Notes under the pieces: model-generated
Seen by the model: the letters and a program-made list of their open reading frames with translations, nothing else
Told to the model about the DNA's origin: nothing
The model's database searches: none
Position numbers and translations under genes: made by a program
Assembly (NCBI GenBank): GCA_030528355.1
Contig: JAUMZA010000001.1
Coordinates: 71,177 to 135,176 of the forward strand
Direction: 5' to 3'
Source of the DNA: Candidatus Saccharimonadota bacterium
GTDB taxonomy: Bacteria > Patescibacteriota > Saccharimonadia > Saccharimonadales > Saccharimonadaceae
Length of the DNA stretch: 64,000 nucleotides
Shown: piece by piece, positions 1 to 64,000 of the stretch
Position numbering within the stretch: the stretch's first letter is position 1
Layout: the number at the start of each line of letters is the position of its first letter

Positions 1-2220
1 GCTAAACATCTTCATGGCAAGTTGCACAATTGCAAGTAAAATTAATCCTATCACCGACAGCAGCACAACTGCCTGCGAAATCTGCACACCCGTATTCATG
101 AGCGACGTGTCGGTTGGCTTGCCTAACTGCGATTGGGCGTATTCGGTAAATGGTTTTGCCAGGTAGTTTTGTGGATATTGCCGGGCAGTTTCGCCAAATA
201 ATTCAATCGCTCGGCGATAATTGCCTCGTATCATCTCACGCAGCCCCTCGCTCCACGCATCCGATGCCGTACTGACTGAACGGATTGAAAGATTACGGTC
301 TTTTGCAAGCGAACGGATTTCGGCGATATCACGAATAATCATACTTGCCGTGCAGGCACCGTTTGGACAGTTTGCTGTATTGTAGGTGGCATACCCAATC
401 ACTTGCCCGTCATCGCCAAACGCCGGGGCACCAGTAAAGCCGGCGTGCGATGGCGTACCAACTACCGAAAGCCGCTGCCCATTCGCTCCATTAAAGGCCT
501 GCTCAACCTTCCCTTGCCGCAAGAGGAACGTAGGGCGGAATTGCCCAGAAAAGAGCGATCCAATCGTATACATTGGCATGCCAACCACATTCACGGTTGT
601 ACCACCCGGCACTGCCGCCGAGGCAGCTAAATCAACAATTGGAAACGGACCGCCTTTCTTCACCTTCAACAAAGCCACGTCATCTTTTACAATATCGCCA
701 TTTGCAACTTGCTGCTGCAGCTTGCTGTTATCGTACTTTTTGCCCGCTAGCTCAGCCTCAAATACCGAATTTGAAAAGGCAAATTCAAGCCCGCCATCAC
801 CTTTTTTATTCACCGTAATTGGCTTATCTGACGTTTGCACGGCGTACATGTATTTTTCCTTTGCCAGCGAAATACGCTCAGGAGCAATCAGCTCGCTGAG
901 TACATAGATTTTCTCTATCACATCTTGGTCTCGCTCAGCCAAGCCTGCCATTAACGCATCGACATCGGTCTGCATCAAAATACGAGATTCAAACAAATAC
1001 TGCAATACTCGCTCGAGCCGGCTATTAGTCTGGCGTTCATCTGGTGCATTGGTAATATATGCACGAATCGCTTCACGTGGGGTTACATCAATGCTGGTTG
1101 CCGCCGTAGCCACCAAACCTTCTCGTGTAACAAAAAAGCCAGAACCGCCCTTATCAACACATGCCCCGGTCAGTTGCGGGCCAGGTTTGCCATTTGGTAA
1201 GGTAAGCTTTACATCCGCACAGTAAATCATACCAGTTCGCACAGTACTTGGGGCAAGCTTTGCAAACGCATGCACGTTTTTGGTGGCTGCAAGATACGAC
1301 GACACAACCTTTTCCTTACGCTTTTTGTCGCCAGGTTTTTCGGTAGCTTTGCCGGTGGTTGGCACTTCTTTTGGAGGCTCTGGAGTTTTATCATCAAGAC
1401 GATTATCCACCAAGGCGGCACCTTCGGCTGCACCATCAACCGTTGCCAAGCCGTCTATTTCTGGCTTTTTGTATGACACGCCAGCCACTACTTGCTCTAG
1501 TTGTGCAACCGCACTAAAATTGCTGGCACGGATATTATTCACACAGGCAATGTATGGCCTTTCGTGCTGGATAGTAAAGTAGCAATCCTCACGGCGAACG
1601 CTCGTCACGCCAAAACGTTCATCTTTGTGAGTATAGCTCACCATGCGGTAGTCTACATCATTAAATTTTTTATTGCGACTATCACCCGCTGTTACTGCAG
1701 GGTTAGTAGTGCGTTGATCTGTCGCAGCCTTAATCAACATCTCTAGCCGAGAAATACCCCGGTAGCCATCCTTTGCTTCAAGCTGCTTCCAATACGATGG
1801 GTCGCTCGTAGAGGTGATTCGCAGCTCTGGCGCCACCAAGGTAATTTCGCTATGAGCCGCCCGGCTTGTTTCGACTGGTCGTACTCGAATCACACTATAT
1901 GGACGTTTTTCATCAAGGTCACTTGCTGAATAAGTCACTTCACCCGCAAAGCCATAGGCCGCCAGTTCACGGGCATTATATGGCACCGATACACCCAACA
2001 TCGATTCAATCGTCCGGGGTAGCGGTGCGGTATCATCAGTTTCTAACACGGCCGCCATTGCAAATGGTGTTTTGCCTGTGTCTGATGAGCTTTTCATACC
2101 ACAGACAATCCATCCAATGATACCCGCCAAAAGCAAGACACCAGCAAGTATCATTAAGATGAATACGACGCTTGGCCGTGATTTCTTTTTTGTAGTGGGG
2201 TACGGCTGTTGTGGATACAT
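1..2220 (-). CDS. Large membrane-anchored protein (>=740 aa, continues beyond window start) with a degenerate trypsin-like (S1/HtrA-like) domain; missing from the ORF track because it is edge-truncated
   Basis: Hand translation of the minus strand from ATG at 2220..2218 to position 1 gives one open frame with no stop. The N-terminus is basic and is followed by a TM helix (ILMILAGVLLLAGIIGWIVC), and there is a second TM helix near window position 1. Trypsin-fold motifs are present but altered: GGSGFFV...LVATAATS (T where the catalytic His sits in TAAH), DVALLKV (Asp retained) and GFTGAPAF (T where the Ser of GDSGGP sits). Confidence 0.65.
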   Translation of the reverse strand, partial: MYPQQPYPTTKKKSRPSVVFILMILAGVLLLAGIIGWIVCGMKSSSDTGKTPFAMAAVLETDDTAPLPRTIESMLGVSVPYNARELAAYGFAGEVTYSASDLDEKRPYSVIRVRPVETSRAAHSEITLVAPELRITSTSDPSYWKQLEAKDGYRGISRLEMLIKAATDQRTTNPAVTAGDSRNKKFNDVDYRMVSYTHKDERFGVTSVRREDCYFTIQHERPYIACVNNIRASNFSAVAQLEQVVAGVSYKKPEIDGLATVDGAAEGAALVDNRLDDKTPEPPKEVPTTGKATEKPGDKKRKEKVVSSYLAATKNVHAFAKLAPSTVRTGMIYCADVKLTLPNGKPGPQLTGACVDKGGSGFFVTREGLVATAATSIDVTPREAIRAYITNAPDERQTNSRLERVLQYLFESRILMQTDVDALMAGLAERDQDVIEKIYVLSELIAPERISLAKEKYMYAVQTSDKPITVNKKGDGGLEFAFSNSVFEAELAGKKYDNSKLQQQVANGDIVKDDVALLKVKKGGPFPIVDLAASAAVPGGTTVNVVGMPMYTIGSLFSGQFRPTFLLRQGKVEQAFNGANGQRLSVVGTPSHAGFTGAPAFGDDGQVIGYATYNTANCPNGACTASMIIRDIAEIRSLAKDRNLSIRSVSTASDAWSEGLREMIRGNYRRAIELFGETARQYPQNYLAKPFTEYAQSQLGKPTDTSLMNTGVQISQAVVLLSVIGLILLAIVQLAMKMFS

Positions 2221-2245
2221 AGTTACTTTTAGTGTACCATAACCA

Positions 2246-4210
2246 TCATTGTTTGTGGCGGATTTCGGCAATTAAATCACGTAATTCGGCTGCTTTTTCA
2301 AACTCAAGATTGGCACTCGCTAGGTTCATCTGGCCTGTTAATTCTTTAATCAGCGTGGCATACTCCTCTTTTGGAATTTTCTTCAGATCGAGCTTTGGCT
2401 TTGTGCTCTCTTTTTGCGGGATAATGGCGCGCAGGCCTTCATCAATCGCTTTTTTCACACCACGTGGCGTAATATTATGTTTGCGATTATAGGCTTCTTG
2501 AATACTGCGGCGGCGGTTGGTTTCGTCGATCGCTGCCTGCATACTACGAGTTATCGTGTCGCCATACATCAGCACCCGACCTTCAACGTGGCGTGCGGCC
2601 CGCCCAATGGTCTGCACCAGGGCACTTTCGCTACGCAAAAAGCCTTCTTTATCGGCGTCCATAATCGCCACCAAGCTTACTTCTGGCAAATCTAAACCTT
2701 CGCGCAGCAGATTAATCCCCACCAGCACGTCGTACACGCCAGCACGCAAATCACGCAAAATATCGCCACGCTCGAGCGTATCAACCTCGCTGTGAATATA
2801 GGCGGTCTTAATATTGATATCTTGCAGGTAGGCACTTAAATCCTCGGCCATGCGCTTAGTGAGCGTCGTGACGAGCACACGCTGTTTTTTGGCGATACGC
2901 TCACGGATTTCGGCAATTAAATCATCCACCTGACCTTCGGTTGGGCGGACTTCAATTGGTGGATCGAGTAGGCCAGTTGGGCGGATCACTTGCTGGGCAG
3001 GCTCGGGGCTGTGTGCGAGTTCGTACTCGCCTGGAGTGGCCGAAATATAAATCGCCTGGTTAATATGGTTATCAAATTCTTCAAAACGTAAGGGGCGGTT
3101 ATCCAGCGCACTCGGCAAGCGAAAACCATGCTCGACCAGTACTTCTTTACGGGCCCGGTCGCCATTATACATGCCTCGCACCTGTGGCAAGGTCATGTGC
3201 GATTCGTCTACCAGCAATAGCCAATCGTCCGGAAAGTAATCAATCAGCGTAGCCGGCTGCTCGCCCGGTTCACGGTTGCTTAAGTAGCGACTATAATTTT
3301 CAATCCCCTTCACAAAGCCGGTCTCTTCTAGCATCTCTAAATCGTACTTGGTACGCTGTGCCAAACGCTGAGCTTCAAGATGTTTATCGTGCGATTCAAA
3401 CCACGCCAAACGCTCATCAAATTCTTTGCGGATTTCTTCAATTGCGTACCGAATACGCTCTTTTGGTGTCGCATAGTGACTGCTTGGAAAGATCGTAATC
3501 TGTGCTGGCTCGCCCAAAATTTCGCCAGTCAGCGGGTCAAGCCGAGTGATGCGATCAACCTCATCACCAAAAAACTCAATCCGGTACGCCGTATCCATGC
3601 CTGCCGGAAACACATCAACCACATCGCCACGCACCCGAAACGTACCTCGAGCAAAATCAATATCGTTACGCTGATATTGAATATCGGTCAGCTGGCGGAC
3701 AAATTTATCTTGCACCCGACGCTCACCACGCTTGATGGTCATCGACATATCGGCGTAGGTATCCGGCGAGCCAATGCCGTAAATACAACTCACACTCGCC
3801 ACAATAATCGTGTCGCGCCGAGTTAATAGTGCAGTGGTCGCAGCATGGCGTAGACGGTCGATTTCTTCGTTGATTTTAGAATCTTTTTCGATGTAGGTAT
3901 CGCTGCTGGCAATGTAGGCTTCTGGCTGATAATAATCAAAATAGCTCACAAAATAATGCACTTCGTTTTCAGGAAAGAACTGCTTAAATTCGCTATACAG
4001 CTGTGCCGCCAATGTTTTATTATGTGCCAACACCAAGGTTGGTGCTTGGTACTGGGCAATAATATTGGCCATGGTAAAGGTTTTACCCGAGCCCGTTACG
4101 CCAAGCAGGGTTTGTTCACGCTCGCCGGCCTGCAAACCAGCCACCAAGTCTGCAATAGCTTGAGGCTGGTCGCCCGTCGGTTGATACTTCGCAATAAGAT
4201 GAAATTTCAC
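2246..4210 (-). CDS. uvrB: Excinuclease ABC subunit B (UvrB)
   Basis: 654 aa. N-terminus aligns to UvrB ([10 protein letters not shown]...[12 protein letters not shown] Walker A), helicase motifs are present, and there is a C-terminal UvrB/UvrC interaction helix. GTG start. Confidence 0.95.
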
Positions 4211-4228
4211 TATCTACCAGTATAGCAC

Positions 4229-5014
4229 CTAGTTGTAATGGGCACTAGCGAGAATCTCAAACGCTTGCTGATACACGGCAGTATCGAGCTGCTCGATTGC
4301 TTCTTGTACAGTGGCAAAGGTTGCCGGCTCAATCTGTGAGTCAATTGGCCACTGACTCTTGCCACTTGCAAACATAGTCATGCTATACTCACCACTGGCA
4401 GACTTCACACCCCGGCCGCCAATCAGACTAGCAAAGCGTAGATGGCAACCGTCATGTTCGCCCTTTGTGCTCATTACTTTTGACATTGTCAGCATTACTC
4501 GTGGCACAAATCGTCCGCTCTGTACATCTTGCTCAACAAAGGCAGTTGCCGCCACCGTATCAAGGTAGTCGCTGGTTTCTACTGGCTTAACACTCTTAAT
4601 TGTAGTTGACTTTGATTGCCACACGGTTACCTTGCCAAGCTCGCCAGGCTCGCACGGGCCGCCGCCAATCCCGGTAATGCCGGTATTAATCGCTAACTGC
4701 ATCTCACGACCAGGGCTTTGCACGAGCATTACGTCAGCTGGGATGCCATTGATATCGACCTCCTTGGTAGTAAGTTGCCAGTCTTTTGGATACGTAAAAC
4801 AAAGCGTTTCATACGGGGCGCAAGCTTCTTTATGCTGCCTGTCTGGTTCGGCAGTCATGTGCTTCTTGCTTGCGGTTTGCGGTGGCGTTACCACTGACCG
4901 CTGCGACACCCACCAAGCAGCGGCGGCCCCCAGTAGCACCACAACCACCAGCACAACCACTATCATTTTATGAACCGCACCAGCTTGGGCGACATGTGCT
5001 CGAGATTGCTTCAT
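4229..5014 (-). CDS. Hypothetical membrane-anchored protein (N-terminal TM, extracytoplasmic domain)
   Basis: 261 aa ORF with N-terminal hydrophobic helix IVVVLVVVVLLGAAAAWWV. No recognisable catalytic motifs. Confidence 0.55.
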   Translation of the reverse strand: MKQSRAHVAQAGAVHKMIVVVLVVVVLLGAAAAWWVSQRSVVTPPQTASKKHMTAEPDRQHKEACAPYETLCFTYPKDWQLTTKEVDINGIPADVMLVQSPGREMQLAINTGITGIGGGPCEPGELGKVTVWQSKSTTIKSVKPVETSDYLDTVAATAFVEQDVQSGRFVPRVMLTMSKVMSTKGEHDGCHLRFASLIGGRGVKSASGEYSMTMFASGKSQWPIDSQIEPATFATVQEAIEQLDTAVYQQAFEILASAHYN

Positions 5015-5150
5015 CGTTGTCTTCCTTACTTTTTTATAATCGTTACTTCTACGCCCATTGTAGCAACTTCTACGGGCAAAAATTAGTCTAGCATTTTTAT
5101 CGTGCTTATGTTATAATAAAAAGAGTGCTAAATTGCAAAAAGGAAACAGT

Positions 5151-5861
5151 ATGGACCCAAATCTACACCTAAAACAAACGCCTGTAACACCAGGTACACC
5201 ACAGCTATGTGCCCCGCGCGAAATCCTCCTCCAATCTGCCATGTTTCGACTTGGTGATGTTGAAGATGAAATCCGTGCTGGCTACGACGTGGTTCGTAAA
5301 CAGCATAAAACAGTTACTATTTTCGGTTCGGCTCGACTACCAGAAACGAGTGAATATTATCGGGCGGCTCGTGCAGTTGGCCGCAAACTCGCCCAAGATA
5401 ATTACACAGTTATTACTGGTGGCGGTGGCGGCATTATGGAAGCCGGTAATCGTGGTGCCTTCGAAGTGGGCGGCAACTCAGTTGGCTTTAATATCCTGCT
5501 GCCACACGAACAAAGCCTTAATGCTTATACCAACGATTCATTCGCCTTTCGTCATTTCGCTCCGCGCAAAATTGTCATGACATTGTATGCCGACGCCTAC
5601 GTCTTCTTCCCTGGCGGCTTCGGCACGCTCGATGAGTTGAGCGAAATCCTTACATTGGTACAAACCGGCAAAACCACCAAAGCACCAATCATTTTGTTTG
5701 GTACGAAGTTTTGGTGTAAGTTTGATGAGTTTGTCCGCACGCAACTATTAGAAGCCGAACACCTTATTTCGCCCGGTGACGAGCACCTTTATACTATTAC
5801 GGATGATATCGAAGAGGTTGTTCGCCTTGTCCAGGAAAATCGCACCTACTGCGAACACTAA
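5151..5861 (+). CDS. LOG-family protein (cytokinin riboside 5'-monophosphate phosphoribohydrolase-like / TIGR00730 Rossmann protein)
   Basis: Motifs TIFGSARL, GGGGGIMEAGNRGA and PGGFGTLDELSE. The ORF-track start at 5133 is TTG; the ATG at 5151 is preceded by AAAGGAAACAGT. Confidence 0.8.
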   Translation: MDPNLHLKQTPVTPGTPQLCAPREILLQSAMFRLGDVEDEIRAGYDVVRKQHKTVTIFGSARLPETSEYYRAARAVGRKLAQDNYTVITGGGGGIMEAGNRGAFEVGGNSVGFNILLPHEQSLNAYTNDSFAFRHFAPRKIVMTLYADAYVFFPGGFGTLDELSEILTLVQTGKTTKAPIILFGTKFWCKFDEFVRTQLLEAEHLISPGDEHLYTITDDIEEVVRLVQENRTYCEH

Positions 5862-5892
5862 AGTATTTTTCCTGCATAAGATAGTAGTCTAC

Positions 5893-6345
5893 TTATGACT
5901 GACGCAGGTACGTCATCAACTCTGCAAGCCGCTCCGAAGAGACCGAAGCGGCCGCATATCGCCGCTCAAGTTCATCTACCAGTGCAGCCCGCATACCAGC
6001 TAGCGACCGATCCGAAAAGCCGGTCGCTTTTGCTTTATCTGCCATGACATCATCATAATTGAGCGATACACACTCGCCGTCAATCACCGCCCCTGCATAA
6101 GCCGTACGACGCAACAGCTTTTCTAGCTCCTTGCTGTGACGCAAAGCGGCGTATAATTCCTGCGGGGTAGTATCATCAACTGCCAAAGACAACGCACGCA
6201 ACACAGCATGTGATTTACGCCAAATATCAGATAGCAGGGCAATATCAACGCTTTCCGTGCCAGTGGTTGATTCAAATACCTCAAGCTGATGTAGCAATAG
6301 CCTATCGTGCGGCCGCCCTAGCAACACAGCAAGCTGCCTGGCCAT
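5893..6345 (-). CDS. Hypothetical protein
   Basis: 150 aa ORF with compact spacing, directly downstream of the pfkB-like gene in the same orientation. No recognisable motif. Confidence 0.45.
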   Translation of the reverse strand: MARQLAVLLGRPHDRLLLHQLEVFESTTGTESVDIALLSDIWRKSHAVLRALSLAVDDTTPQELYAALRHSKELEKLLRRTAYAGAVIDGECVSLNYDDVMADKAKATGFSDRSLAGMRAALVDELERRYAAASVSSERLAELMTYLRQS

Positions 6346-7313
6346 TACAGTTGCCTTTCCGTGATGGGCATATCATGCAGGACTGCACCAGCGTGCAAAA
6401 TGCCAGTCTTTGCCCCAATTTTACTCACTACCGAAGTTGAGTTGGCACTAGCGTAAATAATTGCCTCTCGCAATGTTTTGCCCTGTGCCCACTGACTCAA
6501 AAAGCCAGAACCAAACGCATCGCCCGCACCAGTGCGATCAACCACATTCACCTCCTCGTAGATGCCCGCCTGAACGATTGTTTTGCCATCGGTAGCAACC
6601 ACTCCATTTGAGCCATCACTTACAATTACCGTTGGCACAAATCGCAATAATTTACGAGCCAACTCTTCCGCCGTTTCACCAGAGATAATCTGCTGGGCCT
6701 CTTCTTTATTCACCAATACCACATCGGTATCCTCCAGTAGTGCTCGCAGCTTATGTGGCTGCTTGAGCTCACCCTTGCCCGGATTAAAACATACTTTTAT
6801 ACCATGACTATGGGCATAGCGGAAAATACCGTCGAGCACCTCCATGCTACCCGCCATACTTGAAACATACAACCAATCCGGCGATAATCCCGTAAGGTCG
6901 AAGTTCTTTGCATGGTAGTGCGTACTCGCCCCCCGATAGGTTAAAATGGTACGTTCGCCATCTGGTGCAAGCAATAGCACTGAATAGCCAGTATTAAACT
7001 TTTCTGAGTAGCTTACCAGTGTAGTATCGACGCCTTCTTTATCCAAATCAGCTAAAACTGCCTGCCCGGCTGGGTCGTGCCCTACCGTACCCATAAAATG
7101 AGTTCGCATGCCTTGCCGTGCAAATGTCACCGCTGCATTGGTTGCACCACCGCCAGTACTAAAGTCAATATTGTTAACATCCACCTTTGCCCCAAGCTCA
7201 AGTTTCATGAAGCATTCGTGCGGATTATCACACACTGGTGCAAATTCATCACTATGGCTTAAAAATACATCCTGCACCGCTGCCCCGATGGTTACTATGG
7301 TTGGTTTATTCAT
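6345..7313 (-). CDS. PfkB-family carbohydrate kinase (ribokinase/1- or 6-phosphofructokinase-like)
   Basis: N-terminal VTIGAAVQDVFL, GGGATNAA motif, and C-terminal DTTGAGDAFGSGF (the DTxGAGD anion hole). Confidence 0.85.
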   Translation of the reverse strand: MNKPTIVTIGAAVQDVFLSHSDEFAPVCDNPHECFMKLELGAKVDVNNIDFSTGGGATNAAVTFARQGMRTHFMGTVGHDPAGQAVLADLDKEGVDTTLVSYSEKFNTGYSVLLLAPDGERTILTYRGASTHYHAKNFDLTGLSPDWLYVSSMAGSMEVLDGIFRYAHSHGIKVCFNPGKGELKQPHKLRALLEDTDVVLVNKEEAQQIISGETAEELARKLLRFVPTVIVSDGSNGVVATDGKTIVQAGIYEEVNVVDRTGAGDAFGSGFLSQWAQGKTLREAIIYASANSTSVVSKIGAKTGILHAGAVLHDMPITERQL

Positions 7314-8224
7314 TACACTACCGCCTTATTTACACTGCCAAATGCAGTTATTTTTTCTTCTACTACCGCTTGTACTGCCGAATACACTTCTGGCATCAGC
7401 TTAACTACCGCATATTCGTGCGGATGTTCAGCTAGCACTTTTTCGAGCGTGGTACGAAACGCATACCGCATATCCGAATTAATGTTGATCTTGCTCACTC
7501 CAATTTTAGCGGCTTCTTCAAAATAATGCAGCGGCGTACCACTGCCGCCATGCAAACTAATGCCACAGTCGATCGCCTGGCGAATTGCTGTTAGTAGCTC
7601 TAGATCAAGCTGCTTTGGCACTGGATATTTACCGTGCAAGTTACCGACCGCTGCTGCAAAAGTATCAATACCAGTCGCCGCAACAAAGGCCTTGGCACCA
7701 GCTGGTGTACTAAAGGTTTTTTTGACCTCTTCGTAATCGATAGCACTAGTATGGACGTTGCTGCTACCGCCAAAATAATGCGGCTCGCTTTCTACCAACG
7801 CACCAGTAAAGGCAGCATACTGCACCACTTCACGGGTTTTTGCAATAATTTCTTCCTCTGAAGCATCGTGGTTTGCCTGGCTAATGTCAATATGGATAAA
7901 TTCAAACCCGGCATCAATGGCACGCTTGCAATTTTCAACTGTTGGGCTATGGTCAAAATTGAGATACATTTCTATTCCATATTCCGCCTTGTAGTTGTCT
8001 ACCATATCACGGATATTTTCCATGCCAATTGCCTGCACTTCACCATCGCTCACCTCAATTAACACTGGTGATTGCAACTTTTGTGCCGCCCGTGCAATCG
8101 CAATGAGTGTTTCTTGATTATCTACATTAAATGCACCTACCGCAAAATGTTGCGAACGAGTACGATGGTACAAATATCGAGCCTTGGTGGTATTATCGCG
8201 AATTTCACGAATCGTTAAACCCAT
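7313..8224 (-). CDS. fba: Class II fructose-1,6-bisphosphate (or tagatose-bisphosphate) aldolase
   Basis: 303 aa with class II FBA motifs (HFDHS region, LHGGSGTP). Confidence 0.85.
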   Translation of the reverse strand: MGLTIREIRDNTTKARYLYHRTRSQHFAVGAFNVDNQETLIAIARAAQKLQSPVLIEVSDGEVQAIGMENIRDMVDNYKAEYGIEMYLNFDHSPTVENCKRAIDAGFEFIHIDISQANHDASEEEIIAKTREVVQYAAFTGALVESEPHYFGGSSNVHTSAIDYEEVKKTFSTPAGAKAFVAATGIDTFAAAVGNLHGKYPVPKQLDLELLTAIRQAIDCGISLHGGSGTPLHYFEEAAKIGVSKININSDMRYAFRTTLEKVLAEHPHEYAVVKLMPEVYSAVQAVVEEKITAFGSVNKAVV

Positions 8225-8282
8225 ACTCCCCCTTAAAGTTATTATGCTTACTGTGCTTTATTATACAGAGATTTGCGTATTT

Positions 8283-9278
8283 CTAAAAGCCACGATGATA
8301 CTGCGGAGTGTGAGCAACAAATGCAGCAATTTGCGGAGCAAGCTTTTCTGCAGTCAGCCCAAAAAAGTCAAGCAACTCTGCTGGAGTGCCACTCTCTCCA
8401 AATCGATCAGTCACCCCAAAGCGTTTTAGTGGCGTTGGGAGTTGGTCTGTGAGCATCTCGGCAATTGCACCGCCAAACCCGCCAGCAATCTGTGCTTCCT
8501 CGGCTGTTGCAATACGACCTGTTTTCTTTACGCTTCGCAAAATTGTTTCGGCATCAAGCGGCTTGATTGTTGGTACGTGCACTACCTCAGCGGACACCCC
8601 CTGCTGCTGTAGCAGTGTAGCGGTGTGCAGCAACTGTGCTGTCATTGTGCCAGTACCACACAGGGTAATATCAGTGCCTTCACGCAACACGTACGCTTTA
8701 CCAATTACAAATGGCGTGTGTGGCAGGCTAAAAATCGGCGACTTCTCACGAGCCAAACGCATATACGCCGGGCGACTATCCTGTGCAATGGCCTGGGTTG
8801 CCTGGGCAGCCTCGTGTGCGTCACCAGGGGCAATCACTACCATATTAGGCAGCACCCGCATCATAGCAATATCTTCAAGCATCTGATGTGTTGCTCCGTC
8901 TGGGCCAACCGTAATACCTGCATGACTGCCAATCACTTTTACTGGCATATCATTCAGGCAGATAGTCGTACGAATCTGCTCCCAGTTGCGGCCAGGGTTA
9001 AATGCTGCATAGCTTGCAGCAAACGGAATCTTACCCATTCGTGCCATACCGCTCGCAACTGTGACTAAATTTTGCTCTGCAATGCCAACTTCAATAAAAT
9101 GCTCCGGAAAGGCCTGCTTAAAATGATGCATCTGCACACTTTCGGTAAGGTCGGCACATAGTGCCACCACTGCATCATTCGCCTCGCCAGCTGCACGCAA
9201 GCCTCTGCCAAAGCCAGCTCGGGTTGTATCATATTGCGGGTTACCAGCTATAAAATCTTGTGCTAGCTGATAGGTCAT
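8283..9278 (-). CDS. Transketolase, C-terminal (pyrimidine-binding) subunit
   Basis: 331 aa matching the transketolase Pyr and C-terminal domains. Overlaps the upstream N-terminal subunit gene by 4 nt. Confidence 0.9.
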   Translation of the reverse strand: MTYQLAQDFIAGNPQYDTTRAGFGRGLRAAGEANDAVVALCADLTESVQMHHFKQAFPEHFIEVGIAEQNLVTVASGMARMGKIPFAASYAAFNPGRNWEQIRTTICLNDMPVKVIGSHAGITVGPDGATHQMLEDIAMMRVLPNMVVIAPGDAHEAAQATQAIAQDSRPAYMRLAREKSPIFSLPHTPFVIGKAYVLREGTDITLCGTGTMTAQLLHTATLLQQQGVSAEVVHVPTIKPLDAETILRSVKKTGRIATAEEAQIAGGFGGAIAEMLTDQLPTPLKRFGVTDRFGESGTPAELLDFFGLTAEKLAPQIAAFVAHTPQYHRGF

Positions 9279-10132
9279 AGTGTGTCTCCTGCGGGTAATC
9301 TACCATCAAGCGTACGGAGCTTTTGCAGTGCCGCCTTGGCTTGTTCATGATTTGGTGGCATGCCGTGCCATTTGTAATCATACTCCATAAAATCTACCCC
9401 CTTGCCAGGGACAGTGTGGGCAATAATCACACTTGGGCGATTGGTAATTGCCCGTGCCATACTAGCGGCAGTTATAATACTTTCAACCGCATGACCATCA
9501 ACCTCTTGCACATGCCAGCCAAAGCTTTCCCACTTGCCACGCAAATCTTCAAGCGGCATCACTTCTTCTGTACTACCATCTATCTGAATATTATTGCGAT
9601 CAATAATTGCTACCAGTTGACTTAACTTATATTTACCCGCAAACATCGCAGCTTCCCAAATATTACCTTCATTAAGCTCGCCATCCCCCATCGTGACATA
9701 CACAAAACGATGCGGATTCTTATCTAAGTATTGCAGCACGTACGCCATGCCCGCCGCCTGGCTTAGGCCTGAACCTAGCGGCCCGCTTGTAGTTTCGATA
9801 CCTGGCAGTGTAGTACGCTCTGGATGCCCCTGCAGACGACTACCCCGCCGACGCAACGTAGTTAACTCATCCACCGAGAAGTACCCAGCCTCCGCCAGCG
9901 TTGCGTATACCACCGGGGCAATATGGCCGTTGCTTACCACCATATAATCCCGCTCGTTCCATTCGGGATTTTGGGGATCGTGTCGCAAAATCGAAAAATA
10001 TAGTGCCGCAAATATATCACTCATGCCCAGTGCACCGGCACTATGCCCACTGCCCGCCGCTTCTAGCATAGTAATAATATGCTGGCGAATCACCGTGGCC
10101 TTAGTGGCAATCTGCGAAGGCGTCAGTTGCAT
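9275..10132 (-). CDS. Transketolase, N-terminal (TPP-binding) subunit
   Basis: 285 aa with GHSAGALGMSD and GDGELNEGNIWEA (TPP-binding) motifs. Confidence 0.9.
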   Translation of the reverse strand: MQLTPSQIATKATVIRQHIITMLEAAGSGHSAGALGMSDIFAALYFSILRHDPQNPEWNERDYMVVSNGHIAPVVYATLAEAGYFSVDELTTLRRRGSRLQGHPERTTLPGIETTSGPLGSGLSQAAGMAYVLQYLDKNPHRFVYVTMGDGELNEGNIWEAAMFAGKYKLSQLVAIIDRNNIQIDGSTEEVMPLEDLRGKWESFGWHVQEVDGHAVESIITAASMARAITNRPSVIIAHTVPGKGVDFMEYDYKWHGMPPNHEQAKAALQKLRTLDGRLPAGDTL

Positions 10133-10134
10133 GG

Positions 10135-10779
10135 TTATAAAATCCCGTGACGGTTAATTTCTGTAACAAGATTTTTGTACATCATTTCAGCATCATCTGC
10201 AAACTGAATCGCTCCGCCTACATTCAAAATATCAACCCCACCCTGCACGAGCGAATAGGCATTATCCAGGCTAACACCGCCATCCCAGCCAATCTCAACC
10301 ATTGGGTTAATTTTTTTGATAAGACGAACCTTCTCTAGTTGCATCATATGCGCCTTACCGCCATAGCTACCAAGTTCGCCCGCAAAAATCATCACATGAT
10401 CAACTAGCGAAATTAAATTAGCTACATTGGCCGGCACTGTTTTTCGCAGCAAGACCAAGCCAGCCTTAATACCATACTGCTGCAGAGTCACAAATACAGC
10501 TGGCAAATCACCTTCGGCTTCAGCATGAAATAACACCATACGAGGTTTCGCATGTACCAATACAGATAGCACATCCTCTGGGCGACGCACCATTGCATGC
10601 ACGTCCGCTTCACACCCATCCGGCCACCAAATCTCGGACGGCTTAATGGTTGCATGCGGTGCAAACTCACCATCGGTGAAATCGATATGCAATCTTGTTG
10701 CAAACGGCTTCACCTTTTCGATCTGAGCCTGGTACTGCTCTGGCGTTTCTGCGAGTATTGCAGGAATAATTTCGCTCAT
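10135..10779 (-). CDS. rpe: Ribulose-phosphate 3-epimerase family protein
   Basis: 214 aa TIM-barrel protein. Motif LHIDFTDGEFAPH corresponds to the HxDxMDG motif of Rpe. Confidence 0.75.
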   Translation of the reverse strand: MSEIIPAILAETPEQYQAQIEKVKPFATRLHIDFTDGEFAPHATIKPSEIWWPDGCEADVHAMVRRPEDVLSVLVHAKPRMVLFHAEAEGDLPAVFVTLQQYGIKAGLVLLRKTVPANVANLISLVDHVMIFAGELGSYGGKAHMMQLEKVRLIKKINPMVEIGWDGGVSLDNAYSLVQGGVDILNVGGAIQFADDAEMMYKNLVTEINRHGIL

Positions 10780-11283
10780 CTATACCTCATCTATCTGCAT
10801 ATTACGTCGCCTAAAGCGTGGAGCGTTTGCGAACGGCGTCTCTAGCCACGCATCAATAATCTTTTGCCACTCCGTAGGGTTGTCTTCTAAAATACGAGCT
10901 GGCAAGCATAGTACGTTACTATCATTGTCATTACGGGTCATTTTAGCCTCATATTCATCCCAAATAACACTCGCACGAATCCCCCTAAAGCGATTTGCCG
11001 CCATACACATACCCTGTCCGCCGCCGCATAATAGAATTGCCCGAGCATCAGAAGCTTGCGGCTCACCCAGCACCTTTACGGCTGCCGCCTGAGCAAATTG
11101 TGGAAAATCATCATCTGGGTGCGGCTCAGTATCGCCCACATCGTATACGTCATAGCCACGCTTTTTTAGATATGTGTGAACTTCCTCCTTCAGTCGAAAG
11201 CCATTATGGTCAGAACCTAGAAAAATCTTCATACTTATAAGTATAAGCGTATTACCGCCCGATTGCAAGCTAGCCATCTTCAT
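10780..11283 (-). CDS. rpiB: Ribose-5-phosphate isomerase B (RpiB/LacAB family)
   Basis: N-terminus KIFLGSDHNGFRLKEEVHTYLKKRGYDVYDVG is typical of RpiB. The ORF-track start at 11283 probably over-extends; the likely start is the internal Met at MKIFLG. Confidence 0.85.
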   Translation of the reverse strand: MKMASLQSGGNTLILISMKIFLGSDHNGFRLKEEVHTYLKKRGYDVYDVGDTEPHPDDDFPQFAQAAAVKVLGEPQASDARAILLCGGGQGMCMAANRFRGIRASVIWDEYEAKMTRNDNDSNVLCLPARILEDNPTEWQKIIDAWLETPFANAPRFRRRNMQIDEV

Positions 11284-11333
11284 CTATACGCCATGAAATC
11301 AATTGCAAAATCCACCTCCCTACAGTCTAATTA

Positions 11334-11361
11334 TTGATTTTTTATAAAAATATGCTATACT
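11334..11361 (+). promoter_or_regulatory. Sigma70-like promoter (TTGATT -16 nt- TATACT) for the 11466 operon
   Basis: -35 TTGATT at 11334..11339, a 16-nt spacer, and -10 TATACT at 11356..11361. Confidence 0.55.
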
Positions 11362-11368
11362 AATTATT

Positions 11369-11437
11369 AGGCTTATTTAAGCCTGTTTGGCAATCGTGCC
11401 ATGTTCATTTACATCTGATATGCTTAAAAAGCATATC
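11369..11437 (+). promoter_or_regulatory. Structured 5' leader with two perfect hairpins upstream of the 11466 ORF
   Basis: First hairpin: AGGCTTA-TT-TAAGCCT at 11369..11384. Second hairpin: GATATGCTT-AAA-AAGCATATC at 11417..11437. Both lie between the predicted transcription start and the start codon. Confidence 0.45.
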
Positions 11438-11465
11438 ACCCTACCCTATAGAATAGGAGACAGCG

Positions 11466-11984
11466 ATGAATGGGTATGTAATACCTACTTCTCAAATCAA
11501 GACTAATGCAACTTACCATGATGTGCAGTTTGCCACCAGTGGACTGGTTGGTGCTACAAACCGCCCTATACCGTTGGCATTTTCGGCAGATTTCTTATGG
11601 GAGAAGCTCCATCAGGAGATTTTTACATTTATCGATACGCACTTCGATGACATTGCGATATACTACAAGAAAATCTGTTCGCACAGCATGGTTCTCAGTA
11701 ATCGTAGACTTAAGGTTCGAGTAGCTGTAGGTGACATCCAGCTTCAGTTTGATTTTTGGCTACAAAATCCCAATGAGGATGTAATAGAGGAGAGTTTGCA
11801 CAGCGAACTAATTGATGCTGATGCGAAGGTGGCAAGAGAAGCTCTTTTCAAGCTTATCAAATCACTGGAGCAGCATCTTGCATTCTATGCCGCTAGCCTT
11901 CTACAAAAAGCAGTGAAAGACGGCGTAACAAGCATACAAACGCCACACCCGGTATCCACCAAGCAATCCACTACCACACCCTAG
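11466..11984 (+). CDS. Hypothetical protein (first of a tandem pair)
   Basis: 172 aa with no signal peptide or TM helix. Weak collinear similarity to the next ORF. Confidence 0.6.
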   Translation: MNGYVIPTSQIKTNATYHDVQFATSGLVGATNRPIPLAFSADFLWEKLHQEIFTFIDTHFDDIAIYYKKICSHSMVLSNRRLKVRVAVGDIQLQFDFWLQNPNEDVIEESLHSELIDADAKVAREALFKLIKSLEQHLAFYAASLLQKAVKDGVTSIQTPHPVSTKQSTTTP

Positions 11985-11994
11985 GAGGACTATC

Positions 11995-12456
11995 ATGTCG
12001 ACGACAACATCACACTCCAAGATAGAGCTTTGCGTCAATAACGGGAAGCTGTTCGCAACTGCTATGGCTATAATTACCACCGAGACCCCGCGCTTCTTAT
12101 TGTGCGAGAGTAATCTTGTGCGTAAACTACTGTACCAGGAAGCAGAAAGCCTTGCAAGTAATGAGGTCATTCTCAAAAACCTTATCACAGAGCAAAGTCA
12201 TCGCTGTGTAGAAGGTCGACCTGGAGTTCATGCAGAAATGCATAGGTCTTTGACTGTGGATGATATGAAGATAGAAATCTACTTCTTTATTCACCCGGCT
12301 TTCATACCCTGGCGCATAAAATGCATGTTCTTAGATAGTGCTGGGCCTAGCCTAGATGAACTCAACAGGCAAGAACTCGCCCTGCACGCAGACTCCCTTA
12401 CGCAAAAGCTACAAGATACCCTTGGTGCATCAACCAGGGAACCTGTCGGGCCGTAA
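11995..12456 (+). CDS. Hypothetical protein (second of the tandem pair)
   Basis: 153 aa, 10 nt after the previous ORF, preceded by AGGAGGAC. Confidence 0.6.
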   Translation: MSTTTSHSKIELCVNNGKLFATAMAIITTETPRFLLCESNLVRKLLYQEAESLASNEVILKNLITEQSHRCVEGRPGVHAEMHRSLTVDDMKIEIYFFIHPAFIPWRIKCMFLDSAGPSLDELNRQELALHADSLTQKLQDTLGASTREPVGP

Positions 12457-12537
12457 GGAAACCATTCAATCCACTACCTATAGGAGCAGCATGTAACTGA
12501 CCTGTCATATCCAAACTGGCGTAGTTACTACGCAATA

Positions 12538-12571
12538 CCCCCTCTTACAGAAGAGGGGGCTTTCTTTGTTT
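12538..12571 (+). terminator. Intrinsic terminator (8-bp GC stem plus T-tract), usable from both strands
   Basis: CCCCTCTT-ACAG-AAGAGGGG followed by GCTTTCTTTGTTT. It sits between the end of the 11995 ORF and the convergent gap gene. Confidence 0.7.
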
Positions 12572-13580
12572 AGATAGTCCTGCCGATATCGGCCACTAGT
12601 TCGACCAAGCGGTTGCTATAGCCCCATTCGTTGTCATACCATACACAAATTTTTACTAGGTCACCATCAACCACCCGAGTAAGCGGCAAGTCTACAATAC
12701 CAGAATGACTATTGCCAATGTAATCACGGCTTACCAGCGGTTCGTTACTCACTGCTAGCACGCCTTGATAAAACGGCTCGGCCGCCGCCTTAGTAAAGAC
12801 TGCGTTAATCTCCTCTACAGTAGTAGGACGCTTTAGTAATGCAGTCACATCACTAATCGACACTACAGGAGTTGGCACACGCATGCTAATGCCATCAAAC
12901 TTACCCTTTAGGCCTGGCAATGCCTTGGTAACTGCGATAGCCGCCCCAGTGCTGGTTGGTACGATATTTTCCGCTGCATTACGACCCTCGCGCAAATCCT
13001 TGGCAGGTGCATCTTGGATTCGCTGGCTAGCGGTATAGCTATGCACGGTAGTCAGCATTGATTTCTGCACGCCAAATTCTGCATCCAAAATCGCCATCAC
13101 GGCACCAAGACTATTAGTAGTACAACTCGCATTGCTTACTACTGGCGTTGCTGTGCGGATTTTCTCATCATTTGCCCCTAGCACAATTGTATCGGCATCA
13201 TCTGATTTAGTCGGACCACTAATCACCACCCGACGAGCACCCGCTTGAATATGCTTGGCGGCGTCTTCTGACTTGGTGAAGAAGCCAGTTGATTCAATCA
13301 CTACATCAATATCCATACCTCGCCACGGTAGTGATGCTGGGTCACGCTCGCTCAGCACCGCAATATGTTTACCGTTCACTTTTATGCCTGTGTCGGTAGC
13401 TTCTACCTCATGGTGATACGTGCCATAGTTGCTATCATGCTTTAGCAGATAGGCTAGTGTTTTTGTATCGGTTAAATCATTAATTGCCACGATTTCGATA
13501 TCGTTACGTTCAAAGGCAATCTTAAAAGCACTGCGGCCAATTCGCCCAAAGCCATTAATGGCGATTTTTGTTACACTCAT
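12570..13580 (-). CDS. gap: Glyceraldehyde-3-phosphate dehydrogenase
   Basis: INGFGRIGR NAD-binding motif and the ASCTTN active-site cysteine motif. Confidence 0.95.
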   Translation of the reverse strand: MSVTKIAINGFGRIGRSAFKIAFERNDIEIVAINDLTDTKTLAYLLKHDSNYGTYHHEVEATDTGIKVNGKHIAVLSERDPASLPWRGMDIDVVIESTGFFTKSEDAAKHIQAGARRVVISGPTKSDDADTIVLGANDEKIRTATPVVSNASCTTNSLGAVMAILDAEFGVQKSMLTTVHSYTASQRIQDAPAKDLREGRNAAENIVPTSTGAAIAVTKALPGLKGKFDGISMRVPTPVVSISDVTALLKRPTTVEEINAVFTKAAAEPFYQGVLAVSNEPLVSRDYIGNSHSGIVDLPLTRVVDGDLVKICVWYDNEWGYSNRLVELVADIGRTI

Positions 13581-13693
13581 GCTGTGTCCCTCCCGTTATG
13601 TAAATAGTGTTAGTTATTGCTTTTGCTTATTATTGTAGCGTGTTAGTCGCCAATTGTATAGACTTTCCTCCGTCACTTTTTGCCAAGTCATAG

Positions 13694-13699
13694 TATAAT
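13694..13699 (+). promoter_or_regulatory. -10 box (TATAAT) 6 nt upstream of the rel ATG; likely leaderless transcript
   Basis: TATAAT at 13694..13699 and ATG at 13706. Confidence 0.4.
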
Positions 13700-13705
13700 A
13701 AGCAT

Positions 13706-15244
13706 ATGAAACGGCGTGAATTACTCGATTTAGCAACCCAGCTCTACACAGAGGATGAAATTTTTGAACTTGAGCTTGCAATCGATTTTGCCACGCATGC
13801 CCATCACGGGCAAACTCGCAAAAGTGGCGAACCCTATATCACCCATCCGCTAGCTGTTGCAGCTATTTTGATAGACTGGGCGATGGATATCGATACGGTA
13901 CTTGCTGGCGTACTACACGACACAGTGGAGGATACCGACGCTACGCTTGATGAAATTGAATCATTGTTTGGACGTGATGTAGCCTTTTTAGTAGATGGCG
14001 TCACAAAAGTTGGACAAGCCCGAGCTGGCATGAAACATCTTAAGCACTATTTGCCACAAACTACCGACAACCTTTCAAAACTCCTGATTGCCATTAGCCA
14101 AGATGTGCGAGTGATTATTATTAAGCTGGCAGATAGGCTCCACAACCTACGCACTCTGCAGCATATGAAGCCAGAAAAGCAGCAGAAAATCGCCAAAGAA
14201 AGCCTTGAGGTATTTGCCACCATGGCAGACAGACTGGGTATGGGGCAAGTGCGTATGCAAATTGAAGAATTAGCGTTTAGCTATCTTGACCCGCACGAAT
14301 TTAATCGCCTTAAAAACATCATGAAAAAGCGGCTCGGTAAAAGCACTCGCAAGCTAGGTGCAGTGCGACTAGAGGTAGAGCAGCGATTGCAAGAAGAAAA
14401 CATTGATTTTGAAATTAACGGTCGTGTCAAAAGTATTTACAGTCTGTTCAAAAAGCTAAAAAAGGTTGATGGCAATATTGATGATATTTACGATTTAATG
14501 GCATTGCGAATTATTGTCCATACTAAAGAAGAATGTTACCGTGTGTTGGGGATTTTACATAGCATGTATCAGCCGATGATTGCCCGCATTAAAGATTACA
14601 TCTCGGTACCAAAACCAAACGGTTATCAAAGCTTGCACACCACGGTGATTACCCCAAACAAGCAAATTGTTGAGTTTCAGATTCGCACGCACGAGATGCA
14701 CGAATATGCCGAACGTGGATTGGCGGCCAGCTTCCACTATCATGAGCAAAAATCACGCAAGCAATATGCCCGCAAGGGTGGCTCAACTAGCCTACCGCCG
14801 CAACTGCAGTGGATTTCTCGCTTGCAAGAGATTGCCCAACAACTCACTAACAATGAAGAGATTAGTCGAGATCAGCTTAATGTGGATCTATTTGGCGACC
14901 GTATTTTCGTATATTCGCCCAAAGGTGATATTTATAATTTACCCGAAGGTGCCTTGCCGCTTGATTTTGCCTACCTAGTGCACACCGATGTTGGCAAGCA
15001 CGCTTACGCCTTTAAGGTAAACGGTTCAATTCAGGCGTTTGATAAGCCGCTCATAAATGGCGACATGGTTGAAGTAATTACTCGCAAAACTACCAGCCCT
15101 AAAAAAGAATGGCTCGATATGGTAAAAACCAGCCATGCTCGCACCAAAATCCGCACCCAACTTAAGCAACTTGGTGTAATCGACTCCATCACCCAGGCAG
15201 CAGCTATTATTCGGGATAAGGCACTGCGTAAAAATAACAGCTAA
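13706..15244 (+). CDS. rel: Bifunctional (p)ppGpp synthetase/hydrolase (RelA/SpoT family), short form lacking the ACT region
   Basis: 512 aa with an HD hydrolase motif (HHGQTRKSGEPYITHPLAVA), a RelA_SpoT synthetase domain and a TGS domain. Confidence 0.9.
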   Translation: MKRRELLDLATQLYTEDEIFELELAIDFATHAHHGQTRKSGEPYITHPLAVAAILIDWAMDIDTVLAGVLHDTVEDTDATLDEIESLFGRDVAFLVDGVTKVGQARAGMKHLKHYLPQTTDNLSKLLIAISQDVRVIIIKLADRLHNLRTLQHMKPEKQQKIAKESLEVFATMADRLGMGQVRMQIEELAFSYLDPHEFNRLKNIMKKRLGKSTRKLGAVRLEVEQRLQEENIDFEINGRVKSIYSLFKKLKKVDGNIDDIYDLMALRIIVHTKEECYRVLGILHSMYQPMIARIKDYISVPKPNGYQSLHTTVITPNKQIVEFQIRTHEMHEYAERGLAASFHYHEQKSRKQYARKGGSTSLPPQLQWISRLQEIAQQLTNNEEISRDQLNVDLFGDRIFVYSPKGDIYNLPEGALPLDFAYLVHTDVGKHAYAFKVNGSIQAFDKPLINGDMVEVITRKTTSPKKEWLDMVKTSHARTKIRTQLKQLGVIDSITQAAAIIRDKALRKNNS

Positions 15245-15278
15245 ATACCCGCAGTACAATACTGCTCGCACCATACAA

Positions 15279-15303
15279 ATAGCCCCGCTTCTTGCGGGGC
15301 TAT
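15279..15303. terminator. Bidirectional hairpin between convergent rel and ppa
   Basis: ATAGCCCCGC-TTCT-TGCGGGGCTAT, a perfect 10-bp stem. Confidence 0.5.
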
Positions 15304-15325
15304 TGCTTGCCAGCTGCACTGCGAA

Positions 15326-15871
15326 CTATGACGCTGCGTAGTCGCTTGCGTTCCAGCGTTTGATAGATTCATGGATGACGGCTTTTGCTTCTTCTACATC
15401 ACCCCATGACTCAACCTTGGTGGTGCCAGGTTTTTTCAAATCTTTGTAGTGATTAAAGTGGAATTCAATCTGCTTAATAAGCTGGGCCGGCACATCTGCA
15501 AGCGATTGAATCGCATTGCCGGTATGGCGATCATCGGCCGGTACAGCCACAATTTTATCATCAACTTCGCCATCATCAACAAACTTCATCACGCCAATCA
15601 CACGAGCTTCAAGATATACGCCAGTAGCGAGCGGCTCTTCGGTGAGCAGTAATACATCCAGCTCATCGCCATCTTCATCAAGCGTTTGTGGAATAAAGCC
15701 GTAGTTAGTTGGCTTGGCAAACACCATTGGCTCATCACGGTCCAGCTTAAATAGCTTTTTGTTACGATCCCACTCAATTTTATGATTCGAGCCACGAGGA
15801 ATCTCATTAACTACGGTAATTAGCCCGGCATCAATATCGCCTGGCGTAAGCACTGCATTATAGTCGCCCAT
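15326..15871 (-). CDS. ppa: Inorganic pyrophosphatase
   Basis: 181 aa with the DGDELDVLL motif. Confidence 0.9.
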   Translation of the reverse strand: MGDYNAVLTPGDIDAGLITVVNEIPRGSNHKIEWDRNKKLFKLDRDEPMVFAKPTNYGFIPQTLDEDGDELDVLLLTEEPLATGVYLEARVIGVMKFVDDGEVDDKIVAVPADDRHTGNAIQSLADVPAQLIKQIEFHFNHYKDLKKPGTTKVESWGDVEEAKAVIHESIKRWNASDYAAS

Positions 15872-15927
15872 ATTTTCTCCTTCTTATTTGATTAGACTTG
15901 CTATGTTCTAGTATACTATAAGGTAGC

Positions 15928-16617
15928 ATGTTAGTCATTGGACATAGAGGTGCCTGTGGGCTTGCGCCGGAAAACACCCTTGCATCAATGCACGCAGCAG
16001 TTGCGGCAGGAGTATTGATTTTGGAGTTTGATGTGCAAACGACCAAAGATGGGATTCCGGTAGTGATTCATGATGCCAGCCTGCTACGAACCCATAAAAA
16101 ACGTCGCCGTATTAGCTCACTTACTGCCAAGGAGTTGCGTATTCTTACCACCGATTGCCAACCCGTGCCAACCTTGGCACAGGTGCTCGATGCCTACTGG
16201 GGAAGAGTATATCTTAATATAGAAATTAAAGGCAAGGGCACAGCGGCAGCAGTAGTGAAACTGCTACAAGAATACTGTGATACTAATGAGTGTTGGGATA
16301 ATTGCTTTATTTCATCGTTTAGTGTGCGCGAACTTAAGACGGTGCGAGCACTCGCCCCACATGCCAACCTTGCCTTACTACACAATCGCAATCCATTTGC
16401 CTTTTTAGCCTATTATCGACAACTAGGACTTGCGGCAGTTGGCTGGCATCGGCTCTACACTAGCCAGCTTGCTACCGAGATTGCCAAGCGTATGGGATTA
16501 TTTACCTATGTATACACTGTCAATCGCCCCAGTGCCGCCCAGCTGTTTGCCCAGCAAGGGTTTGATGCCGTTGTGACCGATCGGCCAGATATTATTCATG
16601 CCGCAACAAAAGACTGA
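15928..16617 (+). CDS. Glycerophosphodiester phosphodiesterase
   Basis: N-terminal HRGACGLAPENT motif of the GDPD family. Confidence 0.8.
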   Translation: MLVIGHRGACGLAPENTLASMHAAVAAGVLILEFDVQTTKDGIPVVIHDASLLRTHKKRRRISSLTAKELRILTTDCQPVPTLAQVLDAYWGRVYLNIEIKGKGTAAAVVKLLQEYCDTNECWDNCFISSFSVRELKTVRALAPHANLALLHNRNPFAFLAYYRQLGLAAVGWHRLYTSQLATEIAKRMGLFTYVYTVNRPSAAQLFAQQGFDAVVTDRPDIIHAATKD

Positions 16618-16670
16618 GCCCATCTTTTAGTGACGGACTCAGTATAGCTACACGGTTCGTAACGAATGAC

Positions 16671-17609
16671 TTACGCAGATTGGCGATGTTTTTCTTCAAG
16701 ATATTCACGGATTGATAGTGCCGCAATTGCACCCTCACCAACCGCACTGGCAATTTGCATAGTTGCTCCGCTGCGAACATCACCGCAGGCAAACACACCT
16801 GGTATGTTAGTAGCCAGCTTATCGTTAGTTTTTACCAAGCCTTGTGCATCAAGTTCAACACCACTCCCCGCCAAAAAGCCAGTATTTGGGTTCAGCCCAA
16901 TAAAGACGAATACGCCATCAGCTGCCACATGGCGAGACTCACCCGCCCGCTCAACCTGCACACCAGTCACAACTCCATCTCGACTGGTAATCTCTTGCGG
17001 CACAGCACCAAGATGCACCGTAATAGCACCTGCATCAATATGCTTTTGCAATTCTTTTTGTAGCACCTCGCTTGCTTTAACAGTGCTGCGCACCAAGAGC
17101 TCAACATGTGAAGCAAATCGTGTTAAGAAAATAGCTTCTTGTACAGCTGAATTACCGCCACCAATCACCGCAAGGCGTTTTTCGCGATAAAATGCTCCGT
17201 CGCAAGTGGCACAATAATGCACACCTCGGCCATAGAACTCATCTTCACCCGGTACACCAGTTTTTTTATGACTACTGCCGGTAGCAATAAGCACCGACTC
17301 CGCTGTCACCGGCTTGCCATCAATTTGCAATTCGATGTAATCCTCCACCCGACGCAGGGCAGTCACTTCGCCAAATTCAATTTCAGCACCAAATCGCTCC
17401 GCTTGCGATTGCAATTGCATCGCCAGCTTCATACCTTCTACACCGTCTGGAAAGCCTGGGTAATTATCGATTTTATCAGTGATAGCCGCCATACCGCCAA
17501 CTACACCCTTTTCGTATAGCACCGTGGGAATATCTTCACGGGTGGTGTAAATTGCTGCCGTGAGGGCACTAGGGCCAGCTCCAATTACTACTACTGGTTT
17601 ATGTGTCAT
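16671..17609 (-). CDS. trxB: Thioredoxin-disulfide reductase
   Basis: 312 aa with GAGPSALTAA (FAD-binding), the redox CATCDG motif and GGGNSA (NADPH-binding). Confidence 0.9.
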   Translation of the reverse strand: MTHKPVVVIGAGPSALTAAIYTTREDIPTVLYEKGVVGGMAAITDKIDNYPGFPDGVEGMKLAMQLQSQAERFGAEIEFGEVTALRRVEDYIELQIDGKPVTAESVLIATGSSHKKTGVPGEDEFYGRGVHYCATCDGAFYREKRLAVIGGGNSAVQEAIFLTRFASHVELLVRSTVKASEVLQKELQKHIDAGAITVHLGAVPQEITSRDGVVTGVQVERAGESRHVAADGVFVFIGLNPNTGFLAGSGVELDAQGLVKTNDKLATNIPGVFACGDVRSGATMQIASAVGEGAIAALSIREYLEEKHRQSA

Positions 17610-17610
17610 A

Positions 17611-18288
17611 TTAATGGGCTCCGTATAAATCTGCTAGTTCTTTTGGTATTTCGGGTGCAGTCAATGAACTTTTTTCTACTGCCACCAGGATAAACTTCAG
17701 GGGTGCGTTTGCAGGGATATCATCGCTCTTTTTTTGATTACCATAGGCAAGCTCACTTGGAATTGTTAGCTCACGCACGCCGCCAATCTTCATGCCAACC
17801 ACGCCTTTTTGCCAACCAACAATTGCTGATGATGGATCAAATGGCGGTGCTAATATGCCACCATCCTTCAGTGAACTATCAAAAATCTTACCCTTTTCGT
17901 TCCAGCCGATGTAATAGGCTCGCATATCGCTTGGTGATTTTACCTCTGCACCAGTACCTTCTTTCAGATCCTTCTTGCCAAGTTCCTTCACTTTTGAACC
18001 ATCAAATGGCTGCGCCTGATTTTTGTAGCTTGCAACCTCTTCGTAATATTTTGGCGACAAGCCCGTTGCCTCGGCCTCAACCTGCCGCTGATACTCTTCA
18101 AACTTTTTTTGATACTCGGCCATTAGCTTGCTGGCTTTTTCTTGTTTTTCCGTTCGCTCTCTTGCATCAATGTGGTTGTTTTCGTTCGCAAGAATCATAA
18201 TAAAAAACGAACCAATTGTACCTACGGCCATAACCGTGGCAATAATAATAATCCCTATGCGTTGCGCTGTCGATGTTGACGATGCCAT
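17611..18288 (-). CDS. FKBP-type peptidyl-prolyl cis-trans isomerase, membrane-anchored
   Basis: N-terminal TM helix followed by an FKBP domain (YYIGWNEKGKIFDSS...ELTIPSELAYG). Confidence 0.8.
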   Translation of the reverse strand: MASSTSTAQRIGIIIIATVMAVGTIGSFFIMILANENNHIDARERTEKQEKASKLMAEYQKKFEEYQRQVEAEATGLSPKYYEEVASYKNQAQPFDGSKVKELGKKDLKEGTGAEVKSPSDMRAYYIGWNEKGKIFDSSLKDGGILAPPFDPSSAIVGWQKGVVGMKIGGVRELTIPSELAYGNQKKSDDIPANAPLKFILVAVEKSSLTAPEIPKELADLYGAH

Positions 18289-18348
18289 ACTCCCCCTCTG
18301 CTGGTTATATCTGTATTTTCACTATTAGTTTTATTGTATCACAGCTCG

Positions 18349-20130
18349 CTAACTTGCCATATCAAATTTCTTGAGCTTCTGGCGTGCAGCCTTGGTAGTG
18401 CCAAATTGTAATTTTAGCAACTGGGCATAGATACCGTCGGTAGCAGCCAGCTTTTGCGGTGAACCAATTTCATCGATCTGCCCACCTTTGAGTGTGACGA
18501 TCGTATCAACATTTGCAATCGTACTAAGACGATGGGCGATGATCAGCGTTGTGCGACCCTTCATGAGTCGATCTAGTGCAATTTGCACCTCGTGTTCGGC
18601 ATGACTATCCAATGCCGAAGTTGCTTCATCCAAAATTAAGATTGGTGCATCTTTTAGAATTGCCCGGGCAATAGCGATACGCTGCTTTTGGCCGCCACTA
18701 AGCTTAATACCTCGCTCACCAATCTCGGTATCGAAGCCGTCCTCTAACGCCATAATAAACTCATACGCATTGGCCGCTCGAGCCGCCTTTTCAATCTGTG
18801 CCCGAGTTGCCGACGGGTTAGCATAAGCAATATTTTCACGGATAGTGCCACTAAAGAGTGACGCATCCTGAAAGACAGTTGCTATCATGCCACGCAAACT
18901 GATAGCTGAAATCTCATTAATTGGCGTGTTGTTAATGGTAATGGTGCCGCTTTTTGGCTCGTACAGTCGCATCAATAAGTTTGAAAGTGTCGTTTTACCC
19001 CCGCCACTTTGGCTTACTAGGGCAACTTTTTTGCCTGGCTCAATCGTAAAGCTAATATTTTTTACAATCGGTGCTTTATCGCCATAAGCAAACGTCACAT
19101 CACGATACGCCACCGTGGCAGATTTTGTGACCATTTTATTCCCACGAGACGCAACAGCAGGCTCCGCTAACTCACTCATCGCTGCCGCATAATCCTTGCT
19201 ATTAGCGACCGCCCGCTGGTACATATCCACAAAGAAGCTCATATTTTGCAGCGGCTGGCTTGTTTGTTGCAATAATGTAATCAGCAGCACCATGTCGCCA
19301 AGTGTAATTTGCCCGTAGGCTGCTCGCCAAAATAAAATTGCGTACACCACTACATAAACCGCCACACGCACCAGGGCACGCAAAGTGTCCATCGTGTGCC
19401 AATAGCGAGATTGCAGCCGGGTAATACACACTGTGTCATCAAAATGGTTGGCAAAAAACTTAGCTTCACGAGCTTCGGTGCCGTAGCTTTTTACTAACCG
19501 CATCTGCCCAACCACCTCCGCAAAGCGTCCACGAGCAATATCGAGATGTTGATTTTTTTCGGCCTCCATTTTTTGCCAACGCTTACTGGTACGCATTGTA
19601 AGGTAGATATAGATCGGTATTTGCACCACTACCACCAAGGCAATCTCCCAGGAATACCAACACATCACAGCAATTGCAATAACAATTGTAAGCAGCATAT
19701 GCAGCAGCATATTGCTAAACATCTGGATAAAGCGGGTTACGTCAGCAATGGCACGATCCAGTCTGCTGATGATGGTGCCGGTTTTTTCATTATCGTAATA
19801 CGATTGCGGCAATGTCAATAAATGATTATAATATGCTTGGCTTAGCTGCTGACGCAGACGAATCGCCAGCATGTCACCCACATATCCCGTAAGATTATGA
19901 AGTAGTTCGCTAACGACATACGCAACAACCAGGGCGATAATCAACCCAGAAAGCAATTGCACGTTGAGCGACTTACCCGCCACGCTCGCCGCCACCTCAT
20001 CGGTTGCAAATTTAATAACAAACGGGGTTACCATCCCCAGCAATGCACTCACCGTGCCTGCAATCGCAACGAACACCATGTGCTTACGGAGATTCTTTGC
20101 GTAACTAAATAGCCGAATTATTTCTTTCAT
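18349..20130 (-). CDS. ABC exporter, fused permease-ATPase (MsbA-like)
   Basis: 593 aa with 6 TM helices plus an NBD carrying Walker A GGGKTT, signature [14 protein letters not shown] and Walker [13 protein letters not shown]. Confidence 0.85.
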   Translation of the reverse strand: MKEIIRLFSYAKNLRKHMVFVAIAGTVSALLGMVTPFVIKFATDEVAASVAGKSLNVQLLSGLIIALVVAYVVSELLHNLTGYVGDMLAIRLRQQLSQAYYNHLLTLPQSYYDNEKTGTIISRLDRAIADVTRFIQMFSNMLLHMLLTIVIAIAVMCWYSWEIALVVVVQIPIYIYLTMRTSKRWQKMEAEKNQHLDIARGRFAEVVGQMRLVKSYGTEAREAKFFANHFDDTVCITRLQSRYWHTMDTLRALVRVAVYVVVYAILFWRAAYGQITLGDMVLLITLLQQTSQPLQNMSFFVDMYQRAVANSKDYAAAMSELAEPAVASRGNKMVTKSATVAYRDVTFAYGDKAPIVKNISFTIEPGKKVALVSQSGGGKTTLSNLLMRLYEPKSGTITINNTPINEISAISLRGMIATVFQDASLFSGTIRENIAYANPSATRAQIEKAARAANAYEFIMALEDGFDTEIGERGIKLSGGQKQRIAIARAILKDAPILILDEATSALDSHAEHEVQIALDRLMKGRTTLIIAHRLSTIANVDTIVTLKGGQIDEIGSPQKLAATDGIYAQLLKLQFGTTKAARQKLKKFDMAS

Positions 20131-20159
20131 GCCTCTATTATACCACCGCTTTTTTTGCT

Positions 20160-21458
20160 ATGATAAGATATATGAAAAGCATAAGTATTTCTAAAATTGT
20201 TGGGCGTCAGATTTTAGATTCTCGTGGCAATCCAACTGTCGAAGCAGATGTTATCCTTAGCAACGGAGCCAAAGGTCGTGCGGCCGTACCTTCTGGTGCA
20301 AGCACCGGTAGCCACGAAGCGGTTGAGTTGCGTGATGGCGGTGATAGTTACGGCGGCAAGGCTGTCTTACAGGCGGTTCGCAATATTAATGAAGTCATTG
20401 CCCCCAAACTTATTGGCATGAACGTATATAATCAACGCCAGTTAGACGCTGCAATGCAGCAGCTTGATGGCACACCAAACAAGGCTAATCTTGGTGCGAA
20501 CGCCATTCTAGCCGTGAGCTTGGCCAGTGCCAAAGCAGCCGCTGAAAGCTTATTCTTACCGCTACACGATTACATTGCCCGCCTAGCTGGCACCACCAAG
20601 CAACAATCAATTCCACTGCCAATGATGAACGTCATGAACGGCGGCCAGCACGCTGCAGGCAGCACTGATATTCAAGAGTTTATGATTATCCCGCACGGAG
20701 CAGATACGATCCAGCAGGCTATCGAAATGGGAGCAAATGTCTTTCACAGACTCGCAAGCGTCTTAAAAGATGCTGGCTACATGACAACAGTTGGCGATGA
20801 AGGCGGCTATGCACCACGAGTCAGCCATGGTAATAGCGAACCGCTGCAACATATTATGCAGGCTATCGCCCAGGCTGGCTATATTGCAGGAACCGATATG
20901 TCGCTCGGGCTTGATGTGGCTGCAACCGAATTTTTTAATGACGGTGCATACCATTTATCTACCGAACATAAAACACTCAGCTCACAGGAAATGATCACCT
21001 GGCTTGAACAACTTGCCAACTCATACCCGCTAATCTCGATTGAAGACGGCCTTGCCGAAGACGATTGGCAGGCCTGGGCAACACAAACCACTCAACTTGG
21101 CGATAGATTGCAAATTGTAGGCGATGACCTATTAGTAACCAATACCACCTTGCTACGTCGTGCTATTAACGAGCACGCCGGTAACGCCATCTTAATTAAA
21201 CCAAATCAAATTGGCTCACTATCCGAAACTATCGATGCCGTGCTGATGGCCAAGCAAGCTAATTGGAACACAGTTATTTCACATCGCTCCGGCGAAACGG
21301 AAGATACCACTATTGCACATATTGCCGTTGGGTTGGGTGCCGGGCAAATCAAAACCGGCTCGCTTTCTCGCACCGATCGTGTCGCAAAATATAACGAACT
21401 ACTCCGCATTGCAGAGGCCGCCCCACACTTGCAACTTGCACGGCCATTCGAAAGGTAA
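20160..21458 (+). CDS. eno: Enolase
   Basis: Enolase motifs KIVGRQILDSRGNPTVEADV and SHRSGETEDT. The true start may be the second ATG at 20172. Confidence 0.95.
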   Translation: MIRYMKSISISKIVGRQILDSRGNPTVEADVILSNGAKGRAAVPSGASTGSHEAVELRDGGDSYGGKAVLQAVRNINEVIAPKLIGMNVYNQRQLDAAMQQLDGTPNKANLGANAILAVSLASAKAAAESLFLPLHDYIARLAGTTKQQSIPLPMMNVMNGGQHAAGSTDIQEFMIIPHGADTIQQAIEMGANVFHRLASVLKDAGYMTTVGDEGGYAPRVSHGNSEPLQHIMQAIAQAGYIAGTDMSLGLDVAATEFFNDGAYHLSTEHKTLSSQEMITWLEQLANSYPLISIEDGLAEDDWQAWATQTTQLGDRLQIVGDDLLVTNTTLLRRAINEHAGNAILIKPNQIGSLSETIDAVLMAKQANWNTVISHRSGETEDTTIAHIAVGLGAGQIKTGSLSRTDRVAKYNELLRIAEAAPHLQLARPFER

Positions 21459-21461
21459 CCC

Positions 21462-23117
21462 ATGGCAGTTATTGTATTCTACGAAGCAACGCCAATTGAT
21501 ACCAGCCAGCTTACTGACGGCCTACGAGAAACCGATCACTACTGGGAATATGTCTCGGGCACAATTAACGACCAAAACATCAACCCAGAAGCAGAGGTTG
21601 TTTCTGTGTTTGTTGATAGTATCGTTACTCGTGATCTTATGGATCGTATGCCAAAATTACGACTCATCGCCACCCGCTCAAGCGGCTATGATCATATTGA
21701 TCTTGACTACGCAAAGCAACGCAATATTACCGTGGTAAACGTGCCAAGCTTTGGTGAGAATACAGTGGCAGAGCACGCTTTTGCACTACTACTTATGCTG
21801 CTACGCAAACTACCGCACACCATCGAAACCACCAAAGACGGCTCATACGACCCCGCCGATCATGTTGGTACCGATCTTATCAACCTCACACTGGGGATTA
21901 TTGGGCTTGGTAGAATTGGTAGTTTTATGGCAAAGATTGCTGCTGGCTTTGGTATGAAGGTAGTAGCGTATGATATCAAGCAAGATGCTGCCCTTGCGGC
22001 GGAGCTTGGCGTTACTTATGTTGGGCTGGATGAACTGCTCACAACGAGCGATATCGTATCACTCCATGTGCCACTCACACCAGACACCTACCACCTGATT
22101 AACCGCTGCACCATCCATAAGCTTAAAAAGGGTGCGATCCTCCTCAATACGGCCCGGGGTGAATTGGTAGAAAACCGTGCCTTGGTGCGTGGGCTTGCGA
22201 GCGGACACCTGGCCGGAGCAGGTCTAGACACCCTTGAAGGTGAACGCTTTTTACGCACAGAATCGATTATTGGTAACTTGGTAGAAAAGGCCGCTTCACC
22301 CGAAAGCTACCTACACACCGCCGAAACCATGGCACTGCTACGTATGCCCAATGTTGTTATCACTCCGCACAGTGCCTACAATACAACCCATGCCATCCAA
22401 CGCATTAATACCTGCACGGTTAAAAATATTATTGATTTTTGGTATGGCAACACGCCAAATCGTGTTAGTGTTCCGCGCAGCTCTGGTAAGCTGGTAGTGG
22501 TGCGACACGGACAGAGCGAATGGAACGCACTTGGTAAATGGACCGGCACCACCGACGTACACATTACCGAGCTTGGCGTAAAAGAATCAGTTACTATTGG
22601 CAAGCAGCTGCGAACTATCCCGTTTGATTTTGCCTTTATTTCACAACAAGTCCGCACCAAAGAAACGATTGAAGCCATTAAAACTGGGGCAAAACAACCC
22701 GGCCTTACCTACGAAGAAACCGGTGCGCTAAACGAGCGTGATTACGGCATCTACACTGGCATGCGAAAAAATGATATTAAAAAAATTATTGGCAGTGCCG
22801 AATATGACCAATTACGACGCAGCTGGGACGGCCCAGTAGAAGGTGGCGAATCACTCAAAGATGTCTATGAGCGTACGATTCCGTTCTACTTGCGCATTAT
22901 CCTACCTCGATTGCGTCATGGACAAAACATTTTAGTAGTAGCTCACGGCAATTCTATTCGATCATTAATTAAGTATGTTGAAAATATCTCTGATAGCAAA
23001 ATCGGCGAACTAGAGATGATCCAAGGCTGTGCCTTAAGCTATGAAGTAGATGCAGAAGGTCGTGCAAAAACAAAAGAAACTATTCTGCTTGATACGTCAG
23101 AAGATATCGAACCGTAA
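21462..23117 (+). CDS. Fusion protein: N-terminal D-lactate dehydrogenase-like (D-isomer 2-hydroxyacid dehydrogenase) joined to C-terminal 2,3-BPG-dependent phosphoglycerate mutase
   Basis: 551 aa. Residues 1-335 carry GIIGLGRIGS (NAD-binding), NTARGELV, GLDTLEGERF and ITPHSAYNT, collinear with fermentative D-LDH. Residues 336-551 start with LVVVRHGQSEWN (the dPGM RHGESxWN motif). The ATG lies 3 nt after the eno stop. Confidence 0.85.
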   Translation: MAVIVFYEATPIDTSQLTDGLRETDHYWEYVSGTINDQNINPEAEVVSVFVDSIVTRDLMDRMPKLRLIATRSSGYDHIDLDYAKQRNITVVNVPSFGENTVAEHAFALLLMLLRKLPHTIETTKDGSYDPADHVGTDLINLTLGIIGLGRIGSFMAKIAAGFGMKVVAYDIKQDAALAAELGVTYVGLDELLTTSDIVSLHVPLTPDTYHLINRCTIHKLKKGAILLNTARGELVENRALVRGLASGHLAGAGLDTLEGERFLRTESIIGNLVEKAASPESYLHTAETMALLRMPNVVITPHSAYNTTHAIQRINTCTVKNIIDFWYGNTPNRVSVPRSSGKLVVVRHGQSEWNALGKWTGTTDVHITELGVKESVTIGKQLRTIPFDFAFISQQVRTKETIEAIKTGAKQPGLTYEETGALNERDYGIYTGMRKNDIKKIIGSAEYDQLRRSWDGPVEGGESLKDVYERTIPFYLRIILPRLRHGQNILVVAHGNSIRSLIKYVENISDSKIGELEMIQGCALSYEVDAEGRAKTKETILLDTSEDIEP

Positions 23118-23136
23118 GATAGCATCCCTATCAACC

Positions 23137-23169
23137 AAAATACCCCTCGTAGGACTGAGGGGTATTTTT
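23137..23169. terminator. Bidirectional intrinsic terminator
   Basis: AAAATACCCCTC-GTAGGACT-GAGGGGTATTTTT, lying between the convergent ldhA::gpmA fusion and pheT. Confidence 0.75.
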
Positions 23170-23194
23170 ATGCTACATATTACACATGCAAAAC

Positions 23195-25687
23195 CTATAC
23201 AATCTCAGCAGCAACCCTGTTACAAATCACACTGGCAACAGCAGCAATTACGGTATTAATTTCGTCAGACGACAATGTCTTTTCGTACGAAGTTAGCGAT
23301 AATCGCAGTGTGATGGTTTTATGTGCTGACTTTTCATCCGGTTGATATATTGCCACCGGCTGGAGCGACACACGCAGCCCATCAATAGCCATAATCCCCT
23401 CCTCTGCCGCTTCTCGCACCTCTGCGTACGACACGCTATTTGCGACCTTTACAGAAATATCTCGGGTGGTTGAGGGAAATCGGCTCAGTGGCACATAGTT
23501 ACTGCAGCGAGCCATCCACGCCGCTTCAAGCCCGGCAGTGTGCAAACTTGCAGCGGCAGTGTATTCAGGTAATTTAAACTGCGTACGCACCGTTGCTTTC
23601 AGCTCACCAACAATCCCCATCAATTCACCGGTCGCAGTTTTTACTAACGCACTGCGAGCAATGTCAAACGGAGCAGTTACTGGAAGCTTAGCGAATTCTT
23701 CGACAACTGGCGTAAACGTAAACTCAATTCCTAAATCAGCCCCAAGTTGCTCTACCATGCGTCGCACCACATAAAACGGTGCACCTTTATCTGGTTTTTT
23801 TGCTGCATACACCATATCGGTAAACTCAGCTTCGCTCGGCAAACCATCATCCGCAGTCGCATAGGCCTTGCAATGACCTTTACCCATTTCAAATAACATA
23901 AAGCGTTCGTGCCCAGCTTTAATGTTTGCATGCACCTTATCCAGCAAGCTTGGCAGTACCGTTAGGCGATAGTATTGCAAATCCGGACTCAATGCGTTAG
24001 ATAACTTAAATGCATCAGTCGGCTGTTGCTGTGCTTTTGTCAGTACTTGCTCATGCACGAAGCTATATGTGAGCACCTCGTTAGCACCAGCCCGAACAAG
24101 ACTTTCACGAATGTGCTGCTTTACCTGCCGACGGGTATTTTTTGCGACTGGCTTAGTGCGACGCTGCGGCAACTCACGAGGCAAGCGGTCAAATCCATAC
24201 AAGCGGCCAACTTCTTCAACGATATCTTCGGCAATAGTAAGGTCGGTACGCCAAAATGGCACGGTCAGGCGAATAGAGCCACGTGCCTCTTCGAGGCTAT
24301 GATTGTCGATTTCAACTTGTGTAAGCAGCTGGCAAATTTCATCGGTCGAGAGCTCGCCGCCTAGACGCTCGCAAATAAACTGGCTGCTAATATCGATATT
24401 TGCCGGCACGTGACGGCCGTTAAAGTACTCATCACACACCGCACTCGCCTGCTGGCCATCAATCATCGTCAGTAGCTGCTGCAGCACGGGTGCGGTCTGT
24501 AGTGGCGATTGCCCTTTATTAAACCGCGCCAATGCATCCGTAAAAATACCATGCCGCATAGCTGTTTTACGTACTGCATACATATCAAAATTTGCACATT
24601 CTATAATAATACGTGTGGTGCTCGCAGACACTTCTGTATCACTCCCACCCATAATACCAGCCAGGCCAATCGCCCGATTGCTATCTGCAATCACAATATC
24701 ATCTTCTGTGAGTGTAATCGTTTTACCATTTAATAGGGTGAGTGTTTCGCCTTTGCGTGCCATGCGTGCTACTAGCGTTGCATCGTTCACTGTATCGTAA
24801 TCGTAGGCATGGGTTGGCTGGGCGGTTATAAGCATGCTGTAATTAGTTATATCAACAATAGTATTAATTGGCTTGCCACCCATCGCAACAAGTTCGCACT
24901 GCAGCCACAACGGGCTCGGTTTGACTGATACGCCATCGATCGCTACTGCCATTATGCGAGGCACTTTATCTGTGGCTTCATTGATAACCGATAGCTCCAG
25001 CCCACTACCTGCCGCAAATTCCTGCGCTGCAGTGTACCATGCAGGGCTTGTAAATTGCTGCCCATAAATACCGGCAATCTCACGAGCCACACCCAACTGC
25101 CCAAAACAATCTGGCCGGTGCGTAAACATTTTATTTTCAATCTCTAGCACATATCCATCAAGCCCAAATACATCCGCAAAACGTGCTCCGGCTACAAGCT
25201 CAACGCCCGCTGGCATATCGTATGGTGTAATTGCAATAATACCATCGTGGTCATCATTAATACCCAGCTCGTCACCAGCAGCCAGCATACCCTGGCTCAT
25301 CACCCCACGCAATTGACGTGCCGATAATACAAAAGGTTCTGCATCATCATAGGTAACCGGCACCGTTGCACCTGGCGGCAACCACACTGCCCACATATCA
25401 GCCTGCACATTTGGTGCACCACACACCACCTGCACCAATCCATCATCGTTACGTGGCACATCGGCCACTACACCGCCATCATCAACCAAGCATACCGTTA
25501 GCCGATCAGCGTCGGGGTGCGGGCTACACGACACCACTTGCACAATTCGTGCAGCCCGATATTTTTCACCCAAGTTAATGACCTCTTCAACGCCACCAAG
25601 CCGAGCATTGATTCGCTCAACCAACTCATCAACTGGCGGCAACTCAAACGCCAGCAGCTTTTTAATACTATTAAGATTTACTTTCAT
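23195..25687 (-). CDS. pheT: Phenylalanine--tRNA ligase beta subunit
   Basis: 830 aa with the PheT domain order (tRNA-binding, B3/B4, B5, core, FDX-ACB). Confidence 0.95.
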   Translation of the reverse strand: MKVNLNSIKKLLAFELPPVDELVERINARLGGVEEVINLGEKYRAARIVQVVSCSPHPDADRLTVCLVDDGGVVADVPRNDDGLVQVVCGAPNVQADMWAVWLPPGATVPVTYDDAEPFVLSARQLRGVMSQGMLAAGDELGINDDHDGIIAITPYDMPAGVELVAGARFADVFGLDGYVLEIENKMFTHRPDCFGQLGVAREIAGIYGQQFTSPAWYTAAQEFAAGSGLELSVINEATDKVPRIMAVAIDGVSVKPSPLWLQCELVAMGGKPINTIVDITNYSMLITAQPTHAYDYDTVNDATLVARMARKGETLTLLNGKTITLTEDDIVIADSNRAIGLAGIMGGSDTEVSASTTRIIIECANFDMYAVRKTAMRHGIFTDALARFNKGQSPLQTAPVLQQLLTMIDGQQASAVCDEYFNGRHVPANIDISSQFICERLGGELSTDEICQLLTQVEIDNHSLEEARGSIRLTVPFWRTDLTIAEDIVEEVGRLYGFDRLPRELPQRRTKPVAKNTRRQVKQHIRESLVRAGANEVLTYSFVHEQVLTKAQQQPTDAFKLSNALSPDLQYYRLTVLPSLLDKVHANIKAGHERFMLFEMGKGHCKAYATADDGLPSEAEFTDMVYAAKKPDKGAPFYVVRRMVEQLGADLGIEFTFTPVVEEFAKLPVTAPFDIARSALVKTATGELMGIVGELKATVRTQFKLPEYTAAASLHTAGLEAAWMARCSNYVPLSRFPSTTRDISVKVANSVSYAEVREAAEEGIMAIDGLRVSLQPVAIYQPDEKSAHKTITLRLSLTSYEKTLSSDEINTVIAAVASVICNRVAAEIV

Positions 25688-25738
25688 ACTATTAGTTAGT
25701 ATAGCATTTTTTCTGTAGTGCGGCGAGGCATTGCCGCA

Positions 25739-27145
25739 TTATGAACGGCCCAAAATTGCATCTAGCATCTTCATGCGTGATGCCATGATTGATGGCAGAA
25801 TGCCACTCACAATTGCAACCATCATAATAATCTGAATTCGCAGCAACAGCTGTGGTAGTGAAATATCAAGCGTGACATCCGCAATCGGCAAGCTAAACGG
25901 ATGTGCAGTAAAATATGGCACCAGCCCGGCAAAGAACACTACTAGCCCCACTACAATCCCGCAGACTGCGTAAAATACCGACATCAACACATAGCTAAAC
26001 ACAATAATACGTGGCTTAACACCAATTGCCCGCTGAATACCGATTTGCCGACGCTTGTTAATAACATCAACATAAATCACAATAAAGATAGTGACTGCAG
26101 CAATAAACACGCCCACCACCAGCATAATCGCATCGATCACCGCAAAACTACCTGCAATCGAGTTCATATAACCAGCCGATTCCCGCCAGTTACGCACCTC
26201 TACGCCAGAAAATCCTGCCCGTGCTATTGCGGCCTTTACGGCAGCTTCATCCGCAGATTGCGTCCGCACCACAACCAAATTAGCCGCCCCGGCAGACGGA
26301 AACAGTGCGGCGGCTGCCCGCTGCTGACGCAAAATTGATTCTGACTGCGCCACCAGACTGCCGCTCAATTCCTCGGCGACATATGACGGTAAAAATTGCG
26401 TTACTTGCATTGGTAATTGTGACTGACTCCGCACGGTTGCTTCGTTACGTGCAAGCTCGTCTGTTACTTCTGCAACCAACTTACTCCAAGCACCACGAGT
26501 CATATAAATCTCACGATCGGCGTACATATACTTTGAACGAAACACCCCGCCAACTTTTACAGCAACTTCCTTGCCATTAATTTTTAGCGTGACCGTATCA
26601 CCAACCTTTGTGCCCTCAAGCGACTCTGCCAACTGCTTATTGCTGCCCGTCGCTACCACCTGCTCGCCCACAAAAATCGTGTTATCGTCTGGCAAAAATT
26701 TTCCGTCAATCGTGTAGTTATCAATGGCAATTGCCCTGGGGTATTCTTTTGGGTCGATAACTTTAACGGTCGTCTGTACTCGCTTTTCGCCAGAAGAAAG
26801 TTCACCATACACCGACAGCAACGATGACACATGCTCAACCCCATTCACCGTGCGAAGTTTATTTACCAGCATACCTGCGTTTTGTAAATAATCACCTGAT
26901 TTTTTAGGCTCAAGATAGACCTCGCCAACCATTAGATTTTTTACCTGGCTTTCAATACTCTTATTCACCCCACCAAGCAATGATGACACAAATACCAAGT
27001 TGACAAACGCAACTGCCATCAAAAATATTGTTAGCACCAGCGTCCATCTTCGCCCACGAATAATATACTGCCCCACCAATCGCCAGCCTAGCAAAAACTC
27101 ACGCCATAGCGAATTTTTAAATATTTTTTGCGATGCCTGACTCAT
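25739..27145 (-). CDS. ABC transporter permease, FtsX/MacB-like with large periplasmic domain
   Basis: 468 aa with an N-terminal TM helix, a ~250 aa extracytoplasmic domain, then 3 C-terminal TM helices of the FtsX type. Confidence 0.85.
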   Translation of the reverse strand: MSQASQKIFKNSLWREFLLGWRLVGQYIIRGRRWTLVLTIFLMAVAFVNLVFVSSLLGGVNKSIESQVKNLMVGEVYLEPKKSGDYLQNAGMLVNKLRTVNGVEHVSSLLSVYGELSSGEKRVQTTVKVIDPKEYPRAIAIDNYTIDGKFLPDDNTIFVGEQVVATGSNKQLAESLEGTKVGDTVTLKINGKEVAVKVGGVFRSKYMYADREIYMTRGAWSKLVAEVTDELARNEATVRSQSQLPMQVTQFLPSYVAEELSGSLVAQSESILRQQRAAAALFPSAGAANLVVVRTQSADEAAVKAAIARAGFSGVEVRNWRESAGYMNSIAGSFAVIDAIMLVVGVFIAAVTIFIVIYVDVINKRRQIGIQRAIGVKPRIIVFSYVLMSVFYAVCGIVVGLVVFFAGLVPYFTAHPFSLPIADVTLDISLPQLLLRIQIIMMVAIVSGILPSIMASRMKMLDAILGRS

Positions 27146-27876
27146 AGTAATTCTCCTTTCGACGGAGTACGCTCCTCTTTTACTTTGCCGTTTTCAAATA
27201 CAATTTGGCGAGATGCATATTGCAGTTCATCCGCTTCATGAGAAATCGCTACCACAGTAATACCTTGCTGATTAATCTTCTTAAAAGTATCAAGCACCGT
27301 TTTTGATGCTACCGTATCAAGATTAGCAGTTGGCTCATCAGCAAAAATCACCCGTGGATTATTCACCAACGCACGGGCGATTGCCACCCGCTGCTGCTCA
27401 CCACCCGAAAGCTGCGATGGCAAATGACGAGCCTTTTTCTCTAACCCAACCCGGGCAAGCTCGGCCAGGGCTTTCCGCCGTGCCTCCTTTACACTGCAAT
27501 ACATCAACCGTGGCAACATTACATTTTCTAACGCACTCAACTCTCGAATCAATGCATATTCCTGAAACACATAACCAACCTCACGTAGCCGCAATTCAAT
27601 GCGGCGAGATTCGGGCAAACGAGTCACGTCAACCACCTCATGCCCGGCTTTTTCTAAGTGAAACAAGATTTCGCCATCAGTAGGATAATCAAGCATCGCT
27701 ACCTGATGCATAAAAGTGGATTTACCGGAGCCGTTGCGGCCAGTAATCATTAAAAAATCACCGTGGTAAATAGAAAAGTCAACGCCATCAAGTGCTTTTG
27801 TTTCTGTTTCGCCAGCACCATAAAACCGCCGCAGGTTCTTTATTTGCATCACCGCCTGCTTTGCCTTTTTTGCCAT
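27142..27876 (-). CDS. ABC transporter ATP-binding protein (LolD/MacB-type)
   Basis: 244 aa with Walker [10 protein letters not shown], signature [15 protein letters not shown] and Walker B IFADEPT. Overlaps the permease gene by 4 nt. Confidence 0.9.
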
Positions 27877-27953
27877 ACATGCCTACCTTTCGTTGACTAT
27901 AGTTACCACTATTGTAGCACGCAACATATACTCACACGCAATAATCATCCTGA

Positions 27954-28804
27954 CGGTAATCATTTATTTCGTGCGAGCATACGCCTGAGCAAGCAGTGTG
28001 CTTGCAGTTCGGGTGTGCGAAAGGCTGGAATAATCAAAAACTCTGCGAGCAGTGCAATAATAAAAGCAGTAATTGGTGCCGTCGCAGACTCTAGTGCACC
28101 CCGCCAATCAAATTGTTAAACACAGCAAAAATAACCAAACCAAGCAAGCCTGGCACTGCCGCAATTGCTCTCCAAACTCCCTGTATGTCGATAAGCTTAT
28201 TAGTAAGCTCCGGGTCGTGTGCGATTTCTTTTTCAGGTATATCCAACCGCCACATATGTAGCGTTGCAAGCAACATTAGGACCGCTGCAATCACCAACGT
28301 CCAACCCATGCCAATCGATACTCCGCTTATAACCGAAGTCACAATAAATCCAATTCCATTAACTGCACCAACCATGCCGTTCGCCTTATCCCGTTCACCG
28401 GATGACACTAGTAACGTGACGGTAGTACTGAGTGCGACGTTTCGCATGTTACCAATCACCGCACCAATCAACATCACAATGCCAAATAGCCATAAAGTTG
28501 GGTCGCTTGCACTTGCCGGCTTACCTTCAAGCAATAGCCAATATGTCACCATACTTACACTAAATGCCACACTGGCAACCACGTTGGCAAGCAGCATTGC
28601 TGATTTTTTATAATGACGATCCACAAACGAACCAAACGCCAGCGAAGCAAACGAAGTAAGCAGCATATATGCACCACCCAACAACCCCGTCACCAACACT
28701 GATTGCGTTGCCAAATATAGCCAAAACACCAACGCAAACCACACATAGCCATTGGTAATGTTGCTAACTAAATTATTTGCGAGCACTTTATAAAATTGCT
28801 TCAT
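27954..28804 (-). pseudogene. MFS transporter, probably disrupted (N-terminal 6-TM half intact, apparent frameshift near 28090, truncated)
   Basis: ORF 28091..28804 encodes the N-terminal half with MFS motif A (GSFVDRHYKKS). After its TAG stop, a different frame continues with a TM-like stretch (APITAFIIALLAEFLIIPAF) for about 45 more codons. The total is well short of a 12-TM MFS protein. Confidence 0.4.
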
Positions 28805-28958
28805 ACGCTTTAGCTAGTGTAGCATGTTTTTAGGCATCACCCCAATATCTCACCCTAACTATTGCATTTTACCCATTTTTATGATATAAATAAACCATCC
28901 CTTGCCTAAGGGTGATGCTGCACCGTGCAACATTAACAATCCGACAGAGAGGTGTAAT

Positions 28959-29498
28959 ATGTCACACGTTGACGTTTTGATGACGTATACCGAAGAGTTT
29001 CGCAAGCAAGATAGCGGCATCTTTGCAGAGCTTGAAAGTATCGAGCTCTACGTGCGGTGGCCCGGTGTCAATACTACGATGCGTCTCATTGCACAACAAG
29101 ACCCGCAGGCGACCCAGGAATGCCCTGCACAGTCAAGCGATGGCGCAATCGCCACGTTGCAAATTCCGCAGAGCGAAGACATTCACTACCATGCAGCCAG
29201 CCTACTGCTTAGCTATGCAGCAAAGCACGAGGTTGCCGCGCATCAACTGAACGTCTCCGCAGCCTTACCAACACAAGACAAGCATGTAGACCATCTCCAT
29301 GATGCTATCTACGAATTATCACCCCGGCAAGAGCGAGTGCTGCTAAAAGCATCTCATCTTGCAGCCACCACAGCCAAGTCAGCCAAAAAGCTGGCCGATA
29401 AGGCTGGGCATCGGCTAAAGGATGCGGGACATCATCTAAAAGACGGTGCCGCGACACTATCACACAAGCTACGTAAGTCGCACCACGACGACGCATAG
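28959..29498 (+). CDS. Hypothetical protein with C-terminal basic/His-rich repeats (GHxLKD)
   Basis: The ORF-track start at 28902 is TTG; the ATG at 28959 is preceded by GAGAGG. The C-terminus reads KLADKAGHRLKDAGHHLKDGAATLSHKLRKSHHDD. Confidence 0.55.
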   Translation: MSHVDVLMTYTEEFRKQDSGIFAELESIELYVRWPGVNTTMRLIAQQDPQATQECPAQSSDGAIATLQIPQSEDIHYHAASLLLSYAAKHEVAAHQLNVSAALPTQDKHVDHLHDAIYELSPRQERVLLKASHLAATTAKSAKKLADKAGHRLKDAGHHLKDGAATLSHKLRKSHHDDA

Positions 29499-29554
29499 CC
29501 CCGTCAAAGGGAAGGCCGAATCATCTCTCTGTCTTCTCTTTTTATATGCCTATT

Positions 29555-30088
29555 TTATGCAAGCAGCTTTTGAATAGATGCTTGCATTTTTTCTTGCACC
29601 AAAACCTCGTCAATCGGCGTGCCATCATCGTGCAAATCTTGCTTAAACACCAAATGTACATCACTCGCTGGCATCGTTGCACCAATTCTATCCATCAAAA
29701 AGCGGATATTTTCTATCCCGCCATGCGTATCCTTGTACCAATTATAGCCGACAGTCGCCACCGGCGTTTCGCACCAAGCCTTGCCCGCCCAGTCAAAAGC
29801 ATTCTTGAGAGCCGCACTTACCATGCCGTTATATTCTGGCACCAGTAGCACTACCCCATCGGCCGCAGCAATATCGTGCATCAGCTTTTGCACGGCTGGA
29901 TGTGCTGGGGCGTAACCATCCGCCAATGGTGCGATTTCCGAATCAAACATTGGTAAATTCAGCTCGCGCAAATCTGCCACCTGCGCCATAGCTCCGCTCG
30001 CCTCAACCGCTTGCACCGCCTGTGCCAGCACGCCATCAGCCGCACGCTTTGTGCGAACACTACCAGTAATAATGAGGATGTTTTTCAT
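29555..30088 (-). CDS. NAD(P)H-dependent FMN reductase (flavodoxin-like fold)
   Basis: 177 aa with N-terminal MKNILIITGSVRTKRAADGV, typical of the NADPH-dependent FMN reductase family. Confidence 0.8.
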   Translation of the reverse strand: MKNILIITGSVRTKRAADGVLAQAVQAVEASGAMAQVADLRELNLPMFDSEIAPLADGYAPAHPAVQKLMHDIAAADGVVLLVPEYNGMVSAALKNAFDWAGKAWCETPVATVGYNWYKDTHGGIENIRFLMDRIGATMPASDVHLVFKQDLHDDGTPIDEVLVQEKMQASIQKLLA

Positions 30089-30100
30089 AGTTATTCTCCT

Positions 30101-31423
30101 TTACGCAAATAAATCATTCAATGCTTCACTCACTGTTGGGTGGGTAAAAATTTGGTCACGCAGCACAGTGTACGGCAAGTCGTTATCCATCACGGTTTTG
30201 ATGATATTAATGACTTCTGGCGAGTTGCGACACAGCAGGCTAGCACCCAAAATTCGCTCGGTGTTCGCATCAATCACCGCACGTAGCAAGCCTGTGGTGG
30301 CATTATCAACATGTAGGCGCGGAATCGCCATAGCTGGCAGCTCTTTCACGATAATATCACGCCCCGCTACCCTAGCCTCGGCTTCCGTCATACCCACCCG
30401 AGCCAGTGGCGTTTGCATAAAGACGGCGTACGGCAAGGTTTTTTGCTTGGCGCGAGTGTACGAACCATCGCCCAATAACTGGCTTTTCACAATCCGAAAA
30501 TCATCCAGCGATGCATAGGTAAATTGCGGCCCGCCGGTCACGTCGCCCATCGCCCAAATGTGCGGCTGGCTGGTGCGGAGTGTTTCATCAACCACGACCG
30601 CCCCGCGCTCATCCGTTGCCACGCCAGCAGCCGGCAAATTCAAGCTCGCCGTTGCCGGGCGGCGGCCAGTGGCCAGCAGTACCGCATCGTAGTCGGCATA
30701 GTCGCCATGGTTCACTGTGCAAATTGTTGCAGTTGCCCCACCTTCAATTGCCGCCACATCTACACCAAACACCACTTCAATACCCTGTGCCTGCAGTGCT
30801 TCGGTGGCCGCTTTGGCAATTGCTGGATCTTCACGGGTCAGCAACACATCACCCTTCTCAAATACCGTCACCTTTGTGCCAAGCTTGGCGTAGGTCGAGG
30901 CAAATTCCAGTCCAATGTAGCCACCACCAATAATCGCCAGGTGTTTTGGCTGCATGGTTGCATCGAGCAAATCGGTGCTGGTGTAAACAAACGGCTTATC
31001 CACGCCCGGAATATCCGGAATAATCGATTCCGCCCCGGTATTAATAAATAGCTGCGGTGCAGTAAGCAGCAGTTCATCATCGCCCGCCGCAACCTTCACG
31101 GTATGCGCATCCACAAACGACGCCTCACCTTCGATCACACTAACCGTTTCACGATCCGCCAGCATGTGATAATTCTTGTCATTCAGCCGCGTTACCACCG
31201 CCGTCTTATGTGTCATCGCTTCATCAAAACTTTGGTGATGTTCGGCCGCATGTACCAGCACCTTGGTGGGGATGCACGCAATATTGATGCAGGTGCCGCC
31301 ATACATTTTTGGCGACCGCTCTACCAGCGCCACCTTTTTACCCGCATTCGCCAGTGCCACCGCCAGCGTCTTACCCGCCTTACCAAAGCCGATGATGAGT
31401 GCGTCGAATTGTTGTGCGTTCAT
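30101..31423 (-). CDS. Class I pyridine nucleotide-disulfide oxidoreductase (dihydrolipoyl dehydrogenase / glutathione reductase-like)
   Basis: FAD motif IIGFGKAGKT, redox-active GGTCINIACIPTK (CxxxxC) and C-terminal HPTVSEAL. The ATG at 31423 is preceded by GGAGG; the ORF-track start at 31480 is an upstream over-extension. Confidence 0.85.
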   Translation of the reverse strand: MNAQQFDALIIGFGKAGKTLAVALANAGKKVALVERSPKMYGGTCINIACIPTKVLVHAAEHHQSFDEAMTHKTAVVTRLNDKNYHMLADRETVSVIEGEASFVDAHTVKVAAGDDELLLTAPQLFINTGAESIIPDIPGVDKPFVYTSTDLLDATMQPKHLAIIGGGYIGLEFASTYAKLGTKVTVFEKGDVLLTREDPAIAKAATEALQAQGIEVVFGVDVAAIEGGATATICTVNHGDYADYDAVLLATGRRPATASLNLPAAGVATDERGAVVVDETLRTSQPHIWAMGDVTGGPQFTYASLDDFRIVKSQLLGDGSYTRAKQKTLPYAVFMQTPLARVGMTEAEARVAGRDIIVKELPAMAIPRLHVDNATTGLLRAVIDANTERILGASLLCRNSPEVINIIKTVMDNDLPYTVLRDQIFTHPTVSEALNDLFA

Positions 31424-31881
31424 GTATCCCTCCTCTCTACGGACCGCTTCTCTTTCTGAACAGCGATATAAAGAGTACACCTCGCCACGCCATCGGCCGT
31501 ATATTCCGCCGGCGTACTCACTTCAAAATCTTGCGTATACGCCCGCTGCAATATGCCAGCTTTTTCATCGCGCCAGACATGCTGCCACGCCTCGGCTACA
31601 CAAGTCGCCACATTCCTACCGCTAGCCTCATATCGCCGAAATATTCCTCGAACCGCCTCATCTTCAAGTTGCTTAATACGCACCACACTGGCAAGCAAAA
31701 TAGTCAAATCATACGCACCGTCCATACCATTTTCATAGCGAGAATACCGTGCTATTGGAAACTCGCCAGCTGCCGCCTGAGTAAGTAGCGGGATCTGACC
31801 CGACATCACCGCGTTCCACAACTCCTCAATCCGAGCAATCCCTGCGGGCGAATTATCGGTGCGAATAGTGATATGATTCAT
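31420..31881 (-). CDS. Hypothetical small protein, possibly a GyrI-like effector-binding fold
   Basis: The ATG at 31881 is preceded by AAGGAGAT; the ORF-track extension to 31965 overlaps pheS. Fold assignment is by weak resemblance only. Confidence 0.45.
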   Translation of the reverse strand: MNHITIRTDNSPAGIARIEELWNAVMSGQIPLLTQAAAGEFPIARYSRYENGMDGAYDLTILLASVVRIKQLEDEAVRGIFRRYEASGRNVATCVAEAWQHVWRDEKAGILQRAYTQDFEVSTPAEYTADGVARCTLYIAVQKEKRSVERRDT

Positions 31882-31927
31882 TGTATCTCCTTTATGCATT
31901 AGTACTTGTCTCGACTGCTGCCAATCA

Positions 31928-32971
31928 TTAAAACTGCCCCAAAAAGTCCAATTTGCCACTTTCAAAGTGCCGCACGTCTTCGATGCCGTATTTCATCATC
32001 ACCAGGCGGTCGATGCCGCAGCCAAAGGCAAAGCCGGTGTATTCTGCCGGGTCGATATCAGCGGCACGCAGCACGTTCGGGTGGATCATACCGCAACCAA
32101 GTAGCTCAATCCAGCCTTCACCCGAGCATACTTTGCAATCTGGGTTTTTACCTTCACAAAACGGACAGCTCAGGGCAAACTCAAAGCTTGGTTCGGTGAA
32201 TGGAAAGTAAAACGGATTGACTCGCACGTCCAATTTTTTGCCGTAGTATTCTTGCAAAAATTCTTGCAGGGTGGCGATGAGATTGCCCACATTGACGCCT
32301 TTGGCCACATAGACGCCTTCCACTTGATAAAACGTATGTTCGTGCCGCGCGTCTAAATCCTCGTTGCGAAACACGCGGTCTGGCACGATGGCGGCAATTG
32401 CCTCGCCCTTCGCCAAATTCGCCGCATATTTTTTCAGCACGCGGTTTTGCATAGTCGAGGTATGCGCCGGGGCGATCAAGCGGTCGCCCCGTGCGTCGGT
32501 TTCTTCTGTCATAAAGGTGTCATAATCATCACGCGCCGGGTGGCCTTTGGGGAAATTCAGACTCTCAAACATATGGAACTGGTCGTCCATTTCACGCGAT
32601 TCTTCCACCACATAGCCCATGCGATTAAAGATATCAGAAATCCGCTCGATTTCGCACATCAAGGGATGAATCGTACCTTGCTCACTCGGCAGCAACGCCG
32701 GCACCGACGCATTGACGTCCATTGGTGCGGTTACATCAATTGGCGGAATATCTGCAGCTTGCAAGGTAGCTTCTCGTGTTGCAATCTCCTGCTCGAGCGA
32801 TTGCTTTAATGCATTCACCGCCTGACCAAATACGGCACGCTCTTCGTTAGAAAGCGTTGGAATAACTGCATATAATTCACGAATTTCTTTTGCCTTGAGT
32901 ATCTCTCTTGGATTGTCGAGCGTCGCCACTCGATCAAGCAATATCTGTCGCACCGATTCTATACGTTCCAT
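31928..32971 (-). CDS. pheS: Phenylalanine--tRNA ligase alpha subunit
   Basis: 347 aa with class II aaRS motifs (FRNE, GFAFGCGIDRL). Confidence 0.95.
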   Translation of the reverse strand: MERIESVRQILLDRVATLDNPREILKAKEIRELYAVIPTLSNEERAVFGQAVNALKQSLEQEIATREATLQAADIPPIDVTAPMDVNASVPALLPSEQGTIHPLMCEIERISDIFNRMGYVVEESREMDDQFHMFESLNFPKGHPARDDYDTFMTEETDARGDRLIAPAHTSTMQNRVLKKYAANLAKGEAIAAIVPDRVFRNEDLDARHEHTFYQVEGVYVAKGVNVGNLIATLQEFLQEYYGKKLDVRVNPFYFPFTEPSFEFALSCPFCEGKNPDCKVCSGEGWIELLGCGMIHPNVLRAADIDPAEYTGFAFGCGIDRLVMMKYGIEDVRHFESGKLDFLGQF

Positions 32972-32981
32972 TTTTTCTCCT

Positions 32982-33221
32982 TTAGCTTGAGCGTACTATT
33001 AGCCACACAATTACCCCAACGCTAACCACGCCGAGCACCAACCACACACCGAGCAAGCCCGATGACGACTTTGTGTTGTCCATATAATTAGATTGTTCTA
33101 CCATGTCAGTCGTTAGCTCTACCTCACCCCCGGTTTCGGGTGCATTTTTTGCTCGCAAATCAGCCGCAATTCGCTCTTGCAGCTTACTACGTTGTTCATC
33201 ACGTCGTACATATAATCCCAT
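32982..33221 (-). CDS. Small membrane protein (79 aa, C-terminal TM), immediately upstream of pheS
   Basis: Charged N-terminus plus the TM helix LLGVWLVLGVVSVGVIVWLIV, 10 nt upstream of the pheS start. Confidence 0.45.
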   Translation of the reverse strand: MGLYVRRDEQRSKLQERIAADLRAKNAPETGGEVELTTDMVEQSNYMDNTKSSSGLLGVWLVLGVVSVGVIVWLIVRSS

Positions 33222-33291
33222 ATCTCTAGTATACCACCTTTACTATATGCTATACTAAATGCATATTTCATTATATAAAGGAGGGAAATAT

Positions 33292-34176
33292 ATGGCGACC
33301 AAAAAAGCCACTTCGACGAAGAAGTCAAAAACGACAACCTCGAAGAAGCCAACTACTAAAAAAGTAGAAACAATCGTAACTACCGAAGTCAAGCCAGTGA
33401 AAAAACTTGCCAGCACCAAGCCTAAAAAGGCCGCTCTTTTCCAAAGTCGCTCAGCACTACTCGGTGCATCGATTGGTGAATTTATCGGCACCTTTATGCT
33501 TGTTGCGGTTGCACTTGCTACCCAGGCAAATCCACTCATTGTCAGCTTTGCACTTGTTGCTATTGTGCTTACCATTGGCACACTATCCGGTGCACACGTT
33601 AACCCACTAATCACCGTTGGTGCATGGGCAACTCGTAAAATTAGCCACCTTCGTGCTGGTGCATATCTGCTTGCACAAACACTCGGCGGTATGCTCGCAC
33701 TCGTTGTTATGAGCCGCTTTGCTGAACTAACAGCCGCCGCACAAGATGCCGCAGCTTCAAGCCACGCACTTGGCCTAAATGTACCACAGCTATTTAAGGT
33801 GCAGGCTATCAGCCCTGATACACCTAATATTTGGTATATCGTTTTTGCCGAATTGCTTGCAACTATCATCTTTGGTTTTGTAGTAGCAAGTGCCATGCGT
33901 GAAACCCGTGACCGAACCGCACAGGCCTTTACTATCGGCTTTGGCCTGCTGGTTGCACTGACTATTGCCGGCGGCGCAGCAGTATTTGCTGGCGGTGCAG
34001 TGTTGGCCAACCCAGCTGTTGCCCTTGGTGTACAAGCTATTGACTGGACCAACCTTAGCAACTTCTGGCCAATGCTTACCTATATCGCTATGCCACTATT
34101 CGGCGGTGTGGTTGGCTTCTTCTTGTACGACGTGCTTCGCACTGAGCGCGATGAAGACACTACCTTACAAAAGTAG
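33292..34176 (+). CDS. MIP/aquaporin-family channel with a ~50 aa lysine-rich N-terminal tail
   Basis: ATG at 33292 preceded by AAGGAGGG. The N-terminus reads MATKKATSTKKSKTTTSKKPTTKKVETIVTTEVKPVKKLASTKPKKAA. The first loop motif is GAHVNPLITVGAW (NPL in place of NPA) and the second is LANPAVALG. Confidence 0.85.
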   Translation: MATKKATSTKKSKTTTSKKPTTKKVETIVTTEVKPVKKLASTKPKKAALFQSRSALLGASIGEFIGTFMLVAVALATQANPLIVSFALVAIVLTIGTLSGAHVNPLITVGAWATRKISHLRAGAYLLAQTLGGMLALVVMSRFAELTAAAQDAAASSHALGLNVPQLFKVQAISPDTPNIWYIVFAELLATIIFGFVVASAMRETRDRTAQAFTIGFGLLVALTIAGGAAVFAGGAVLANPAVALGVQAIDWTNLSNFWPMLTYIAMPLFGGVVGFFLYDVLRTERDEDTTLQK

Positions 34177-34198
34177 TTTAGTACTATAAGAACCACAC

Positions 34199-34227
34199 AA
34201 AACCCCCACCTGCAGCGTGGGGGTTTT
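34199..34227. terminator. Bidirectional intrinsic terminator
   Basis: AAAACCCCCAC-CTGCAGC-GTGGGGGTTTT, between the convergent MIP channel gene and rmuC. Confidence 0.75.
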
Positions 34228-34250
34228 ATATAGTGGCGTGGCTGCATATT

Positions 34251-35321
34251 TTATTCGTCTTTTTGCGGACGATCGATCAACAAAGGCTCAACCGATGGCT
34301 CCTTACGAGCAATTTTCACCACGTCTTTATCAATCTTTTTCAGCTCTTTGTGGGCGTTGTTATAGTGATTAACTGTTGTCCCTAGACTATTCCCCAGCTT
34401 GTGCATCAACTGCTCGTACGCCGCAATATGACGGCCAAGCTGCCCAACCCGAGCCTGGATCTCTTTTGCCTGCGTTTCGATTTGCAGGCTTCGCAACCCC
34501 TGCAATACCGTTTGAAGATACGCCATAAAACTTGTTGGGCTTACAATAATCACCTTCTTTTCTTGAAAGGCATACTCCACTAAATCACGAGCACTCGCAC
34601 CTGTACCCACATCGCCAATTAATAAATCATAATATAGTGATTCGGACGGAATAAACATAAAGGCAAAATCCATCGTTTTTTCACCCGGACGAATATATTT
34701 GCTAGTTTCATCGATGCGGCCTTTTAGGTCTTGCCGAACCTTTGCAAGTAGCTGTGCTCGCTCAGCTTTTTGTTCTGTTGCGACCATACGGTTGTAGTTT
34801 TCAAGGCTAAATTTACTATCAACTGGCAACATTTTGCCACGCTCTAAAAAGATCACCGCATCGGCAATCACGCCATCCTTAAACTTATATTGCATTTGAA
34901 ATTGCTTGGGTGATAACACATTTTCGAGTACGCTCTGCAGGTAAAATTCACCAAACACACCCCGCTGTTTAGGGTTTTGCAACACATTCTGGAGTGTCTT
35001 CAAATCACCTGCCACGTCAATTACTCGTGCATTTGTTTCATCAAGCTTTGTCAGACGATTACTCACATCGGCAACCAATTTTGCACTTTGCGATAGCTGC
35101 TGCTGCATCGACAACTGCATTTGCTGCGTACCTTGCTCTAGCTTGTCGCCAACCCGTTCTTGCATGAGTTGCACCGCACGAGTTATCTCTACCAAATCGG
35201 CCTTGAGTAATTGTGCAGTATCAGATTTTTCGAGCTGCCTTAACCTTGTAAGTAATGTCATGGCAAATATAGCAAACCCAATTGCCATACAAAGCAGAAT
35301 AACCAATAGCATCATATCCAT
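34251..35321 (-). CDS. rmuC: DNA recombination protein RmuC
   Basis: 356 aa with an N-terminal TM helix, coiled-coil and a C-terminal RmuC nuclease-like domain. Confidence 0.8.
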   Translation of the reverse strand: MDMMLLVILLCMAIGFAIFAMTLLTRLRQLEKSDTAQLLKADLVEITRAVQLMQERVGDKLEQGTQQMQLSMQQQLSQSAKLVADVSNRLTKLDETNARVIDVAGDLKTLQNVLQNPKQRGVFGEFYLQSVLENVLSPKQFQMQYKFKDGVIADAVIFLERGKMLPVDSKFSLENYNRMVATEQKAERAQLLAKVRQDLKGRIDETSKYIRPGEKTMDFAFMFIPSESLYYDLLIGDVGTGASARDLVEYAFQEKKVIIVSPTSFMAYLQTVLQGLRSLQIETQAKEIQARVGQLGRHIAAYEQLMHKLGNSLGTTVNHYNNAHKELKKIDKDVVKIARKEPSVEPLLIDRPQKDE

Positions 35322-35348
35322 GCTTTTAGTATAGCAATCGTCTAAAAA

Positions 35349-35825
35349 CTACACAAATGCTGGTATGGCACGAGAAATAATCACAAGTACTGCAAAGATA
35401 AGCAACATTACTGGCACTTTGCGGATACGAACCACCCAGGCATATGCCACATAGGCAAGTGCGTACAGTATCGCCGTCCAGGTCACTGATGGCACAATCC
35501 CAGAGCCATACAGCCAGCTAGATAAGCCCCATAAACTAATTGCCGCACCAAGCGTAATAAGTACTGGGCGGTATACGCCTGATCGAACTAATGCAACCAC
35601 ACCAACCACTCCCATGACTACTGTAGCAATTTGCCCAGCATAATTTGCTGCTTCTACACACACTACACCATTGTTACACACCATATTTGCCAATACAAAA
35701 CGCTGCAAAGTATACGTAAGCATCCAGGCTACTACGCCCAATATTGCACCTACTAGTACAATACGAGCAAGCATGCTTTTATCTTGTTCGATAATTGGCG
35801 GCTGTGATTCGAATACATAGTCCAT
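35349..35825 (-). CDS. Hypothetical 4-TM membrane protein
   Basis: 158 aa with four hydrophobic helices. Confidence 0.5.
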   Translation of the reverse strand: MDYVFESQPPIIEQDKSMLARIVLVGAILGVVAWMLTYTLQRFVLANMVCNNGVVCVEAANYAGQIATVVMGVVGVVALVRSGVYRPVLITLGAAISLWGLSSWLYGSGIVPSVTWTAILYALAYVAYAWVVRIRKVPVMLLIFAVLVIISRAIPAFV

Positions 35826-35833
35826 ACTATGTA

Positions 35834-36319
35834 TTATTTTACACTACTTTTGTCTTTTTTGCAAGTATCATTCGTAAAATACCATAATGCACCCATGGCC
35901 GCCGCAAGTGTACCGCCAACTACATCAATCGGAGCATGCACCAAGGCAAGCACTCGCCCTACACATACTGCCAGTGCAATCACCACGCATACCACAGTAA
36001 GCCACCAGTGTTTTGTCATGTACCATACCGCCCACACCATTACCCATACAAAGAGTGCATGATCGGACGGGAAGCCTGGATTATTAAGATATGACGCCCC
36101 CGGATCAACATTCATAAGCTCAAACGGTCGCAGCTGTGTTGGCTGATAAATGACGCTCATAATCTTTGCCACCAAATAAGCGGTCAGCCCAGCTACCAGC
36201 ATGCGACTATAGACTGCAAACTTATGACGATTTGGCACACACCACACCGCAACTACCGCAGTTACAGCTGCAAGTACAAACACCAAACCGTCTGCCAAGA
36301 AAGAAATTATGATATCCAT
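35834..36319 (-). CDS. PAP2-family membrane phosphatase
   Basis: GFPSDHALF (PSGH motif) and RVLALVHAPIDVVGG (SRx5Hx3D motif). Confidence 0.7.
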   Translation of the reverse strand: MDIIISFLADGLVFVLAAVTAVVAVWCVPNRHKFAVYSRMLVAGLTAYLVAKIMSVIYQPTQLRPFELMNVDPGASYLNNPGFPSDHALFVWVMVWAVWYMTKHWWLTVVCVVIALAVCVGRVLALVHAPIDVVGGTLAAAMGALWYFTNDTCKKDKSSVK

Positions 36320-36336
36320 GTATTTAGTATACTACG

Positions 36337-37704
36337 TTATTTGCGTAAAATCACCACACCCACTATCAGCCATAGACATGAAATTGCTGCACATGCTGCA
36401 GTAAATACCGGCAGCCCAAATAGCATAATCATTGGCATAGAGAGAGCCGTCACCAAGCCACCTCCCATTAGTGGTTCAAATAGCAGTTGTTTATACCCGA
36501 AGCTTTCCGTTGCACCGGTTCGCTGTTTTGGATCGACAATATGGGCAAATAGCAGCCCGGTAGCCGTTGTGCCCATCGATTGTCCGATACTCACAATTGC
36601 ATTGGTAAACCAATACCGCTTAAACATATGTCGTGCTAGCACGGTAAAACAAAATAACACCCACAACACACCGCTGAGTGCCAAGATCAAAAATGCCAAG
36701 CCATCGGTTGATACAAATCCAAGCTTCATTGTACCGATTGCCGAGGTTACAAGCACCGCCAACACCGCACCACTCAATAATTCAACTAATGGCAGCGAAA
36801 TCACCAAACCAAGTTTCCGCCATATTAGCTGTGCAATCATGCCGCCAAACATACAAAACGTAAAGCGTGGCATGTAGCCAATAATCTTTACCTCGCCGCT
36901 TGCTCCCCATGTATGTAGCTCGAGCTGCAAAAGCAGCCAATGAATCAACCAGCCAATTAGCACGCTTATAATCAGCAATGCAATATGGCTCACAATTCGC
37001 CAAAACGCCAACTCCTTACGCAAGCTAAAGCCCGCTTTACGTAGCTGTGTAATAATTCGTCGATGATACACCATGCCTTGCACCTGTGCAAACGGACTAT
37101 GTGACTCAATCCATTTTCGCTTGCGGCCGTATGCAATCAACAAAAAGCCAACCGTAAGCGTTGCGAACAAGCTCGTGGTCGCCAGTGCCACCGCCATCTC
37201 TTGGCCGGATTGATAGTGAAACTCCTGAAATACCGGTACCATACCAGCCGCCGTGCCATGCCCACCTTCAAAGCTAATCTCTAGCAGAGCCGCCGCCAAA
37301 GGATGCGTCCCAAACACAGGCATCAGTACACACAAGACAACCAGGCCGCCAACTGCATAATACCCCCAGGCAATCATTTGCCCAAAGGCTGCCTGCGGTG
37401 CGGCCGCCTTCCATATTCCTCGCAGTGAAGTCAGCGGCTTTCCTAAAAATAATGCCCCAAAAATAACATTAATCAACAAGCCAGGCAGTGGCTCCCACGC
37501 CTTGTAGAGCGACTCGGCAATTGAGGAATCGGTTGGAAATCTCCCAAGTACCTGCGGACTGAGCAGTAATAAAATCAACCCTGCCGCAACACTGGCTGGC
37601 AAAAAACTGCGGCGAATACCTGGCAGCTGCACAAATAAATAGCCCACCGTTATCGCACCTATCAACACCAGCAGTGCCGAGGCGTATTCGTTTATCTGTT
37701 CCAT
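36337..37704 (-). CDS. Sodium/glutamate symporter GltS-family membrane transporter
   Basis: 455 aa polytopic protein. ISFEGGHGTAAG matches the GltS SGGHGT motif, and the C-terminal region is collinear with E. coli GltS. Confidence 0.55.
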   Translation of the reverse strand: MEQINEYASALLVLIGAITVGYLFVQLPGIRRSFLPASVAAGLILLLLSPQVLGRFPTDSSIAESLYKAWEPLPGLLINVIFGALFLGKPLTSLRGIWKAAAPQAAFGQMIAWGYYAVGGLVVLCVLMPVFGTHPLAAALLEISFEGGHGTAAGMVPVFQEFHYQSGQEMAVALATTSLFATLTVGFLLIAYGRKRKWIESHSPFAQVQGMVYHRRIITQLRKAGFSLRKELAFWRIVSHIALLIISVLIGWLIHWLLLQLELHTWGASGEVKIIGYMPRFTFCMFGGMIAQLIWRKLGLVISLPLVELLSGAVLAVLVTSAIGTMKLGFVSTDGLAFLILALSGVLWVLFCFTVLARHMFKRYWFTNAIVSIGQSMGTTATGLLFAHIVDPKQRTGATESFGYKQLLFEPLMGGGLVTALSMPMIMLFGLPVFTAACAAISCLWLIVGVVILRK

Positions 37705-37728
37705 CTGTTCTATTGTATCATGCTTATG

Positions 37729-38601
37729 CTACAATGCACGTGTACGTGCAGGCTTTTTTGCAGGCTGATGCACTGTTATCTGTGGAAACGGAATTTCTAT
37801 ACCAGCTGCATCAAATTCTTTTTTAAGACGGCGACGAAATTCACCAGCAATCGCCCACTGAGCAGCCGGCTTAACTTTACCCAGTGCTTTTATTCGCATG
37901 GCCGAGTCTTCAAATTCATCAAGTCGCAAGAAGGCAATGGGCTCAAAAATATCCTTCGCATACGCTTCATCTTGTGCCATAGTGGCACCAACCTGGTTGA
38001 TAATTTCTTCTACCCTATCAATATCTGCATCATACGATACGCCGACATTTACATTTACGTTGGCGTATTCGTAGCTCAAGTTGGTTACTGCCTGTGGTGT
38101 ACCATTACTAATAGTGTGTAAATTGCCATCTAAATCTCGCAGCTGCGTAATGCGGATTGTTAAACGCTCCACCGTGCCAGAAAGCGAAATGCCACCAATC
38201 TGCACACGGATAATATCACCAACTCGATATTGGTTTTCGCCAATAATACACAGCCCCGACACAAAATCCTTAATTGCACTTTGGGCACCAAAACCAAATA
38301 TTACACCAAATAAGCCAGCACCAGTGGCAAGGGTCGCCAAGTTTACGCCAAGCTGCTGCAATAATATCAAAATCACAATCACCCATAAAATAACCGCTGC
38401 TAGTGTCCGCAACACGTCTTTAAGGGTCTTTTCTCGCTTACGCTCATCATCTTCGCTCATGTAGCGATGCTGACGAACTGCCCGTTCGACGGCAATGCCA
38501 ATAATCGCACGTACTACTACGTGTGCAACCAGTGCAAATGTCATGGTGACAAGCAATTGCAATAATAGATTATCGGCGATTACCGTCGTGATTTCTTTCA
38601 T
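37729..38601 (-). CDS. mscS: Small-conductance mechanosensitive channel (MscS family)
   Basis: 290 aa with 3 TM helices followed by the MscS beta domain (GDIIRVQIGGISLSGTVERLTIRITQLRDLDGNLHTISN). Confidence 0.8.
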   Translation of the reverse strand: MKEITTVIADNLLLQLLVTMTFALVAHVVVRAIIGIAVERAVRQHRYMSEDDERKREKTLKDVLRTLAAVILWVIVILILLQQLGVNLATLATGAGLFGVIFGFGAQSAIKDFVSGLCIIGENQYRVGDIIRVQIGGISLSGTVERLTIRITQLRDLDGNLHTISNGTPQAVTNLSYEYANVNVNVGVSYDADIDRVEEIINQVGATMAQDEAYAKDIFEPIAFLRLDEFEDSAMRIKALGKVKPAAQWAIAGEFRRRLKKEFDAAGIEIPFPQITVHQPAKKPARTRAL

Positions 38602-38624
38602 AGACAGGCTACCAATATAGCAAA

Positions 38625-39056
38625 TTATTCACCAATGTGGTTTGTCTTGAAGCTAATATATGGCACATAAGTTTGCCACAGTGCAAGCTCTGTATTGCTC
38701 AACTTCATGGCCGCTTCTACCGCACCGGCAATCTTACTCTCTTCAAACTTTACCTTTTGCCCAACTTCTAGGACTGGCCAACCAGCTTGTTCTGAAAGTT
38801 TTGTTTCGATTGCAACAATGCGGGCATTGCCAATATTCTTTTTATGATTGATACCATAGGTTTGCACGGCTTTACGCACAAGTTGTGTATATGCATCACC
38901 TGGCTGTGCTACGTAACTATACATCTTTACATCTGGCTTTGCCTGATTCTGCTCCATTTTTTTGCCATCTTGGGCACTCGCCTGAGTGCTCATTGCGCAC
39001 ATCATTACCACCGCTACTGTCGCAATATACCCACCAATTACTCGGATACCTTTCAT
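38625..39056 (-). CDS. Secreted LysM-like domain protein
   Basis: Signal peptide MKGIRVIGGYIATVAVVMMCAMSTQASA followed by YSYVAQPGDAYTQLVRKA, which is LysM-like. Confidence 0.55.
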   Translation of the reverse strand: MKGIRVIGGYIATVAVVMMCAMSTQASAQDGKKMEQNQAKPDVKMYSYVAQPGDAYTQLVRKAVQTYGINHKKNIGNARIVAIETKLSEQAGWPVLEVGQKVKFEESKIAGAVEAAMKLSNTELALWQTYVPYISFKTNHIGE

Positions 39057-39157
39057 ATTCCCTCCTTGTTATGTATCTGTAGTGCTATAATACCATGTTC
39101 CCGCCATGGCTGCAAAACTATTTTTACCCACCACCATAACACCGACCACAAACTTGA

Positions 39158-40165
39158 TTAGCGTACCTTTATACTGCCATCAACCTTCGTCAGTAGCGGA
39201 TCAAGGAAGAATTCAACAATGCGGCGTTTGCCGGTGGTAATTTCGGCTGATACACTCATTCCTGGCAGCAACGTAAGCTCTGCCTGCTTTGAACTGGTTG
39301 CATTTTTGAGCTTAATTTTTGCTTTGTATACCAGACCTTTCTTTTCATCATGAATTGCATCCGGGCTAATCGTCTCTACCTCGCCTTCTAGATAGCCGTA
39401 ACGCTGAAACGGATACGTTGCTAGCTTCACCACCACCCGCTGCCCCTGCCCTAGCACGGCACTTTCTGCAGCGGCAATACGTTGCTCAAGCGACCCAAGT
39501 TCATTTTGTAAGCCAATCCTTTCAACGGGATTTGCTTGAGCTAGCTGCGATTCAAGCTCACGTTTGCGTTGCTGCAGCTGCTGCATATTCGCTTCTAGCC
39601 GCTGCTTGGTGTGCTGATTAAATTGCACTTGTTGCTGTTGCTGCGAAATTGCTCCGTGTAGCGTCTGCTGTCGAGCCTGTATCAATCCCTGGCGTGCCTG
39701 AGCAAATTCACGCAATACCGACTTTACTTCCTCTGGCAGTTCTGCCTGCGTAACAATATCATCCGCAACACCACCCACCGCCAGTCGCCGCAAAATATCA
39801 CGCTCCACCCGTGCCACGGCCACGCCTTGCACTAGCGTCATAACCTCCTTTTCGGAGGTGGTTTTATCCAGCTCAATCAACACATCACCTTTCTTCACCT
39901 CCTGGCCTTCACGGGTGTTGATTTTTGTCACCACACCGCTAATGGCCGGCTGAATTATTTTTGTGCTGCCTTCGGTTGAAATCCTACCATTCGCCACTGC
40001 TACAATATCAATCTGCCCAACATACGACCACACGCCAGCCACTACCAACAGTATCGTCACGAGCCAAATCACCATTGCACCACGCGGGGCAGCAGGCGTT
40101 TAGATAATCTCCTCGGCGGCTGGCAAAAATTCATACTGCAACCTGTCTTTCTTTAGCCAGCTCAT
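39158..40165 (-). pseudogene. HlyD-family periplasmic adaptor interrupted by an in-frame TAA (40100..40102)
   Basis: The upstream segment [21 protein letters not shown] (HlyD cytoplasmic N-terminus, SD AGGAGGTGA) is followed by TAA, then TPAAPRGA, then the ORF-track segment 39158..40075 (TM helix, lipoyl/coiled-coil, beta-barrel). All three parts are in the same frame. The ATG overlaps the stop of the upstream ABC fragment by 4 nt. Confidence 0.7.
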
Positions 40166-40701
40166 ACCTCACCTCCTAGCTGCTGCTTGTGTAAATACGC
40201 ATACAGCCCGTTCTTTTTGAGCAGTACCTGCGGCGTGCCGTATTCCACCAACTGGCCACGATCAATCGCCATAATTTTATCGACTGATTTTAATGTCGAA
40301 AGCCGATGGGCAATAATAATCACGGTACGCCCAGCAGTAATATGTGTGAGATTTTGCTGAATGACATTTTCTGATTCATAATCCAGCGCCGACGTAGCTT
40401 CATCAAAAATGAGAATCTTTGGATCGTGTAGCAATGCCCTGGCAATGGCAATACGCTGCTTTTGCCCGCCGCTTAAACCTTCGCCTTTTTCGCCCACCAT
40501 CGTATCGTAACCTTCGGGTAGCTCAGAAATAAATTCATGTGCCCCAGCAATTTTCGCCACCCGCACGATGTCGTCCATACTACTACTTGGCACATGTACG
40601 GCGATATTATCCCGAATCGATGCATTAAACAAAAAGTTTTCTTGCAAGACCACGCCAATTTGCCGTCGCAGCCAGCTTGGATCGGTCGTCGCAATATCCA
40701 C
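40162..40701 (-). pseudogene. Truncated ABC exporter: C-terminal part of the NBD only (Walker A, TMD and any peptidase domain missing)
   Basis: 179 aa carrying the signature [16 protein letters not shown], Walker [13 protein letters not shown] and the H-loop IIIAHRLS, but no Walker A. The gene breaks off at about 40700, where an unrelated recombinase fragment begins on the other strand. Confidence 0.7.
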
Positions 40702-41319
40702 AGCTGGACATATTATCGATGTTCGCGTAAGAACAGGTTCATTAAATGCACCGAGCCGGCAATCCGCGAAAAAGATTTACTACCGCAGATTTCGGCGTTG
40801 CTTGGCGATTATCAGATCTCTGATGAAGCTTACGATTATATATCCAGTAGAATAACGCAAGACGAAAAAGCCGAAAATGTGGACAGTATGTCTATTGTGG
40901 CAAATTTGAAAAATAAAATTGACAGTCTGAACGGTAAACAAAAGATTTTGCTTGATAGCTACCTAGATCAAGACATTGACCGTCAAACTTTTCTAGCTAA
41001 AAAATCGGAGATTTTGAGCGAAAAGAAAAGTTTGGAGGAAAAATTGACGAACCTCACAGCTAACCATAATGCTTGGATCGAACCTATGCGAAAATGGCTA
41101 GAAATAGCAAAATCTATCTGTAATTTGCGTAAAATCGATGACTTTAGCGGGCAAAAAGTTGTTTTGCTTGAAATCTTTGGATCGAACCTCGCAATGCACA
41201 ACAAAACCCTCACCATTCTCAACCACCAAGACAAGTTTGGAGTTGGCTCAAAAACTGCTTTCCGGAAGGGGGCGGAAAGCAGTTTTTTGCCTTTGGCAAG
41301 AATTAAAAAATACAAATAG
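40693..41319 (+). pseudogene. C-terminal fragment of a large serine recombinase (zinc-ribbon remnant plus coiled-coil/DUF4368-like tail); catalytic domain absent
   Basis: [14 protein letters not shown], then ...[20 protein letters not shown]...NLKNKIDSLNGKQKILLDSYLDQDIDRQTFLAKKSEILSEKKSLEEKL. The ORF-track segment 40537..40692 is an antisense artefact over the ABC fragment. Confidence 0.5.
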
Positions 41320-41363
41320 AAAAGTCGCCATTTCAGGCGACGATTCTGAAAAAATCCTTATTA

Positions 41364-41438
41364 TGGCTGGGATGGAGGGATTCGAACCCCCGAATGGCGG
41401 GACCAGAACCCGCTGCCTTACCACTTGGCGACATCCCA
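41364..41438 (-). tRNA. tRNA-Gln (anticodon CUG)
   Basis: 75 nt cloverleaf TGGGATGTCGCCAAGTGGTAAGGCAGCGGGTTCTGGTCCCGCCATTCGGGGGTTCGAATCCCTCCATCCCAGCCA. It has a U1:A72 pair, G73 and an encoded CCA, and is collinear with E. coli tRNA-Gln. Confidence 0.85.
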
Positions 41439-41464
41439 TCACCTTTAATCACTATACCAAACTA

Positions 41465-41905
41465 CTACGTTTTCTTCAAGCGGTGTGACGAGCGATATAC
41501 CACCGCCATAATCAGCATAGTGATCACACACACCACTGCCACAGAAGTTGCGTGGTCTGTAAAGTACACGCCAAACATACCAGCCTTTGCCCCAGCACCC
41601 CACGCAGTTACTAACATCGCCAACCATCCAACCGGTAGCAGCATAGTGCATACACGAGCAGCCTTCTGCAAACCGCCACTGGTTTTAATTCGTAAAATAT
41701 ACGGTAGACTAAAAACAGCCATAGCATTTACCATCAGCAGTAATGGCAGCCACCATGCTATCTGCCTTACTTCAGGCAATTCGGCCAATTTATCTAACGA
41801 AAATAACTGGGCCAAAGTTACCACGACCACCCCTGCTGCACATAGGGTAGCTCTCCAGCCAATTGGCGGTTTGTAGCAACGCTTCATATCACTACTATGC
41901 CGCAT
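41465..41905 (-). CDS. Hypothetical 4-TM membrane protein
   Basis: 146 aa hydrophobic ORF immediately downstream of tRNA-Gln. Confidence 0.5.
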   Translation of the reverse strand: MRHSSDMKRCYKPPIGWRATLCAAGVVVVTLAQLFSLDKLAELPEVRQIAWWLPLLLMVNAMAVFSLPYILRIKTSGGLQKAARVCTMLLPVGWLAMLVTAWGAGAKAGMFGVYFTDHATSVAVVCVITMLIMAVVYRSSHRLKKT

Positions 41906-42081
41906 AACCCACTACTGGTCAATACCTCCACACTAAACGCTGTTGTATTTTTGTATTATATGCTTGTGCTTTTTACATTTTACCCCTATAGTAAAAGCTA
42001 GCGAAACATTACAAAAAACAAACACTTTTTACAAACTTGTTTTGGGTAGTGGGTTTCGCTCTACGATATACCCACCACAAC

Positions 42082-42120
42082 AAACCCCAGCTTCTTACCT
42101 GCTGGGGTTTCGTCTTTTTA
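42082..42120 (+). terminator. Intrinsic terminator-like hairpin best oriented for the plus strand
   Basis: AAACCCCAGC-TTCTTACC-TGCTGGGGTTT followed by CGTCTTTTTATTG. There is no plus-strand CDS upstream; the trmD stop lies at its 3' flank on the minus strand. Confidence 0.5.
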
Positions 42121-42783
42121 TTGTTGCGAAAACTTTTTTGACTGTGCGGCTCGCCATTTGGCAATCTCACCATGGTGCCCGCTCAGTAGTACATCTGGCA
42201 CCTTTAGGCCCCTAAATTCAGCTGGGCGCGTATATTGCGGAAACTCTAATGTTTCGCCATCGCTAAAACTTTCGATTATAGTACTTTCTTCACCGCCAAG
42301 TACACCAGGAATGAGTCGCACAATACTATCGATAATCGTCATAGCAGGCAGCTCACCGCCAGTCAACACAAAATCACCAATACTCAACTGCTGGTCTACT
42401 AACGTAAGAATCCTTTCGTCATACCCTTCATACCGGCCACAAATAAAAATATAACCACAATCTTCTTCGAGTGCATATTGCTGTGCCAGGCCCTGCTGCC
42501 ACCGCACCCCACGTGGTGTCATGAGCAGCACTTTTGCTGTCGGATCAATCGATTTGGCACATTCAACCGCAGCAAATAATGGCTCGGGCTTTAGCAACAT
42601 GCCATCACCGCCGCCATACGGCGTATCATCCACTTGCTTGCGAGGCCCAATCCCAAACTGCCGCAAATCAATTGCCGAAAGTTCAGCCAGGCCCTCTTTT
42701 TGTGCTTTCCACATCATACTACTCTCAAACACCCCTTTCATCATTTCGGGGAAGAGTGTAATTACTTGAAATTTTCTCATCAT
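42118..42783 (-). CDS. trmD: tRNA (guanine37-N1)-methyltransferase
   Basis: TrmD SPOUT motifs (ITLFPEM, DDTPYGGGDGMLLKPEP). Likely start ATG at 42783, with TATAAT at 42788..42793 only 4 nt upstream (leaderless). The ORF-track start at 42855 over-extends. Confidence 0.9.
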   Translation of the reverse strand: MMRKFQVITLFPEMMKGVFESSMMWKAQKEGLAELSAIDLRQFGIGPRKQVDDTPYGGGDGMLLKPEPLFAAVECAKSIDPTAKVLLMTPRGVRWQQGLAQQYALEEDCGYIFICGRYEGYDERILTLVDQQLSIGDFVLTGGELPAMTIIDSIVRLIPGVLGGEESTIIESFSDGETLEFPQYTRPAEFRGLKVPDVLLSGHHGEIAKWRAAQSKKFSQQ

Positions 42784-42924
42784 TCTTATTATAGCATCGA
42801 AAACCACAAAACCACCCCGTAAAGGAGTGGTTCTGCAGACATATAAGGCTCTCAACTCTTATAAAAGTTGCTCGCATAGAGCTTTTTGTTCTCGCAGTTC
42901 AAGTTATTGTCTGAACTGTTTTTA

Positions 42925-43293
42925 TTATATATCTAAATCATCTAATTCTGCAAGCTCTTTTCGGGCTGAATCTGCAAAGCTTGAGCGGTTTTCCACAGCT
43001 TCCCCTGTAGATTCATCCACAACTTGTTCGGAGCTGCCAGTTAGACCATCATTATTGACAATCTTTAGGTTGTAGCGAGCATCATTCTTTGTACCCAGAG
43101 CACGCAGCAGCGTACGTAAGCTTTGCGCAGTCACACCACGCTTACCAATTACACGGCCGAGATCCTCTGGATTAACTGTAAGGCTAAGCAGTACACCTTT
43201 TTCATCAATCACTCGCTCTACCACCACATCGTCAGGGTGATTCACTAGTGACTTTACGATATATTCTACAAATTGCTGATCTATTGTTGACAT
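42925..43293 (-). CDS. KH-domain RNA-binding protein (YlqC/UPF0109-like)
   Basis: 122 aa with the KH motif VIGKRGVTAQSLRTLL. Confidence 0.8.
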   Translation of the reverse strand: MSTIDQQFVEYIVKSLVNHPDDVVVERVIDEKGVLLSLTVNPEDLGRVIGKRGVTAQSLRTLLRALGTKNDARYNLKIVNNDGLTGSSEQVVDESTGEAVENRSSFADSARKELAELDDLDI

Positions 43294-43424
43294 TCTGCCC
43301 TCCTGTCATTGCAGTGTTGGCTACTCGCCAATCACCTCTCTTATCGTATTTTTATTGTATCATGAATTATGATTTGCTTCATCACGATATAAAAACTGCC
43401 CTCACAAGGTAGGGCAGTCGTGTA

Positions 43425-43766
43425 CTATTCTTCTGTTGAAGCGTCTTCTTTTGGCTGATTTTTACGCAGCTTTTCTACGTTCTTAATCGACTTTTGCTTG
43501 GTTGCAGTAGGCTCTTTTACCCACTTTGGTAGCTTTACGCCATTAGCTTTTAGCAGCTTTACGACACGTGGTGATGGCTGTGCACCGTTATCAAGGTATT
43601 TTTGTGCCGCTTTAGTCTGTAGTGACACCTCTTTGGTGTGTGGATTGTAGCTACCTACATACGCAACCACACGACCACTTGATGGATGGCGGTGAGCTTC
43701 CTGAACTGCCAAACGGTATACTGGGTAACCCTTACGACCCAAACGTTGCAAACGAATTGCGAGCAT
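43425..43766 (-). CDS. rpsP: 30S ribosomal protein S16 with basic C-terminal extension
   Basis: N-terminus MLAIRLQRLGRKGYPVYRLAV. Confidence 0.9.
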   Translation of the reverse strand: MLAIRLQRLGRKGYPVYRLAVQEAHRHPSSGRVVAYVGSYNPHTKEVSLQTKAAQKYLDNGAQPSPRVVKLLKANGVKLPKWVKEPTATKQKSIKNVEKLRKNQPKEDASTEE

Positions 43767-43877
43767 AGATTATAACTTCCTTCTCTCTTACTCTTAACTA
43801 TTACATTCAATATCTCTAGCCATTTTACCGCTTTTTGTTGCGATTGTCAATCTGTTTTTGGGGATTAACTTAGCTGG

Positions 43878-44594
43878 CTACTTCTCATCACGAGCCTTAT
43901 ACGCCGCTAGTGCTGCCCGTGCTGCCTGCTGCTGCCCGGCTTGCTTGCTTGGGCCGCTTCCCTTGCCCATCAATTCAGACCCAACAAACACACCAATTGT
44001 AAAAACCTTATCGTGGTCTGGGCCGACTTCGTCAAGCACCTTATACTGCGGTGTAAAGCCATCTACTCGCTGGCTCACCTCTTGCAAGTGGGATTTTGGA
44101 TCACGCCATGAGCCATCTTCCAAAATCTTATCCAACTTACTTAAGATATGCGTTGCGATAAATTTTTGTGCTGCATCGTAGCCCTTCTCAAGATAGATTG
44201 CCCCAATCACCGCTTCAAATGCATTGGCTAAAATCTGCTGACGAGCGCGATCGCTCCCCTGCTTTTCGCCACGACTCATTCGCAGAAGCGGTTCGTACCC
44301 TAATTTATCGCCAGCCGCTCCGATACTTTCAGTTCGCACCAGTGCCGCCCGCCAACTCGTTAAAATGCCTTCCGGCTCAGTATAGTTGCTAAACAAAAAA
44401 TCCGTCACCGCCAGCTCCAGCACGGCATCGCCCAAAAACTCAAGCCGCTCGTTATGTTCGCTGACACTTTTTTTATGCTCATTCACGTAGCTACGGTGCG
44501 TCAATGCCGTAATTAGCGTATCAATATTTTCAAATTCAAAACCCAATTTTGTGCGAGCAAATTCTTGATACGGCGCCTTGTTCATGCCACTCAT
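43878..44594 (-). CDS. rnc: Ribonuclease III
   Basis: ERLEFLGDAVLEL signature plus a C-terminal dsRBD. Confidence 0.9.
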   Translation of the reverse strand: MSGMNKAPYQEFARTKLGFEFENIDTLITALTHRSYVNEHKKSVSEHNERLEFLGDAVLELAVTDFLFSNYTEPEGILTSWRAALVRTESIGAAGDKLGYEPLLRMSRGEKQGSDRARQQILANAFEAVIGAIYLEKGYDAAQKFIATHILSKLDKILEDGSWRDPKSHLQEVSQRVDGFTPQYKVLDEVGPDHDKVFTIGVFVGSELMGKGSGPSKQAGQQQAARAALAAYKARDEK

Positions 44595-45089
44595 TTATAA
44601 GTTCTCCTGACGGATTCGCTTCATCGCAAGCAGCATCAACTTGCCAATATCCTCGTACTCAATCACATCAAGTGCTTCATGAAAACTAAACCATTTAATG
44701 CCATTCATCCATTCTTCTTTCTTGATTGCATCCGTATCACCTTTGGCACGCACCAAATAAATTTGCGTGGTCATTAGCACCAATTTATCAATCCGGCGAT
44801 AGCGAAAATGGATCTTACCGAGCCAGCTTAAAACATCAACGTCATGCAGCCCCGCCTCTTCACCAATTTCACGCTTGGCGGTTGCTTGGGCGGTTTCACC
44901 TTCTTCGATATGCCCTTTTGGAATCGTCCAACGGTCTTTCGCATCCTGAATCAACAAAATCTCAACCTGGCCATCTTTATTGCGACGAAACACAATACCA
45001 CCTGCCGTCGGTTCGCGCACAATCTCTTGGATGGATGGCTTTTTGCGAAAGTACTTCTTGAATTTATCAAACTTTGGAGTCGTCGCCAT
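44595..45089 (-). CDS. Nudix hydrolase
   Basis: Nudix box GHIEEGETAQATAKREIGEEAGL. Confidence 0.8.
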   Translation of the reverse strand: MATTPKFDKFKKYFRKKPSIQEIVREPTAGGIVFRRNKDGQVEILLIQDAKDRWTIPKGHIEEGETAQATAKREIGEEAGLHDVDVLSWLGKIHFRYRRIDKLVLMTTQIYLVRAKGDTDAIKKEEWMNGIKWFSFHEALDVIEYEDIGKLMLLAMKRIRQENL

Positions 45090-45525
45090 CGTTCTTGTCC
45101 TCTACAAGTGTTCGATACGCAGTACCCAGTACCCCGTTAATGAACTTACTTGAATTATCAGAACCGAACGATTTGGCAAGCTCTACCGCCTCGTTAATGG
45201 CCACCCGTGCCGGCACATCGTCTGCACGGTGCAATAACTCGTACAGACCCATACGCAAAATATTACGATCAATCCGTGCAACCTGAGCAAGCGGCCAATC
45301 CGGAGCCAGCGGCTGCAGTATTTCATCAAGTTCAGTCGTTTTTTCAATCACGCCTTGTACCAAAGTACTAATAAACGCAGTGTCGTCGATATCCTCTTTA
45401 TAGCGTTCGAGGTTTCGCTCCATTACTTCTTTCACATCAACAGGAAGTTCCGGCGAATGGCGAAATTCATATTCGTAGAGAGTTTGCAGTGCAACGATTC
45501 TGCCTAGGTGGCGATTTGAAGCCAT
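45067..45525 (-). CDS. nusB: Transcription antitermination factor NusB
   Basis: 152 aa all-helical NusB-like sequence. Overlaps the Nudix gene by 23 nt. Confidence 0.8.
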   Translation of the reverse strand: MASNRHLGRIVALQTLYEYEFRHSPELPVDVKEVMERNLERYKEDIDDTAFISTLVQGVIEKTTELDEILQPLAPDWPLAQVARIDRNILRMGLYELLHRADDVPARVAINEAVELAKSFGSDNSSKFINGVLGTAYRTLVEDKNDGDDSKV

Positions 45526-45580
45526 ACTATTCGGTTCTTTCTTACTATTATGTTTATCTATCTAAAAGCTGCGTAAACTA

Positions 45581-45733
45581 TTACGCAGCAACTTTCTTTT
45601 TACCAGTTTCACGCTTGGTGGTGTGAACTTTTACCGGTGACGTAGCATTAACACGACGTGCAAGCTTAAGCACAAGGTGGCTACGGCGCAAACCTGTTTT
45701 ACGAGGGCTGCTTTGCTTTTTAGGCTGTGCCAT
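45581..45733 (-). CDS. rpmF: 50S ribosomal protein L32 (not in ORF track, 50 aa)
   Basis: MAQPKKQSSPRKTGLRRSHLVLKLARRVNATSPVKVHTTKRETGKKKVAA matches the L32 N-terminal pattern (MAxPKR..S..R...RRSH). SD is AAGGAGTATTC. A terminator hairpin GCTGCGTAA-ACTA-TTACGCAGC spans the stop codon. Confidence 0.65.
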   Translation of the reverse strand: MAQPKKQSSPRKTGLRRSHLVLKLARRVNATSPVKVHTTKRETGKKKVAA

Positions 45734-45769
45734 GAGTAGAATACTCCTTACGTTTCTTTAAACAATTCA

Positions 45770-45868
45770 TTACACACTATACAGGGTTTTATGAAAAAAA
45801 TCAATAACTACCAGTAAAAGCGGTAATTTTTATGTATTGACAAATAGAAATTTTTATGCTAATATGTA
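45770..45868. promoter_or_regulatory. Divergent promoters: TTGATT-17-TATAGT (minus, rpmF) and TTGACA-17-TAATAT (plus, 45873 gene)
   Basis: Both hexamer pairs are visible in the intergenic sequence with 17-nt spacers. Confidence 0.5.
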
Positions 45869-45872
45869 AATT

Positions 45873-46424
45873 ATGAACGAACGAAAAAAACCCACCCCGT
45901 ATCAACATAAAGAAACCACTTTTAGCCAGGATCCGATCCACGTAACACGCCGCCGGGCAGCAGCCCTACTTGGTGCCGGTGCAGTTGCTGCTGGATTACT
46001 AGCCGGCTGCAACACTTTTGGCGAAAAAGAAGCCTCTGGTAAAAAAATTACCGCCACCAAGCTTGATAATTACGTCAATGATAAAACCCCGCTCGAAAGC
46101 GTGCAACTTGAAAATGGTGCAATTCTTCGTGAGGATCCGTTTGTTGAAGACCTGTCCCACACAACCCCGGGCAATAGGCTTGCAAAAGTTGAGCTAGGCG
46201 ATTTGTCCGAGCAGCATTCAATCAATATTGACTTTCAGGATGATGATAATACCTACATCCACGTTCGCAATCGTGAAAGCGGCACCCCAGAAACCTGGAT
46301 TGGCTTGCCAGAAGATGCCGTAAAGGAAGCACTACCAGGCATCGCAAGAAAACTCACCAAAGACGGCGATGATATTATCTGGGTAAACACTCAGAAAGCC
46401 GACTACACAAAAGCCGATAGATAG
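45873..46424 (+). CDS. Hypothetical Tat-signal lipoprotein
   Basis: Twin-arginine motif TRRRAAALLGAGAVAAGLLAGC with an LLAGC lipobox. Confidence 0.6.
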   Translation: MNERKKPTPYQHKETTFSQDPIHVTRRRAAALLGAGAVAAGLLAGCNTFGEKEASGKKITATKLDNYVNDKTPLESVQLENGAILREDPFVEDLSHTTPGNRLAKVELGDLSEQHSINIDFQDDDNTYIHVRNRESGTPETWIGLPEDAVKEALPGIARKLTKDGDDIIWVNTQKADYTKADR

Positions 46425-46427
46425 CTC

Positions 46428-47141
46428 TTACTTGACTACAATATTCAGCAGCCGGTCAGGGACATAAATCACCTTGGCCGGTTGTTTGTCGTCAATAAAG
46501 CTCATGACATGCTCATTCGCATACACCAACGCTTCGACCGCCGCCTGATCAGCACCCTTTTCGCATGCAAGCCGTGCACGCACTTTGCCGTTTACCTGCA
46601 CCACGATCGTTACTTCGTCCGCCACCAACAGCGACTCATCCCATTCTGGCCAATGATCCACATGAATCGTATCAGCATGACCAAGCTGATGCCACAGCTC
46701 TTCGGTAATGTGTGGCGCAAACGGTGCGAGCACCATCAACAAGTTTTCGATCATCTGCTGCCAAGCTGGGGATTTGACAATACCATGGGCGTCTTTTAGC
46801 TTGTACAGTGCATTCACCGTTTCCATCATGCTTGATACTGCCGTGTTGAACTTTTCATCTTCAATATCTTGCGTAATTTTTTTCGCAATGCCATGTGCCA
46901 GGCGGGCAAGCTCTTTGGTGACCGCTTCGTTTGCGTCGCCATTATCAGCCGCCAGATACTCTTGCACAAGTGTCCACACACGATTTAAGAAACGATAGGT
47001 GCCCGGCACGCCACGGGTATCCCACGGGGCATCCTGATCATACGGTGCGATAAACATTTCATACAGGCGCAAGCTGTCCGCCCCGTAACCACTATCCATA
47101 ATCTCCATTGGGTCAATCACATTACCCTTTGATTTACTCAT
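46428..47141 (-). CDS. leuS: Leucine--tRNA ligase, C-terminal piece (starts at the KMSKS motif; anticodon-binding and C-terminal domains)
   Basis: 237 aa beginning MSKSKGNVIDP (the KMSKS motif). Its ATG is 8 codons downstream of, and in frame with, the stop of the N-terminal piece. Confidence 0.85.
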   Translation of the reverse strand: MSKSKGNVIDPMEIMDSGYGADSLRLYEMFIAPYDQDAPWDTRGVPGTYRFLNRVWTLVQEYLAADNGDANEAVTKELARLAHGIAKKITQDIEDEKFNTAVSSMMETVNALYKLKDAHGIVKSPAWQQMIENLLMVLAPFAPHITEELWHQLGHADTIHVDHWPEWDESLLVADEVTIVVQVNGKVRARLACEKGADQAAVEALVYANEHVMSFIDDKQPAKVIYVPDRLLNIVVK

Positions 47142-47165
47142 CTTTTCACCATCTGGTGCAATATT

Positions 47166-48935
47166 TTAGGCTTTGTACATAATCCGCTTGACGGGCTCGG
47201 GGGTTGGCACCAGGCCAAGATTATAGAACAACCGCAACAAAACACGACTGTAAAGTAGATGGGCCACGGCATGATCAGCACCATTGTAATAGTTCACCGG
47301 CATCCAGTGATTGATACGCTCCGGATCCCATGCCTGGTTGTCATTAGTTGGATCGAGATAACGCAGGAAGTACCAGCTACTGCAGGCGTAGCCATCGAGT
47401 GTGTCGGTTTCACGGCGGCCTTCGTGCCAAGCCTTGCCCGCTGGTTTTGGTTCGGTGATTGGCACCGTTTCGCCGGTTTCGATGTTCACCCATACACGCA
47501 CCCAGTCATCTACTTCGGCTAACACCGAGGTGTGGCCGCCTTTTGGCTTAAAATCTTCTACGTCTGGCAAAAGTACCGGCAGGCAACTATCTGCCACGGC
47601 AATTGGCGTGTAGCCATCGACATAGACCATTGGGATTGGCGCACCCCAGTAGCGCTGGCGAGAAATCAGCCAGTCGCGCATTTTGTAGGTAATTTTACTC
47701 TCACCAACACCCTGCTGCTCGAGCCACGCCACTACTTCTTCACGGGCTTGTTCGCTACGCATGCCATCAAAATGGCCGCTATTAATCATCACTCCTTCAC
47801 CGCCATAAAAACCTGGCTCGCTGTTGTCTTCTGGCTTTTCAATCACCGTAATAATTGGTAAGTCAAACTTTTTAGCAAAGGCGTAATCACGTTCATCATG
47901 CCCCGGCACCGCCATCACTGCACCGGTGCCATAACTACCTAGCACATAATCAGCAATCCAAATTGGCATACGATCGCCGGTAGCAGGATTGATGGCGTAG
48001 CTGCCTGTAAAGACGCCCGTTTTTTCGCGAGAATCACTCATACGCTCCACATCGGAACGACGTGCGGCGGCAGCGATATATTCTTCAACCGCTAGCTTCG
48101 TATCACTGTTTACTAGTTGTGGCACCATTTCATGCTCCGGCGCAAGCACCAAAAAGGCAGCACCAAACAGCGTGTCTGGGCGGGTGGTAAAGACTTTGAT
48201 ACAAGCATCCGCACCTTTTACCTCAAACGTCACCTCTGCACCCTGCGAACGGCCGATCCAGTTTTTTTGCATGGTTTTGACCATATCAGTCCAATCGAGG
48301 TCGTCGGTTGCTTCGAGTATTTCATCAGCATAGGCGGTAATCTTAAAGAACCATTGGTTGAGCTTCTTTTTTGTGACCGGGTTGCCGCAACGCCAACACT
48401 TGCCGCCTTCAACCTGTTCGTTCGCCAGCACCGTGCTATCGGTTTCGCACCACCACTGTGGCTGCTCTTTGCGATAGGCTAAATCATGCTTGTATAGTTG
48501 CGTAAAAATCCATTGCGTCCATTTATAATATTCTGGATCGGCGGTTGAAATTTCTTTGCTCCAATCATAACTAAAACCAAGCCGCTTTAGCTGCGTTTTA
48601 AAGTGCACCTTGGCGTCATCGTGTGCCTGGCGCGGCGTTTTTCCAACCTTAATAGCGTAGTTTTCAACCGGCAAGCCAAAGCTATCCCAGCCAATTGGAT
48701 GATAGGCATTATAACCCTGCTGCCGCTTGGCACGCACTTTCACATCCGAAAACTGAAATGTACGGCCGTGGCCAATATGAATCCCCGCCCCGGTAATGCC
48801 CGAAAGCATGCTAAAGCCATAGTATTTTTTACGTGTAGTGTCGGCAAGATCAACTTTGTAGGTTTCGTCTTGCTCCCATTGCTGCTGCCATTTCTGTTCG
48901 ATTTCGGTTGGATTGTAACGCTTCATAGCTACCAT
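47166..48935 (-). CDS. leuS: Leucine--tRNA ligase, N-terminal piece (HIGH motif, CP1 editing domain, most of catalytic core)
   Basis: 589 aa. N-terminus MKRYNPTEIEQKWQQQW, HIGH motif GAGIHIGHGRT and the editing domain. It ends ...RIMYKA at a TAA (47166..47168), 7 codons before the conserved KMSKS. Confidence 0.9.
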   Translation of the reverse strand: MVAMKRYNPTEIEQKWQQQWEQDETYKVDLADTTRKKYYGFSMLSGITGAGIHIGHGRTFQFSDVKVRAKRQQGYNAYHPIGWDSFGLPVENYAIKVGKTPRQAHDDAKVHFKTQLKRLGFSYDWSKEISTADPEYYKWTQWIFTQLYKHDLAYRKEQPQWWCETDSTVLANEQVEGGKCWRCGNPVTKKKLNQWFFKITAYADEILEATDDLDWTDMVKTMQKNWIGRSQGAEVTFEVKGADACIKVFTTRPDTLFGAAFLVLAPEHEMVPQLVNSDTKLAVEEYIAAAARRSDVERMSDSREKTGVFTGSYAINPATGDRMPIWIADYVLGSYGTGAVMAVPGHDERDYAFAKKFDLPIITVIEKPEDNSEPGFYGGEGVMINSGHFDGMRSEQAREEVVAWLEQQGVGESKITYKMRDWLISRQRYWGAPIPMVYVDGYTPIAVADSCLPVLLPDVEDFKPKGGHTSVLAEVDDWVRVWVNIETGETVPITEPKPAGKAWHEGRRETDTLDGYACSSWYFLRYLDPTNDNQAWDPERINHWMPVNYYNGADHAVAHLLYSRVLLRLFYNLGLVPTPEPVKRIMYKA

Positions 48936-49010
48936 TATAGCAAACCGCCGCCCCGTTGATAACCAGGTGCAACCCTCGTGCAGCCCCAGGACTATATCTA
49001 GCCAACAGCT

Positions 49011-50123
49011 CTATTTTGCAAGCTGCTGAATCTGTGACATTTGCTGATGCTGCAAGGCAGCCTGCCTAAATATTCCGGTTACCTGCGAAAGGTCGGAAGC
49101 AATTGCAGAAAACGGCACGATATCTTCGGTTGGAATTGGCTCCGGCATAGCAGGTTGGTACGATAACTTTGCGGTAATATGCAGTGCAGATTCATGCTCT
49201 TTAGCAGAGGCAATCGAAACTGACTGCAACTCGTTAGCATCGGTAATCGCAAAGCGAATTGTAAAGGCCTCTGACTGTGCGGTGGTTGACTGTTGATTCT
49301 GCCGGGCAGCAGTCTGCTGCACAGCCTGTTTTTTACACGCCGCATGTGATGTATACAAATCTGATGATTGCAATGCACGAATAAACGATTCTAAAATACG
49401 AGCATCAAATCGCACTGCATAGGTAGTGGTTTCACTCTTCTTTTCGGTGTGCTTTACAAACATAAAGCGATGCTTTTTATATATATTAGCAAGCTGCTTT
49501 TTTGCTACTTCATCACGCTGCACCGCATGGAACATATTAGCAATACAGGTCATAGTACTAGTTGCATCGGTGTCATCACCACGTGGAATTGCAAGCCATT
49601 TACCTTGTATTTTACTAATTGCCTCATCGGCGTGTAATTTTGCTTCTGGGATCGCAGCCAGGAGTGATGTTGCGACACTGCCGAGTCCGTTTGCTTTAAT
49701 ATACATATCGCCCTTTGCCAACAAACCACGTACGTCCATGTCCGTTTTAATCGCAGATACACCCTTCGTTTCAATTGACCCGGCAAGCGACAGTCGATTC
49801 ATATCCACCAGCGAGGCCTTGCCATTAACTGAAACTGTTGCCTGTGGGCCAACTTGCGTAGTGGTAATATCGGCAGTAATATACTTTTTTGATAATGTCG
49901 CAAAAACTGATTCAATAATACGCTGCTCATCACGACCGCTGCCACGAGCAATCACGCTACCAAGATAAAACGCACCAGCCAGAATTACCACCCCGGCAAG
50001 CAAAAATATCACTCGCTGAGCTCTACCATTTATTACCTTTTTAATTTTATCTATCACACTTCCCTCCTTGTATAGATATTGTCTTAAAATTTTGAAAAGA
50101 ACTTTGTCTTCGCCTCTAGCCAA
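49011..50123 (-). CDS. Hypothetical membrane-anchored protein
   Basis: 370 aa with one N-terminal TM helix (VIFLLAGVVILAGAFYLGSVIA) and no recognisable motifs. Overlaps the murF 3' end by 40 nt. Confidence 0.5.
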   Translation of the reverse strand: MARGEDKVLFKILRQYLYKEGSVIDKIKKVINGRAQRVIFLLAGVVILAGAFYLGSVIARGSGRDEQRIIESVFATLSKKYITADITTTQVGPQATVSVNGKASLVDMNRLSLAGSIETKGVSAIKTDMDVRGLLAKGDMYIKANGLGSVATSLLAAIPEAKLHADEAISKIQGKWLAIPRGDDTDATSTMTCIANMFHAVQRDEVAKKQLANIYKKHRFMFVKHTEKKSETTTYAVRFDARILESFIRALQSSDLYTSHAACKKQAVQQTAARQNQQSTTAQSEAFTIRFAITDANELQSVSIASAKEHESALHITAKLSYQPAMPEPIPTEDIVPFSAIASDLSQVTGIFRQAALQHQQMSQIQQLAK

Positions 50124-51367
50124 GCTGGGTCTTGACGGACCAGCTTCTTCATATCATCGGTTGAACGAAGCATAATCTTTAGTGCCTCTTCTGCAAAAAT
50201 CCCCCCTTGAGAACCTTTTGCAAGCACCACCGCCCCTCGCTCGATTTTGCTATGAGCAAACGAACCCGCACTAATTGCATCAGGAAAGCTTCGCACAAAA
50301 CAACCATTTGCCAATGCTGCCGGCCCGGTGTATTTACCAGCCTCTTCGCCAATAGTAATAACCCAATCAATTTCACCGGCTCGACACAACTGTCCCAGCT
50401 TAGTGTGCTCATCTGCCGATACCGCACCGAGCTCATTCATGCTGCCAAGAATGGCGATTTTTTGCGGTGCCGATATGGCCGCCAGTGTACGAACTGCAGC
50501 TGCAGCAGCGGCAGGGCTTGAATTGTAAGTGTCATCAATGAGGATACTGTCCTTTACGCCAGGTAGAATATTCATCCTACCTGCAACAGGGCGAATCGCT
50601 TCAGCCCCACGCACAATCAACTCTGGCGCCATACCAAGCTGCATTGCTACCGCCACCGCACCAACAATTGGACGAAGATTATGTTCACCTACCACCTTTA
50701 GGGTAGCTGGCAAGCCGTCTGGAAAATCAGGTGCAATAAAATAGCCCTTATGTCCTTCTTGCAGCGAAAACTCAACGCTTTTGAAGGAGCATACGGCAAT
50801 ATCCTGGCTAGTACCATAGGTAAAGACTGCCGGATTAGTTAATACGCCAGCAAATTGCGGCGGAATATCATCGCAGTTAATGATCGCCATTTTACTAAAG
50901 TTCGCCACACTCAATTCTTCGGCCGCCACTGCATCGATTGTACCAAATGCTTCCATATGCTCTGGTGTAACACCGGTAACAAGCGAGATGTCTGGCTTCA
51001 AATATCGCCCAAAGGACTGCACATCACCCGGCTGGTCAGCCCCTAGCTCCTGAATAATAATGTCAACATCAGCCGGAGCGGCAATCCGCTGCTTTGCCTG
51101 CTTAAACACTCTTCGCCAGGCAAGTGGATTTTTAATATTAGACGGATACGGGATACCCAGTATTGCAAGCGGTGCACTGATTTCGGTATTATGGTTGCCC
51201 TCGTGCACATGCACCCGATACTGCTGGCGAAGCACTGTTGCAGCGGCCATCTTGGTACTGGTCTTCCCGACGCTACCCGTCACACAAACTAACTTCACTG
51301 TTGGGTGTGCAGCAAAATATTCAACCACATAGCGTTCTAGTTTTTTTTGAATATAGTTCTTAAACAT
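50084..51367 (-). CDS. murF: UDP-N-acetylmuramoyl-tripeptide--D-alanyl-D-alanine ligase
   Basis: Mur ligase motifs (VTGSVGKTSTK). Likely start ATG at 51367 with GGAG SD; the ORF track starts at 51391. Confidence 0.85.
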   Translation of the reverse strand: MFKNYIQKKLERYVVEYFAAHPTVKLVCVTGSVGKTSTKMAAATVLRQQYRVHVHEGNHNTEISAPLAILGIPYPSNIKNPLAWRRVFKQAKQRIAAPADVDIIIQELGADQPGDVQSFGRYLKPDISLVTGVTPEHMEAFGTIDAVAAEELSVANFSKMAIINCDDIPPQFAGVLTNPAVFTYGTSQDIAVCSFKSVEFSLQEGHKGYFIAPDFPDGLPATLKVVGEHNLRPIVGAVAVAMQLGMAPELIVRGAEAIRPVAGRMNILPGVKDSILIDDTYNSSPAAAAAAVRTLAAISAPQKIAILGSMNELGAVSADEHTKLGQLCRAGEIDWVITIGEEAGKYTGPAALANGCFVRSFPDAISAGSFAHSKIERGAVVLAKGSQGGIFAEEALKIMLRSTDDMKKLVRQDPAWLEAKTKFFSKF

Positions 51368-51514
51368 ACTTCTCCGCCACTGCCTGCGCATGCCACACTC
51401 ATGCCATAGTTAGTTATATAATCCTCTCGAAAGTATACCATACATAAGCAGTAAAGCTCAACCTATAGCAAAATACACCCCGTGCACCGCACAGCGTGTA
51501 TTCATTGTCTATCC

Positions 51515-51590
51515 TGGTGGAGCATGGCGGATTCGAACCGCCCACCTCTTCCATGCCATGGAAGCGCTCTACCAAATGAGCTAATACCCC
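51515..51590 (-). tRNA. tRNA-Ala (anticodon GGC)
   Basis: 76 nt: GGGGTATTAGCTCATTTGGTAGAGCGCTTCCATGGCATGGAAGAGGTGGGCGGTTCGAATCCGCCATGCTCCACCA. It has the G3:U70 pair, A73 and an encoded CCA. Confidence 0.9.
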
Positions 51591-51785
51591 ATATCTTTTT
51601 ATTATATCATATTTTAATTGCGGATGCAATCAGCATCATAAAAACAGAGCTGCTACGCGCCCACCCTGGGGTACTTTTTTGTGTTGATGATATGTTTGTG
51701 TTGATCAGTGCGGCAAAAAGGTAGCCCCAAAAGCGCACCAGCTCTATCTACAGTATGCACCTTTTTATAAAAAAACACAAGCACT

Positions 51786-52511
51786 TTATTTAATGCGATG
51801 ATACATTGGCAATACCCGGGCGGCAATCACGACTGCCAACACTACCGCAAAACCACACATAATTGATGGAATGCCTCGCATCGTCTCTGGATCAATCACA
51901 CTCACTAGTGTCGTTGGTACAATAAAACTTGCATAGCCAATAGTAAGCGCCCGGAGCGACGCCGCAATATGCGGAGCCGCCTGTCCCGCCAAGTGCAGAG
52001 CATAGCCAATAGCCGCCAAAAGCAACCCGTAATAATACAGTGCATACCAAATTGTCATATCTGGGTTTTGTTCAAAAATTACATAATTACCAAGGCAGAC
52101 ACCTGCAGTAACACCCTGAGCGGCAAACAAGAAAAAGCCAATAAAGATACCGCCTAGTATATAGGCACTACGGTACACCCATTGACGAGTATCGCCCGCA
52201 ATTGCAGCAATTAAATGCAGCCCGAGCGGCGGCAACAAGGTGATTGCTACATACCCGATTTTTGCCCACATAGTACCATCTATCACACCGACCGGTTCGC
52301 ACACAAAGTATTCTGCAAACTGAAACGCCGCCAAACACACTAGCACTGCCACGGCCAAACGAGTAACCCGTGAAAGTTTGTATTTCCAAATGGTATATGC
52401 CGCTAAAATCACTTCGATTGCAAAGGTAAGAATCATCACAGGCGGAGAAAAACAATATAAAGATGGTCGTTTAAAATTTTTCATGCAGATACTAGTATAC
52501 CATTTTTGCAA
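51786..52511 (-). CDS. Hypothetical polytopic membrane protein
   Basis: 241 aa with 6-7 predicted TM helices. Confidence 0.5.
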   Translation of the reverse strand: MQKWYTSICMKNFKRPSLYCFSPPVMILTFAIEVILAAYTIWKYKLSRVTRLAVAVLVCLAAFQFAEYFVCEPVGVIDGTMWAKIGYVAITLLPPLGLHLIAAIAGDTRQWVYRSAYILGGIFIGFFLFAAQGVTAGVCLGNYVIFEQNPDMTIWYALYYYGLLLAAIGYALHLAGQAAPHIAASLRALTIGYASFIVPTTLVSVIDPETMRGIPSIMCGFAVVLAVVIAARVLPMYHRIK

Positions 52512-52556
52512 TCTGCTTGTATATATTTTCTACTAATAAAAAGTGTATACGACTCT

Positions 52557-55650
<3,094 letters not shown>

Positions 55651-55670
55651 ACTACCCTTTTGCTATATAG

Positions 55671-56555
55671 TTAAAATTTTTCTGCGTTTTTACGAAGCCG
55701 TGCAATCCGCTCTTCAAGCGGTGGATGCGTGCTAAACATACTGCTTAAAAAGCCAGACTTAAGCGGGTTATTGAAAAACAAATGTGCAGTTGCCGTATTT
55801 TGCTGCTGCATCGGCTGGCTGTGGGTACGTAATTTTTCAAGTGCACTCGCCAAGCCCTCTGGATAGCGAGTTGTCATTGCCCCAGTTGCATCTGCCAAAT
55901 ATTCTCGTTGACGACTTACCGCCATCTGCACCATGAATGCCGCAAACGGTGCCAGCACAATCAAAATAATCCCCACTACATATGCCGCCGGGTGCACATT
56001 GCGGTCGTTATCGCTAAAGAATAAGGTACGCAATGCAAGGTCCGACAACATGCCGATTGCACTCACCAGCCCAAAGGCAATCATCGACACCCGGATATCA
56101 TAATTCTTTACATGGGCAAGCTCATGGGCAATCACGCCTTCTAGCTCCCTGTCATCCATAATATCAAGCAAGCCGGTAGTAGCCGCAATCACCGCATGGT
56201 GCGGATCCCGCCCGGTAGCAAATGCGTTAGGGGCAGGGTCATTAATAATATAGACCTTTGGCATTGGCATACCTTCGGCAATGCATAGATTCTCTACCAT
56301 GCGGTACATGCGTGGATTATCTGATTTTTTAATCTCCTGTGCACCAGTTGCCATAACGGCAAGTTTTGATGCCAAAAAATACTGCACCAACGCATATACC
56401 AGCGAACCGCCCACTACCCATGGCACAATTCGAGTATTACCCTGCAGTGCACTGATAATGTAGCCAATACCACTAATTATGCCAACAAACACCGCCATGA
56501 TAATGACGGTGTTACGCTTGTTGGCTGCAATTGCATTATACATAGTTCGCAGCAA
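55671..56555 (-). CDS. htpX: Zinc metalloprotease HtpX (M48 family)
   Basis: HELAHVKN (the HExxH motif) within a membrane topology typical of HtpX. Confidence 0.85.
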   Translation of the reverse strand: MLRTMYNAIAANKRNTVIIMAVFVGIISGIGYIISALQGNTRIVPWVVGGSLVYALVQYFLASKLAVMATGAQEIKKSDNPRMYRMVENLCIAEGMPMPKVYIINDPAPNAFATGRDPHHAVIAATTGLLDIMDDRELEGVIAHELAHVKNYDIRVSMIAFGLVSAIGMLSDLALRTLFFSDNDRNVHPAAYVVGIILIVLAPFAAFMVQMAVSRQREYLADATGAMTTRYPEGLASALEKLRTHSQPMQQQNTATAHLFFNNPLKSGFLSSMFSTHPPLEERIARLRKNAEKF

Positions 56556-56562
56556 CCCTTAT

Positions 56563-57120
56563 TTAGAACTGTACATCAACTGGCTTTTCAACCGCTGCAC
56601 GATCTTCTACTTCAAAGAATTCACGCTCAGTAAAGCCAAGCATCCCTGCAAAAATATTGTTTGGGAATAGTTTAATCTTGGTGTTAAGATCACGCACGCC
56701 ACCATTATAGAAACGGCGAGCAGCCTGAATCTTATCTTCAGTATCTACCAGCTCATCTTGCAATTGGCTAAAGTTTTGGCTGGCTTTTAGGTCTGGGTAG
56801 GCTTCGGCCACGGCAAACAGGCTCTTTAGGGCACCTTCAAGCATATTTTCAGCTTCGGCAGTTTCTTTTACGCCCTTTGCATCCATTACCGCACTACGAG
56901 CTTTGGTAACTTCTTCAAACACACCACTTTCGTGCTTTGCGTAGCCTTTTACTGTATTTACTAGATTTGGTATTAAATCAGCACGACGCTTAAGCTGTAC
57001 GGTGATGTCACTCCAGGCTTCATCCACACGAATTTTTAGCGTGACAAGACCGTTGTACGTCACCCACAGAAACAGGCCAAGCACAGCAATAATGCCAAGA
57101 ATAACAAATAGTGCGATCAT
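56563..57120 (-). CDS. lemA: LemA-family protein
   Basis: 185 aa with an N-terminal TM helix and a LemA coiled domain; typically paired with htpX. Confidence 0.75.
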
Positions 57121-57186
57121 CTTCTATTTTCCTCCTCAGTTGAATAATCTACATATATTATTATAGCAAATTTTCACAAAAAGCCA

Positions 57187-57954
57187 CTACTTCTTATGCT
57201 TATCTTGCTGCAGCACACCCATGCCACGCACCGCATCGATCAGCTCAACCGGGAAGAGCATCATGGTTTTTTGTGATGGCTCGGTACTAATGCGTTCAAG
57301 CGTATTGAGCGTTCGCAAATTGAGTGCACCCGGAATGCCCGAAAGAATCGCCGCAGCGTCCGCCAGGGTTTGAGCAGCTAGCTTTTCACCATCAGCATTA
57401 ATGACGTTAGCACGGCGTTCACGCTCGGCTTCGGCTTGCTTGGCCATGGCACGCTTCATGTCGTTTGGTAGCTCAATATTTTGCAGTTTCACACTTTGGA
57501 TATCAACACCCCATTTGTCGGTTTCAGCATCAACAATTTCTTTAATTTGGCTTGAGATATCATCACGCTTGCTAAGCAAATCATCTAAATCAACCTGCCC
57601 GGCCACATCACGCAGCGCCGCCTGAGCAAACTGGCTGGTCGAGATAATATAATTGGCGTTTTCGAGCACCGACTTTGGTGCGTCCACCACCCGAAAATAC
57701 ACCACCGCATCAACGCCCACGGTTACGTTATCTTTAGTGATCACCTCTTGCTTTGGCACGTCGATTGGCGTGGTGCGGATATCTACCTTAATCATACGCT
57801 GAAACACCGGCACCACGATGCGAAGACCTGGCTCACGCACACCCGTAAAACGACCAAGTGTTAGCACAATGCCGCGCTCGTATTGATCCACCACCTTTAG
57901 GCCAGATAGTACAAACATCGCCACGGCAATTATAATTATCATAATAAACTCCAT
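57187..57954 (-). CDS. SPFH/band-7 (stomatin/prohibitin-like) protein
   Basis: N-terminal TM helix, then an SPFH domain with a coiled-coil Ala/Glu-rich segment. Confidence 0.85.
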   Translation of the reverse strand: MEFIMIIIIAVAMFVLSGLKVVDQYERGIVLTLGRFTGVREPGLRIVVPVFQRMIKVDIRTTPIDVPKQEVITKDNVTVGVDAVVYFRVVDAPKSVLENANYIISTSQFAQAALRDVAGQVDLDDLLSKRDDISSQIKEIVDAETDKWGVDIQSVKLQNIELPNDMKRAMAKQAEAERERRANVINADGEKLAAQTLADAAAILSGIPGALNLRTLNTLERISTEPSQKTMMLFPVELIDAVRGMGVLQQDKHKK

Positions 57955-58109
57955 ATATCCTCCTTGATTTTGGGTTGGTGTTATGATTTTAGTATAGCAT
58001 CTTCATCATATCATTTGCATCAGGAAGTCTTGCTTTTACTGCCGCACAAAGTATACTATTAATAGCTATGAGGCAACGATTTAGACGAAACTAATCCTTT
58101 CTCCTTTAC

Positions 58110-58182
58110 GCTCCTGTGGGGCGGATTCCCCGCTAGGCGTTCTAAGCCAAAGCTCCTGGTTCGACTCCAGGCAGGAGTGCCA
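58110..58182 (+). tRNA. Degenerate tRNA-like element (closest to tRNA-Arg, anticodon UCU) with intact T-arm, acceptor stem and CCA but a non-canonical D-arm and a mismatched anticodon stem; possible pseudo-tRNA
   Basis: GCTCCTGTGGGGCGGATTCCCCGCTAGGCGTTCTAAGCCAAAGCTCCTGGTTCGACTCCAGGCAGGAGTGCCA. The T-arm is CCTGG-TTCGACT-CCAGG; the acceptor pairs 7/7 with G1:U72; the D-stem is GGGG/CCCC with a 6-nt loop; the anticodon stem has an A:A mismatch. Confidence 0.4.
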
Positions 58183-58724
58183 TATGACTTTAGCTCAGCC
58201 TTGACAATTCGTGGGTAATTTGCTATATTGTTAGTACGATTCGTGGACTGTAATTGCCCCGTTTCGGACGTATATCCACTGGCAGCACTCGCTGTATTTG
58301 GACGGCCAGATGACGAATCATTAAAGTAGGTAACCACATTTAGTGCGTTGCCTTTTTTAATTACCTCGATAATAGCACTACACCGCCCTAATCGCTACAC
58401 CTCCAAGCTACCTGCACTGCAAAATAAAAAGTACACCACCTTGTGATATACTTCAATGAATCAGATTATGGTGTTGATATACACCAAAGCTTGAACCTAT
58501 TTCGCAAATACACGAAATAAACGCTACGATACAAGCCAACCCCAATGCCTACGAACAAACTCACATACCCACCCCACCAAAAACCCTTAAAATTATCTTT
58601 TTGAAATCCACCCTGCTCTATTTCTCCTTAACTGAAGTGGCGGATTTTCCGACAGTTTACCCGACACAGGCGGCAGCACCGTTGAGTCTTAAATAGGGCG
58701 GTCATAGGTCAAGTAGAAAAGTGA

Positions 58725-58730
58725 TATAAT
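58725..58730 (+). promoter_or_regulatory. Extended -10 (TGaTATAAT) 8 nt upstream of the ATPase ATG
   Basis: TGATATAAT at 58722..58730 and ATG at 58739. Confidence 0.4.
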
Positions 58731-58738
58731 ACACATCG

Positions 58739-60177
58739 ATGTATATTTCACAAATAAAACTTCATAATTTCAAGGGATTTAACGACGATCGCACAATCAA
58801 TTTTGACACTGGTATAAATTTCCTTGTAGGTGACAATAACTGCGGTAAGTCGACGGTATTTGAAGCTATTGATTTTATACGAGCCAAAAAGACCAGAGAC
58901 GAAGTAATAACGAAAACAAAGCTTGAGAGTGATGATTTTGTCTCAGTAGAAATAGAGCTCAAGGGCGATGACCTCGAAAAGCTTGTCGGAACCGACGCCT
59001 TGAAAAAGTACAAGCCCTATCTTATTGACACTGACGGATCTAAAAGCCTACGAATCATGCGCTCTAGTGAAGAGTCAAAAATAGCACAGAACAAAAGAGA
59101 GAAAACGCTAGGAATTGGTAATGTTCGAATATTTAACAACGAATCAAGCCAGTTCGAAAATCCAACAGGAATAGACACCGCAATAAACGCTTTATTCGAC
59201 GCACAGTTTGTTTGGGCCGACACAAACTCTGGTGATGTAGCAGATTTTTCAAAAACTAAGATATGTGGAAAAATTATCAACACTATAATTAGTGATAAGA
59301 TTTCTGATAGTTGGAATAATTTCAAAAAGTCACACAAAGACACTTTTGATAAGATTGCCGACAACTTAAGACCCATAGAAGAACAGATAAAAAGTAAACT
59401 ATCAGATCAGTATGGAGATACTGAGGTGAAGTTTAACTTTACGTTGCCAGAGATTACTGACTTTCTAAAATCAGGTCATATAGATTTGTCGGATAACGGT
59501 ATTCAGACGACGAGTTCAGAAAAAGGAACTGGCATGCAAAGAGCATTGGCGTTGTCACTAATTCAAGTTTATGCAGATATAACTTCTAGTGGAAGAGGAG
59601 ATATATCGAAGCCGATTATGTTTTTATCGATGAGCCCGAAACATTCTTGCACCCACGGGCACAGAATAGGCTCCTTGATTCACTTAAAAAGATAGCTAGC
59701 CAGTCACAGGTTTTTATTGTTACCCACTCACCATATCTTTTGAAAAAATACAAGAAAGACACCCACTCGTTGAATGTATTCTCAAAAAATGGCCTGTTCA
59801 ATAAAGTCGAAGAGAGTGACGCATTTGATTTGTTTGGATCATCAAGCCCAACTTGGGGCGAAATAAACTACTATGCTTTTGGTGTTATTTCTGTTGAGTT
59901 TCACAATGAACTCTACGGCTTTGTACAGACTAAGGCTATTCTTGAAAATGAAAAGAACTACTTTGAAGATAGCTTCGAACAGTATTTAGTCGGCAAGGGA
60001 GTAGCACAAGATAAGGCGTATGTTCGACTGAAGAAAGATGGAACAACCCAAAATCAAACAAGAACGCTGCCTACTTTGATTAGAAATACGATACATCACC
60101 CAGAAAACACGAACAACGGTTTTACTGATGAAGATCTGAAAAGCTCCATTGAGTTGTTAATTCCTCTCGCAAAATAG
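58739..60177 (+). pseudogene. OLD/AAA_21-family ABC-type ATPase with short C-terminal Toprim-like tail (putative anti-phage nuclease), interrupted by a frameshift in a T5 run (59621..59625)
   Basis: Walker A GDNNCGKST, ABC-like signature SSEKGTGMQRALALS and Walker B IMF[F]IDEPE. Frame 1 reads KPIMFLSMSPKH... and stops; frame 3 reads ...YVFIDEPETFLHPRAQNRLLDSLKK...VFIVTHSPYLL (H-loop). Adding one T to the T5 run restores IMFFIDEPE. The C-terminal 130 aa carry a V-E-F...E segment and a D-E-D segment compatible with a minimal Toprim. Confidence 0.65.
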
Positions 60178-60202
60178 TTGTTTATTTTTGGAAAATAAAC
60201 AA
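60178..60202. terminator. AT-rich perfect palindrome between convergent ATPase and restriction-modification operon
   Basis: TTGTTTATTTT-TGG-AAAATAAACAA. Confidence 0.4.
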
Positions 60203-60943
60203 ATGTTCGTGCATTATTAGTAAGAAATTGCTTTCTTGCGATTTTTTAACCCAAAAACCAGTTGCTTTGCAATTAAACTGTCGTTTGATGATATCTTCTT
60301 TGAGACGGAAACCAGTTTTCATAAACCGATCCATAACTTTATATGCCATCGGCTGATACATTTTGTTACGGCGCGTGTCACCGATAAGAATTGCACAATA
60401 TTTACCTTTTTTGAGGACTCGATACAGCTCTTTTGCAACTTTTTCCATTTCGTCGGCAAACTTGTCAATATCATGAATATTAGACAGATCGTTATCAAGC
60501 GTGCCCTCGCTGTATTTGATAATATCTGCATAGGGCGGGTGTGTCAAAATAAAGTCTATACTTTCGTCATTTGCCTTACTTAAATCACGAGCGTCACGCT
60601 TTACGACTTTTTGCCAAGCGTCGTTTTCCACCTCAAAATCAAGAGAGCTTCTCGTTCGCTCTAGTGCCTTATCATTTACGTCAGAACAAATGATATGACG
60701 GTTAAGTATTTTTGCTTCAATTGCGGTTGTGCCTCCACCGATCATCGGGTCAAGCAAAATGTCACCCTCGTTTGAATATCGCAAAATTAAGTTACGAACA
60801 ACCTCTGGCGACCAATTGCCACGCCAGTCCGATTTATGCGTTGCCCAATTACCGCGCCTAGGAAAAGCCCATACAGTCGTACATTCTAACTCAAACTCAT
60901 CCGGGTGTAACTTGTTTGCTTTTGCCTTATTTTTAGCTACCAC
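60182..60943 (-). CDS. DNA methyltransferase, N6A/N4C family (PF01555-like; DpnA-like second methylase)
   Basis: 253 aa with motif I HKSDWRGNWSPEVVRNLILRYSNEGDILLDPMIGGGTT and motif IV ILTHPPYADII. It is the last gene of the three-gene operon and overlaps the endonuclease gene by 7 nt. Confidence 0.7.
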   Translation of the reverse strand: MVAKNKAKANKLHPDEFELECTTVWAFPRRGNWATHKSDWRGNWSPEVVRNLILRYSNEGDILLDPMIGGGTTAIEAKILNRHIICSDVNDKALERTRSSLDFEVENDAWQKVVKRDARDLSKANDESIDFILTHPPYADIIKYSEGTLDNDLSNIHDIDKFADEMEKVAKELYRVLKKGKYCAILIGDTRRNKMYQPMAYKVMDRFMKTGFRLKEDIIKRQFNCKATGFWVKKSQESNFLLIMHEHLFIFQK

Positions 60944-61794
60944 GATAACTCGCTTAGCACTCCGTCTTCAAGCATACTCAGATTAAACACATAGTCATTG
61001 TGGCTATACGTTTCTTCAAGCGGTCGTCTTGCCGTATACCAACCAAGCCCGTCAGTAACCCACACAAACTCAATGTTCTGTGCTTTTAGCTCATCGTAAA
61101 GATTGCGAAACTCACCACAAACAGCCTTTAATTTTGAGCCGCCGCCATTATAAAAGTTAGTTTCAAACAATTTAATCTTTCCACTCTGTGGATTGTACAC
61201 GGCAAAATCAAAACTCCGCTCTGATTTGTCCACCTTAATATCAAAGCCCCATTTTGATTTAATTTTACTAGGACGAGCCTGTGACATGCACTCAAAACCA
61301 TTCCGCCTACAGAACTCCCCTAGAAATAAACCAACGATTTCTTCCATCAAAGTGCCACCACGATTTTTGCGACCATTACTATCAAGTCCAACTTCGACAC
61401 CAATAACGTAATCTACGAGATTTTTTATACCATCTCTCTGGAATAATTTCGCAAGTCCCGACTTATCTATAAACTCAAAGTACTTATCGGCATCATTGTT
61501 TTTACCAGAAAAATCATAAAATTCCGATTCTTTTGATACCTTGTCGTAAATTTCTAGATTATTTTCTCGTACAGCAAGCAATGCAGGCAGCACCTTTACG
61601 ATGTCTGGGTTAGACTCGTAAAGCTTATGGAAATCTCCTCGTAAATCGTCTTTACCGAGTAGATAATTCAATTTATTTAGGGCTATCTCTAAATCGGCAC
61701 TATTGGCAAAGACTTTATTCCAATTTACGAAATAATCCCAAGTTTTGATTGAACTTTTGAATGTTGATACTAAATCGTTAAAATCTCTTTTCAT
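60937..61794 (-). CDS. Type II restriction endonuclease, DpnII/MboI-like (predicted GATC)
   Basis: 285 aa, sandwiched between a Dam-family and an N6_N4-family methylase, with size and order as in DpnII/MboI-type GATC systems. Family call rests on context plus remembered family resemblance, not on a search. Confidence 0.6.
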   Translation of the reverse strand: MKRDFNDLVSTFKSSIKTWDYFVNWNKVFANSADLEIALNKLNYLLGKDDLRGDFHKLYESNPDIVKVLPALLAVRENNLEIYDKVSKESEFYDFSGKNNDADKYFEFIDKSGLAKLFQRDGIKNLVDYVIGVEVGLDSNGRKNRGGTLMEEIVGLFLGEFCRRNGFECMSQARPSKIKSKWGFDIKVDKSERSFDFAVYNPQSGKIKLFETNFYNGGGSKLKAVCGEFRNLYDELKAQNIEFVWVTDGLGWYTARRPLEETYSHNDYVFNLSMLEDGVLSELSW

Positions 61795-61797
61795 AAC

Positions 61798-62757
61798 CTA
61801 ATAATTTGTTACCAATACTTCCGTTATTTTGCCTCGTCCAGTGCCTTTTGAATTTATGGCACGAGCAGCAGCTATTTTATTTATTATGATCCCATCAATC
61901 CCTGAGTATAACTCGTTAATAAACGGCGTGTCTGAATTAGAGAGCATAACAAAACACCCCTTTTCGTGCAGTTTTACAAATGCATCACGAAGTTCCGTTT
62001 GGTCTTTTTCTAAAAACCCTTCTGCCGTGTAAGAAGTGAACGACGACGTAGCGTTTATTGGGTAATAAGGCGGATCGAAGTATATAAAGTCACCACTTTG
62101 TGCGGCTTCTAAGACTTTTTTGTAATCCTGATGTGCAATTATCACGTCCTGCAAAGCACTTGATACTCGTCGCAGATTGTCTTCGTCACAGATAACAGGG
62201 TTGCTATATCGACCAAAAGGTACATTGAATTGGCCACTCTTATTTACTCGATAAAGGCCGTTGAAGCCTGTACGATTTAGGAATATGAATCGAGATGCGA
62301 TCTCTATGTCTGACAAATCCTCAACCTTTTTAGCACGAACTTTAAGGTAATATCCTTTGTCGTAAATATGTTTCTGTAATAACCCTATAAGCTCCTCAAC
62401 ATTATTTTTGATTACGTTATAGGTAATTACGAGCTCGTTGTTTAAGTCTGAAAGCTTAGCATTTTTCGGCAATAAATCAAAGAAGACAGCACCGCCGCCA
62501 ACAAAAGGCTCGTGGTAAGTATTTATCGTTGGATTGAATACCTCCGGTGGATACAGGCCAAGCTCACGGAACTGCTTAAGGAGTTGGCGCTTACCGCCGA
62601 CCCATTTTACAAATGGCCTAGGCTTTGCATTTATGAGTTTTTGCACATCTTCAAGAGTACCATCTTCTCCAACGGATTGGAAAAGTTGTTGTGCATAGAT
62701 AAAATTAACATTAAAAGCACTGGCGATATTTGCAGTAGTAAGACTACCTATAGACAT
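61798..62757 (-). CDS. Dam-family (D12 class) N6-adenine DNA methyltransferase (DpnM-like)
   Basis: PFVKWVGGKRQLLKQF (Dam motif I region), FIYFDPPYYPINATSSFTSYTAEGF (DPPY motif IV with the Dam-specific SxTAxFTxY), ATG at 62757 with GGAGGGG SD and an upstream TGcTATAAT extended -10. The ORF-track start at 62769 is TTG. Confidence 0.85.
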   Translation of the reverse strand: MSIGSLTTANIASAFNVNFIYAQQLFQSVGEDGTLEDVQKLINAKPRPFVKWVGGKRQLLKQFRELGLYPPEVFNPTINTYHEPFVGGGAVFFDLLPKNAKLSDLNNELVITYNVIKNNVEELIGLLQKHIYDKGYYLKVRAKKVEDLSDIEIASRFIFLNRTGFNGLYRVNKSGQFNVPFGRYSNPVICDEDNLRRVSSALQDVIIAHQDYKKVLEAAQSGDFIYFDPPYYPINATSSFTSYTAEGFLEKDQTELRDAFVKLHEKGCFVMLSNSDTPFINELYSGIDGIIINKIAAARAINSKGTGRGKITEVLVTNY

Positions 62758-63073
62758 AAACCCCTCCAATCCCTATATTCTCTATAAGGATTATAGCATA
62801 CTTTCAATGACCCAACTTCGTAAAGTTGAAAAACGGAGCCAAAATACCGAACCTCTTCGACTAAAAAGAAATTCGGCGGAAAAGTTAAAAATAAGGCAAA
62901 AGGTTTCTGACGGAACGAGCAGGTGCGTACACCCGAAGACACTGGAGCTGAACTGCACGACTCAGTTTTTACGCTCGCAATAGGTTCGAGCTTTGGTATA
63001 CATTGCCATCATTTCGAAACTAAAACAGAAATAGTCGCCTTACCTGGCGACCAAATCTCGGAAAATTTCATTT

Positions 63074-63149
63074 TGGTGCGGGTTAGGAGACTCTAACTCC
63101 TGGCCTCTTCCATGGCAAGGAAGCGCTCTAACAACTGAGCTAAACCCGC
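63074..63149 (-). tRNA. tRNA-Gly (anticodon GCC) with unusual U19-A56 tertiary pair and A73 discriminator
   Basis: GCGGGTTTAGCTCAGTTGTTAGAGCGCTTCCTTGCCATGGAAGAGGCCAGGAGTTAGAGTCTCCTAACCCGCACCA. All four stems are perfect; the T-loop is TTAGAGT and the D-loop AGTTGTTA. Confidence 0.75.
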
Positions 63150-63398
63150 ATAAAACAATCACTATCGATTGATATTTATCATTATAGCACCGCAGCATCA
63201 CAATAGCAATACCTTATTTCGCACCCAAATACCACTACACCTAGCCTCATAGTAAAGACAAGAGCAGCACAATACCATTTACATTGATGCTTATATTGCA
63301 ATTTGCTAAAATAAATGTCATAATATAATTACTCGTACAGCCACGCCTGTCGAGTGACCCTTGACAAGCAATTTCTATCTTCAGAGGATGTGATATCA

Positions 63399-64000
63399 AT
63401 GCAAGAAGATCGTCGTTCCATAGATGAGCTCCTTCATGTCAGAGTCCGAGAGAGCGTACTCGCAACCGTCATCGACATAGTCATGCCACCCGATCCGAAG
63501 CCTATGTTTATGTGGCCGCACTTTGTTGCTACCACGCACCGGCGATATTTTAAGGGGTATTATTTACACCTTATTGCAGCATCGCTACTCATCATTACGG
63601 TGGGACTGGTTATACTTTTGCATCGCATACCACTTTTACAAGAATCAGTATTATCGGTGCTTACTGCTATACTTGAGCAAATATTGCCGTCATCATGGGC
63701 TACGGCATTTGCCATCTTGTACGGTGTGACTATTGTGGTACTGTTTGGCAGCTTTATACATACCACTCCATTACAAAGGGCTCTTGATGAGATACCGATC
63801 CAAACATCAGCGTTGTACCGCTTTTTACTGTGGGCAGCCCTGCGCGAGGAGCAACTGTTTCGCTCTGGCAGCGAACGTTGGTCTTGGTTGCAGAAAATTC
63901 AAGCTAGCCTGGTATTTGGTGTGGCACACATTGTGAACATTTGGTATAGCTTTGCTGCCGGCATTGCATTAAGTGTGACAGGGCTTGGCTTTTTGCTAGT
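63399..64000 (+). CDS. CPBP-family intramembrane metalloprotease (CAAX protease / Abi-like), 5' partial in window (continues past the end)
   Basis: ATG at 63399 with AGAGGA SD. TM helices plus the CPBP motifs REEQLFR (EExxxR) and VFGVAHIVN (FxxxH). Absent from the ORF track because no stop lies within the window. Confidence 0.7.
   Translation, partial: MQEDRRSIDELLHVRVRESVLATVIDIVMPPDPKPMFMWPHFVATTHRRYFKGYYLHLIAASLLIITVGLVILLHRIPLLQESVLSVLTAILEQILPSSWATAFAILYGVTIVVLFGSFIHTTPLQRALDEIPIQTSALYRFLLWAALREEQLFRSGSERWSWLQKIQASLVFGVAHIVNIWYSFAAGIALSVTGLGFLL

Follow-up and report, generated by a model that had tools for sequence, protein, structure and literature searches.

Results

The window (the whole stretch of DNA analysed, 64,000 nucleotides) begins inside a gene on the minus strand. 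Translation of positions 2220 to 1 gives an open frame of 740 codons, free of stops from the ATG at 2220 to base 1, for which we ourselves estimate a chance probability of ~(61/64)^740, roughly 1e-16; no earlier in-frame start lies upstream of the ATG at 2220-2218. An earlier note on this DNA had read the strand in the same way, as encoding at least 740 aa, and translation confirms that reading. It had also called the gene invisible in the ORF track, which is merely a consequence of truncation at the edge: the ORF list for the 2.2 kb at the window start holds only short ORFs, and the 740-codon frame is missing because ORFs running off an end are not listed. The full protein is NCBI entry MDO4684133.1 (P0262); its first 740 aa agree residue for residue with the window translation, and its full length of 882 aa does not bear out the description as giant. 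The expected continuation past the window edge after a second transmembrane (TM) helix is found: a Pro/Gln/Ser/Ala-rich tail of 142 aa beyond base 1 is all of the protein that lies outside the window. A strain with 98.2% identical DNA (L012) also supplies the C-terminus. The features of the locus are as follows.

2246..4210, minus strand: uvrB, 25 nt upstream of the gene and on the same strand (Pfam)
1..2220, minus strand: partial coding sequence of a putative two-TM HtrA-like pseudoprotease, aa 1-740 of the 882 of MDO4684133.1 (open frame and identity to P0262)
2220-2218, minus strand: start codon ATG (the homologues P0002 and P0007 likewise begin MYPQQ/MYPNQ)
2170..2220, minus strand: predicted cytoplasmic basic N-terminus, aa 1-17, ...TTKKKSRPS (translation)
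2095..2169, minus strand: transmembrane helix 1 (TM1), aa 18-42 (hydropathy scan; P0001 model helical over residues 2-20)
1471..2022, minus strand: predicted extracytoplasmic N-domain of PsbP/Mog1-like alpha-beta fold, aa ~67-250, with Cys213/Cys226 (AF2 model, Foldseek)
1285..1464, minus strand: predicted disordered linker, poorly conserved, aa ~253-312 (pLDDT <50 at P0001 residues 253-278)
325..1284, minus strand: HtrA-type (S1C, Trypsin_2) double beta-barrel with a degenerate triad, aa ~313-632 (Pfam, profile, AF2, Foldseek)
1096..1098, minus strand: Thr375 (ACC) in place of the catalytic His, TAATS aligning with HtrA TNAHV (profile and family alignments)
883..1080, minus strand: helical insert of ~65 aa, aa ~381-446, between the His and Asp strands (helices 359-422 of the P0001 model)
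679..681, minus strand: Asp514 (GAC), the retained triad Asp in DVALLKV (invariant in 42/42 close homologues and 129/129 active relatives)
445..450, minus strand: clade-specific Ser591-His592 ('SHAG'), 4-5 residues before the nucleophile site (S in 41/42 and H in 40/42 of the degenerate clade)
433..435, minus strand: Thr596 (ACT) in place of the nucleophile Ser, GFTGAP aligning with GNSGGP (profile and family alignments)
127..324, minus strand: TPR-like helical hairpins after the protease domain, aa ~633-698 (helices 611-676 of the P0001 model)
4..105, minus strand: transmembrane helix 2 (TM2), aa ~706-739 (P0001 model; hydropathy, aa 714-738)

The topology is that of a two-pass membrane protein: a hydropathy scan finds two hydrophobic segments only (aa ~17-42 and 714-738), and the N-terminus is basic (MYPQQPYPTTKKKSR). 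The region between the helices is predicted to be extracytoplasmic from the two TM segments, the positive charges that flank their cytoplasmic ends, and three conserved Cys pairs; by the same two-TM topology the tail after TM2, which starts RPQAV..., should be cytoplasmic. The basic N-terminus, TM helix, large extracytoplasmic region and second TM helix of the earlier description are thus all present. In Foldseek the N-domain (pLDDT 80.6 in the AF2 model) pairs at probability 1.0 with PsbP, CyanoP, DcrB, Eag/SciW, MTC28 and LpqN (E from 8e-5 to 1e-3, TM to target of 0.5-0.62), and its Cys213/Cys226 pair is conserved among homologues. The PsbP likeness is at the fold level only, with no match to the Pfam PsbP families in this protein or its 42 homologues. 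A neighbouring 261-aa membrane protein (4229-5014) shares only a short VxPVETS motif with the N-domain, and kinship between the two was rejected at an hhalign probability of 2%. The linker that follows has a mean pairwise identity of 25%, compared with 50-63% in the folded domains. Beyond the protease domain, the helical hairpins occupy the place of the canonical HtrA PDZ domain, for which Pfam gives no match in any of 42 members; Pfam TPR_2 matches 11/42 members, and the region has weak matches to designed TPR proteins and BamD. The cytoplasmic tail is of low complexity (39% mean identity), and Pfam finds no recognisable signalling domain in it, in this protein or in the 42 homologues.

The chymotrypsin fold of the central domain is established by several independent comparisons. 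Pfam Trypsin_2 (PF13365) scores 46 bits, above its gathering threshold of 27.6 (E=1.2e-11), and is matched by 42/42 homologues, and the family profile matches HTRA1 in the PDB (E=1e-6), with TNAHV aligned to tsasa and GN(S/A)GGP to GlaGaP. The AF2 model has a pLDDT of 79 overall and ~90 across the protease domain, and Foldseek pairs it with HtrA1/HtrA3/DegS/DegP (probability 1.0, TM to target ~0.7), which confirms the S1 fold; scores against the NCBIfam DegP/HtrA equivalog models fall far under the cut-offs. The triad motifs are ATAATS (aa 372-377, containing Thr375), DVALLKV (aa 514-520) and GFTGAP (aa 594-599, containing Thr596), with a His-to-Asp spacing of 139 aa. Sequence, profile and structure comparisons agree that Thr375 is the His site, Asp514 the Asp site and Thr596 the Ser site, so that the His-Asp-Ser catalytic triad of the S1C family is absent, just as the earlier note had proposed in describing His and Ser as replaced and the Asp motif as kept. 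The alignments place no genuine His or Ser elsewhere in the fold: the His and Ser of 129 active relatives align to the columns of Thr375 and Thr596. Judged from these residues, the HtrA domain is probably a pseudoprotease.

The loss of the triad extends across the clade (close homologues: 42 sequences, all Candidatus Saccharibacteria, 44-67% identity). The His column reads S37/T3/A2, with His in 0/42; the nucleophile column reads A26/T6/V3/S2/I2/L/M/E; the Asp is present in 42/42. The triad is degenerate at 11/11 named Saccharibacteria genome loci. The pair of Thr residues to which the earlier note drew attention is conserved as a loss, with Ser left at the nucleophile column in just 2/42, but not as Thr, which is in the minority at both sites (3/42 and 6/42). 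The glycines and Pro of the L1 loop (G..G.P) are kept, and the vicinity of the former active site carries substitutions of its own: active relatives have Ile and Ala/Gly/Ser at positions 591-592, where this clade has Ser-His, and Thr where it has Arg568. We take Ser591-His592, placed by motif register, to correspond roughly to chymotrypsin positions 190-191 in the S1 pocket wall; His592 is the sole conserved His in the protease domain.

An exhaustive profile search delimits a wider, unnamed family of two-TM PsbP-like/HtrA-like/TPR-like proteins (152 representatives at E<=1e-30). Members are recognised by two TM helices, one N-terminal and one followed by a low-complexity tail, by a helical insert between the His and Asp strands of the protease domain, and by the block TY..C....C..RD...W...YPxNYLA. 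The window protein has all of these traits. The helical insert is a feature of the whole family, active relatives included, with conserved columns common to both, and the two-TM topology is the same in active, H-D-D and degenerate members. His-Asp-Ser (TNGHV...D...GNSGGP) is kept in 129/143 wider-family representatives, a sister clade carries His-Asp-Asp ('GNDGAP'), and in a neighbour-joining tree the non-canonical sequences form one clade, which indicates that the degenerate clade derives from active enzymes. JGI names active two-TM members 'S1-C subfamily serine protease' or 'peptidase S1 and S6, chymotrypsin/hap'.

A full-length H-D-S relative of 825 aa (P0232) lies between rpsG/yajQ and fusA in the str operon; the S12, S7 and EF-G encoded on its contigs match Ca. 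Nanosynbacter HMT-352 exactly. Exact matches of ribosomal proteins thus gave a taxonomic placement for L039-type loci, and flanking genes gave none for L014 and L015. The 825-aa protein shares with the window protein its topology, domain order, Cys312/Cys332-type pair, helical insert, W634, and YPxNYLA motif, but keeps TNGHV/GNSGGP, which the window protein does not. The degenerate form also occurs in Ca. Nanosynbacter (UJD06275.1; TM7 HOT-348 in L003), so that both forms are found in one genus, although the records for P0232 and P0248 do not overlap; the degenerate and 825-aa forms align end to end with 24% identity over 841 columns. An HMM search of all six frames found no paralogue within the 64-kb window.

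The gene is under strong purifying selection: relative to the 98.2%-identical strain there are 35 synonymous and 2 non-synonymous codon differences. Dozens of invariant non-catalytic residues are common to the 42 homologues and the active relatives, and a Nanosynbacter cluster contains 833 member sequences, all of 840 aa. In contrast to the active Nanosynbacter relatives in the str operon, the degenerate-clade gene lies directly downstream of uvrB in all 42 close homologues, and the order uvrB-X-gatCAB is conserved (loci L003, L009, L017, L018 and L103-L108 show the uvrB link). In the loci L087 and L025 it is an H-D-S gene that occupies the uvrB slot. uvrB serves the clade as a syntenic anchor; no functional tie between it and the protein is evident, and no cognate regulator is found near the gene, whose neighbours are uvrB and gatCAB. 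In one metagenome-assembled genome (L011) the gene is split by a frameshift. The Tn-seq dataset for the cultivated Saccharibacterium Southlakia epibionticum holds no orthologue, and the gatC-uvrB slot of that species holds other genes (PMC10633639). The protein is therefore not universally required, and we dropped any inference of fitness from that dataset. S. epibionticum has a single Trypsin_2 protein, a non-essential HtrA of the canonical type that carries a PDZ domain (PMC10633639).

Discussion

With His in 0/42, a nucleophile column that is mostly Ala, and Asp in 42/42, the best reading is the first of the two offered in the earlier note, a pseudoprotease used for binding rather than catalysis. 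We consider it likely that the protein is a conserved, non-catalytic, surface-exposed binding or scaffold protein derived from HtrA. It is an 882-aa two-pass membrane protein of a Candidatus Saccharibacteria bacterium, N-in/C-in, with a ~660-aa ectodomain made of a PsbP/Mog1-like domain, an HtrA-type domain with its insert, and TPR-like helices, and with a disordered Pro/Gln-rich tail in the cytoplasm. The general base His and nucleophile Ser have been given up, while purifying selection preserves the triad Asp, the three Cys pairs, the glycines of the L1 loop and the fold itself. Tethered to the outer face of the cytoplasmic membrane and working non-catalytically, such a module would use the old substrate groove to hold peptides, unfolded proteins or protein partners, and its PsbP-like and TPR-like domains could offer further protein-interaction surfaces. 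It may cooperate with an intact paralogue of the same family.

A more specific proposal, which we advance tentatively and think unlikely, is that the uvrB-linked clade is a neofunctionalised epibiont surface receptor or adaptor, in which the S1/L1 pocket has been remade, with Ser591 for Ile, His592 for Ala, Arg568 for Thr and Ser/Thr where the His once stood. The new pocket would bind a specific ligand, perhaps a peptide from the host cell wall or envelope, or would regulate the active paralogue of the str operon as part of a mixed oligomer of HtrA type. If this were true, the sister H-D-D clade would mark an intermediate or an alternative chemistry, and the stepwise series H-D-S, H-D-D, (S/T)-D-(A/T), all inside a single phylum, would document the passage from protease to pseudoenzyme with unusual clarity.

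The protein might instead be chiefly a transmembrane receptor, in which the dead groove, remodelled at Ser591, His592 and Arg568, detects a peptide of host or envelope origin or some other extracellular ligand and passes the signal through TM2 to the Pro/Gln tail. Saccharibacteria are obligate epibionts, a lifestyle that makes surface sensing plausible, and the polar and charged substitutions conserved around the former S1/L1 region are specific to the clade. The family also conserves a two-TM topology with a long disordered cytoplasmic tail, but this layout is common to the active relatives as well and so is no novelty of the degenerate clade. Given also the poor conservation of the tail, its lack of a recognisable signalling domain, and the lack of a cognate regulator nearby, we judge this reading rather improbable.

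That the protein is still a hydrolase, with Thr596 as nucleophile or with a site rebuilt from Ser/Thr375, Asp514 and Ser591-His592, we regard as very unlikely. The window protein does have Thr at both triad positions, and the clade keeps Ser/Thr at the His column (40/42), His592 (40/42), Asp (42/42), and the L1-loop glycines and Pro. However, no member has a general base at the His site, and His592 is merely 4 residues from the nucleophile column, at what we take to be chymotrypsin position ~191, pointing away from residue 57. Thr596 itself is not selected, since Ala fills the nucleophile column in 26/42 and V/I/L/M/E occur there too. The second reading of the earlier note, a Thr-based protease, is rejected on the same counts, Thr occupying the nucleophile site in just 6/42. 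In addition, MamO, which carries the same replacement of Ser by Thr, shows no activity and can do without its Thr (PMC4794232). Finally, a gene in decay, on its way to a pseudogene and without a function of its own, is suggested by the lost catalytic residues, the variable nucleophile column, the split gene in L011 and the absence of the gene from the syntenic site in S. epibionticum, but is hardly tenable against an intact 740-codon frame, a synonymous to non-synonymous ratio of 35:2, the many invariant non-catalytic residues, and the uniform length of the Nanosynbacter cluster.

Saccharibacteria are ultrasmall, with genomes of ~0.7-0.9 Mb, and a conserved ~880-aa surface protein in so reduced a genome is unlikely to be idle. 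If the domain is a pseudoprotease, the annotation 'trypsin-like peptidase' hides a clade-wide loss of catalysis, and the expectation for these proteins shifts from degrading to binding or scaffolding. The finding by itself opens no long-standing question; the paralogue pair is testable in Nanosynbacter, which is genetically manipulable. A literature search on trypsin-like proteins, serine proteases and pseudoproteases in Saccharibacteria/Nanosynbacter found nothing on this protein.

Comparison with known systems

PsbP/Mog1/DcrB/DUF1795-fold proteins (Eag, SciW) share the alpha-beta-alpha sandwich of the N-domain and are generally protein-binding or chaperone modules; since the likeness is at the level of fold, no function is transferable.

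Canonical HtrA proteins (HtrA/DegP/DegS/HTRA1, MEROPS S1C) are the best sequence and structure matches of the window protein, with which they have in common the motif GxGF...G...T ahead of the His strand, D(V/I)ALLK, and an L1 loop of the form G..G.P. DegS is likewise extracytoplasmic and tethered by an N-terminal TM helix. In contrast to canonical HtrA, the window protein has neither the His nor the Ser, carries TPR-like helices instead of a PDZ domain, has ~110 extra residues between the His and Asp strands, and adds a second TM helix and a cytoplasmic tail.

Among known bacterial cases MamO comes closest: a pseudoprotease of the HtrA family in which Thr replaces Ser, it is non-catalytic and promotes the activity of its active paralogue MamE (PMC4794232). 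Both are membrane-anchored HtrA/trypsin-like domains that retain the chymotrypsin fold and have Thr in place of the nucleophile Ser, but their sequence kinship is at the general level of the HtrA family only. MamO keeps His and Asp, whereas the window protein has lost His too. MamO carries a fused TauE transporter domain and a surface di-His motif through which it binds metal, whereas Pfam finds no TauE domain in the window protein or its 42 homologues, and the protease domain there has His592 as its only conserved His; conversely, the PsbP-like N-domain, helical insert, TPR-like hairpins, two TM helices and Pro/Gln tail belong to the window protein and not to MamO, and the magnetosome context of MamO is absent. 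Pseudoproteases of the MamO type arose after redundancy with an active copy (PMC4794232). For the degenerate clade an active relative is found at the genus level, in Ca. Nanosynbacter, and a partnership between the two may follow the MamO/MamE pattern. The combination that marks the MamO type, an HtrA fold, a clade-wide degenerate site and a gene under selection, is found in full in the window protein, which would make Saccharibacteria the second bacterial lineage, after magnetotactic MamO, with a repurposed HtrA scaffold.

Results

The reverse strand is open without a stop for 740 codons, from an ATG at 2220 to base 1 of the window, and the translation begins with MYPQQPYPTTKKKSR. No in-frame start was found upstream of this ATG, and homologues share the same beginning. 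As the earlier note had quoted, the translation contains ATAATS (Thr375), DVALLKV (Asp514) and GFTGAP (Thr596), together with two hydrophobic segments only (residues ∼17-42 and ∼714-738). The gene had seemed invisible in the ORF track, where only short ORFs appear at the window start; this is an edge artefact, because ORFs still open at an end of the source are left out of the list. An exact-sequence look-up identified the protein as NCBI MDO4684133.1 (882 aa), already deposited under a generic automatic name, whose first 740 residues are identical to our translation; further window proteins are assigned to the same MAG. Just 142 aa lie beyond the window; this tail is enriched in Pro (26 residues), Gln (26), Ser (19) and Ala (18). 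The protein is not the "giant" first proposed. Our literature searches found no papers on it. Logan contig L012 (98.2% identity to window bases 1-2726) contains the whole gene, with gatC-gatA-x-gatB after it. The two genes show 35 synonymous and 2 non-synonymous differences over the 740 codons, so the gene is live and under purifying selection.

Sequence, profile and structure methods consistently indicate an HtrA-type fold. Pfam Trypsin_2 scores above threshold (46 bits vs 27.6), and HTRA1, matched weakly by a single-sequence search, is matched together with HTRA2 by a 42-sequence profile (E 1e-6 to 1e-3), whose alignment pairs GSGF..DG.I.TNAHV with GtGFfvsrdGlvatsas and GN(S/A)GGP with GlaGaP. 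A confident AF2 model built from the family alignment (pLDDT 79 overall, >90 across most of the folded regions; pTM 0.74) bears out the proposed S1 fold: Foldseek matches it to HtrA3, HtrA1, DegS, DegP and Deg1, each at probability 1.0, with a TM-score to target of ∼0.7. Model numbering is that of the homologue P0001; window numbering is P0001 +22.

Domain layout of the AF2 model (P0001 residues)
2-20: TM1
45-250: alpha/beta N-domain
253-278: disordered linker
291-610: protease domain
359-422: helical insert within the protease domain
611-676: helical hairpins
684-717: TM2
after TM2: disordered tail

Modelled on its own (pLDDT 80.6), the N-domain matches PsbP, CyanoP, DcrB, Eag/SciW, MTC28 and LpqN, a Mog1/PsbP-like fold. 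The hairpins are TPR-like, with a Pfam TPR_2 match in 11 of 42 members and weak matches to designed TPR proteins and BamD; no PDZ domain was found in the window protein or the homologues searched. The protein is two-pass, N-in/C-in, with an extracytoplasmic ectodomain that carries three conserved Cys pairs. Mean pairwise identity is 50-63% in the folded domains, 25% in the linker and 39% in the tail.

To evaluate the catalytic site we compared 42 close homologues (44-100% identity, 817-885 aa). The Asp is invariant, the His column holds Ser (37), Thr (3) or Ala (2), and the nucleophile column holds Ala (26), Thr (6), Val (3), Ser (2), Ile (2) and Leu, Met or Glu (1 each). In the window protein His and Ser are replaced and Asp is kept, as first noticed (Thr375, Asp514, Thr596). 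The paired Thr substitutions are not conserved, and a Thr-based catalytic variant, the alternative then offered, is rejected because only a minority of homologues have Thr at the nucleophile site, a column that is not conserved. Many invariant non-catalytic residues are common to this uvrB-linked "dead" clade and its active relatives, among them the first-barrel Cys pair, G339, G346, T350, D492, G525, P527, G572, G575, P577, G587, T590, Y591, R608, W634, Y646, F653 and Y660. Near the old active site the dead clade has conserved changes of Ile to Ser591, Ala/Gly to His592 ('SHAG') and Thr to Arg568.

All 11 named-genome loci belong to Candidatus Saccharibacteria/TM7 and have a degenerate site (residues at the His, Asp and nucleophile positions): SDA in seven, SDR, SDT, GDS in L002, and a gene split by a frameshift in L011. 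The L002 gene (5818-8457; 'GFSGAP') keeps the nucleophile Ser and lacks the His, which suggests that the His went before the Ser, at least in this one lineage. In L011 (5791-8764, a Saccharibacteria MAG) the gene occupies two overlapping ORFs, 5791-7224 and 7013-8764, as a result either of a frameshift error or of real pseudogenisation.

An exhaustive profile search returned 1306 representatives with E<=1e-3, of which 152 reached E<=1e-30. TNGHV...D...GNSGGP is kept in 129 of 143 aligned representatives; the six nearest the query have neither His nor Ser, and a further seven, with 'GNDGAP', make up a His-Asp-Asp group (one HND, one without the His column). The 13 non-canonical sequences form a single clade with two subclades in an NJ tree, so the window protein sits on a degenerate branch within a family that is otherwise active. 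Members of the uvrB-linked H-D-D sister clade (L013:1097-3736, L018:7126-9759, L019:2290-4923, P0048-P0053, P0097), in which Asp replaces the nucleophile Ser, may represent either a step toward inactivation or alternative chemistry; an Asp nucleophile is not known to us from any S1-fold enzyme.

Scanning metagenomes for a C-terminal block specific to the family gave 80 loci; TNGHV and/or GNSGGP-type motifs are present wherever the recovered ORFs cover the motif region, which a few fragmentary loci do not reach. About sixty, all from human metagenomes, have the order rpoC-rpsL-rpsG-yajQ-X(825 aa)-fusA, a context shared by the homologue P0054. The str operon is an unusual site for a membrane protease gene. 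The intact full-length paralogue (∼825 aa) of the two-TM family, from human-oral Ca. Nanosynbacter, lies between rpsG/yajQ and fusA in L039 (8234-10711), L028-L086, L100-L102 and L014 (4474-6888), and 4741 sequences fall in its 90% cluster. On the long BNJ* contigs L029, L045, L049, L053, L059, L064, L070 and L099 it is broken into 2-4 ORFs, unlike in near-identical short-read assemblies, where it is unbroken; this looks like long-read indel error, not biology. S12, S7 and EF-G of L039 exactly match Ca. Nanosynbacter sp. HMT-352 / TM7 oral taxon 352. Ca. Nanosynbacter has the dead form as well (UJD06275.1, from an 841-kb genome; TM7 HOT-348). Aligned over their whole length, the dead and active proteins of this genus are 24% identical, and they share the two-TM layout. 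Among loci retrieved for both forms, none carried the two on one contig.

Without exception, the dead form follows uvrB at a distance of 25-30 nt and precedes gatCAB (window, L003, L009, L012, L017, L103-L108). uvrB also precedes the H-D-D form (L013, L018, L019); UvrB at these loci and at the K-D-G locus L017 is 80-86% identical to that of the window, overlapping the 81-88% of named Saccharibacteria. Intact-triad genes of other lineages occupy the same slot in L087 (uvrB (72% identical)-X(831 aa)-gatCAB-dnaE) and in L025 and L026 (uvrB (80%)-X(526 aa)-DEAD helicase-gatCAB). The 526-aa form (L025:8885-10462, L026:4150-5727), from another Saccharibacteria lineage, lacks the PsbP-like N-domain and keeps both TM helices and the triad. 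The simplest history would be that an ancestral active protease adjoined uvrB and that, where a second active copy exists or existed, the copy beside uvrB went on to lose its Ser alone, giving H-D-D, or its His as well.

Directly upstream of uvrB, a 261-aa single-TM protein (4229-5014, minus strand; a similar-sized ORF in L003 and L009) has only faint matches (T7SS_Rv3446c, PsbP_2, FliL); hhalign against the pseudoprotease N-domain gave a probability of 2%, and a short 'V(K/R)PVETS' motif is common to both. A LOG-family gene (Lysine_decarbox / SLOG cluster 4; 5133-5861, plus strand) lies nearby, and the PfkB kinase, LOG and uvrB neighbourhood recurs in L017 and L018, so the block is syntenic across Saccharibacteria. 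In the cultivated Southlakia epibionticum the gatC-uvrB slot (SEML1_0537-0540) holds a 588-aa glycoside-hydrolase-like and a 117-aa protein and no pseudoprotease, so the slot is evolutionarily plastic; both proteins are non-essential in Tn-seq (PMC10633639 and its supplement), the sole such Saccharibacteria data set coming from this species, which lacks the pseudoprotease gene. At gathering threshold, Rfam matches nothing in the 64 kb but three minus-strand tRNA genes (41367-41438, 51518-51590, 63077-63149).

Discussion

We have shown that the window protein has an HtrA fold with neither base nor nucleophile. It would act without catalysis, and its former substrate groove may still bind extended peptides, as suggested by retention of the L1 glycines and proline and of the strand framework. 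Its PsbP-like and TPR-like domains are of kinds that typically mediate protein interactions. It is unlikely that the same two-pass protein is instead a receptor sensing a ligand and signalling through its tail. A non-canonical hydrolase is less probable still, given the non-conserved nucleophile column, and a decaying relic is scarcely credible with so few non-synonymous differences to L012.

HtrA-derived pseudoproteases are already a known kind of protein; what is new is the domain architecture, the presence throughout a clade of Saccharibacteria and the graded series of H-D-S, H-D-D and dead forms. The earlier note's pseudo-protease used for binding holds as regards the missing base and nucleophile; as for binding, we favour a membrane-tethered binding or scaffold role (holdase or adaptor) at the cell surface because the best-supported analogy is MamO, an HtrA-family pseudoprotease in which, as in the window protein, Thr occupies the nucleophile site. 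The MamO triad is dispensable, and MamO promotes the activity of its active paralogue MamE (PMC4794232); by the same analogy, the pseudoprotease may possibly cooperate with an active paralogue.

Follow-up and report, generated by a model that had tools for sequence, protein, structure and literature searches.

A natural fusion of a D-2-hydroxyacid dehydrogenase to phosphoglycerate mutase, encoded next to enolase in Saccharibacteria

An open reading frame that appears to encode both a dehydrogenase and a phosphoglycerate mutase (dPGM) raises the questions of whether the two halves truly form one protein, which reaction each would catalyse, and what the cell would gain from joining them. Such a frame is present directly downstream of eno in the 64-kb stretch of DNA from a Saccharimonadota bacterium that was analysed here, referred to as the window (Table 1). 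As the preliminary description proposed, it is a single frame from ATG to stop in the window sequence, with neither a stop nor a change of frame at the junction near position 22465, and the motifs quoted in that description lie at residues 256-263 (DTLEGERF), 302-308 (PHSAYNT) and 348-355 (RHGQSEWN). The polypeptide comprises a dehydrogenase, a linker and a short dPGM, in that order, and carries three Pfam domains: 2-Hacid_dh (E 3e-26), 2-Hacid_dh_C (E 4e-53) and His_Phos_1 (E 2e-35). The AlphaFold2 model of the protein has a mean pLDDT of 87.6 and a pTM of 0.76. The linker is not predicted to be disordered, the block of residues 331-340 has a pLDDT of approximately 77, and both G342 of the linker and nearby N333 are invariant columns in a family alignment of 29 sequences (A1).

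Table 1. Positions, within the window, of the fusion gene, its parts and its neighbours
Feature	Position	Strand	Details
eno (enolase)	20160..21458	+	First of two-gene unit; Pfam Enolase_N 6.6e-56, Enolase_C 6.7e-112
SD-like AAAGG	21451..21455	+	In last two eno sense codons, 6 nt before fusion ATG
Fusion ORF (D-2-hydroxyacid dehydrogenase + dPGM)	21462..23117	+	551 aa, ATG start
NAD-dependent D-2-hydroxyacid dehydrogenase domain, LDHD/X9 type	21462..22466	+	Residues 1-335
Predicted catalytic residues	22155-22157; 22242-22244; 22368-22370	+	R232; E261; H303
Linker SVPRSSG	22467..22487	+	Residues 336-342 (7 residues)
dPGM domain	22488..23114	+	Residues 343-551; H349 at 22506-22508
GC-rich hairpin	23137..23168	.	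13 bp, between A-run and U-run; RNA fold
pheT	23195-25687	-	Convergent with fusion gene

Homologues of the fusion were drawn from NCBI, JGI, ENA and Logan assemblies. The window protein itself returned no record by exact look-up, and a protein 76% identical to it (P0005) was used for the comparison of gene context. The full-length architecture is present in at least 120 protein clusters (clustered at 90% identity) at 49-99% identity, and all source names shown for these clusters are Saccharibacteria or other Patescibacteria labels. Two-gene states are known elsewhere, either overlapping at ATGA (L073) or separated by gaps of 3 nt and longer (L021-L025), and an assembly or sequencing artefact that merged two adjacent genes was considered. 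However, the same unbroken junction, with its conserved linker, recurs in at least 120 clusters from independent assemblies, so that a local frameshift or misassembly is excluded; the artefact, whose probability is negligible, was rejected, and the fusion is natural, as had been claimed. The same distribution corrects the earlier view of the arrangement as unusual, since Saccharibacteria as a lineage normally carry the fusion.

Sequence comparison supports the assignment of the C-terminal half as a genuine dPGM, in agreement with the preliminary description. The TIGR01258 (pgm_1) model is matched at 147.4 bits by the whole protein and at 152.3 bits by the domain alone against a cutoff of 81.7, and His_Phos_1 at 122.5 bits against a cutoff of 21.7, while the equivalog models are not reached by the domain (PRK01295, 168-171 bits against a cutoff of 316). 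The RHG phospho-histidine motif, the second His, the Arg, the Glu and the phosphate-binding residues of dPGM are all present, as R348-H349-G350, N355, R398, E425, K436, R452-R453 and H495-G496-N497; the phosphate-binding residues are those numbered Asn17, Lys100, Arg116-Arg117 and Asn186 in the E. coli enzyme. R348, H349, N355, R398, E425, K436, R453, H495 and N497 are invariant in A1, and every residue of the full set is at least 90% conserved, if not invariant, both in A1 and in the 120 homologues; the catalytic residues vary in neither set. The best PDB match is S. pombe PGM (1fzt, 137 bits, full length), which, like the short dPGM model PRK01295, aligns end-to-end with the domain, shares its catalytic and phosphate-binding residues and lacks a loop of ~25 residues that the E. 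coli and yeast enzymes have, but which is a free-standing protein of 211 aa.

The N-terminal half belongs to the D-2-hydroxyacid dehydrogenase superfamily according to Pfam, with 2-Hacid_dh_C matched at 180 bits (cutoff 25.1) over residues 107-305 and 2-Hacid_dh at 92 bits (cutoff 24.6) over a span of residues 35-334 that is split around the NAD-binding domain. The Arg-Glu-His triad and the GxGxxG motif (residues 148-153; G148, G150 and G153) are both present in the window protein, and among the 120 homologues R232 is conserved in 106, E261 in 117, H303 in 117, and GxGxxG in all. The determinants listed for LDHD enzymes are a Phe at beta3-alpha3 (Phe51), a Tyr at beta5-alphaA, a Phe or Tyr at betaG-alpha5, and an NADH aspartate (PMC6303947), and these positions are occupied in the window protein by F50, F97, Y306 and D171. 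The aspartate is present in 120/120 homologues and the Phe51 equivalent in 107/120. Position 97, where the window protein has F, is Tyr in 101 of the 120, and F97 is accompanied by Y306 in 15 of the 16 sequences that possess it, as if one pocket hydroxyl were retained. The domain also has the long loop of LDH type, which lies between D256 and H303.

In a PDB sequence search, the N-terminal domain matched 3kb6 at 219 bits, LDHD chains at 175-185, PGDH chains at 162-168 and GyaR at 158 bits. Each of the top 24 Foldseek matches is a D-LDH or a pyruvate reductase, with the D-LDHs 5z20 and 3kb6 the best (TMt 0.84-0.88). The closest match, 3kb6, is the 'D-lactate dehydrogenase' aq_727 of Aquifex aeolicus, which was crystallised with NAD and lactate, is 43% identical to the domain and shares with it the RSxG[FY]DHIDL motif, NTARG, a Tyr at H+3 and the long loop that precedes the catalytic His; it differs in being a stand-alone protein of 334 aa with no mutase and in having YSPE where the fusion family has YGEN. 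The LDHD D-LDHs (E. coli LdhA, 3wx0/5z1z; P. aeruginosa, 5z20) are collinear with the domain over ~290 residues (TMt up to 0.88) and share the catalytic triad, the NADH aspartate, the Phe51-type gate and the aromatic pocket residues, but are only ~42% identical to it and have no reported fusion to a mutase. The collinearity with LdhA noted previously was reproduced, with residues 44-333 aligned to residues 45-326 of chain 5z1z. The original D-LDH assignment must be softened: the best matches of the domain are D-LDHs, but the NCBIfam scores are nearly tied (VanH 212, PGDH 212 and glyoxylate reductase, GyaR, 206 bits), and subfamily X9, in which the nearest structure, 3kb6, is placed, is described as biochemically uncharacterised (PMC6303947). 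No NCBIfam model claims the domain; these three stay below their cutoffs, and the curated D-LDH models fall well below theirs (PRK08605, 167 against 356; PRK12480, 154 against 579; vanH_gen, 212 against 540). Pairwise identities are similarly close (X9 43%, LDHD 42%, GyaR 40%). A neighbour-joining tree was computed for 111 N-domain sequences, the references being 3kb6, 5z20 and 5aov. Its basal branches are very short and it does not resolve the clade; the fused sequences form two groups, 5z20 is nested among stand-alone proteins, and the tree was given no weight in judging monophyly or in choosing between X9 and LDHD. The sequence and fold comparisons favour an N-terminal half closer to D-lactate dehydrogenases than to SerA, and we infer the D-LDH label from them.

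A SerA-like 3-phosphoglycerate dehydrogenase would share its substrate with the fused mutase, an intuitive reason for fusion, and the PGDH model TIGR01327 scores level with VanH. Its 212 bits are, however, far below the cutoff of 454, and the PGDH chains align only as far as residues 262-288, without the long LDH-type loop, and score well below 3kb6. The window protein has the LDH-type insertion and a hydrophobic pocket, Pfam detects no ACT or ASB regulatory domain, neither serC nor serB was found in the 64-kb window, and Saccharibacteria have been described as lacking amino-acid biosynthesis (PMC8386444; PMC12592800). A SerA identity, which the preliminary description had named as an outcome that would overturn its assignment, is thus very improbable and was rejected on model cutoff, alignment extent, ACT domain and pathway context alike.

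The fusion gene is closely tied to eno. As previously described, its ATG lies 3 nt (ccc) after the eno stop codon (TAA, 21456-21458), with the SD-like motif inside the 3' end of eno. SD-like 4-mers lie upstream of 29 of the 61 predicted genes in the window, compared with 9% of random positions, and SD sites are therefore in use in this genome. In L001 and L004 the eno/fusion boundary reads AGAGG-TGA-ttt-ATG, with the motif in the same place as in the window, and in the window a consensus terminator scan found no terminator-like site between the two genes. The layout is that of a coupled operon (same strand, gap of a few nucleotides, SD in the upstream gene, no terminator), and translation of the fusion gene would be coupled to that of eno. 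The true start of eno may be the ATG at 20172 (MKSISISKI...), 8 nt past a TATGAT box. Downstream of the fusion gene, the hairpin of Table 1 (dG -21.7 kcal/mol, z = -4.2, none of 200 shuffles as stable) was found by folding, not by the consensus terminator scanner, and probably acts as an intrinsic terminator in both directions, separating the fusion gene from convergent pheT.

These features are best accommodated by a bifunctional enzyme, encoded in a two-gene unit with eno, that combines dPGM with the reduction of pyruvate to D-lactate and fixes the co-expression of the two, a reading to which we assign a probability of roughly 0.6. The C domain would interconvert 3-phosphoglycerate and 2-phosphoglycerate via phospho-histidine H349, and enolase, translated just upstream from the same message, would yield PEP. 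The NADH-dependent N domain, of the LDHD/X9 clade, would most likely reduce pyruvate to D-lactate using R232, E261 and H303, thereby regenerating NAD+ for GAPDH, whose gene lies 8 kb upstream. Fusion would then provide fixed 1:1 co-expression of lower-glycolytic and redox-balancing steps in a very small genome; we infer both activities, the pyruvate substrate and the co-expression rationale. Gene context supports pyruvate reduction: in related CPR genomes, unfused homologues lie beside eno along with a gene for pyruvate kinase or one resembling PEP synthase. GAPDH, aldolase, transketolase, RPE and RpiB are encoded upstream in the window, although neither pyruvate kinase nor PPDK was found within its 64 kb, and Saccharibacteria reconstructions, which lack pyruvate dehydrogenase, PFOR and the TCA cycle, invoke D-LDH as the NAD+-regenerating step (PMC6031116; PMC12592800). 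The channelling between the fused domains suggested earlier is implausible, because enolase and the pyruvate kinase or PPDK step separate PGM from LDH; the two steps are not consecutive, and direct channelling is unlikely.

Among the points against the pyruvate substrate are the F in the window protein at the otherwise conserved Tyr97 position and a predicted GyaR-type enzyme at the same position in other CPR genomes. The dehydrogenase that adjoins dPGM in L021-L025 or is fused to it in P0134 is of the GyaR/GHRB type (5aov, 241 bits; NCBIfam glyoxylate reductase, 292 bits), and enzymes of the glyoxylate/hydroxypyruvate-reductase type usually do not accept pyruvate (PMC6303947). The N domain of the window protein might thus reduce hydroxypyruvate or glyoxylate, as a D-glycerate/glycolate dehydrogenase, a reading that would also accommodate its near-top GyaR score and the lack of biochemistry for X9. 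Phosphorylation of D-glycerate would in that case feed PGM and enolase, and the fusion would tie an entry step to lower glycolysis. We consider this unlikely: the long LDHD-type loop and the pocket formed by F50, Y/F97 and F/Y306 would restrict substrates to the size of pyruvate, the loci examined showed no glycerate kinase in their vicinity, and pyruvate reduction is a necessity for a fermenter that has no other sinks. The recurrent neighbours are, moreover, pyruvate-forming enzymes (PK, PPS-like). The gene order in L021-L023 is 2HADH, dPGM, a short pyruvate kinase and eno, and the first three of these genes, the third unscanned, recur in L024 on a contig too short to show eno. In two Saccharibacteria an unfused homologue comes immediately after a PEP synthase/PPDK-like gene; eno is the next gene in L076, and one unrelated gene intervenes before it in L031.

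The order in L076 can also be read as a route from lactate to 2-phosphoglycerate, as can the same genes in L031 despite the intervening gene, and lactate is abundant in oral habitats. The pathway might accordingly run in reverse, with D-lactate from the host oxidised to pyruvate and passed through PEP synthase, enolase and PGM into gluconeogenesis. There is only a slim chance of this, given that lactate oxidation is usually performed by flavoenzymes and that pyruvate kinase, an irreversible glycolytic enzyme, is part of the L021-L023 cluster. NAD-linked LDHD enzymes, furthermore, act as pyruvate reductases (PMC6303947).

Conservation of the dehydrogenase active site bears on whether the N domain is catalytic throughout the family. 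The full triad and pocket residues are present in 100 of the 120 clusters, the window protein having them as well, whereas one triad residue is lost in the other 20 (~17%), in three patterns: R232N/H (for example NTANG in P0035), E261G (P0012) and H303R (P0018). The clusters with R232N/H mostly also have G75 replaced by E/D/S/N and S at residue 306. Catalysis by the dehydrogenase is therefore not universally required, and all triad-loss clusters keep GxGxxG and D171 while their dPGM catalytic residues are invariant. Mean identity is 59% for the N domain and 66% for the C domain, which is the more conserved in 110 of 119 comparisons. A mainly non-catalytic dehydrogenase module, which would serve as a scaffold for NAD(H) sensing or dimerisation and let redox state control lower glycolysis, would fit these losses and the faster evolution of the N domain, as well as the short, conserved linker and a pTM that suggests a fixed domain arrangement; dPGM of the S. 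pombe type is monomeric, and a dimeric partner could matter to it. Looser constraints on an ordinary enzyme would, however, also predict a faster N domain, most sequences retain the complete active site, and we know of no allosteric link between dehydrogenase and dPGM folds. That the dehydrogenase half is a redox-sensing or oligomerising controller of the fused mutase, and a pseudo-dehydrogenase in the triad-loss sub-clades that keep NAD binding, is thus rather improbable; if true, it would represent a new direct coupling of the NADH/NAD+ balance to lower-glycolytic flux in minimal cells.

For the bifunctional enzyme, the neighbourhoods in relatives suggest an origin. Eno is the immediate neighbour of the fusion gene or its homologue in the window, in the one species of L001-L004 and in 15 further genomes (L006-L014, L016-L020 and L073), the 3-nt spacing is confined to the closest relatives of the window (L001-L004), and eno is divergently transcribed in 12 more distant genomes. 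The fusion may have arisen from a cluster widespread in CPR bacteria, where a gene for a 2-hydroxyacid dehydrogenase is found beside gpmA, eno and pyk or pps, when a short intergenic gap was read through to give a single dehydrogenase-dPGM polypeptide. A glyoxylate-reductase-type dehydrogenase has been fused to dPGM separately, by independent fusion or domain replacement, in P0134 (531 aa), which is present in two independent assemblies (L085 and L086). It has the same domain order and kind of dPGM as the window protein, with eno immediately downstream, but differs in its dehydrogenase, a short-loop member of the glyoxylate/hydroxypyruvate reductase group. Other glycolytic enzymes are also fused in pairs, as in PGK-TPI of Thermotoga. 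TPI-GAPDH of stramenopiles, which likewise joins two central-carbon enzymes, has been read in terms of co-expression or co-localisation (PMC3527533). Those pairs catalyse consecutive or near-consecutive steps, whereas enolase and pyruvate kinase lie between the steps of the window fusion, making it a natural test case for non-consecutive enzyme fusions that includes variants without dehydrogenase catalytic residues.

No description of a dehydrogenase-dPGM fusion was found in the limited library of literature searched, and the protein is named dPGM by NCBI and D-lactate dehydrogenase by JGI. Because annotation pipelines give the fusion a single name, one of its functions vanishes from KEGG-style maps. 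Metabolism is very sparse in Saccharibacteria and other CPR, so that each central-carbon gene counts in reconstructions. Within the 64-kb window, no phosphoglycerate mutase other than that of the fusion gene is recognisable, and the same gene supplies the candidate dehydrogenase for NAD+ regeneration. In a genome of TM7 oral taxon 348 (L004), a taxon that we take to belong to G1, the fusion is present and its dehydrogenase active site is intact. Oral G1 Saccharibacteria have been described as lacking D-LDH and G6 as possessing it (PMC8386444), a contrast that may partly be an artefact of single-name annotation. The fusion also provides a clean lineage marker. Elsewhere in the window, the LeuRS gene contains an in-frame stop at 47166-47168, for which a protein search returned mostly truncated or frameshifted assemblies (L084).

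The fusion gene is a single open reading frame (ORF), as the preliminary description had held, and a base-level reading of the window passes through the domain junction at about 22465 without a stop or a frame change. All three motifs quoted in that description were found: DTLEGERF at residues 256-263 and PHSAYNT at 302-308 in the dehydrogenase half, and RHGQSEWN at 348-355 in the mutase half. The TAA stop codon of the enolase gene eno (21456-21458) is followed by three bases, ccc, and then by the fusion ATG, and an AAAGG at 21451-21455 lies within the last two sense codons of eno, 6 nt 5' of that ATG, which bears out the spacing described earlier and the presence of a Shine-Dalgarno (SD)-like site. 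Reading AAAGG as an SD is reasonable, given that SD-like 4-mers occur upstream of 29 of the 61 predicted genes of the window versus 9% at random positions. A hairpin separates the fusion gene from the convergent pheT, and the unit therefore consists of eno and the fusion gene. The eno ORF has a second in-frame ATG at 20172, and a TATGAT stands 8 nt ahead of it (20158-20171).

Features of the window, in window coordinates
Feature	Position	Strand	Remarks
Central-carbon cluster	6345-13580	-	PfkB-family kinase, class II fructose-bisphosphate aldolase, transketolase, ribulose-phosphate 3-epimerase, RpiB, GAPDH
Transketolase, split into N and C ORFs	8283-9278 and 9275-10132	-	4-nt overlap
GAPDH	12570-13580	-	
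RelA/SpoT-type (p)ppGpp enzyme	13706-15244	+	
Inorganic pyrophosphatase	15326-15871	-	
Thioredoxin-reductase-like flavoprotein	16671-17609	-	
Enolase (eno)	20160-21458	+	Pfam Enolase_N 6.6e-56, Enolase_C 6.7e-112
Fusion ORF	21462-23117	+	551 aa, ATG start
Hairpin	23137-23168		13 bp, A-run and U-run on flanks; folding dG -21.7, z -4.2
Dihydrolipoamide-dehydrogenase-like flavoprotein	30101-31480	-	
Leucyl-tRNA synthetase (LeuRS)	46428-48935	-	In-frame TAA at 47166-47168
92-aa ORF	58059-58337	-	
tRNA-Arg(tct)	58110-58182	+	ARAGORN call
DpnII-type restriction-modification cassette	60182-62769	-	D12-class N6-adenine methyltransferase, DpnII endonuclease, second N6/N4 methyltransferase
tRNA-Gly	63074-63149		Adjoins the DpnII-type cassette

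Homologues were sought among 5.8 billion proteins clustered at 90% identity. At least 120 clusters, drawn from NCBI, JGI, ENA and Logan, span the whole 551 amino acids with 49-99% identity to the window protein; the organism labels shown are mostly Saccharibacteria or Saccharimonadales, and one reads Candidatus Nomurabacteria. On GTDB contigs, with one genome per species, TM7 oral taxon 348 comes closest (76% identity), and about 20 more species-level genomes labelled Saccharibacteria or Patescibacteria have the same domain pair; on a 7-kb contig with a Proteobacteria label (L035) the pair is broken across frames. Clustering at 50% reduces the family to only three full-length representatives, indicating that it is compact and lineage-restricted. 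In and around the linker, an alignment of 29 sequences shows W327, G329 and P332 conserved at 90% or more and N333 and G342 invariant, which argues for one origin of this LDHD/X9-type dehydrogenase-dPGM fusion, LDHD and X9 being subfamilies of the 2-hydroxyacid dehydrogenases (2HADH). Judged from these sequences, the fusion is genuine and normal for its lineage, and the arrangement, previously presented as unusual, is not peculiar to the window.

The C-terminal half scores 122 bits with the Pfam model His_Phos_1 and passes the dPGM subfamily model TIGR01258 (147-152 bits, cutoff 81.7), and its best equivalog-type model is PRK01295 for the short 206-aa dPGM, at 168-171 bits and under the cutoff of 316. 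Its closest solved relative, the S. pombe mutase 1fzt (211 aa), aligns end to end, whereas the alignment to E. coli GpmA is broken in two by a loop that the C-terminal half lacks. The residues that we take to set dPGM apart from a generic histidine phosphatase, namely RHG, N355, R398, E425, K436, R452-R453 and HGN at 495-497, are all present and invariant or nearly so across the family. The assignment of this half as a predicted phosphoglycerate mutase is firm.

Both Pfam 2HADH domains were found in the N-terminal half, and the NCBIfam models for VanH (212 bits), PGDH (SerA-type; 212) and glyoxylate reductase (206) are each far under cutoff and do not discriminate. In a sequence search of solved structures, the best match is 3kb6, the Aquifex 'D-lactate dehydrogenase' (219 bits), with LDHD enzymes of Pseudomonas, E. 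coli, Fusobacterium and Salmonella at 165-185 bits, PGDH at 162-168 bits in alignments reaching only about residue 262-288, and the glyoxylate reductase GyaR at 154-158 bits. When an AlphaFold2 model of the fusion protein (pLDDT 87.6, pTM 0.76) was used as a Foldseek query, the top 24 hits were D-lactate dehydrogenase (D-LDH) or pyruvate reductase entries (TMt 0.78-0.88), and no PDB chain spanning both halves was found. The entry 3kb6 has been assigned to subfamily X9, and the published LDHD determinants are a Phe at beta3-alpha3 that keeps out substrates bigger than pyruvate, a Tyr at beta5-alphaA, a Phe or Tyr at betaG-alpha5 and, for the choice of NADH, an Asp (PMC6303947). The fusion family has F50 in 107 of 120 sequences, Y97 in 101, F or Y at 306, D171 in all 120, and R232/E261/H303. 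The window protein combines F97 with Y306; of the 16 sequences that carry F97, 15 show this swap, as if the pocket keeps one hydroxyl. Pairwise identities of the N domain are about equal (X9 43%, LDHD 42%, GyaR 40%) and a neighbour-joining tree of the domain gave no resolved placement, and it is therefore filed as LDHD/X9-type, a probable pyruvate reductase, rather than as a proven D-LDH. The N-terminal half is a predicted D-2-hydroxyacid dehydrogenase, probably of the D-lactate dehydrogenase type, a putative D-LDH.

One residue of the dehydrogenase triad is replaced in 20 of 120 unambiguously aligned sequences (the window protein and 119 homologues), P0035, P0049, P0072, P0012 and P0018 among them: R232 by N or H in 14 (NTANG or NAAHG for NTARG), most of which also have G75 changed to E, D, S or N and a Ser at 306; E261 by G in three; and H303 by R in three. 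The variants keep D171, the NAD motif and all of the mutase residues. In 110 of 119 comparisons, conservation is lower in the N domain than in the C domain. Retention of a domain with a replaced triad suggests that dehydrogenase catalysis is dispensable or altered in some lineages, and the variants may be pseudo-dehydrogenases or have altered specificity. It also leaves room for a structural or regulatory role, and the dehydrogenase half could act as a redox sensor or scaffold, which we consider improbable; the window protein has the canonical triad residues.

Enolase is the immediate neighbour at nearly all loci compared. It lies upstream and co-directional in the window, in L001-L004 (one species) and in L006, L007 and L008, and upstream and divergent in 12 genomes (L009-L014, L016-L020 and L073); the layout of stop codon, 3 nt and ATG is found only in the window and L001-L004. 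Most of the 12 divergent genomes have a TATAAT-like box 5-12 nt before the fusion ATG, and boxes so close to start codons suggest possible leaderless mRNAs in Saccharibacteria. L073 encodes the same dehydrogenase type and dPGM in two genes with an ATGA overlap (L073 6990-7010), which may be either a natural split or the product of a later fission of the fusion gene. Loci L021-L025, from other CPR genomes, encode a different, glyoxylate-reductase-type dehydrogenase and then a separate dPGM; the gap between the two measures 3-10 nt in L021-L023 and is longer in L024 and L025. In L021-L023 the dPGM is followed by an ORF of 264-270 aa, in L021 a pyruvate kinase barrel, and then by enolase; L024 has a 267-aa ORF at the matching position on a contig that shows no eno. 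A glyoxylate-reductase-type dehydrogenase is itself fused to dPGM in P0134, with eno downstream in two independent assemblies (L085 and L086). In the Saccharibacteria loci L076 and L031, an unfused LDH-like homologue is directly preceded by a PEP-synthase/PPDK-like gene of about 805 aa and followed by eno, directly in L076 and one gene further in L031, and in L047 and L049 the dehydrogenase gene likewise directly precedes eno. These gene orders suggest that lower-glycolysis genes and a 2-keto-acid reductase gene cluster together across the CPR, and that reading through a very short gap between genes could have produced a fusion at least twice. The enolase in L085 and L086 is called as two ORFs in both assemblies. 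A marine protist protein, P0132 (929 aa; MMETSP eukaryotic transcripts), has a dPGM-like domain with RHG degenerated to CSG and then two tandem D-LDH-type domains; here the two folds were combined independently and in reverse order.

The window protein retains intact catalytic residues in both domains, and its gene is tied to eno. The mutase would convert 3-PG to 2-PG via phospho-H349, enolase would form PEP, and pyruvate would be supplied by a pyruvate kinase or dikinase with its gene beyond the window, neither having been found within the 64 kb. The N domain would then reduce pyruvate to D-lactate with NADH, recycling NAD+ for GAPDH. According to published work, PDH, PFOR and the TCA cycle are absent from Saccharibacteria (PMC6031116; PMC12592800). 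Because two other steps part the two fused reactions, the metabolic channelling proposed earlier is unlikely, and fixed 1:1 co-expression with genome economy is the simplest rationale. The fusion itself thus stands and its interpretation does so in part: the mutase is firm, the D-LDH probable and direct channelling between domains not plausible. The gene is predicted to be bifunctional lineage-wide.

Both enzyme families are well known, as are fused glycolytic enzymes such as TPI-GAPDH (PMC3527533). The dehydrogenase-dPGM architecture is already in public databases, and a full-text search found no description of it in the literature covered. Annotation of the fusion under a single name conceals one activity. 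The genome of TM7 oral taxon 348, which we take to be a G1 member, encodes a fusion protein whose dehydrogenase site is intact (L004/P0005). On KEGG/KOfam evidence, oral Saccharibacteria of G6 have been reported to possess D-LDH and those of G1 to lack it (PMC8386444). This contrast may in part reflect the hidden activity of the fusion.

Elsewhere in the window, the LeuRS gene is interrupted by one stop codon 11 codons before KMSKS, giving a 589-aa ORF with the catalytic and editing domains and a 237-aa ORF with KMSKS and the anticodon-binding domain. The same break occurs in P0277, a 244-aa protein of an NCBI Saccharibacteria MAG that is 100% identical, and its position recalls the two-subunit LeuRS of Aquifex; a two-subunit enzyme, a sequencing error and a nonsense mutation are equally possible. 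The PfkB-family kinase adjoining the aldolase could substitute for the phosphofructokinase reported missing in Saccharibacteria. The tRNA-Arg(tct) overlaps the 92-aa ORF and is not reported by the Rfam tRNA model at its gathering score. The RelA/SpoT, pyrophosphatase and both flavoprotein genes flank the glycolytic genes in the same order as in the 76%-identical relative L001.

Follow-up and report, generated by a model that had tools for sequence, protein, structure and literature searches.

The described systems closest to the locus analysed here are, for secretion, the haemolysin type I secretion system of E. coli and the C39 bacteriocin exporters of the PCAT1 and ComA/LagD type and, for recombination, the large serine recombinases A118, Bxb1, phiC31 and TnpX of Tn4451. 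The C39-like domain of HlyB lacks a catalytic cysteine, and Saccharibacteria have no Gram-negative outer membrane. Recombinases working on inverted sites are known from the Salmonella Hin/H segment, which is invertible and has its own serine invertase inside, with 26-bp sites and a small invertase, and from the yeast 2-micron plasmid, an inverted-repeat circle with a tyrosine recombinase. Small cargo elements lying 3′ of specific tRNAs in a streamlined genome have been described as tycheposons in Prochlorococcus, in which mostly tyrosine recombinases are found and partial-tRNA direct repeats serve as flanks (Hackl et al., bioRxiv 10.1101/2020.12.28.424599).

The window, a 64,000-nt stretch of a Candidatus Saccharimonadota genome, contains remnants of both kinds of system side by side, next to an intact tRNA gene. 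All three damaged elements reported in the initial annotation were confirmed at the positions given for them. The features of this interval are as follows.

39057..39157, no strand: intergenic; relatives have a 475/506-aa gene here that is convergent with hlyD (maps of L012 and L014-16)
39158..40165, minus: hlyD pseudogene (type I secretion membrane-fusion protein), 335 codons versus 446 when intact (translation, Pfam, homology)
39441..39449, minus: scar of an in-frame 333-nt (111-codon) hlyD deletion, at the 9-nt repeat TGCCCCTGC
40100..40102, minus: nonsense codon TAA, hlyD codon 22, one G-to-T change from GAA
40162..40701, minus: HlyB-type ABC exporter remnant, the last 179 of ~774 residues (~596-774), distal nucleotide-binding domain
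40691..40701, no strand: putative deletion junction with 11-nt microhomology GCAATATCCAC, ABC antisense and recombinase sense (three-way alignment with L012 and L008/L018/L004)
40693..41319, plus: 3′ third of a large serine recombinase gene, a pseudogene with the second zinc-ribbon half, coiled coil and C-terminal tail
41197..41368, no strand: right inverted-repeat arm (X arm) of the recombinase module, ending 5 nt inside the tRNA gene (TGGCT)
41364..41438, minus: intact tRNA-Gln(CTG) (ARAGORN), with a promoter-like site at 41479..41451 (promoter scan)

The secretion cassette

The ABC remnant matched ABC_tran over profile positions 52-137 of 137 and retained the signature motif, Walker B and the H-loop but not Walker A, confirming the initial annotation of an exporter that keeps just the distal half of its nucleotide-binding domain and stops at about 40700. 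Its coding sequence ends at 40701, as does its homology (96.5% nucleotide identity) to the related contig L012, and the PF03412 and PF00664 domains of relatives sit upstream of that point; the window gene has neither the N-terminal C39-like domain nor the six-helix membrane domain. Intact exporter genes were found in relatives, with ABC proteins of ~710-775 aa (774 aa in an intact homologue) and a 446-aa HlyD that is present in more than 100 clusters, while the short forms were seen in an identical strain only, in keeping with the decay originally proposed.

The same annotation had assigned the cassette to ABC(C39) peptide export, which was not borne out when the type was judged on intact homologues rather than on the window copy. 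The intact homologue of the remnant in L014 aligned end to end with E. coli HlyB (7sgr; E = 8.8e-216), the score to HlyB was 722 bits versus 352 bits to PCAT1, and RTX-repeat proteins adjoin the secretion operon in relatives. C39 bacteriocin exporters share the ABC architecture and a HlyD-family partner, and Pfam labels the N-terminal domain of the intact relatives Peptidase_C39, but this domain in L014 has DPG in place of the catalytic DCG of active C39 peptidases, and hence no catalytic cysteine, and the neighbours are RTX proteins rather than small peptides. By sequence comparison, the cassette is an HlyB/HlyD RTX-type type I secretion system and not a C39-peptidase bacteriocin exporter. 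As in the haemolysin system, hlyD comes next, its start (ATG at 40165, minus strand) overlapped by the ABC stop codon (ATGA). In contrast to that system, no TolC-like partner was seen in the Saccharibacteria case, a conserved 475/506-aa gene follows hlyD, and the window copy is non-functional.

The 475- and 506-aa proteins, which are 40% identical to each other, left no trace in the window by tblastn. The maps of relatives suggest that the window lineage formerly had the 475-aa gene; its absence is a lesion that the initial annotation did not include.

The window hlyD product is 96% identical in amino acid sequence to the intact 446-aa protein (P0072), and the gene is 96.5-97.5% identical by blastn to L012, a contig whose own HlyD is intact at 446 aa. 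It is homologous to the HlyD family in its N-terminal cytoplasmic segment, single membrane helix and lipoyl-like domain, and its Pfam matches were Biotin_lipoyl_2 (E = 1.1e-10) and the distal part of HlyD_3 alone (profile 39-106 of 106). The reported in-frame TAA after codon 21 was found at 40102..40100 as codon 22, where the window reads ATC TAA ACG and L012 reads ATC GAA ACG. The gene also carries an internal 333-nt deletion that had gone unreported: tblastn with intact HlyD matched residues 1-239 and 352-446 in the window and no others, blastn gave two segments that overlap at 39441-39449 and map to L012 positions 2134 and 2459, and the 9-nt TGCCCCTGC is present twice in intact hlyD, flanking the lost sequence. 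The loss of residues ~240-351 leaves the periplasmic domain (second lipoyl half and beta-barrel) incomplete. The dN/dS of the window hlyD, 0.24 versus ~0.1, fits a recent relaxation of selection.

The recombinase tail at tRNA-Gln

The reading frame on the opposite strand covers residues 299-506 of the recombinase that L018 has intact (549 aa) and is 91% identical to it in nucleotide (L018 9999-10746) and 87% in amino acid sequence. Its 71 homologues, several of which carry PF07508 and PF13408 and one of these also the resolvase domain PF00239, leave no ambiguity about the proposed relation to recombinases. Pfam on the tail alone returned Zn_ribbon_recom below the cut-off (E = 0.0018; 19 bits versus 25.3), and only the second cysteine pair of the ribbon (YYRC...KC) is left. 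PF07508 is absent, as is the PF00239 catalytic domain, the homology to L018 beginning at residue 299, whereas the C-terminal coiled-coil region shares homology with full-length members of the family. These resemble the described large serine recombinases in having resolvase, recombinase, zinc-ribbon and coiled-coil regions; intact L018 matches the C-terminal domain of the A118 integrase (4kis), and intact relatives match the N-terminal domain of a conjugative-transposon recombinase (3g13). The window, by contrast, retains the last third only. In this tail, 208 codons remain open and dN/dS is below 1, and a residual function is formally possible.

The recombinase stop codon (41317-41319) lies 44 nt, rather than 45 nt as first annotated, from the tRNA-Gln gene and thus adjoins its 3′ end. 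An opposite-strand tRNA starting 0-260 nt after the tail was present at 64 of 80 related recombinase loci, and the intact L018 gene itself sits at the tRNA-Gln of another species. In intact recombinase modules, perfect inverted repeats flank the gene; they are 33-174 nt long (mostly ~100-175 nt) and span 1.81-1.90 kb from outer end to outer end. Their outermost 5 nt equal the tRNA CCA end plus 2 nt, and the repeats end 5 nt inside the tRNA gene. Each module abuts one to three further segments bounded by their own perfect inverted repeats (Y arms), which are conserved across elements at different tRNAs. Rfam returned tRNAs only and parsing by hand gave no tRNA fold, so the Y arm was rejected as a known RNA or tRNA-like end.

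The X arm in the window matches L018 8783-8956 at 93% in inverted orientation. Two hairpins lie within it, at 41250-41287 and 41324-41341, and on the minus strand a T-run comes after each; both are downstream of tRNA-Gln (terminator scan and fold, z = -4.6). No second X-arm copy was found in the window, and the left-hand partner is taken as deleted. The initial annotation proposed a search to the left for the tRNA-Gln 3′ end as a direct repeat delimiting the former element; none survives in the window, and the 30-41 kb region of the window holds neither a Y arm nor a tRNA-end repeat as a second boundary. A core-plus-Y boundary is retained in L004, L008, L017 and L019. No empty tRNA-Gln site was recovered from a close relative.

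The deletion junction and decay of the interval

Homology of the ABC gene to L012 stops at 40701 and homology of the recombinase to L004, L008 and L018 starts at 40691-40693. The 11-nt GCAATATCCAC is present in the intact versions of both genes, which points to one deletion between short direct repeats. Such a deletion would have joined the two remnants and removed at least 3 kb, leaving the ABC gene without its 5′ 77% and the recombinase module without its 5′ 64%. The single breakpoint proposed earlier stands, at ~40691-40701. The broader proposal of a past mobile element followed by erosion is supported by the breakpoints, the presence of the 11-mer in both parent genes and the intact recombinase found elsewhere.

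We consider it highly probable that the interval once had two parts, an RTX secretion operon and a recombinase module at tRNA-Gln, and that both are now dead through short-repeat deletions. In the gene order that we infer, the interval would have lain between a conserved MscS/143-aa block and tRNA-Gln. Its first part would have been a leftward RTX-type operon with an HlyB-like ABC gene, hlyD and the convergent 475-aa gene, possibly with an RTX substrate gene ahead of the ABC gene; its second part would have been a large serine recombinase module (~550 aa) set against the tRNA-Gln 3′ end and reading towards the tRNA. Deletion between the two GCAATATCCAC copies would have cost the ABC gene 1.8 kb, with the C39-like domain, membrane domain and Walker A, and the recombinase module its first 1.2 kb, with the left arm, promoter, catalytic and recombinase domains and the first half of the zinc ribbon; whatever stood between the genes would have gone with them. 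A second deletion, between the TGCCCCTGC repeats, would have taken the 111 hlyD codons, and a G-to-T change would have turned hlyD codon 22 into a stop. Slippage or illegitimate recombination at short repeats is the probable mechanism. The tRNA-proximal 170 nt may persist because they now supply the terminators of tRNA-Gln, and only this tRNA and its putative terminators are expected to function still.

Related contigs fit independent decay of the recombinase gene at tRNA-Gln, where its 5′ truncation falls at L018 position 9405 in L008, 9621 in L019, 9692 in L004 and L017, and 9999 in the window. L008-L011 have the same flanks as the window (PAP2, 458 aa, MscS and 156 aa, then the recombinase remnant and tRNA-Gln, then 150 aa and TrmD) without secretion genes, and their recombinase remnant is frameshifted as well. 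Against intact L018, the window tail gave a dN/dS of 0.33 versus 0.15 for the intact pair L018/L021, which fits a recent relaxation of selection; with this value, neutral evolution of the tail, considered on the similarity of amino acid and nucleotide identity, was rejected. An intact arrangement of ABC gene, recombinase and tRNA-Gln was present on no contig examined. Both L012 and L013 stop within the ABC gene, and the region upstream of that gene was not recovered from a close relative, the closest full-length ABC genes being only 74-78% identical in DNA. L012 is 97% identical to the window over the cassette versus 69-73% over the flanks, which could reflect recombination or a chimeric contig, and it is thus an imperfect stand-in for the ancestor. 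No homology was found between the 506-aa gene of L004 and the 475/506-aa partner of the secretion operon, or between the 143-aa flank gene and the 137-aa gene of L014.

The cassette could instead have been cargo of the tRNA-Gln element that arrived with the recombinase, making 39.1-41.4 kb one eroded element. Recent movement or recombination is indicated by the L012 identity contrast (96.5-97.5% in the cassette), the cassette has the chromosomal flank on one side and the tRNA on the other, L008-L011 share the flanks and lack it, and other members of the recombinase family carry variable cargo at this position. We nevertheless consider this origin unlikely. None of 80 recombinase loci from species genomes had a HlyD homologue within 10 kb, and L032 alone had an ABC nucleotide-binding domain, 70% identical and ~8 kb upstream of the recombinase. 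Y arms, the conserved boundaries of cargo modules, are missing from L012-L016, where the secretion operon is intact, and neither a Y arm nor a tRNA repeat lies to the left of the window hlyD. The high-identity tract to L012 also stops ~17 nt inside the hlyD 3′ end, leaving the family-typical C-terminus SIKVR rather than SLHVR, which resembles a homologous-recombination patch in a resident gene. The cassette was more probably located next to the element on the chromosome than carried by it. A YcaO gene beside the L004 tail had pointed to a bacteriocin/RiPP island, a reading that was also rejected; this YcaO is cargo of the L004 element and is not linked to the window ABC/HlyD genes.

Retention of the recombinase tail for a function of its own, as a DNA-binding/coiled-coil protein or as regulatory RNA or DNA, is quite improbable. 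The 208-codon frame stays open in sequence of 37-41% GC with its dN/dS at 0.33, no fewer than four other species have kept tails of the same gene at tRNA-Gln, and the tRNA-proximal part has strong hairpins. Set against this, the tail has lost its catalytic and recombinase domains and half the zinc ribbon, its truncation point varies among species, frameshifts lie within it in L008-L011 (more than 24 contigs), and its dN/dS is twice that of intact pairs, with a divergence mostly older than the truncation. At the tRNA-Gly site of the window, ~65 nt of the same arm are left, and this, together with the varying truncations, indicates that the terminator-bearing end is consistently kept and not the coding tail.

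That the junction is an assembly artefact joining unrelated regions at a shared short word is highly improbable, even though the window comes from a metagenome-assembled genome and other contigs of its strain break at the tRNA. An overlap of 11 nt is much shorter than the words used by assemblers, L008-L011 show synteny with the window on both sides of the interval, and the Logan assembly of run SRR24915846 (L097) equals window positions 32216..41396, 9,181 nt at 100% identity across the junction. Where contigs break at the tRNA (L001-L003), those of one run overlap by 30 nt (k minus 1), L097 ending at 41396 and L002 starting at 41367; this exact overlap is an assembly-graph effect, and the breaks were rejected as evidence for strain variation. 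Read-through or recoding of the hlyD TAA, such that short HlyD and the ABC fragment form a working minimal system, is scarcely plausible: an ATG at 40075, just ahead of the membrane helix, could restart translation and NCBI annotates a 305-aa protein (P0073), but TAA is the stop of hlyD itself and an ordinary stop of neighbouring genes, 111 periplasmic-domain codons are gone, the ABC partner has no membrane domain or Walker A, and the short forms are confined to the identical strain.

The recombinase family and its significance

The element to which the tail belonged is not a classical island but a ~1.9-kb recombinase module bounded by inverted repeats and joined to cargo modules. The recombinase family was found in at least 438 species genomes. 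Segment cargo is small and often consists of defence genes (Mrr-like nuclease, HEPN protein, WYL regulator), with a DpnII restriction-modification system among such cargo in the window itself, and at least one cargo segment was found in both orientations at 99% identity. In L031 and L056, a Y arm comes immediately after the recombinase end, an arrangement that could represent either a circular junction or an inverted isomer. Candidate attachment sites can be read from these sequences as attL (flank-core-Y), inverted attP (X-core-Y) and attR (X-core-tRNA).

Long inverted repeats reaching 5 nt into a tRNA gene are not known to us from any serine integrase, and a search for literature on this architecture in Saccharibacteria or Patescibacteria returned nothing relevant. 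The remnant may, as a tentative possibility, be debris of an undescribed class of Patescibacteria mobile elements, with either two inverted attachment sites on a circle or shufflon-like invertible modules driven by a serine integrase. The Hin segment and the 2-micron plasmid offer a resemblance only, in that the recombinase of intact relatives lies between inverted repeats and a neighbouring segment occurs in both orientations; the window has none of these features, one arm being lost. Tycheposons are similar in that their elements stack and leave fragmented integrases, and the window has such debris at tRNA-Gln and tRNA-Gly, but the elements described here have a large serine recombinase, long inverted repeats as boundaries and only rarely direct repeats of a tRNA.

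What is found in the window is routine erosion, the ordinary decay of genes, and the interval provides a base-resolved example of gene loss in a reduced epibiont genome, in which both mapped deletions lie between direct repeats, of 9 and 11 nt. A secretion system and a mobile element have been disabled together, and the piece left beside the tRNA is a putative transcript terminator. Some oral Saccharibacteria have RTX-type type I secretion and others lack it, which bears on their interaction with host bacteria. The lead that emerges is a serine-integrase family that is very common in Saccharibacteria and other Patescibacteria and specific for tRNA ends, with candidate attachment sites mapped to the base and an inverted-repeat architecture that the standard serine-integrase model does not explain. 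Such integrases may offer integration tools for Patescibacteria, which are hard to engineer.

The deletion junction beside tRNA-Gln

Three damaged genes occupy the region between a left flank of PAP2, a 455-aa membrane protein, MscS and a 143-aa secreted protein, in that order, and a right flank of tRNA-Gln(CTG) and a 146-aa membrane protein, followed by trmD, a KH protein, rpsP and rnc. The minus strand carries most of the surrounding genes.

Damaged genes in the window
40165 (ATG) to 39158 (stop), minus strand: hlyD pseudogene, 335 codons
40701..40162, minus strand: ABC remnant, matching only positions 52-137 of the ABC_tran profile
40693..41319, plus strand: recombinase tail, an open frame with 71 homologues

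The window matches the intact ABC gene of L012, a contig with an intact 446-aa HlyD, as far as 40701 and no further, and its match to the recombinase genes of L004, L008 and L018 (the last with an intact 549-aa recombinase at tRNA-Gln) begins at 40691-40693. The L012 ABC gene has the overlap bases, GCAATATCCAC in the plus-strand reading of the window, at the matching site; the L008 recombinase gene has them unchanged, and the copies in L018 and L004 differ by one or two mismatches. Since the two genes lie on opposite strands, ABC on minus and recombinase on plus, the 11-mers were direct repeats on one DNA strand, and a simple deletion between them yields exactly the window junction. At least ~3.0 kb was lost, made up of 1,785 nt from the ABC gene, 1,216 nt from the recombinase module and anything between. 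An assembly artefact was rejected as the source of the junction, as L097, a Logan contig of run SRR24915846, is identical to window 32216-41396. All Logan contigs of the window strain break within the tRNA-Gln 3′ end (41367 / 41396; ends of L001-L003 and L097), with a 30-nt overlap between contigs from one run; this is an assembly-graph branch and no evidence of a variant, probably caused by tRNA or arm sequence common to co-occurring Saccharibacteria.

The hlyD pseudogene carries a TAA at codon 22 (ATC TAA ACG, compared to ATC GAA ACG in the closest relative), and its 335 codons compare with 446 in more than 100 Saccharibacteria homologues. Alignment to L012 gives one block at window 39174-39449 and a second, collinear one at 39441-40701; the two share 9 nt in the window (TGCCCCTGC), and in L012 333 nt separate them. 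The gene has thus lost 111 codons in frame by deletion between short direct repeats, which explains why Pfam matches only the distal part of HlyD_3. An ATGA overlap joins the end of the ABC remnant, residues 596-774 of a 774-aa protein, to the hlyD start.

The window comes from a Candidatus Saccharibacteria genome: the product of 40693..41319 and an NCBI MAG protein share 99% identity, and all loci related to the tail are from Saccharibacteria. Longer homologues carry recombinase and zinc-ribbon domains, one of them a resolvase domain, and the intact L018 relative matches A118 serine integrase. The initial annotation, which had described a stop after codon 21 of hlyD, an ABC exporter reduced to the distal half of its NBD, a recombinase remnant and what looked like a single deletion breakpoint, was borne out on each of these points.

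Copies of this recombinase at tRNA-Gln are truncated at 5′ points that differ among species (in L018 coordinates, 9405 in L008, 9621 in L019, 9692 in L004/L017 and 9999 in the window), and those of L008-L011 are also frameshifted; all truncated copies keep the tRNA-proximal end. Two minus-strand hairpins with T-runs lie just downstream of tRNA-Gln, at 41341..41324 and 41287..41250, the latter with a perfect 15-bp stem, and the fold of this end has a z-score of -4.6. From these features we infer that the tRNA-proximal end probably survives because it terminates the tRNA transcript.

Architecture of the intact recombinase relatives

A scan of species genomes recovered 438 recombinase relatives, with 80 loci kept for counts. 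Of the 80, 60 have an ORF of 480 aa or longer, and in 64 an opposite-strand tRNA, of thirteen amino-acid specificities overall, follows the tail within 0-260 nt. In 34/80 loci, the recombinase gene is flanked by perfect inverted repeats (33-174 nt, most ~95-175) whose right arm reaches precisely 5 nt into the tRNA gene; these 5 nt, hereafter the core, are TGG plus 2 nt (CCA plus 2 nt). The left arm is found immediately before the recombinase start, giving an outer span of 1,806-1,896 nt in the 34 loci. These X arms are identical within one locus and different between loci; recombinases bounded in this way occur in L018, L021, L023, L026, L029, L033, L035, L046, L052, L061, L085 and others. One arm of a further perfect inverted pair (Y) adjoins the left X arm, with the same 5-nt core shared between them; Y arms are conserved among elements at different tRNAs and enclose 0.9-4.9 kb of cargo. 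L033 and L024 contain four successive Y-type pairs.

Repeats and cargo in related loci
L018 8783-8956 / 10505-10678: X arms
L021 8784-8948 / 10511-10675: X arms
L018 7073-7231 / 8632-8790: Y pair
L021 7562-7681 / 8669-8788: Y pair
L035 7236-8682, L046 7237-8683, L041 7232-8678: 1,447-nt cargo segment

The 1,447-nt cargo, with a ClbS-like 127-aa gene and a 311-aa protein resembling a WYL/HTH-type regulator by eye, shows 99.2% full-length identity between L035/L046 and L041, inverted relative to recombinase and tRNA, and the adjacent tRNA differs (Val against Leu). These opposite orientations argue that repeat-bounded modules invert or can insert either way round. In L031 (1224-2648) and L056 (1524-1736), core and Y arm come immediately after the recombinase 3′ end, as would be expected for an excised circle or an inverted isomer; both contigs are short upstream.

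The sites are laid out as flank-core-Y, then Y′-core′-X′, then X-core-tRNA, which can be read as attL-like, inverted attP-like and attR-like, respectively. We could not obtain this layout from a single integration by a standard serine integrase; in L023, for example, the two 5-nt cores have no common dinucleotide in direct orientation. No description of this inverted-repeat architecture was found in the literature searched; the closest published idea is that of tycheposons, a model for tRNA-seeded islands.

A tRNA-Gln element in another species (L004 7107-10795, also L005 and L017) keeps its left boundary, with core and Y arm at 7107, followed by DUF2268, a 65-aa ORF, a 272-aa YcaO-domain protein, a 168-aa ORF and a recombinase whose truncation point differs from that of the window. 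A profile search of the window also located Y arms around a second remnant.

Second remnant in the window (58469-63078)
58469-58506, plus: Y-arm match
58739-59695 and 59647-60177: split AAA_15/AAA_21 ATPase, two ORFs
60182-60943, 60937-61794 and 61798-62769: DpnII-type restriction-modification system
63011-62863, minus: Y-arm match
63012-63073: X-arm end, ~65 nt, between right Y arm and tRNA
63074-63149: tRNA-Gly(GCC)

The ~65 nt directly before tRNA-Gly(GCC) align with the X-arm end, and the recombinase gene is wholly absent from this module.

Identity and origin of the secretion cassette

The hlyD pseudogene and ABC remnant had been annotated as a peptide-export cassette, a label rejected by the intact homologues. 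E. coli HlyB aligns end to end with the intact ABC homologue of L014 at 722 bits, compared to 352 bits for the bacteriocin exporter PCAT1; the N-terminal domain of the L014 protein has LDPGLYCF at the position of the catalytic cysteine in active C39 peptidases, and RTX-repeat proteins lie just upstream of the ABC gene in L098 and L099 and a few kb off in L014-16. Together, these observations identify the cassette as an RTX-type type I secretion system rather than a peptide exporter. In L012 and L014-16, a convergent gene for a 475/506-aa protein follows hlyD (L012 2760-4187; L014 11380-12900). The window has 101 nt in its place and no trace of the gene. The L012 and L014 proteins are 40% identical, without a Pfam match; the gene, conserved among type I secretion loci of Saccharibacteria, may encode an uncharacterised secretion component or a substrate-related factor.

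We favour the cassette as a chromosomal neighbour fused to the element by deletion. That it was instead cargo of the tRNA-Gln element is unlikely, since none of the 80 related recombinase loci has an HlyD homologue within 10 kb, the sole ABC match among them being a 70%-identical NBD ~8 kb upstream in L032, and no Y arm occurs in secretion loci L012-16. Left of hlyD, the window contains neither a Y arm nor a tRNA repeat. The initial interpretation holds for deletion and erosion of an element beside the tRNA, and fails for the peptide exporter; the repeat of the tRNA-Gln 3′ end for which it proposed a search further left is absent from the window.

Compared to L012, the cassette is 96.5-97.5% identical (window 39174-40701, L012 874-2734) and the neighbours from PAP2 to the 143-aa protein 69-73% (window 35814-39068, L012 4281-7597); tail and tRNA are 87-91% identical to L004, L008 and L018, with flanks at 68-76%. 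By these identities, cassette and tail are both younger than the host lineages carrying them, which for the recombinase implies independent arrivals at one tRNA. The high-identity tract with L012 stops ~17 nt inside the hlyD 3′ end, beyond which the window has a different allele of the C-terminus typical of the family, and we read the tract as a probable recombination patch in a resident gene. The identity switch means either that the cassette recently recombined between species or that the L012 contig is chimeric. The tail has a dN/dS of 0.33 relative to intact L018, compared to 0.15 for the intact pair L018/L021, and the hlyD value is 0.24 compared to about 0.1, indicating that divergence is mostly older than the damage, with some relaxation afterwards. 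The region itself shows known gene families in ordinary reductive decay; what makes it interesting is the base-level deletion mechanism, together with the architecture, so far unexplained, that the intact recombinase relatives display.

Follow-up and report, generated by a model that had tools for sequence, protein, structure and literature searches.

An apparently interrupted leucyl-tRNA synthetase gene

We analysed a stretch of 64,000 nucleotides (called the window below) from a Candidatus Saccharimonadota metagenome-assembled genome (MAG; GCA_030528355.1, contig JAUMZA010000001.1). Its minus strand carries leuS, the gene of a bacterial-type leucyl-tRNA synthetase (LeuRS), and the reading frame of this gene is interrupted by a TAA codon. 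The features concerned are the following:

46428..48935, minus strand: leuS, 835 codons plus terminator, identified by translation, Pfam and homologues
47166..48935, minus strand: apparent N-terminal ORF of 589 aa, very probably an artefact of a false stop
47166..47168, minus strand: in-frame TAA at leuS codon 590, read as TAC (Tyr) in contigs L167, L168, L169 and L170
46428..47141, minus strand: apparent C-terminal ORF of 237 aa that starts at the Met of KMSKS, very probably an artefact of the same false stop
47160..47243: patch of 15 window-specific substitutions without indels, relative to same-strain and sister-strain contigs

In translation, the 589-aa ORF ends in ...VKRIMYKA before the TAA. 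Seven in-frame codons follow (NIAPDGE-K), and an ATG at 47141 then opens the 237-aa ORF (MSKSKGNVIDP...), which ends at 46428. The Pfam families detected in leuS are tRNA-synt_1, tRNA-synt_1_2 (editing) and Anticodon_1. The class I catalytic core lies in the first piece together with the LeuRS editing domain; the end of the core falls in the second piece, which also has the anticodon-binding domain. PF00133 and PF09334 match both pieces, PF13603 (CP1 editing, E = 4e-68) spans LeuRS residues 224-406, and PF08264 (anticodon-binding) matches in the C-terminal piece. The class Ia motifs IHIGHG and KMSKSKGN can be read in the translation, so that the HIGH-type motif, KMSKS loop, CP1 editing domain and anticodon-binding domain of a bacterial-type class Ia LeuRS are all present. 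These results reproduced the coordinates and ORFs of the original prediction, made from the sequence alone, that leuS is cut by an in-frame TAA seven codons before KMSKS, and the Pfam matches agreed with its assignment of the HIGH core and editing domain to the 589-aa piece. Exact look-up in the protein collection returned no record for the 589-aa or the 237-aa product, and none for two versions of the upstream 370/348-aa neighbour. Unlike both leuS ORF products, the 183-aa neighbour protein was present in six Logan contigs.

Conservation of leuS among Saccharibacteria

We compared the joined LeuRS with its best 120 database homologues, all from Saccharibacteria (TM7); the named matches belong to Candidatus Nanosynbacter and Candidatus Saccharibacteria. 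A comparison with relatives had been proposed as a check on whether the gene is contiguous or split, and the answer was uniform: all 120 are contiguous single proteins (828-942 aa). The closest, P0001, has 835 aa and is 96% identical. P0001 and the Candidatus Nanosynbacter protein P0079 share the length and domain order of the window's LeuRS (HIGH core, CP1 editing, KMSKS, anticodon-binding), and the gene neighbourhood is also the same, with a Mur ligase upstream and NusB, NUDIX, RNase III and S16 downstream. In both the window and these relatives a short APDGEK linker replaces the leucine-specific domain; in the alignment this linker alone precedes KMSKS, and the core helix is separated from KMSKS by ...IMAPDGEKMSKS... 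only. The difference between these contiguous enzymes and the window is confined to the 84-nt patch with its TAA. At the column of the stop, 98% of the 120 homologues have Tyr, in the context ...KRMMYNAYIMAPDGEKMSKSKGN...

We then scored as deviating each position at which the window residue occurs in none of the 120 homologues while at least 95% of them agree. The joined LeuRS has 13 such positions, of which 11 fall within codons 565-592; the remaining 807 residues hold only two. A similar clustering was seen at the nucleotide level, where 18 leuS nucleotides are unique to the window in a comparison with 20 Saccharibacteria leuS genes and 12 of the 18 lie within codons 565-591. Every one of these unique nucleotides with a determinable ancestral state is a transversion. 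For neighbouring genes with comparably close homologues, deviations in invariant columns were absent or few, scattered and mostly conservative. Scans of genome contigs and metagenome contigs gave a best match of 79% amino acid identity, which is too distant to settle the stop.

Independent assemblies of the same strain

Contigs of the same strain were reached by looking up neighbouring proteins (the 305-aa HlyD and the 183-aa leuS neighbour). Two contigs from run SRR24915846 match the window up to the patch at 100% over ~15 kb: L166 corresponds to window positions 32216..41396 with 100% identity, and L168 to 41367..47159 with no mismatch in 5793 nt. Within the patch, L168 differs from the window at 11 sites in 47160..47229, where the contig ends; it encodes ...FYKLGLVPTPEPFKRMMYNAYIMAPDGEK... 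there and has TAC at the window's TAA. This independent same-strain assembly (L166 and L168) does not have the stop. The MAG may derive from a run other than SRR24915846.

Three contigs from other runs (L167, L169 and L170) are ~98-99% identical to the window and cross the entire patch region, where 15 sites in 47160..47243 set them apart from the window. Because L168 stops inside the patch, the evidence for the last four sites comes from these sister strains only. In each of the four contigs codon 590 is TAC and the translation gives the family consensus HLLYSRFWMRFFYKLGLVPTPEPFKRMMYNAYIMAPDGEKMSKS, and the leuS frames of the Logan contigs that cross the patch continue without a stop for 411-414 codons until the contigs end.

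The substituted sites are 47160, 47164, 47166, 47172, 47181, 47184, 47192, 47193, 47202, 47220, 47229, 47232, 47237, 47239 and 47243, so that ~18% of the patch bases are changed. All 15 substitutions are transversions (plus strand, true to window: four C>A, four A>C, two G>T, two C>G, one G>C, one A>T and one T>A); another transversion, at 47268, may belong to the patch as well. Four changes are synonymous and the others are F565V, W566L, M567L, F569L, K572N, F582V, M585I, N588K, Y590*, I591N and M592I. These 11 fall on invariant or near-invariant residues (at least 98% of the 120 homologues), which means that 10 such residues are lost in addition to the one turned into a stop. Elsewhere, the divergence looks very different. 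Between the window and L167, 15 of 15 differences inside the patch are transversions, whereas 47 of 53 outside it (89%) are transitions (Fisher p = 1.2e-10), and 24 of the 25 differences between the window and L173 are transitions. The patch keeps codon-level homology and has no indels; we therefore read it as the ancestral sequence overlaid with substitution noise, neither foreign DNA nor frameshifted sequence.

A second in-frame stop, in a type I secretion locus

The window has another gene with an in-frame TAA followed by A:

39158..40165, minus strand: hlyD, with in-frame TAA-A at 40102..40100
40165..40701, minus strand: ABC gene upstream of hlyD, a C-terminal fragment of the ATPase domain only

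The hlyD stop replaces an invariant Glu (IIETPAAP; GAA to TAA), and the 305-aa truncated product is annotated by NCBI on a 135-kb MAG contig (P0122, MDO4684172.1). Relative to 446-aa homologues, hlyD also has an in-frame deletion of 111 codons between two QGQ repeats. A sister strain (P0241, 335 aa) has the deletion with Glu in place of the stop. The ABC fragment adjoins an ORF with a weak match to a recombinase zinc ribbon. Unlike the leuS stop, the hlyD stop is reproduced base for base in L166. With a nonsense codon and a deletion in hlyD and a fragmentary ABC gene, all matched at 100% by L166, the type I secretion locus (39158..40701, minus strand) is genuinely decaying, and its stop is unrelated to the leuS artefact.

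Divergent leuS stretches in other assemblies

Two other assemblies have unusual sequence in the same part of leuS. In L001 (SRR26448210), which has the closest intact homologue, most of leuS is ~98% identical to the window, and ~230 nt at 2670..2900 (leuS codons ~535-610 of P0001; FWTRFFYKLGLISSPEPFKRMMYNAFILAP...) form a much more divergent tract. This tract looks like recombination from another strain, and a tract of this type may account for assemblers struggling in this region of leuS.

The other case is the 'complete genome' of Candidatus Minimicrobia vallesae IHU2 (L026, NZ_CP076459.1, ~11560..12040), in which leuS is also broken. Here a stretch of ~480 nt (codons ~525-690) spans KMSKS and breaks the reading frame, with 25-30% mismatches and many indels relative to ~95%-identical genomes (L008-L011); it looks like unpolished long-read sequence. 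Both this stretch and the window's patch are short, highly divergent segments that break the frame of an otherwise clean essential gene. The stretch in L026 is longer and has many indels and transitions, whereas the window's patch consists of transversions only and has no indels. The overlap with the same part of leuS may be coincidence or may point to a systematic coverage problem there.

Origin of the leuS stop

We consider it very probable (roughly 93%) that the leuS TAA arose as an artefact of base calling, consensus building or assembly in this MAG contig. This was the last of three explanations offered by the original prediction, and it is the one borne out by the independent same-strain assembly, which reads TAC and the consensus protein through the patch. 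The comparisons show a patch whose substitution spectrum is non-biological and which that assembly lacks. In our view, the stop is thereby shown to be foreign to the organism as well as assemblies alone allow. We propose that the stretch 47160..47243 was built from low-fidelity sequence, and that one of its 15 wrong bases converted TAC (Tyr590) to TAA. The source would most likely be error-rich read ends at a low-coverage point or in a strain-variation bubble, which is suggested by the end of L168 inside the patch and by the divergent tract of L001 over the same part of leuS. Illumina channel cross-talk and oxidative damage typically leave a bias between A and C and between G and T, and its occurrence in the patch suggests Illumina low-quality calls or oxidative damage to the template as the technical cause. 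With the patch corrected, leuS reads as a single gene, and the real organism would have one ordinary contiguous LeuRS of 835 aa. On these sequence comparisons, we conclude that the split is not a real biological feature. The garbled stretch in the Candidatus Minimicrobia vallesae gene weighs somewhat against an artefact, as its overlap with the patch might point to a systematic property of the region and not to a pure accident.

A functional two-polypeptide enzyme, with the 589-aa piece ending at UAA and the 237-aa piece re-initiated at the Met of KMSKS as in the alpha/beta LeuRS of Aquifex aeolicus, would mean that heterodimeric LeuRS had arisen independently a second time, in this case in an ultra-reduced CPR bacterium. 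The halves of the Aquifex enzyme are the products of two separate genes, and both retain the conserved residues. The apparent break in the window does fall within the stretch of primary structure that holds the Aquifex split, just N-terminal of the KMSKS loop and just before the APDGEK linker that holds the position of the leucine-specific domain (PMC3643597). To this extent the prediction of a shared split point stood. However, Aquifex LeuRS is split within one of the largest leucine-specific domains (PMC3643597), and the enzyme encoded here has no such domain. An ATG preceded by the purine-rich GGTGA downstream of the stop could favour re-initiation, and GGTGA had been proposed as a possible Shine-Dalgarno sequence; it corresponds to the conserved D-G-E codons of every intact homologue and, together with the ATG (DGEKM), carries no independent signal. 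Moreover, none of the 120 best homologues is split, and the N-terminal piece would terminate in catalytic-core residues that the family keeps invariant and that are mutated here (F565V, W566L and others), so that conserved residues are not retained in both polypeptides. Nor is the break seen in independent assemblies or relatives: L167-L170 read TAC in an open frame, L168 of the same strain among them. The window's 'split' thus differs from that of Aquifex in being one irreproducible stop within one gene, flanked by destroyed conserved residues. With contiguous homologues, 10 further residue losses, no leucine-specific domain and TAC in L168, the Aquifex-like option of the prediction was not upheld, and we regard it as extremely unlikely.

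We give next to no weight to its remaining option, in which programmed or leaky readthrough of UAA, or a reassignment of TAA, would yield a full-length LeuRS. The in-frame TAA-A of hlyD would be a second instance, but it lies in a locus with other disabling lesions. The shared context that had been pointed out is indeed there, with TAA followed by A at 40102..40100, and is best put down to chance, as TAA-A is the commonest stop context in the window (12 of 55 genes). TAA is not depleted but is the main terminator, ending 32 of the 55 window genes, and the four tRNAs found in the window (Gln-CTG, Ala-GGC, Arg-TCT and Gly-GCC) include no suppressor with a UUA anticodon. Nor is the leuS stop conserved in relatives; it is absent from the same-strain and sister-strain contigs.

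It is very unlikely, although less so than either of these options, that the patch is a real, locally hypermutated and inactivated leuS allele present in some cells, which the assembler followed while the intact allele seen in L168 sustains the population. A bubble between two alleles could account for the break of L168 inside the patch, and the hlyD nonsense codon, reproduced by the independent assembly, indicates that the strain carries genuine lesions. Against this, 15 transversions without a transition in 84 nt match no known in vivo mutational process at such density, nor is there strand coordination among the changed bases. LeuRS is an essential enzyme of a ~0.7-Mb genome, yet 10 invariant or near-invariant residues are destroyed besides the stop, and the mere two deviations in the other 807 residues give no sign of relaxed selection. 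A related and highly improbable case is an allele in part of the population that arose by an unknown dense, transversion-only mutagenesis, possibly at a hotspot shared with Candidatus Minimicrobia vallesae, and that is either dead or encodes a two-piece LeuRS. Both the spectrum and the density of the substitutions in the patch, which strike invariant sites, are unlike natural divergence. As the changes are transversions only, affect ~18% of 84 nt without indels, destroy invariant residues and are absent from the same strain, we attribute the patch to none of natural divergence, relaxed selection, recombination or known targeted mutagenesis, and retain a local assembly or consensus error as the explanation.

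Several specific candidates were also tried and rejected. A pair of compensating frameshifts was ruled out by the absence of indels and the retained codon-level homology. For mutagenesis of the diversity-generating retroelement (DGR) type, no second copy of the patch that could serve as a template repeat was detected in the window, and the changed bases are adenine-specific on neither strand. Import of a divergent allele by recombination is at odds with the patch's local synonymous codons, which are retained, and with its amino acids, which occur in no homologue. A pseudogene was rejected because the rest of leuS is almost without such deviations and the same-strain contig is intact. A generally poor assembly does not fit the ~15 kb of neighbourhood that matches Logan contigs perfectly or the neighbouring genes, which are nearly free of deviations.

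The case is a caution that a 'split essential gene' in a MAG can mimic the Aquifex alpha/beta LeuRS and vanish once the same strain's independent assembly is checked. It also provides a recipe for spotting such artefacts without reads: changes that are clustered, are all transversions and affect invariant residues.

Other gene structures in the window and in relatives

In contrast to the false split of leuS, the window contains a split that appears genuine and is a well-known natural one. The transketolase at 8283..10132 (minus strand) is encoded as two overlapping ORFs, a TPP-binding N-terminal part (285 aa) and a Pyr/C-terminal part (331 aa). An MFS transporter ORF of 237 aa at 28091..28804 (minus strand) covers positions 7-218 of the 347-position MFS_1 profile; it is probably the remnant of a truncated gene, as only 214 nt separate it from the next gene. 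Among the relatives, the LeuRS encoded in L002 (3001..5829) and L003 (P0002, 942 aa) is 91% identical to that of the window and has an insertion of ~107 aa with a weak ASCH-domain match at the start of the CP1/editing region, which is absent in the window and in other relatives. Directly downstream of enolase, at 21462..23117 (plus strand), the window encodes a 551-aa protein in which a D-2-hydroxyacid dehydrogenase domain is fused to a histidine-phosphatase (phosphoglycerate-mutase-like) domain.
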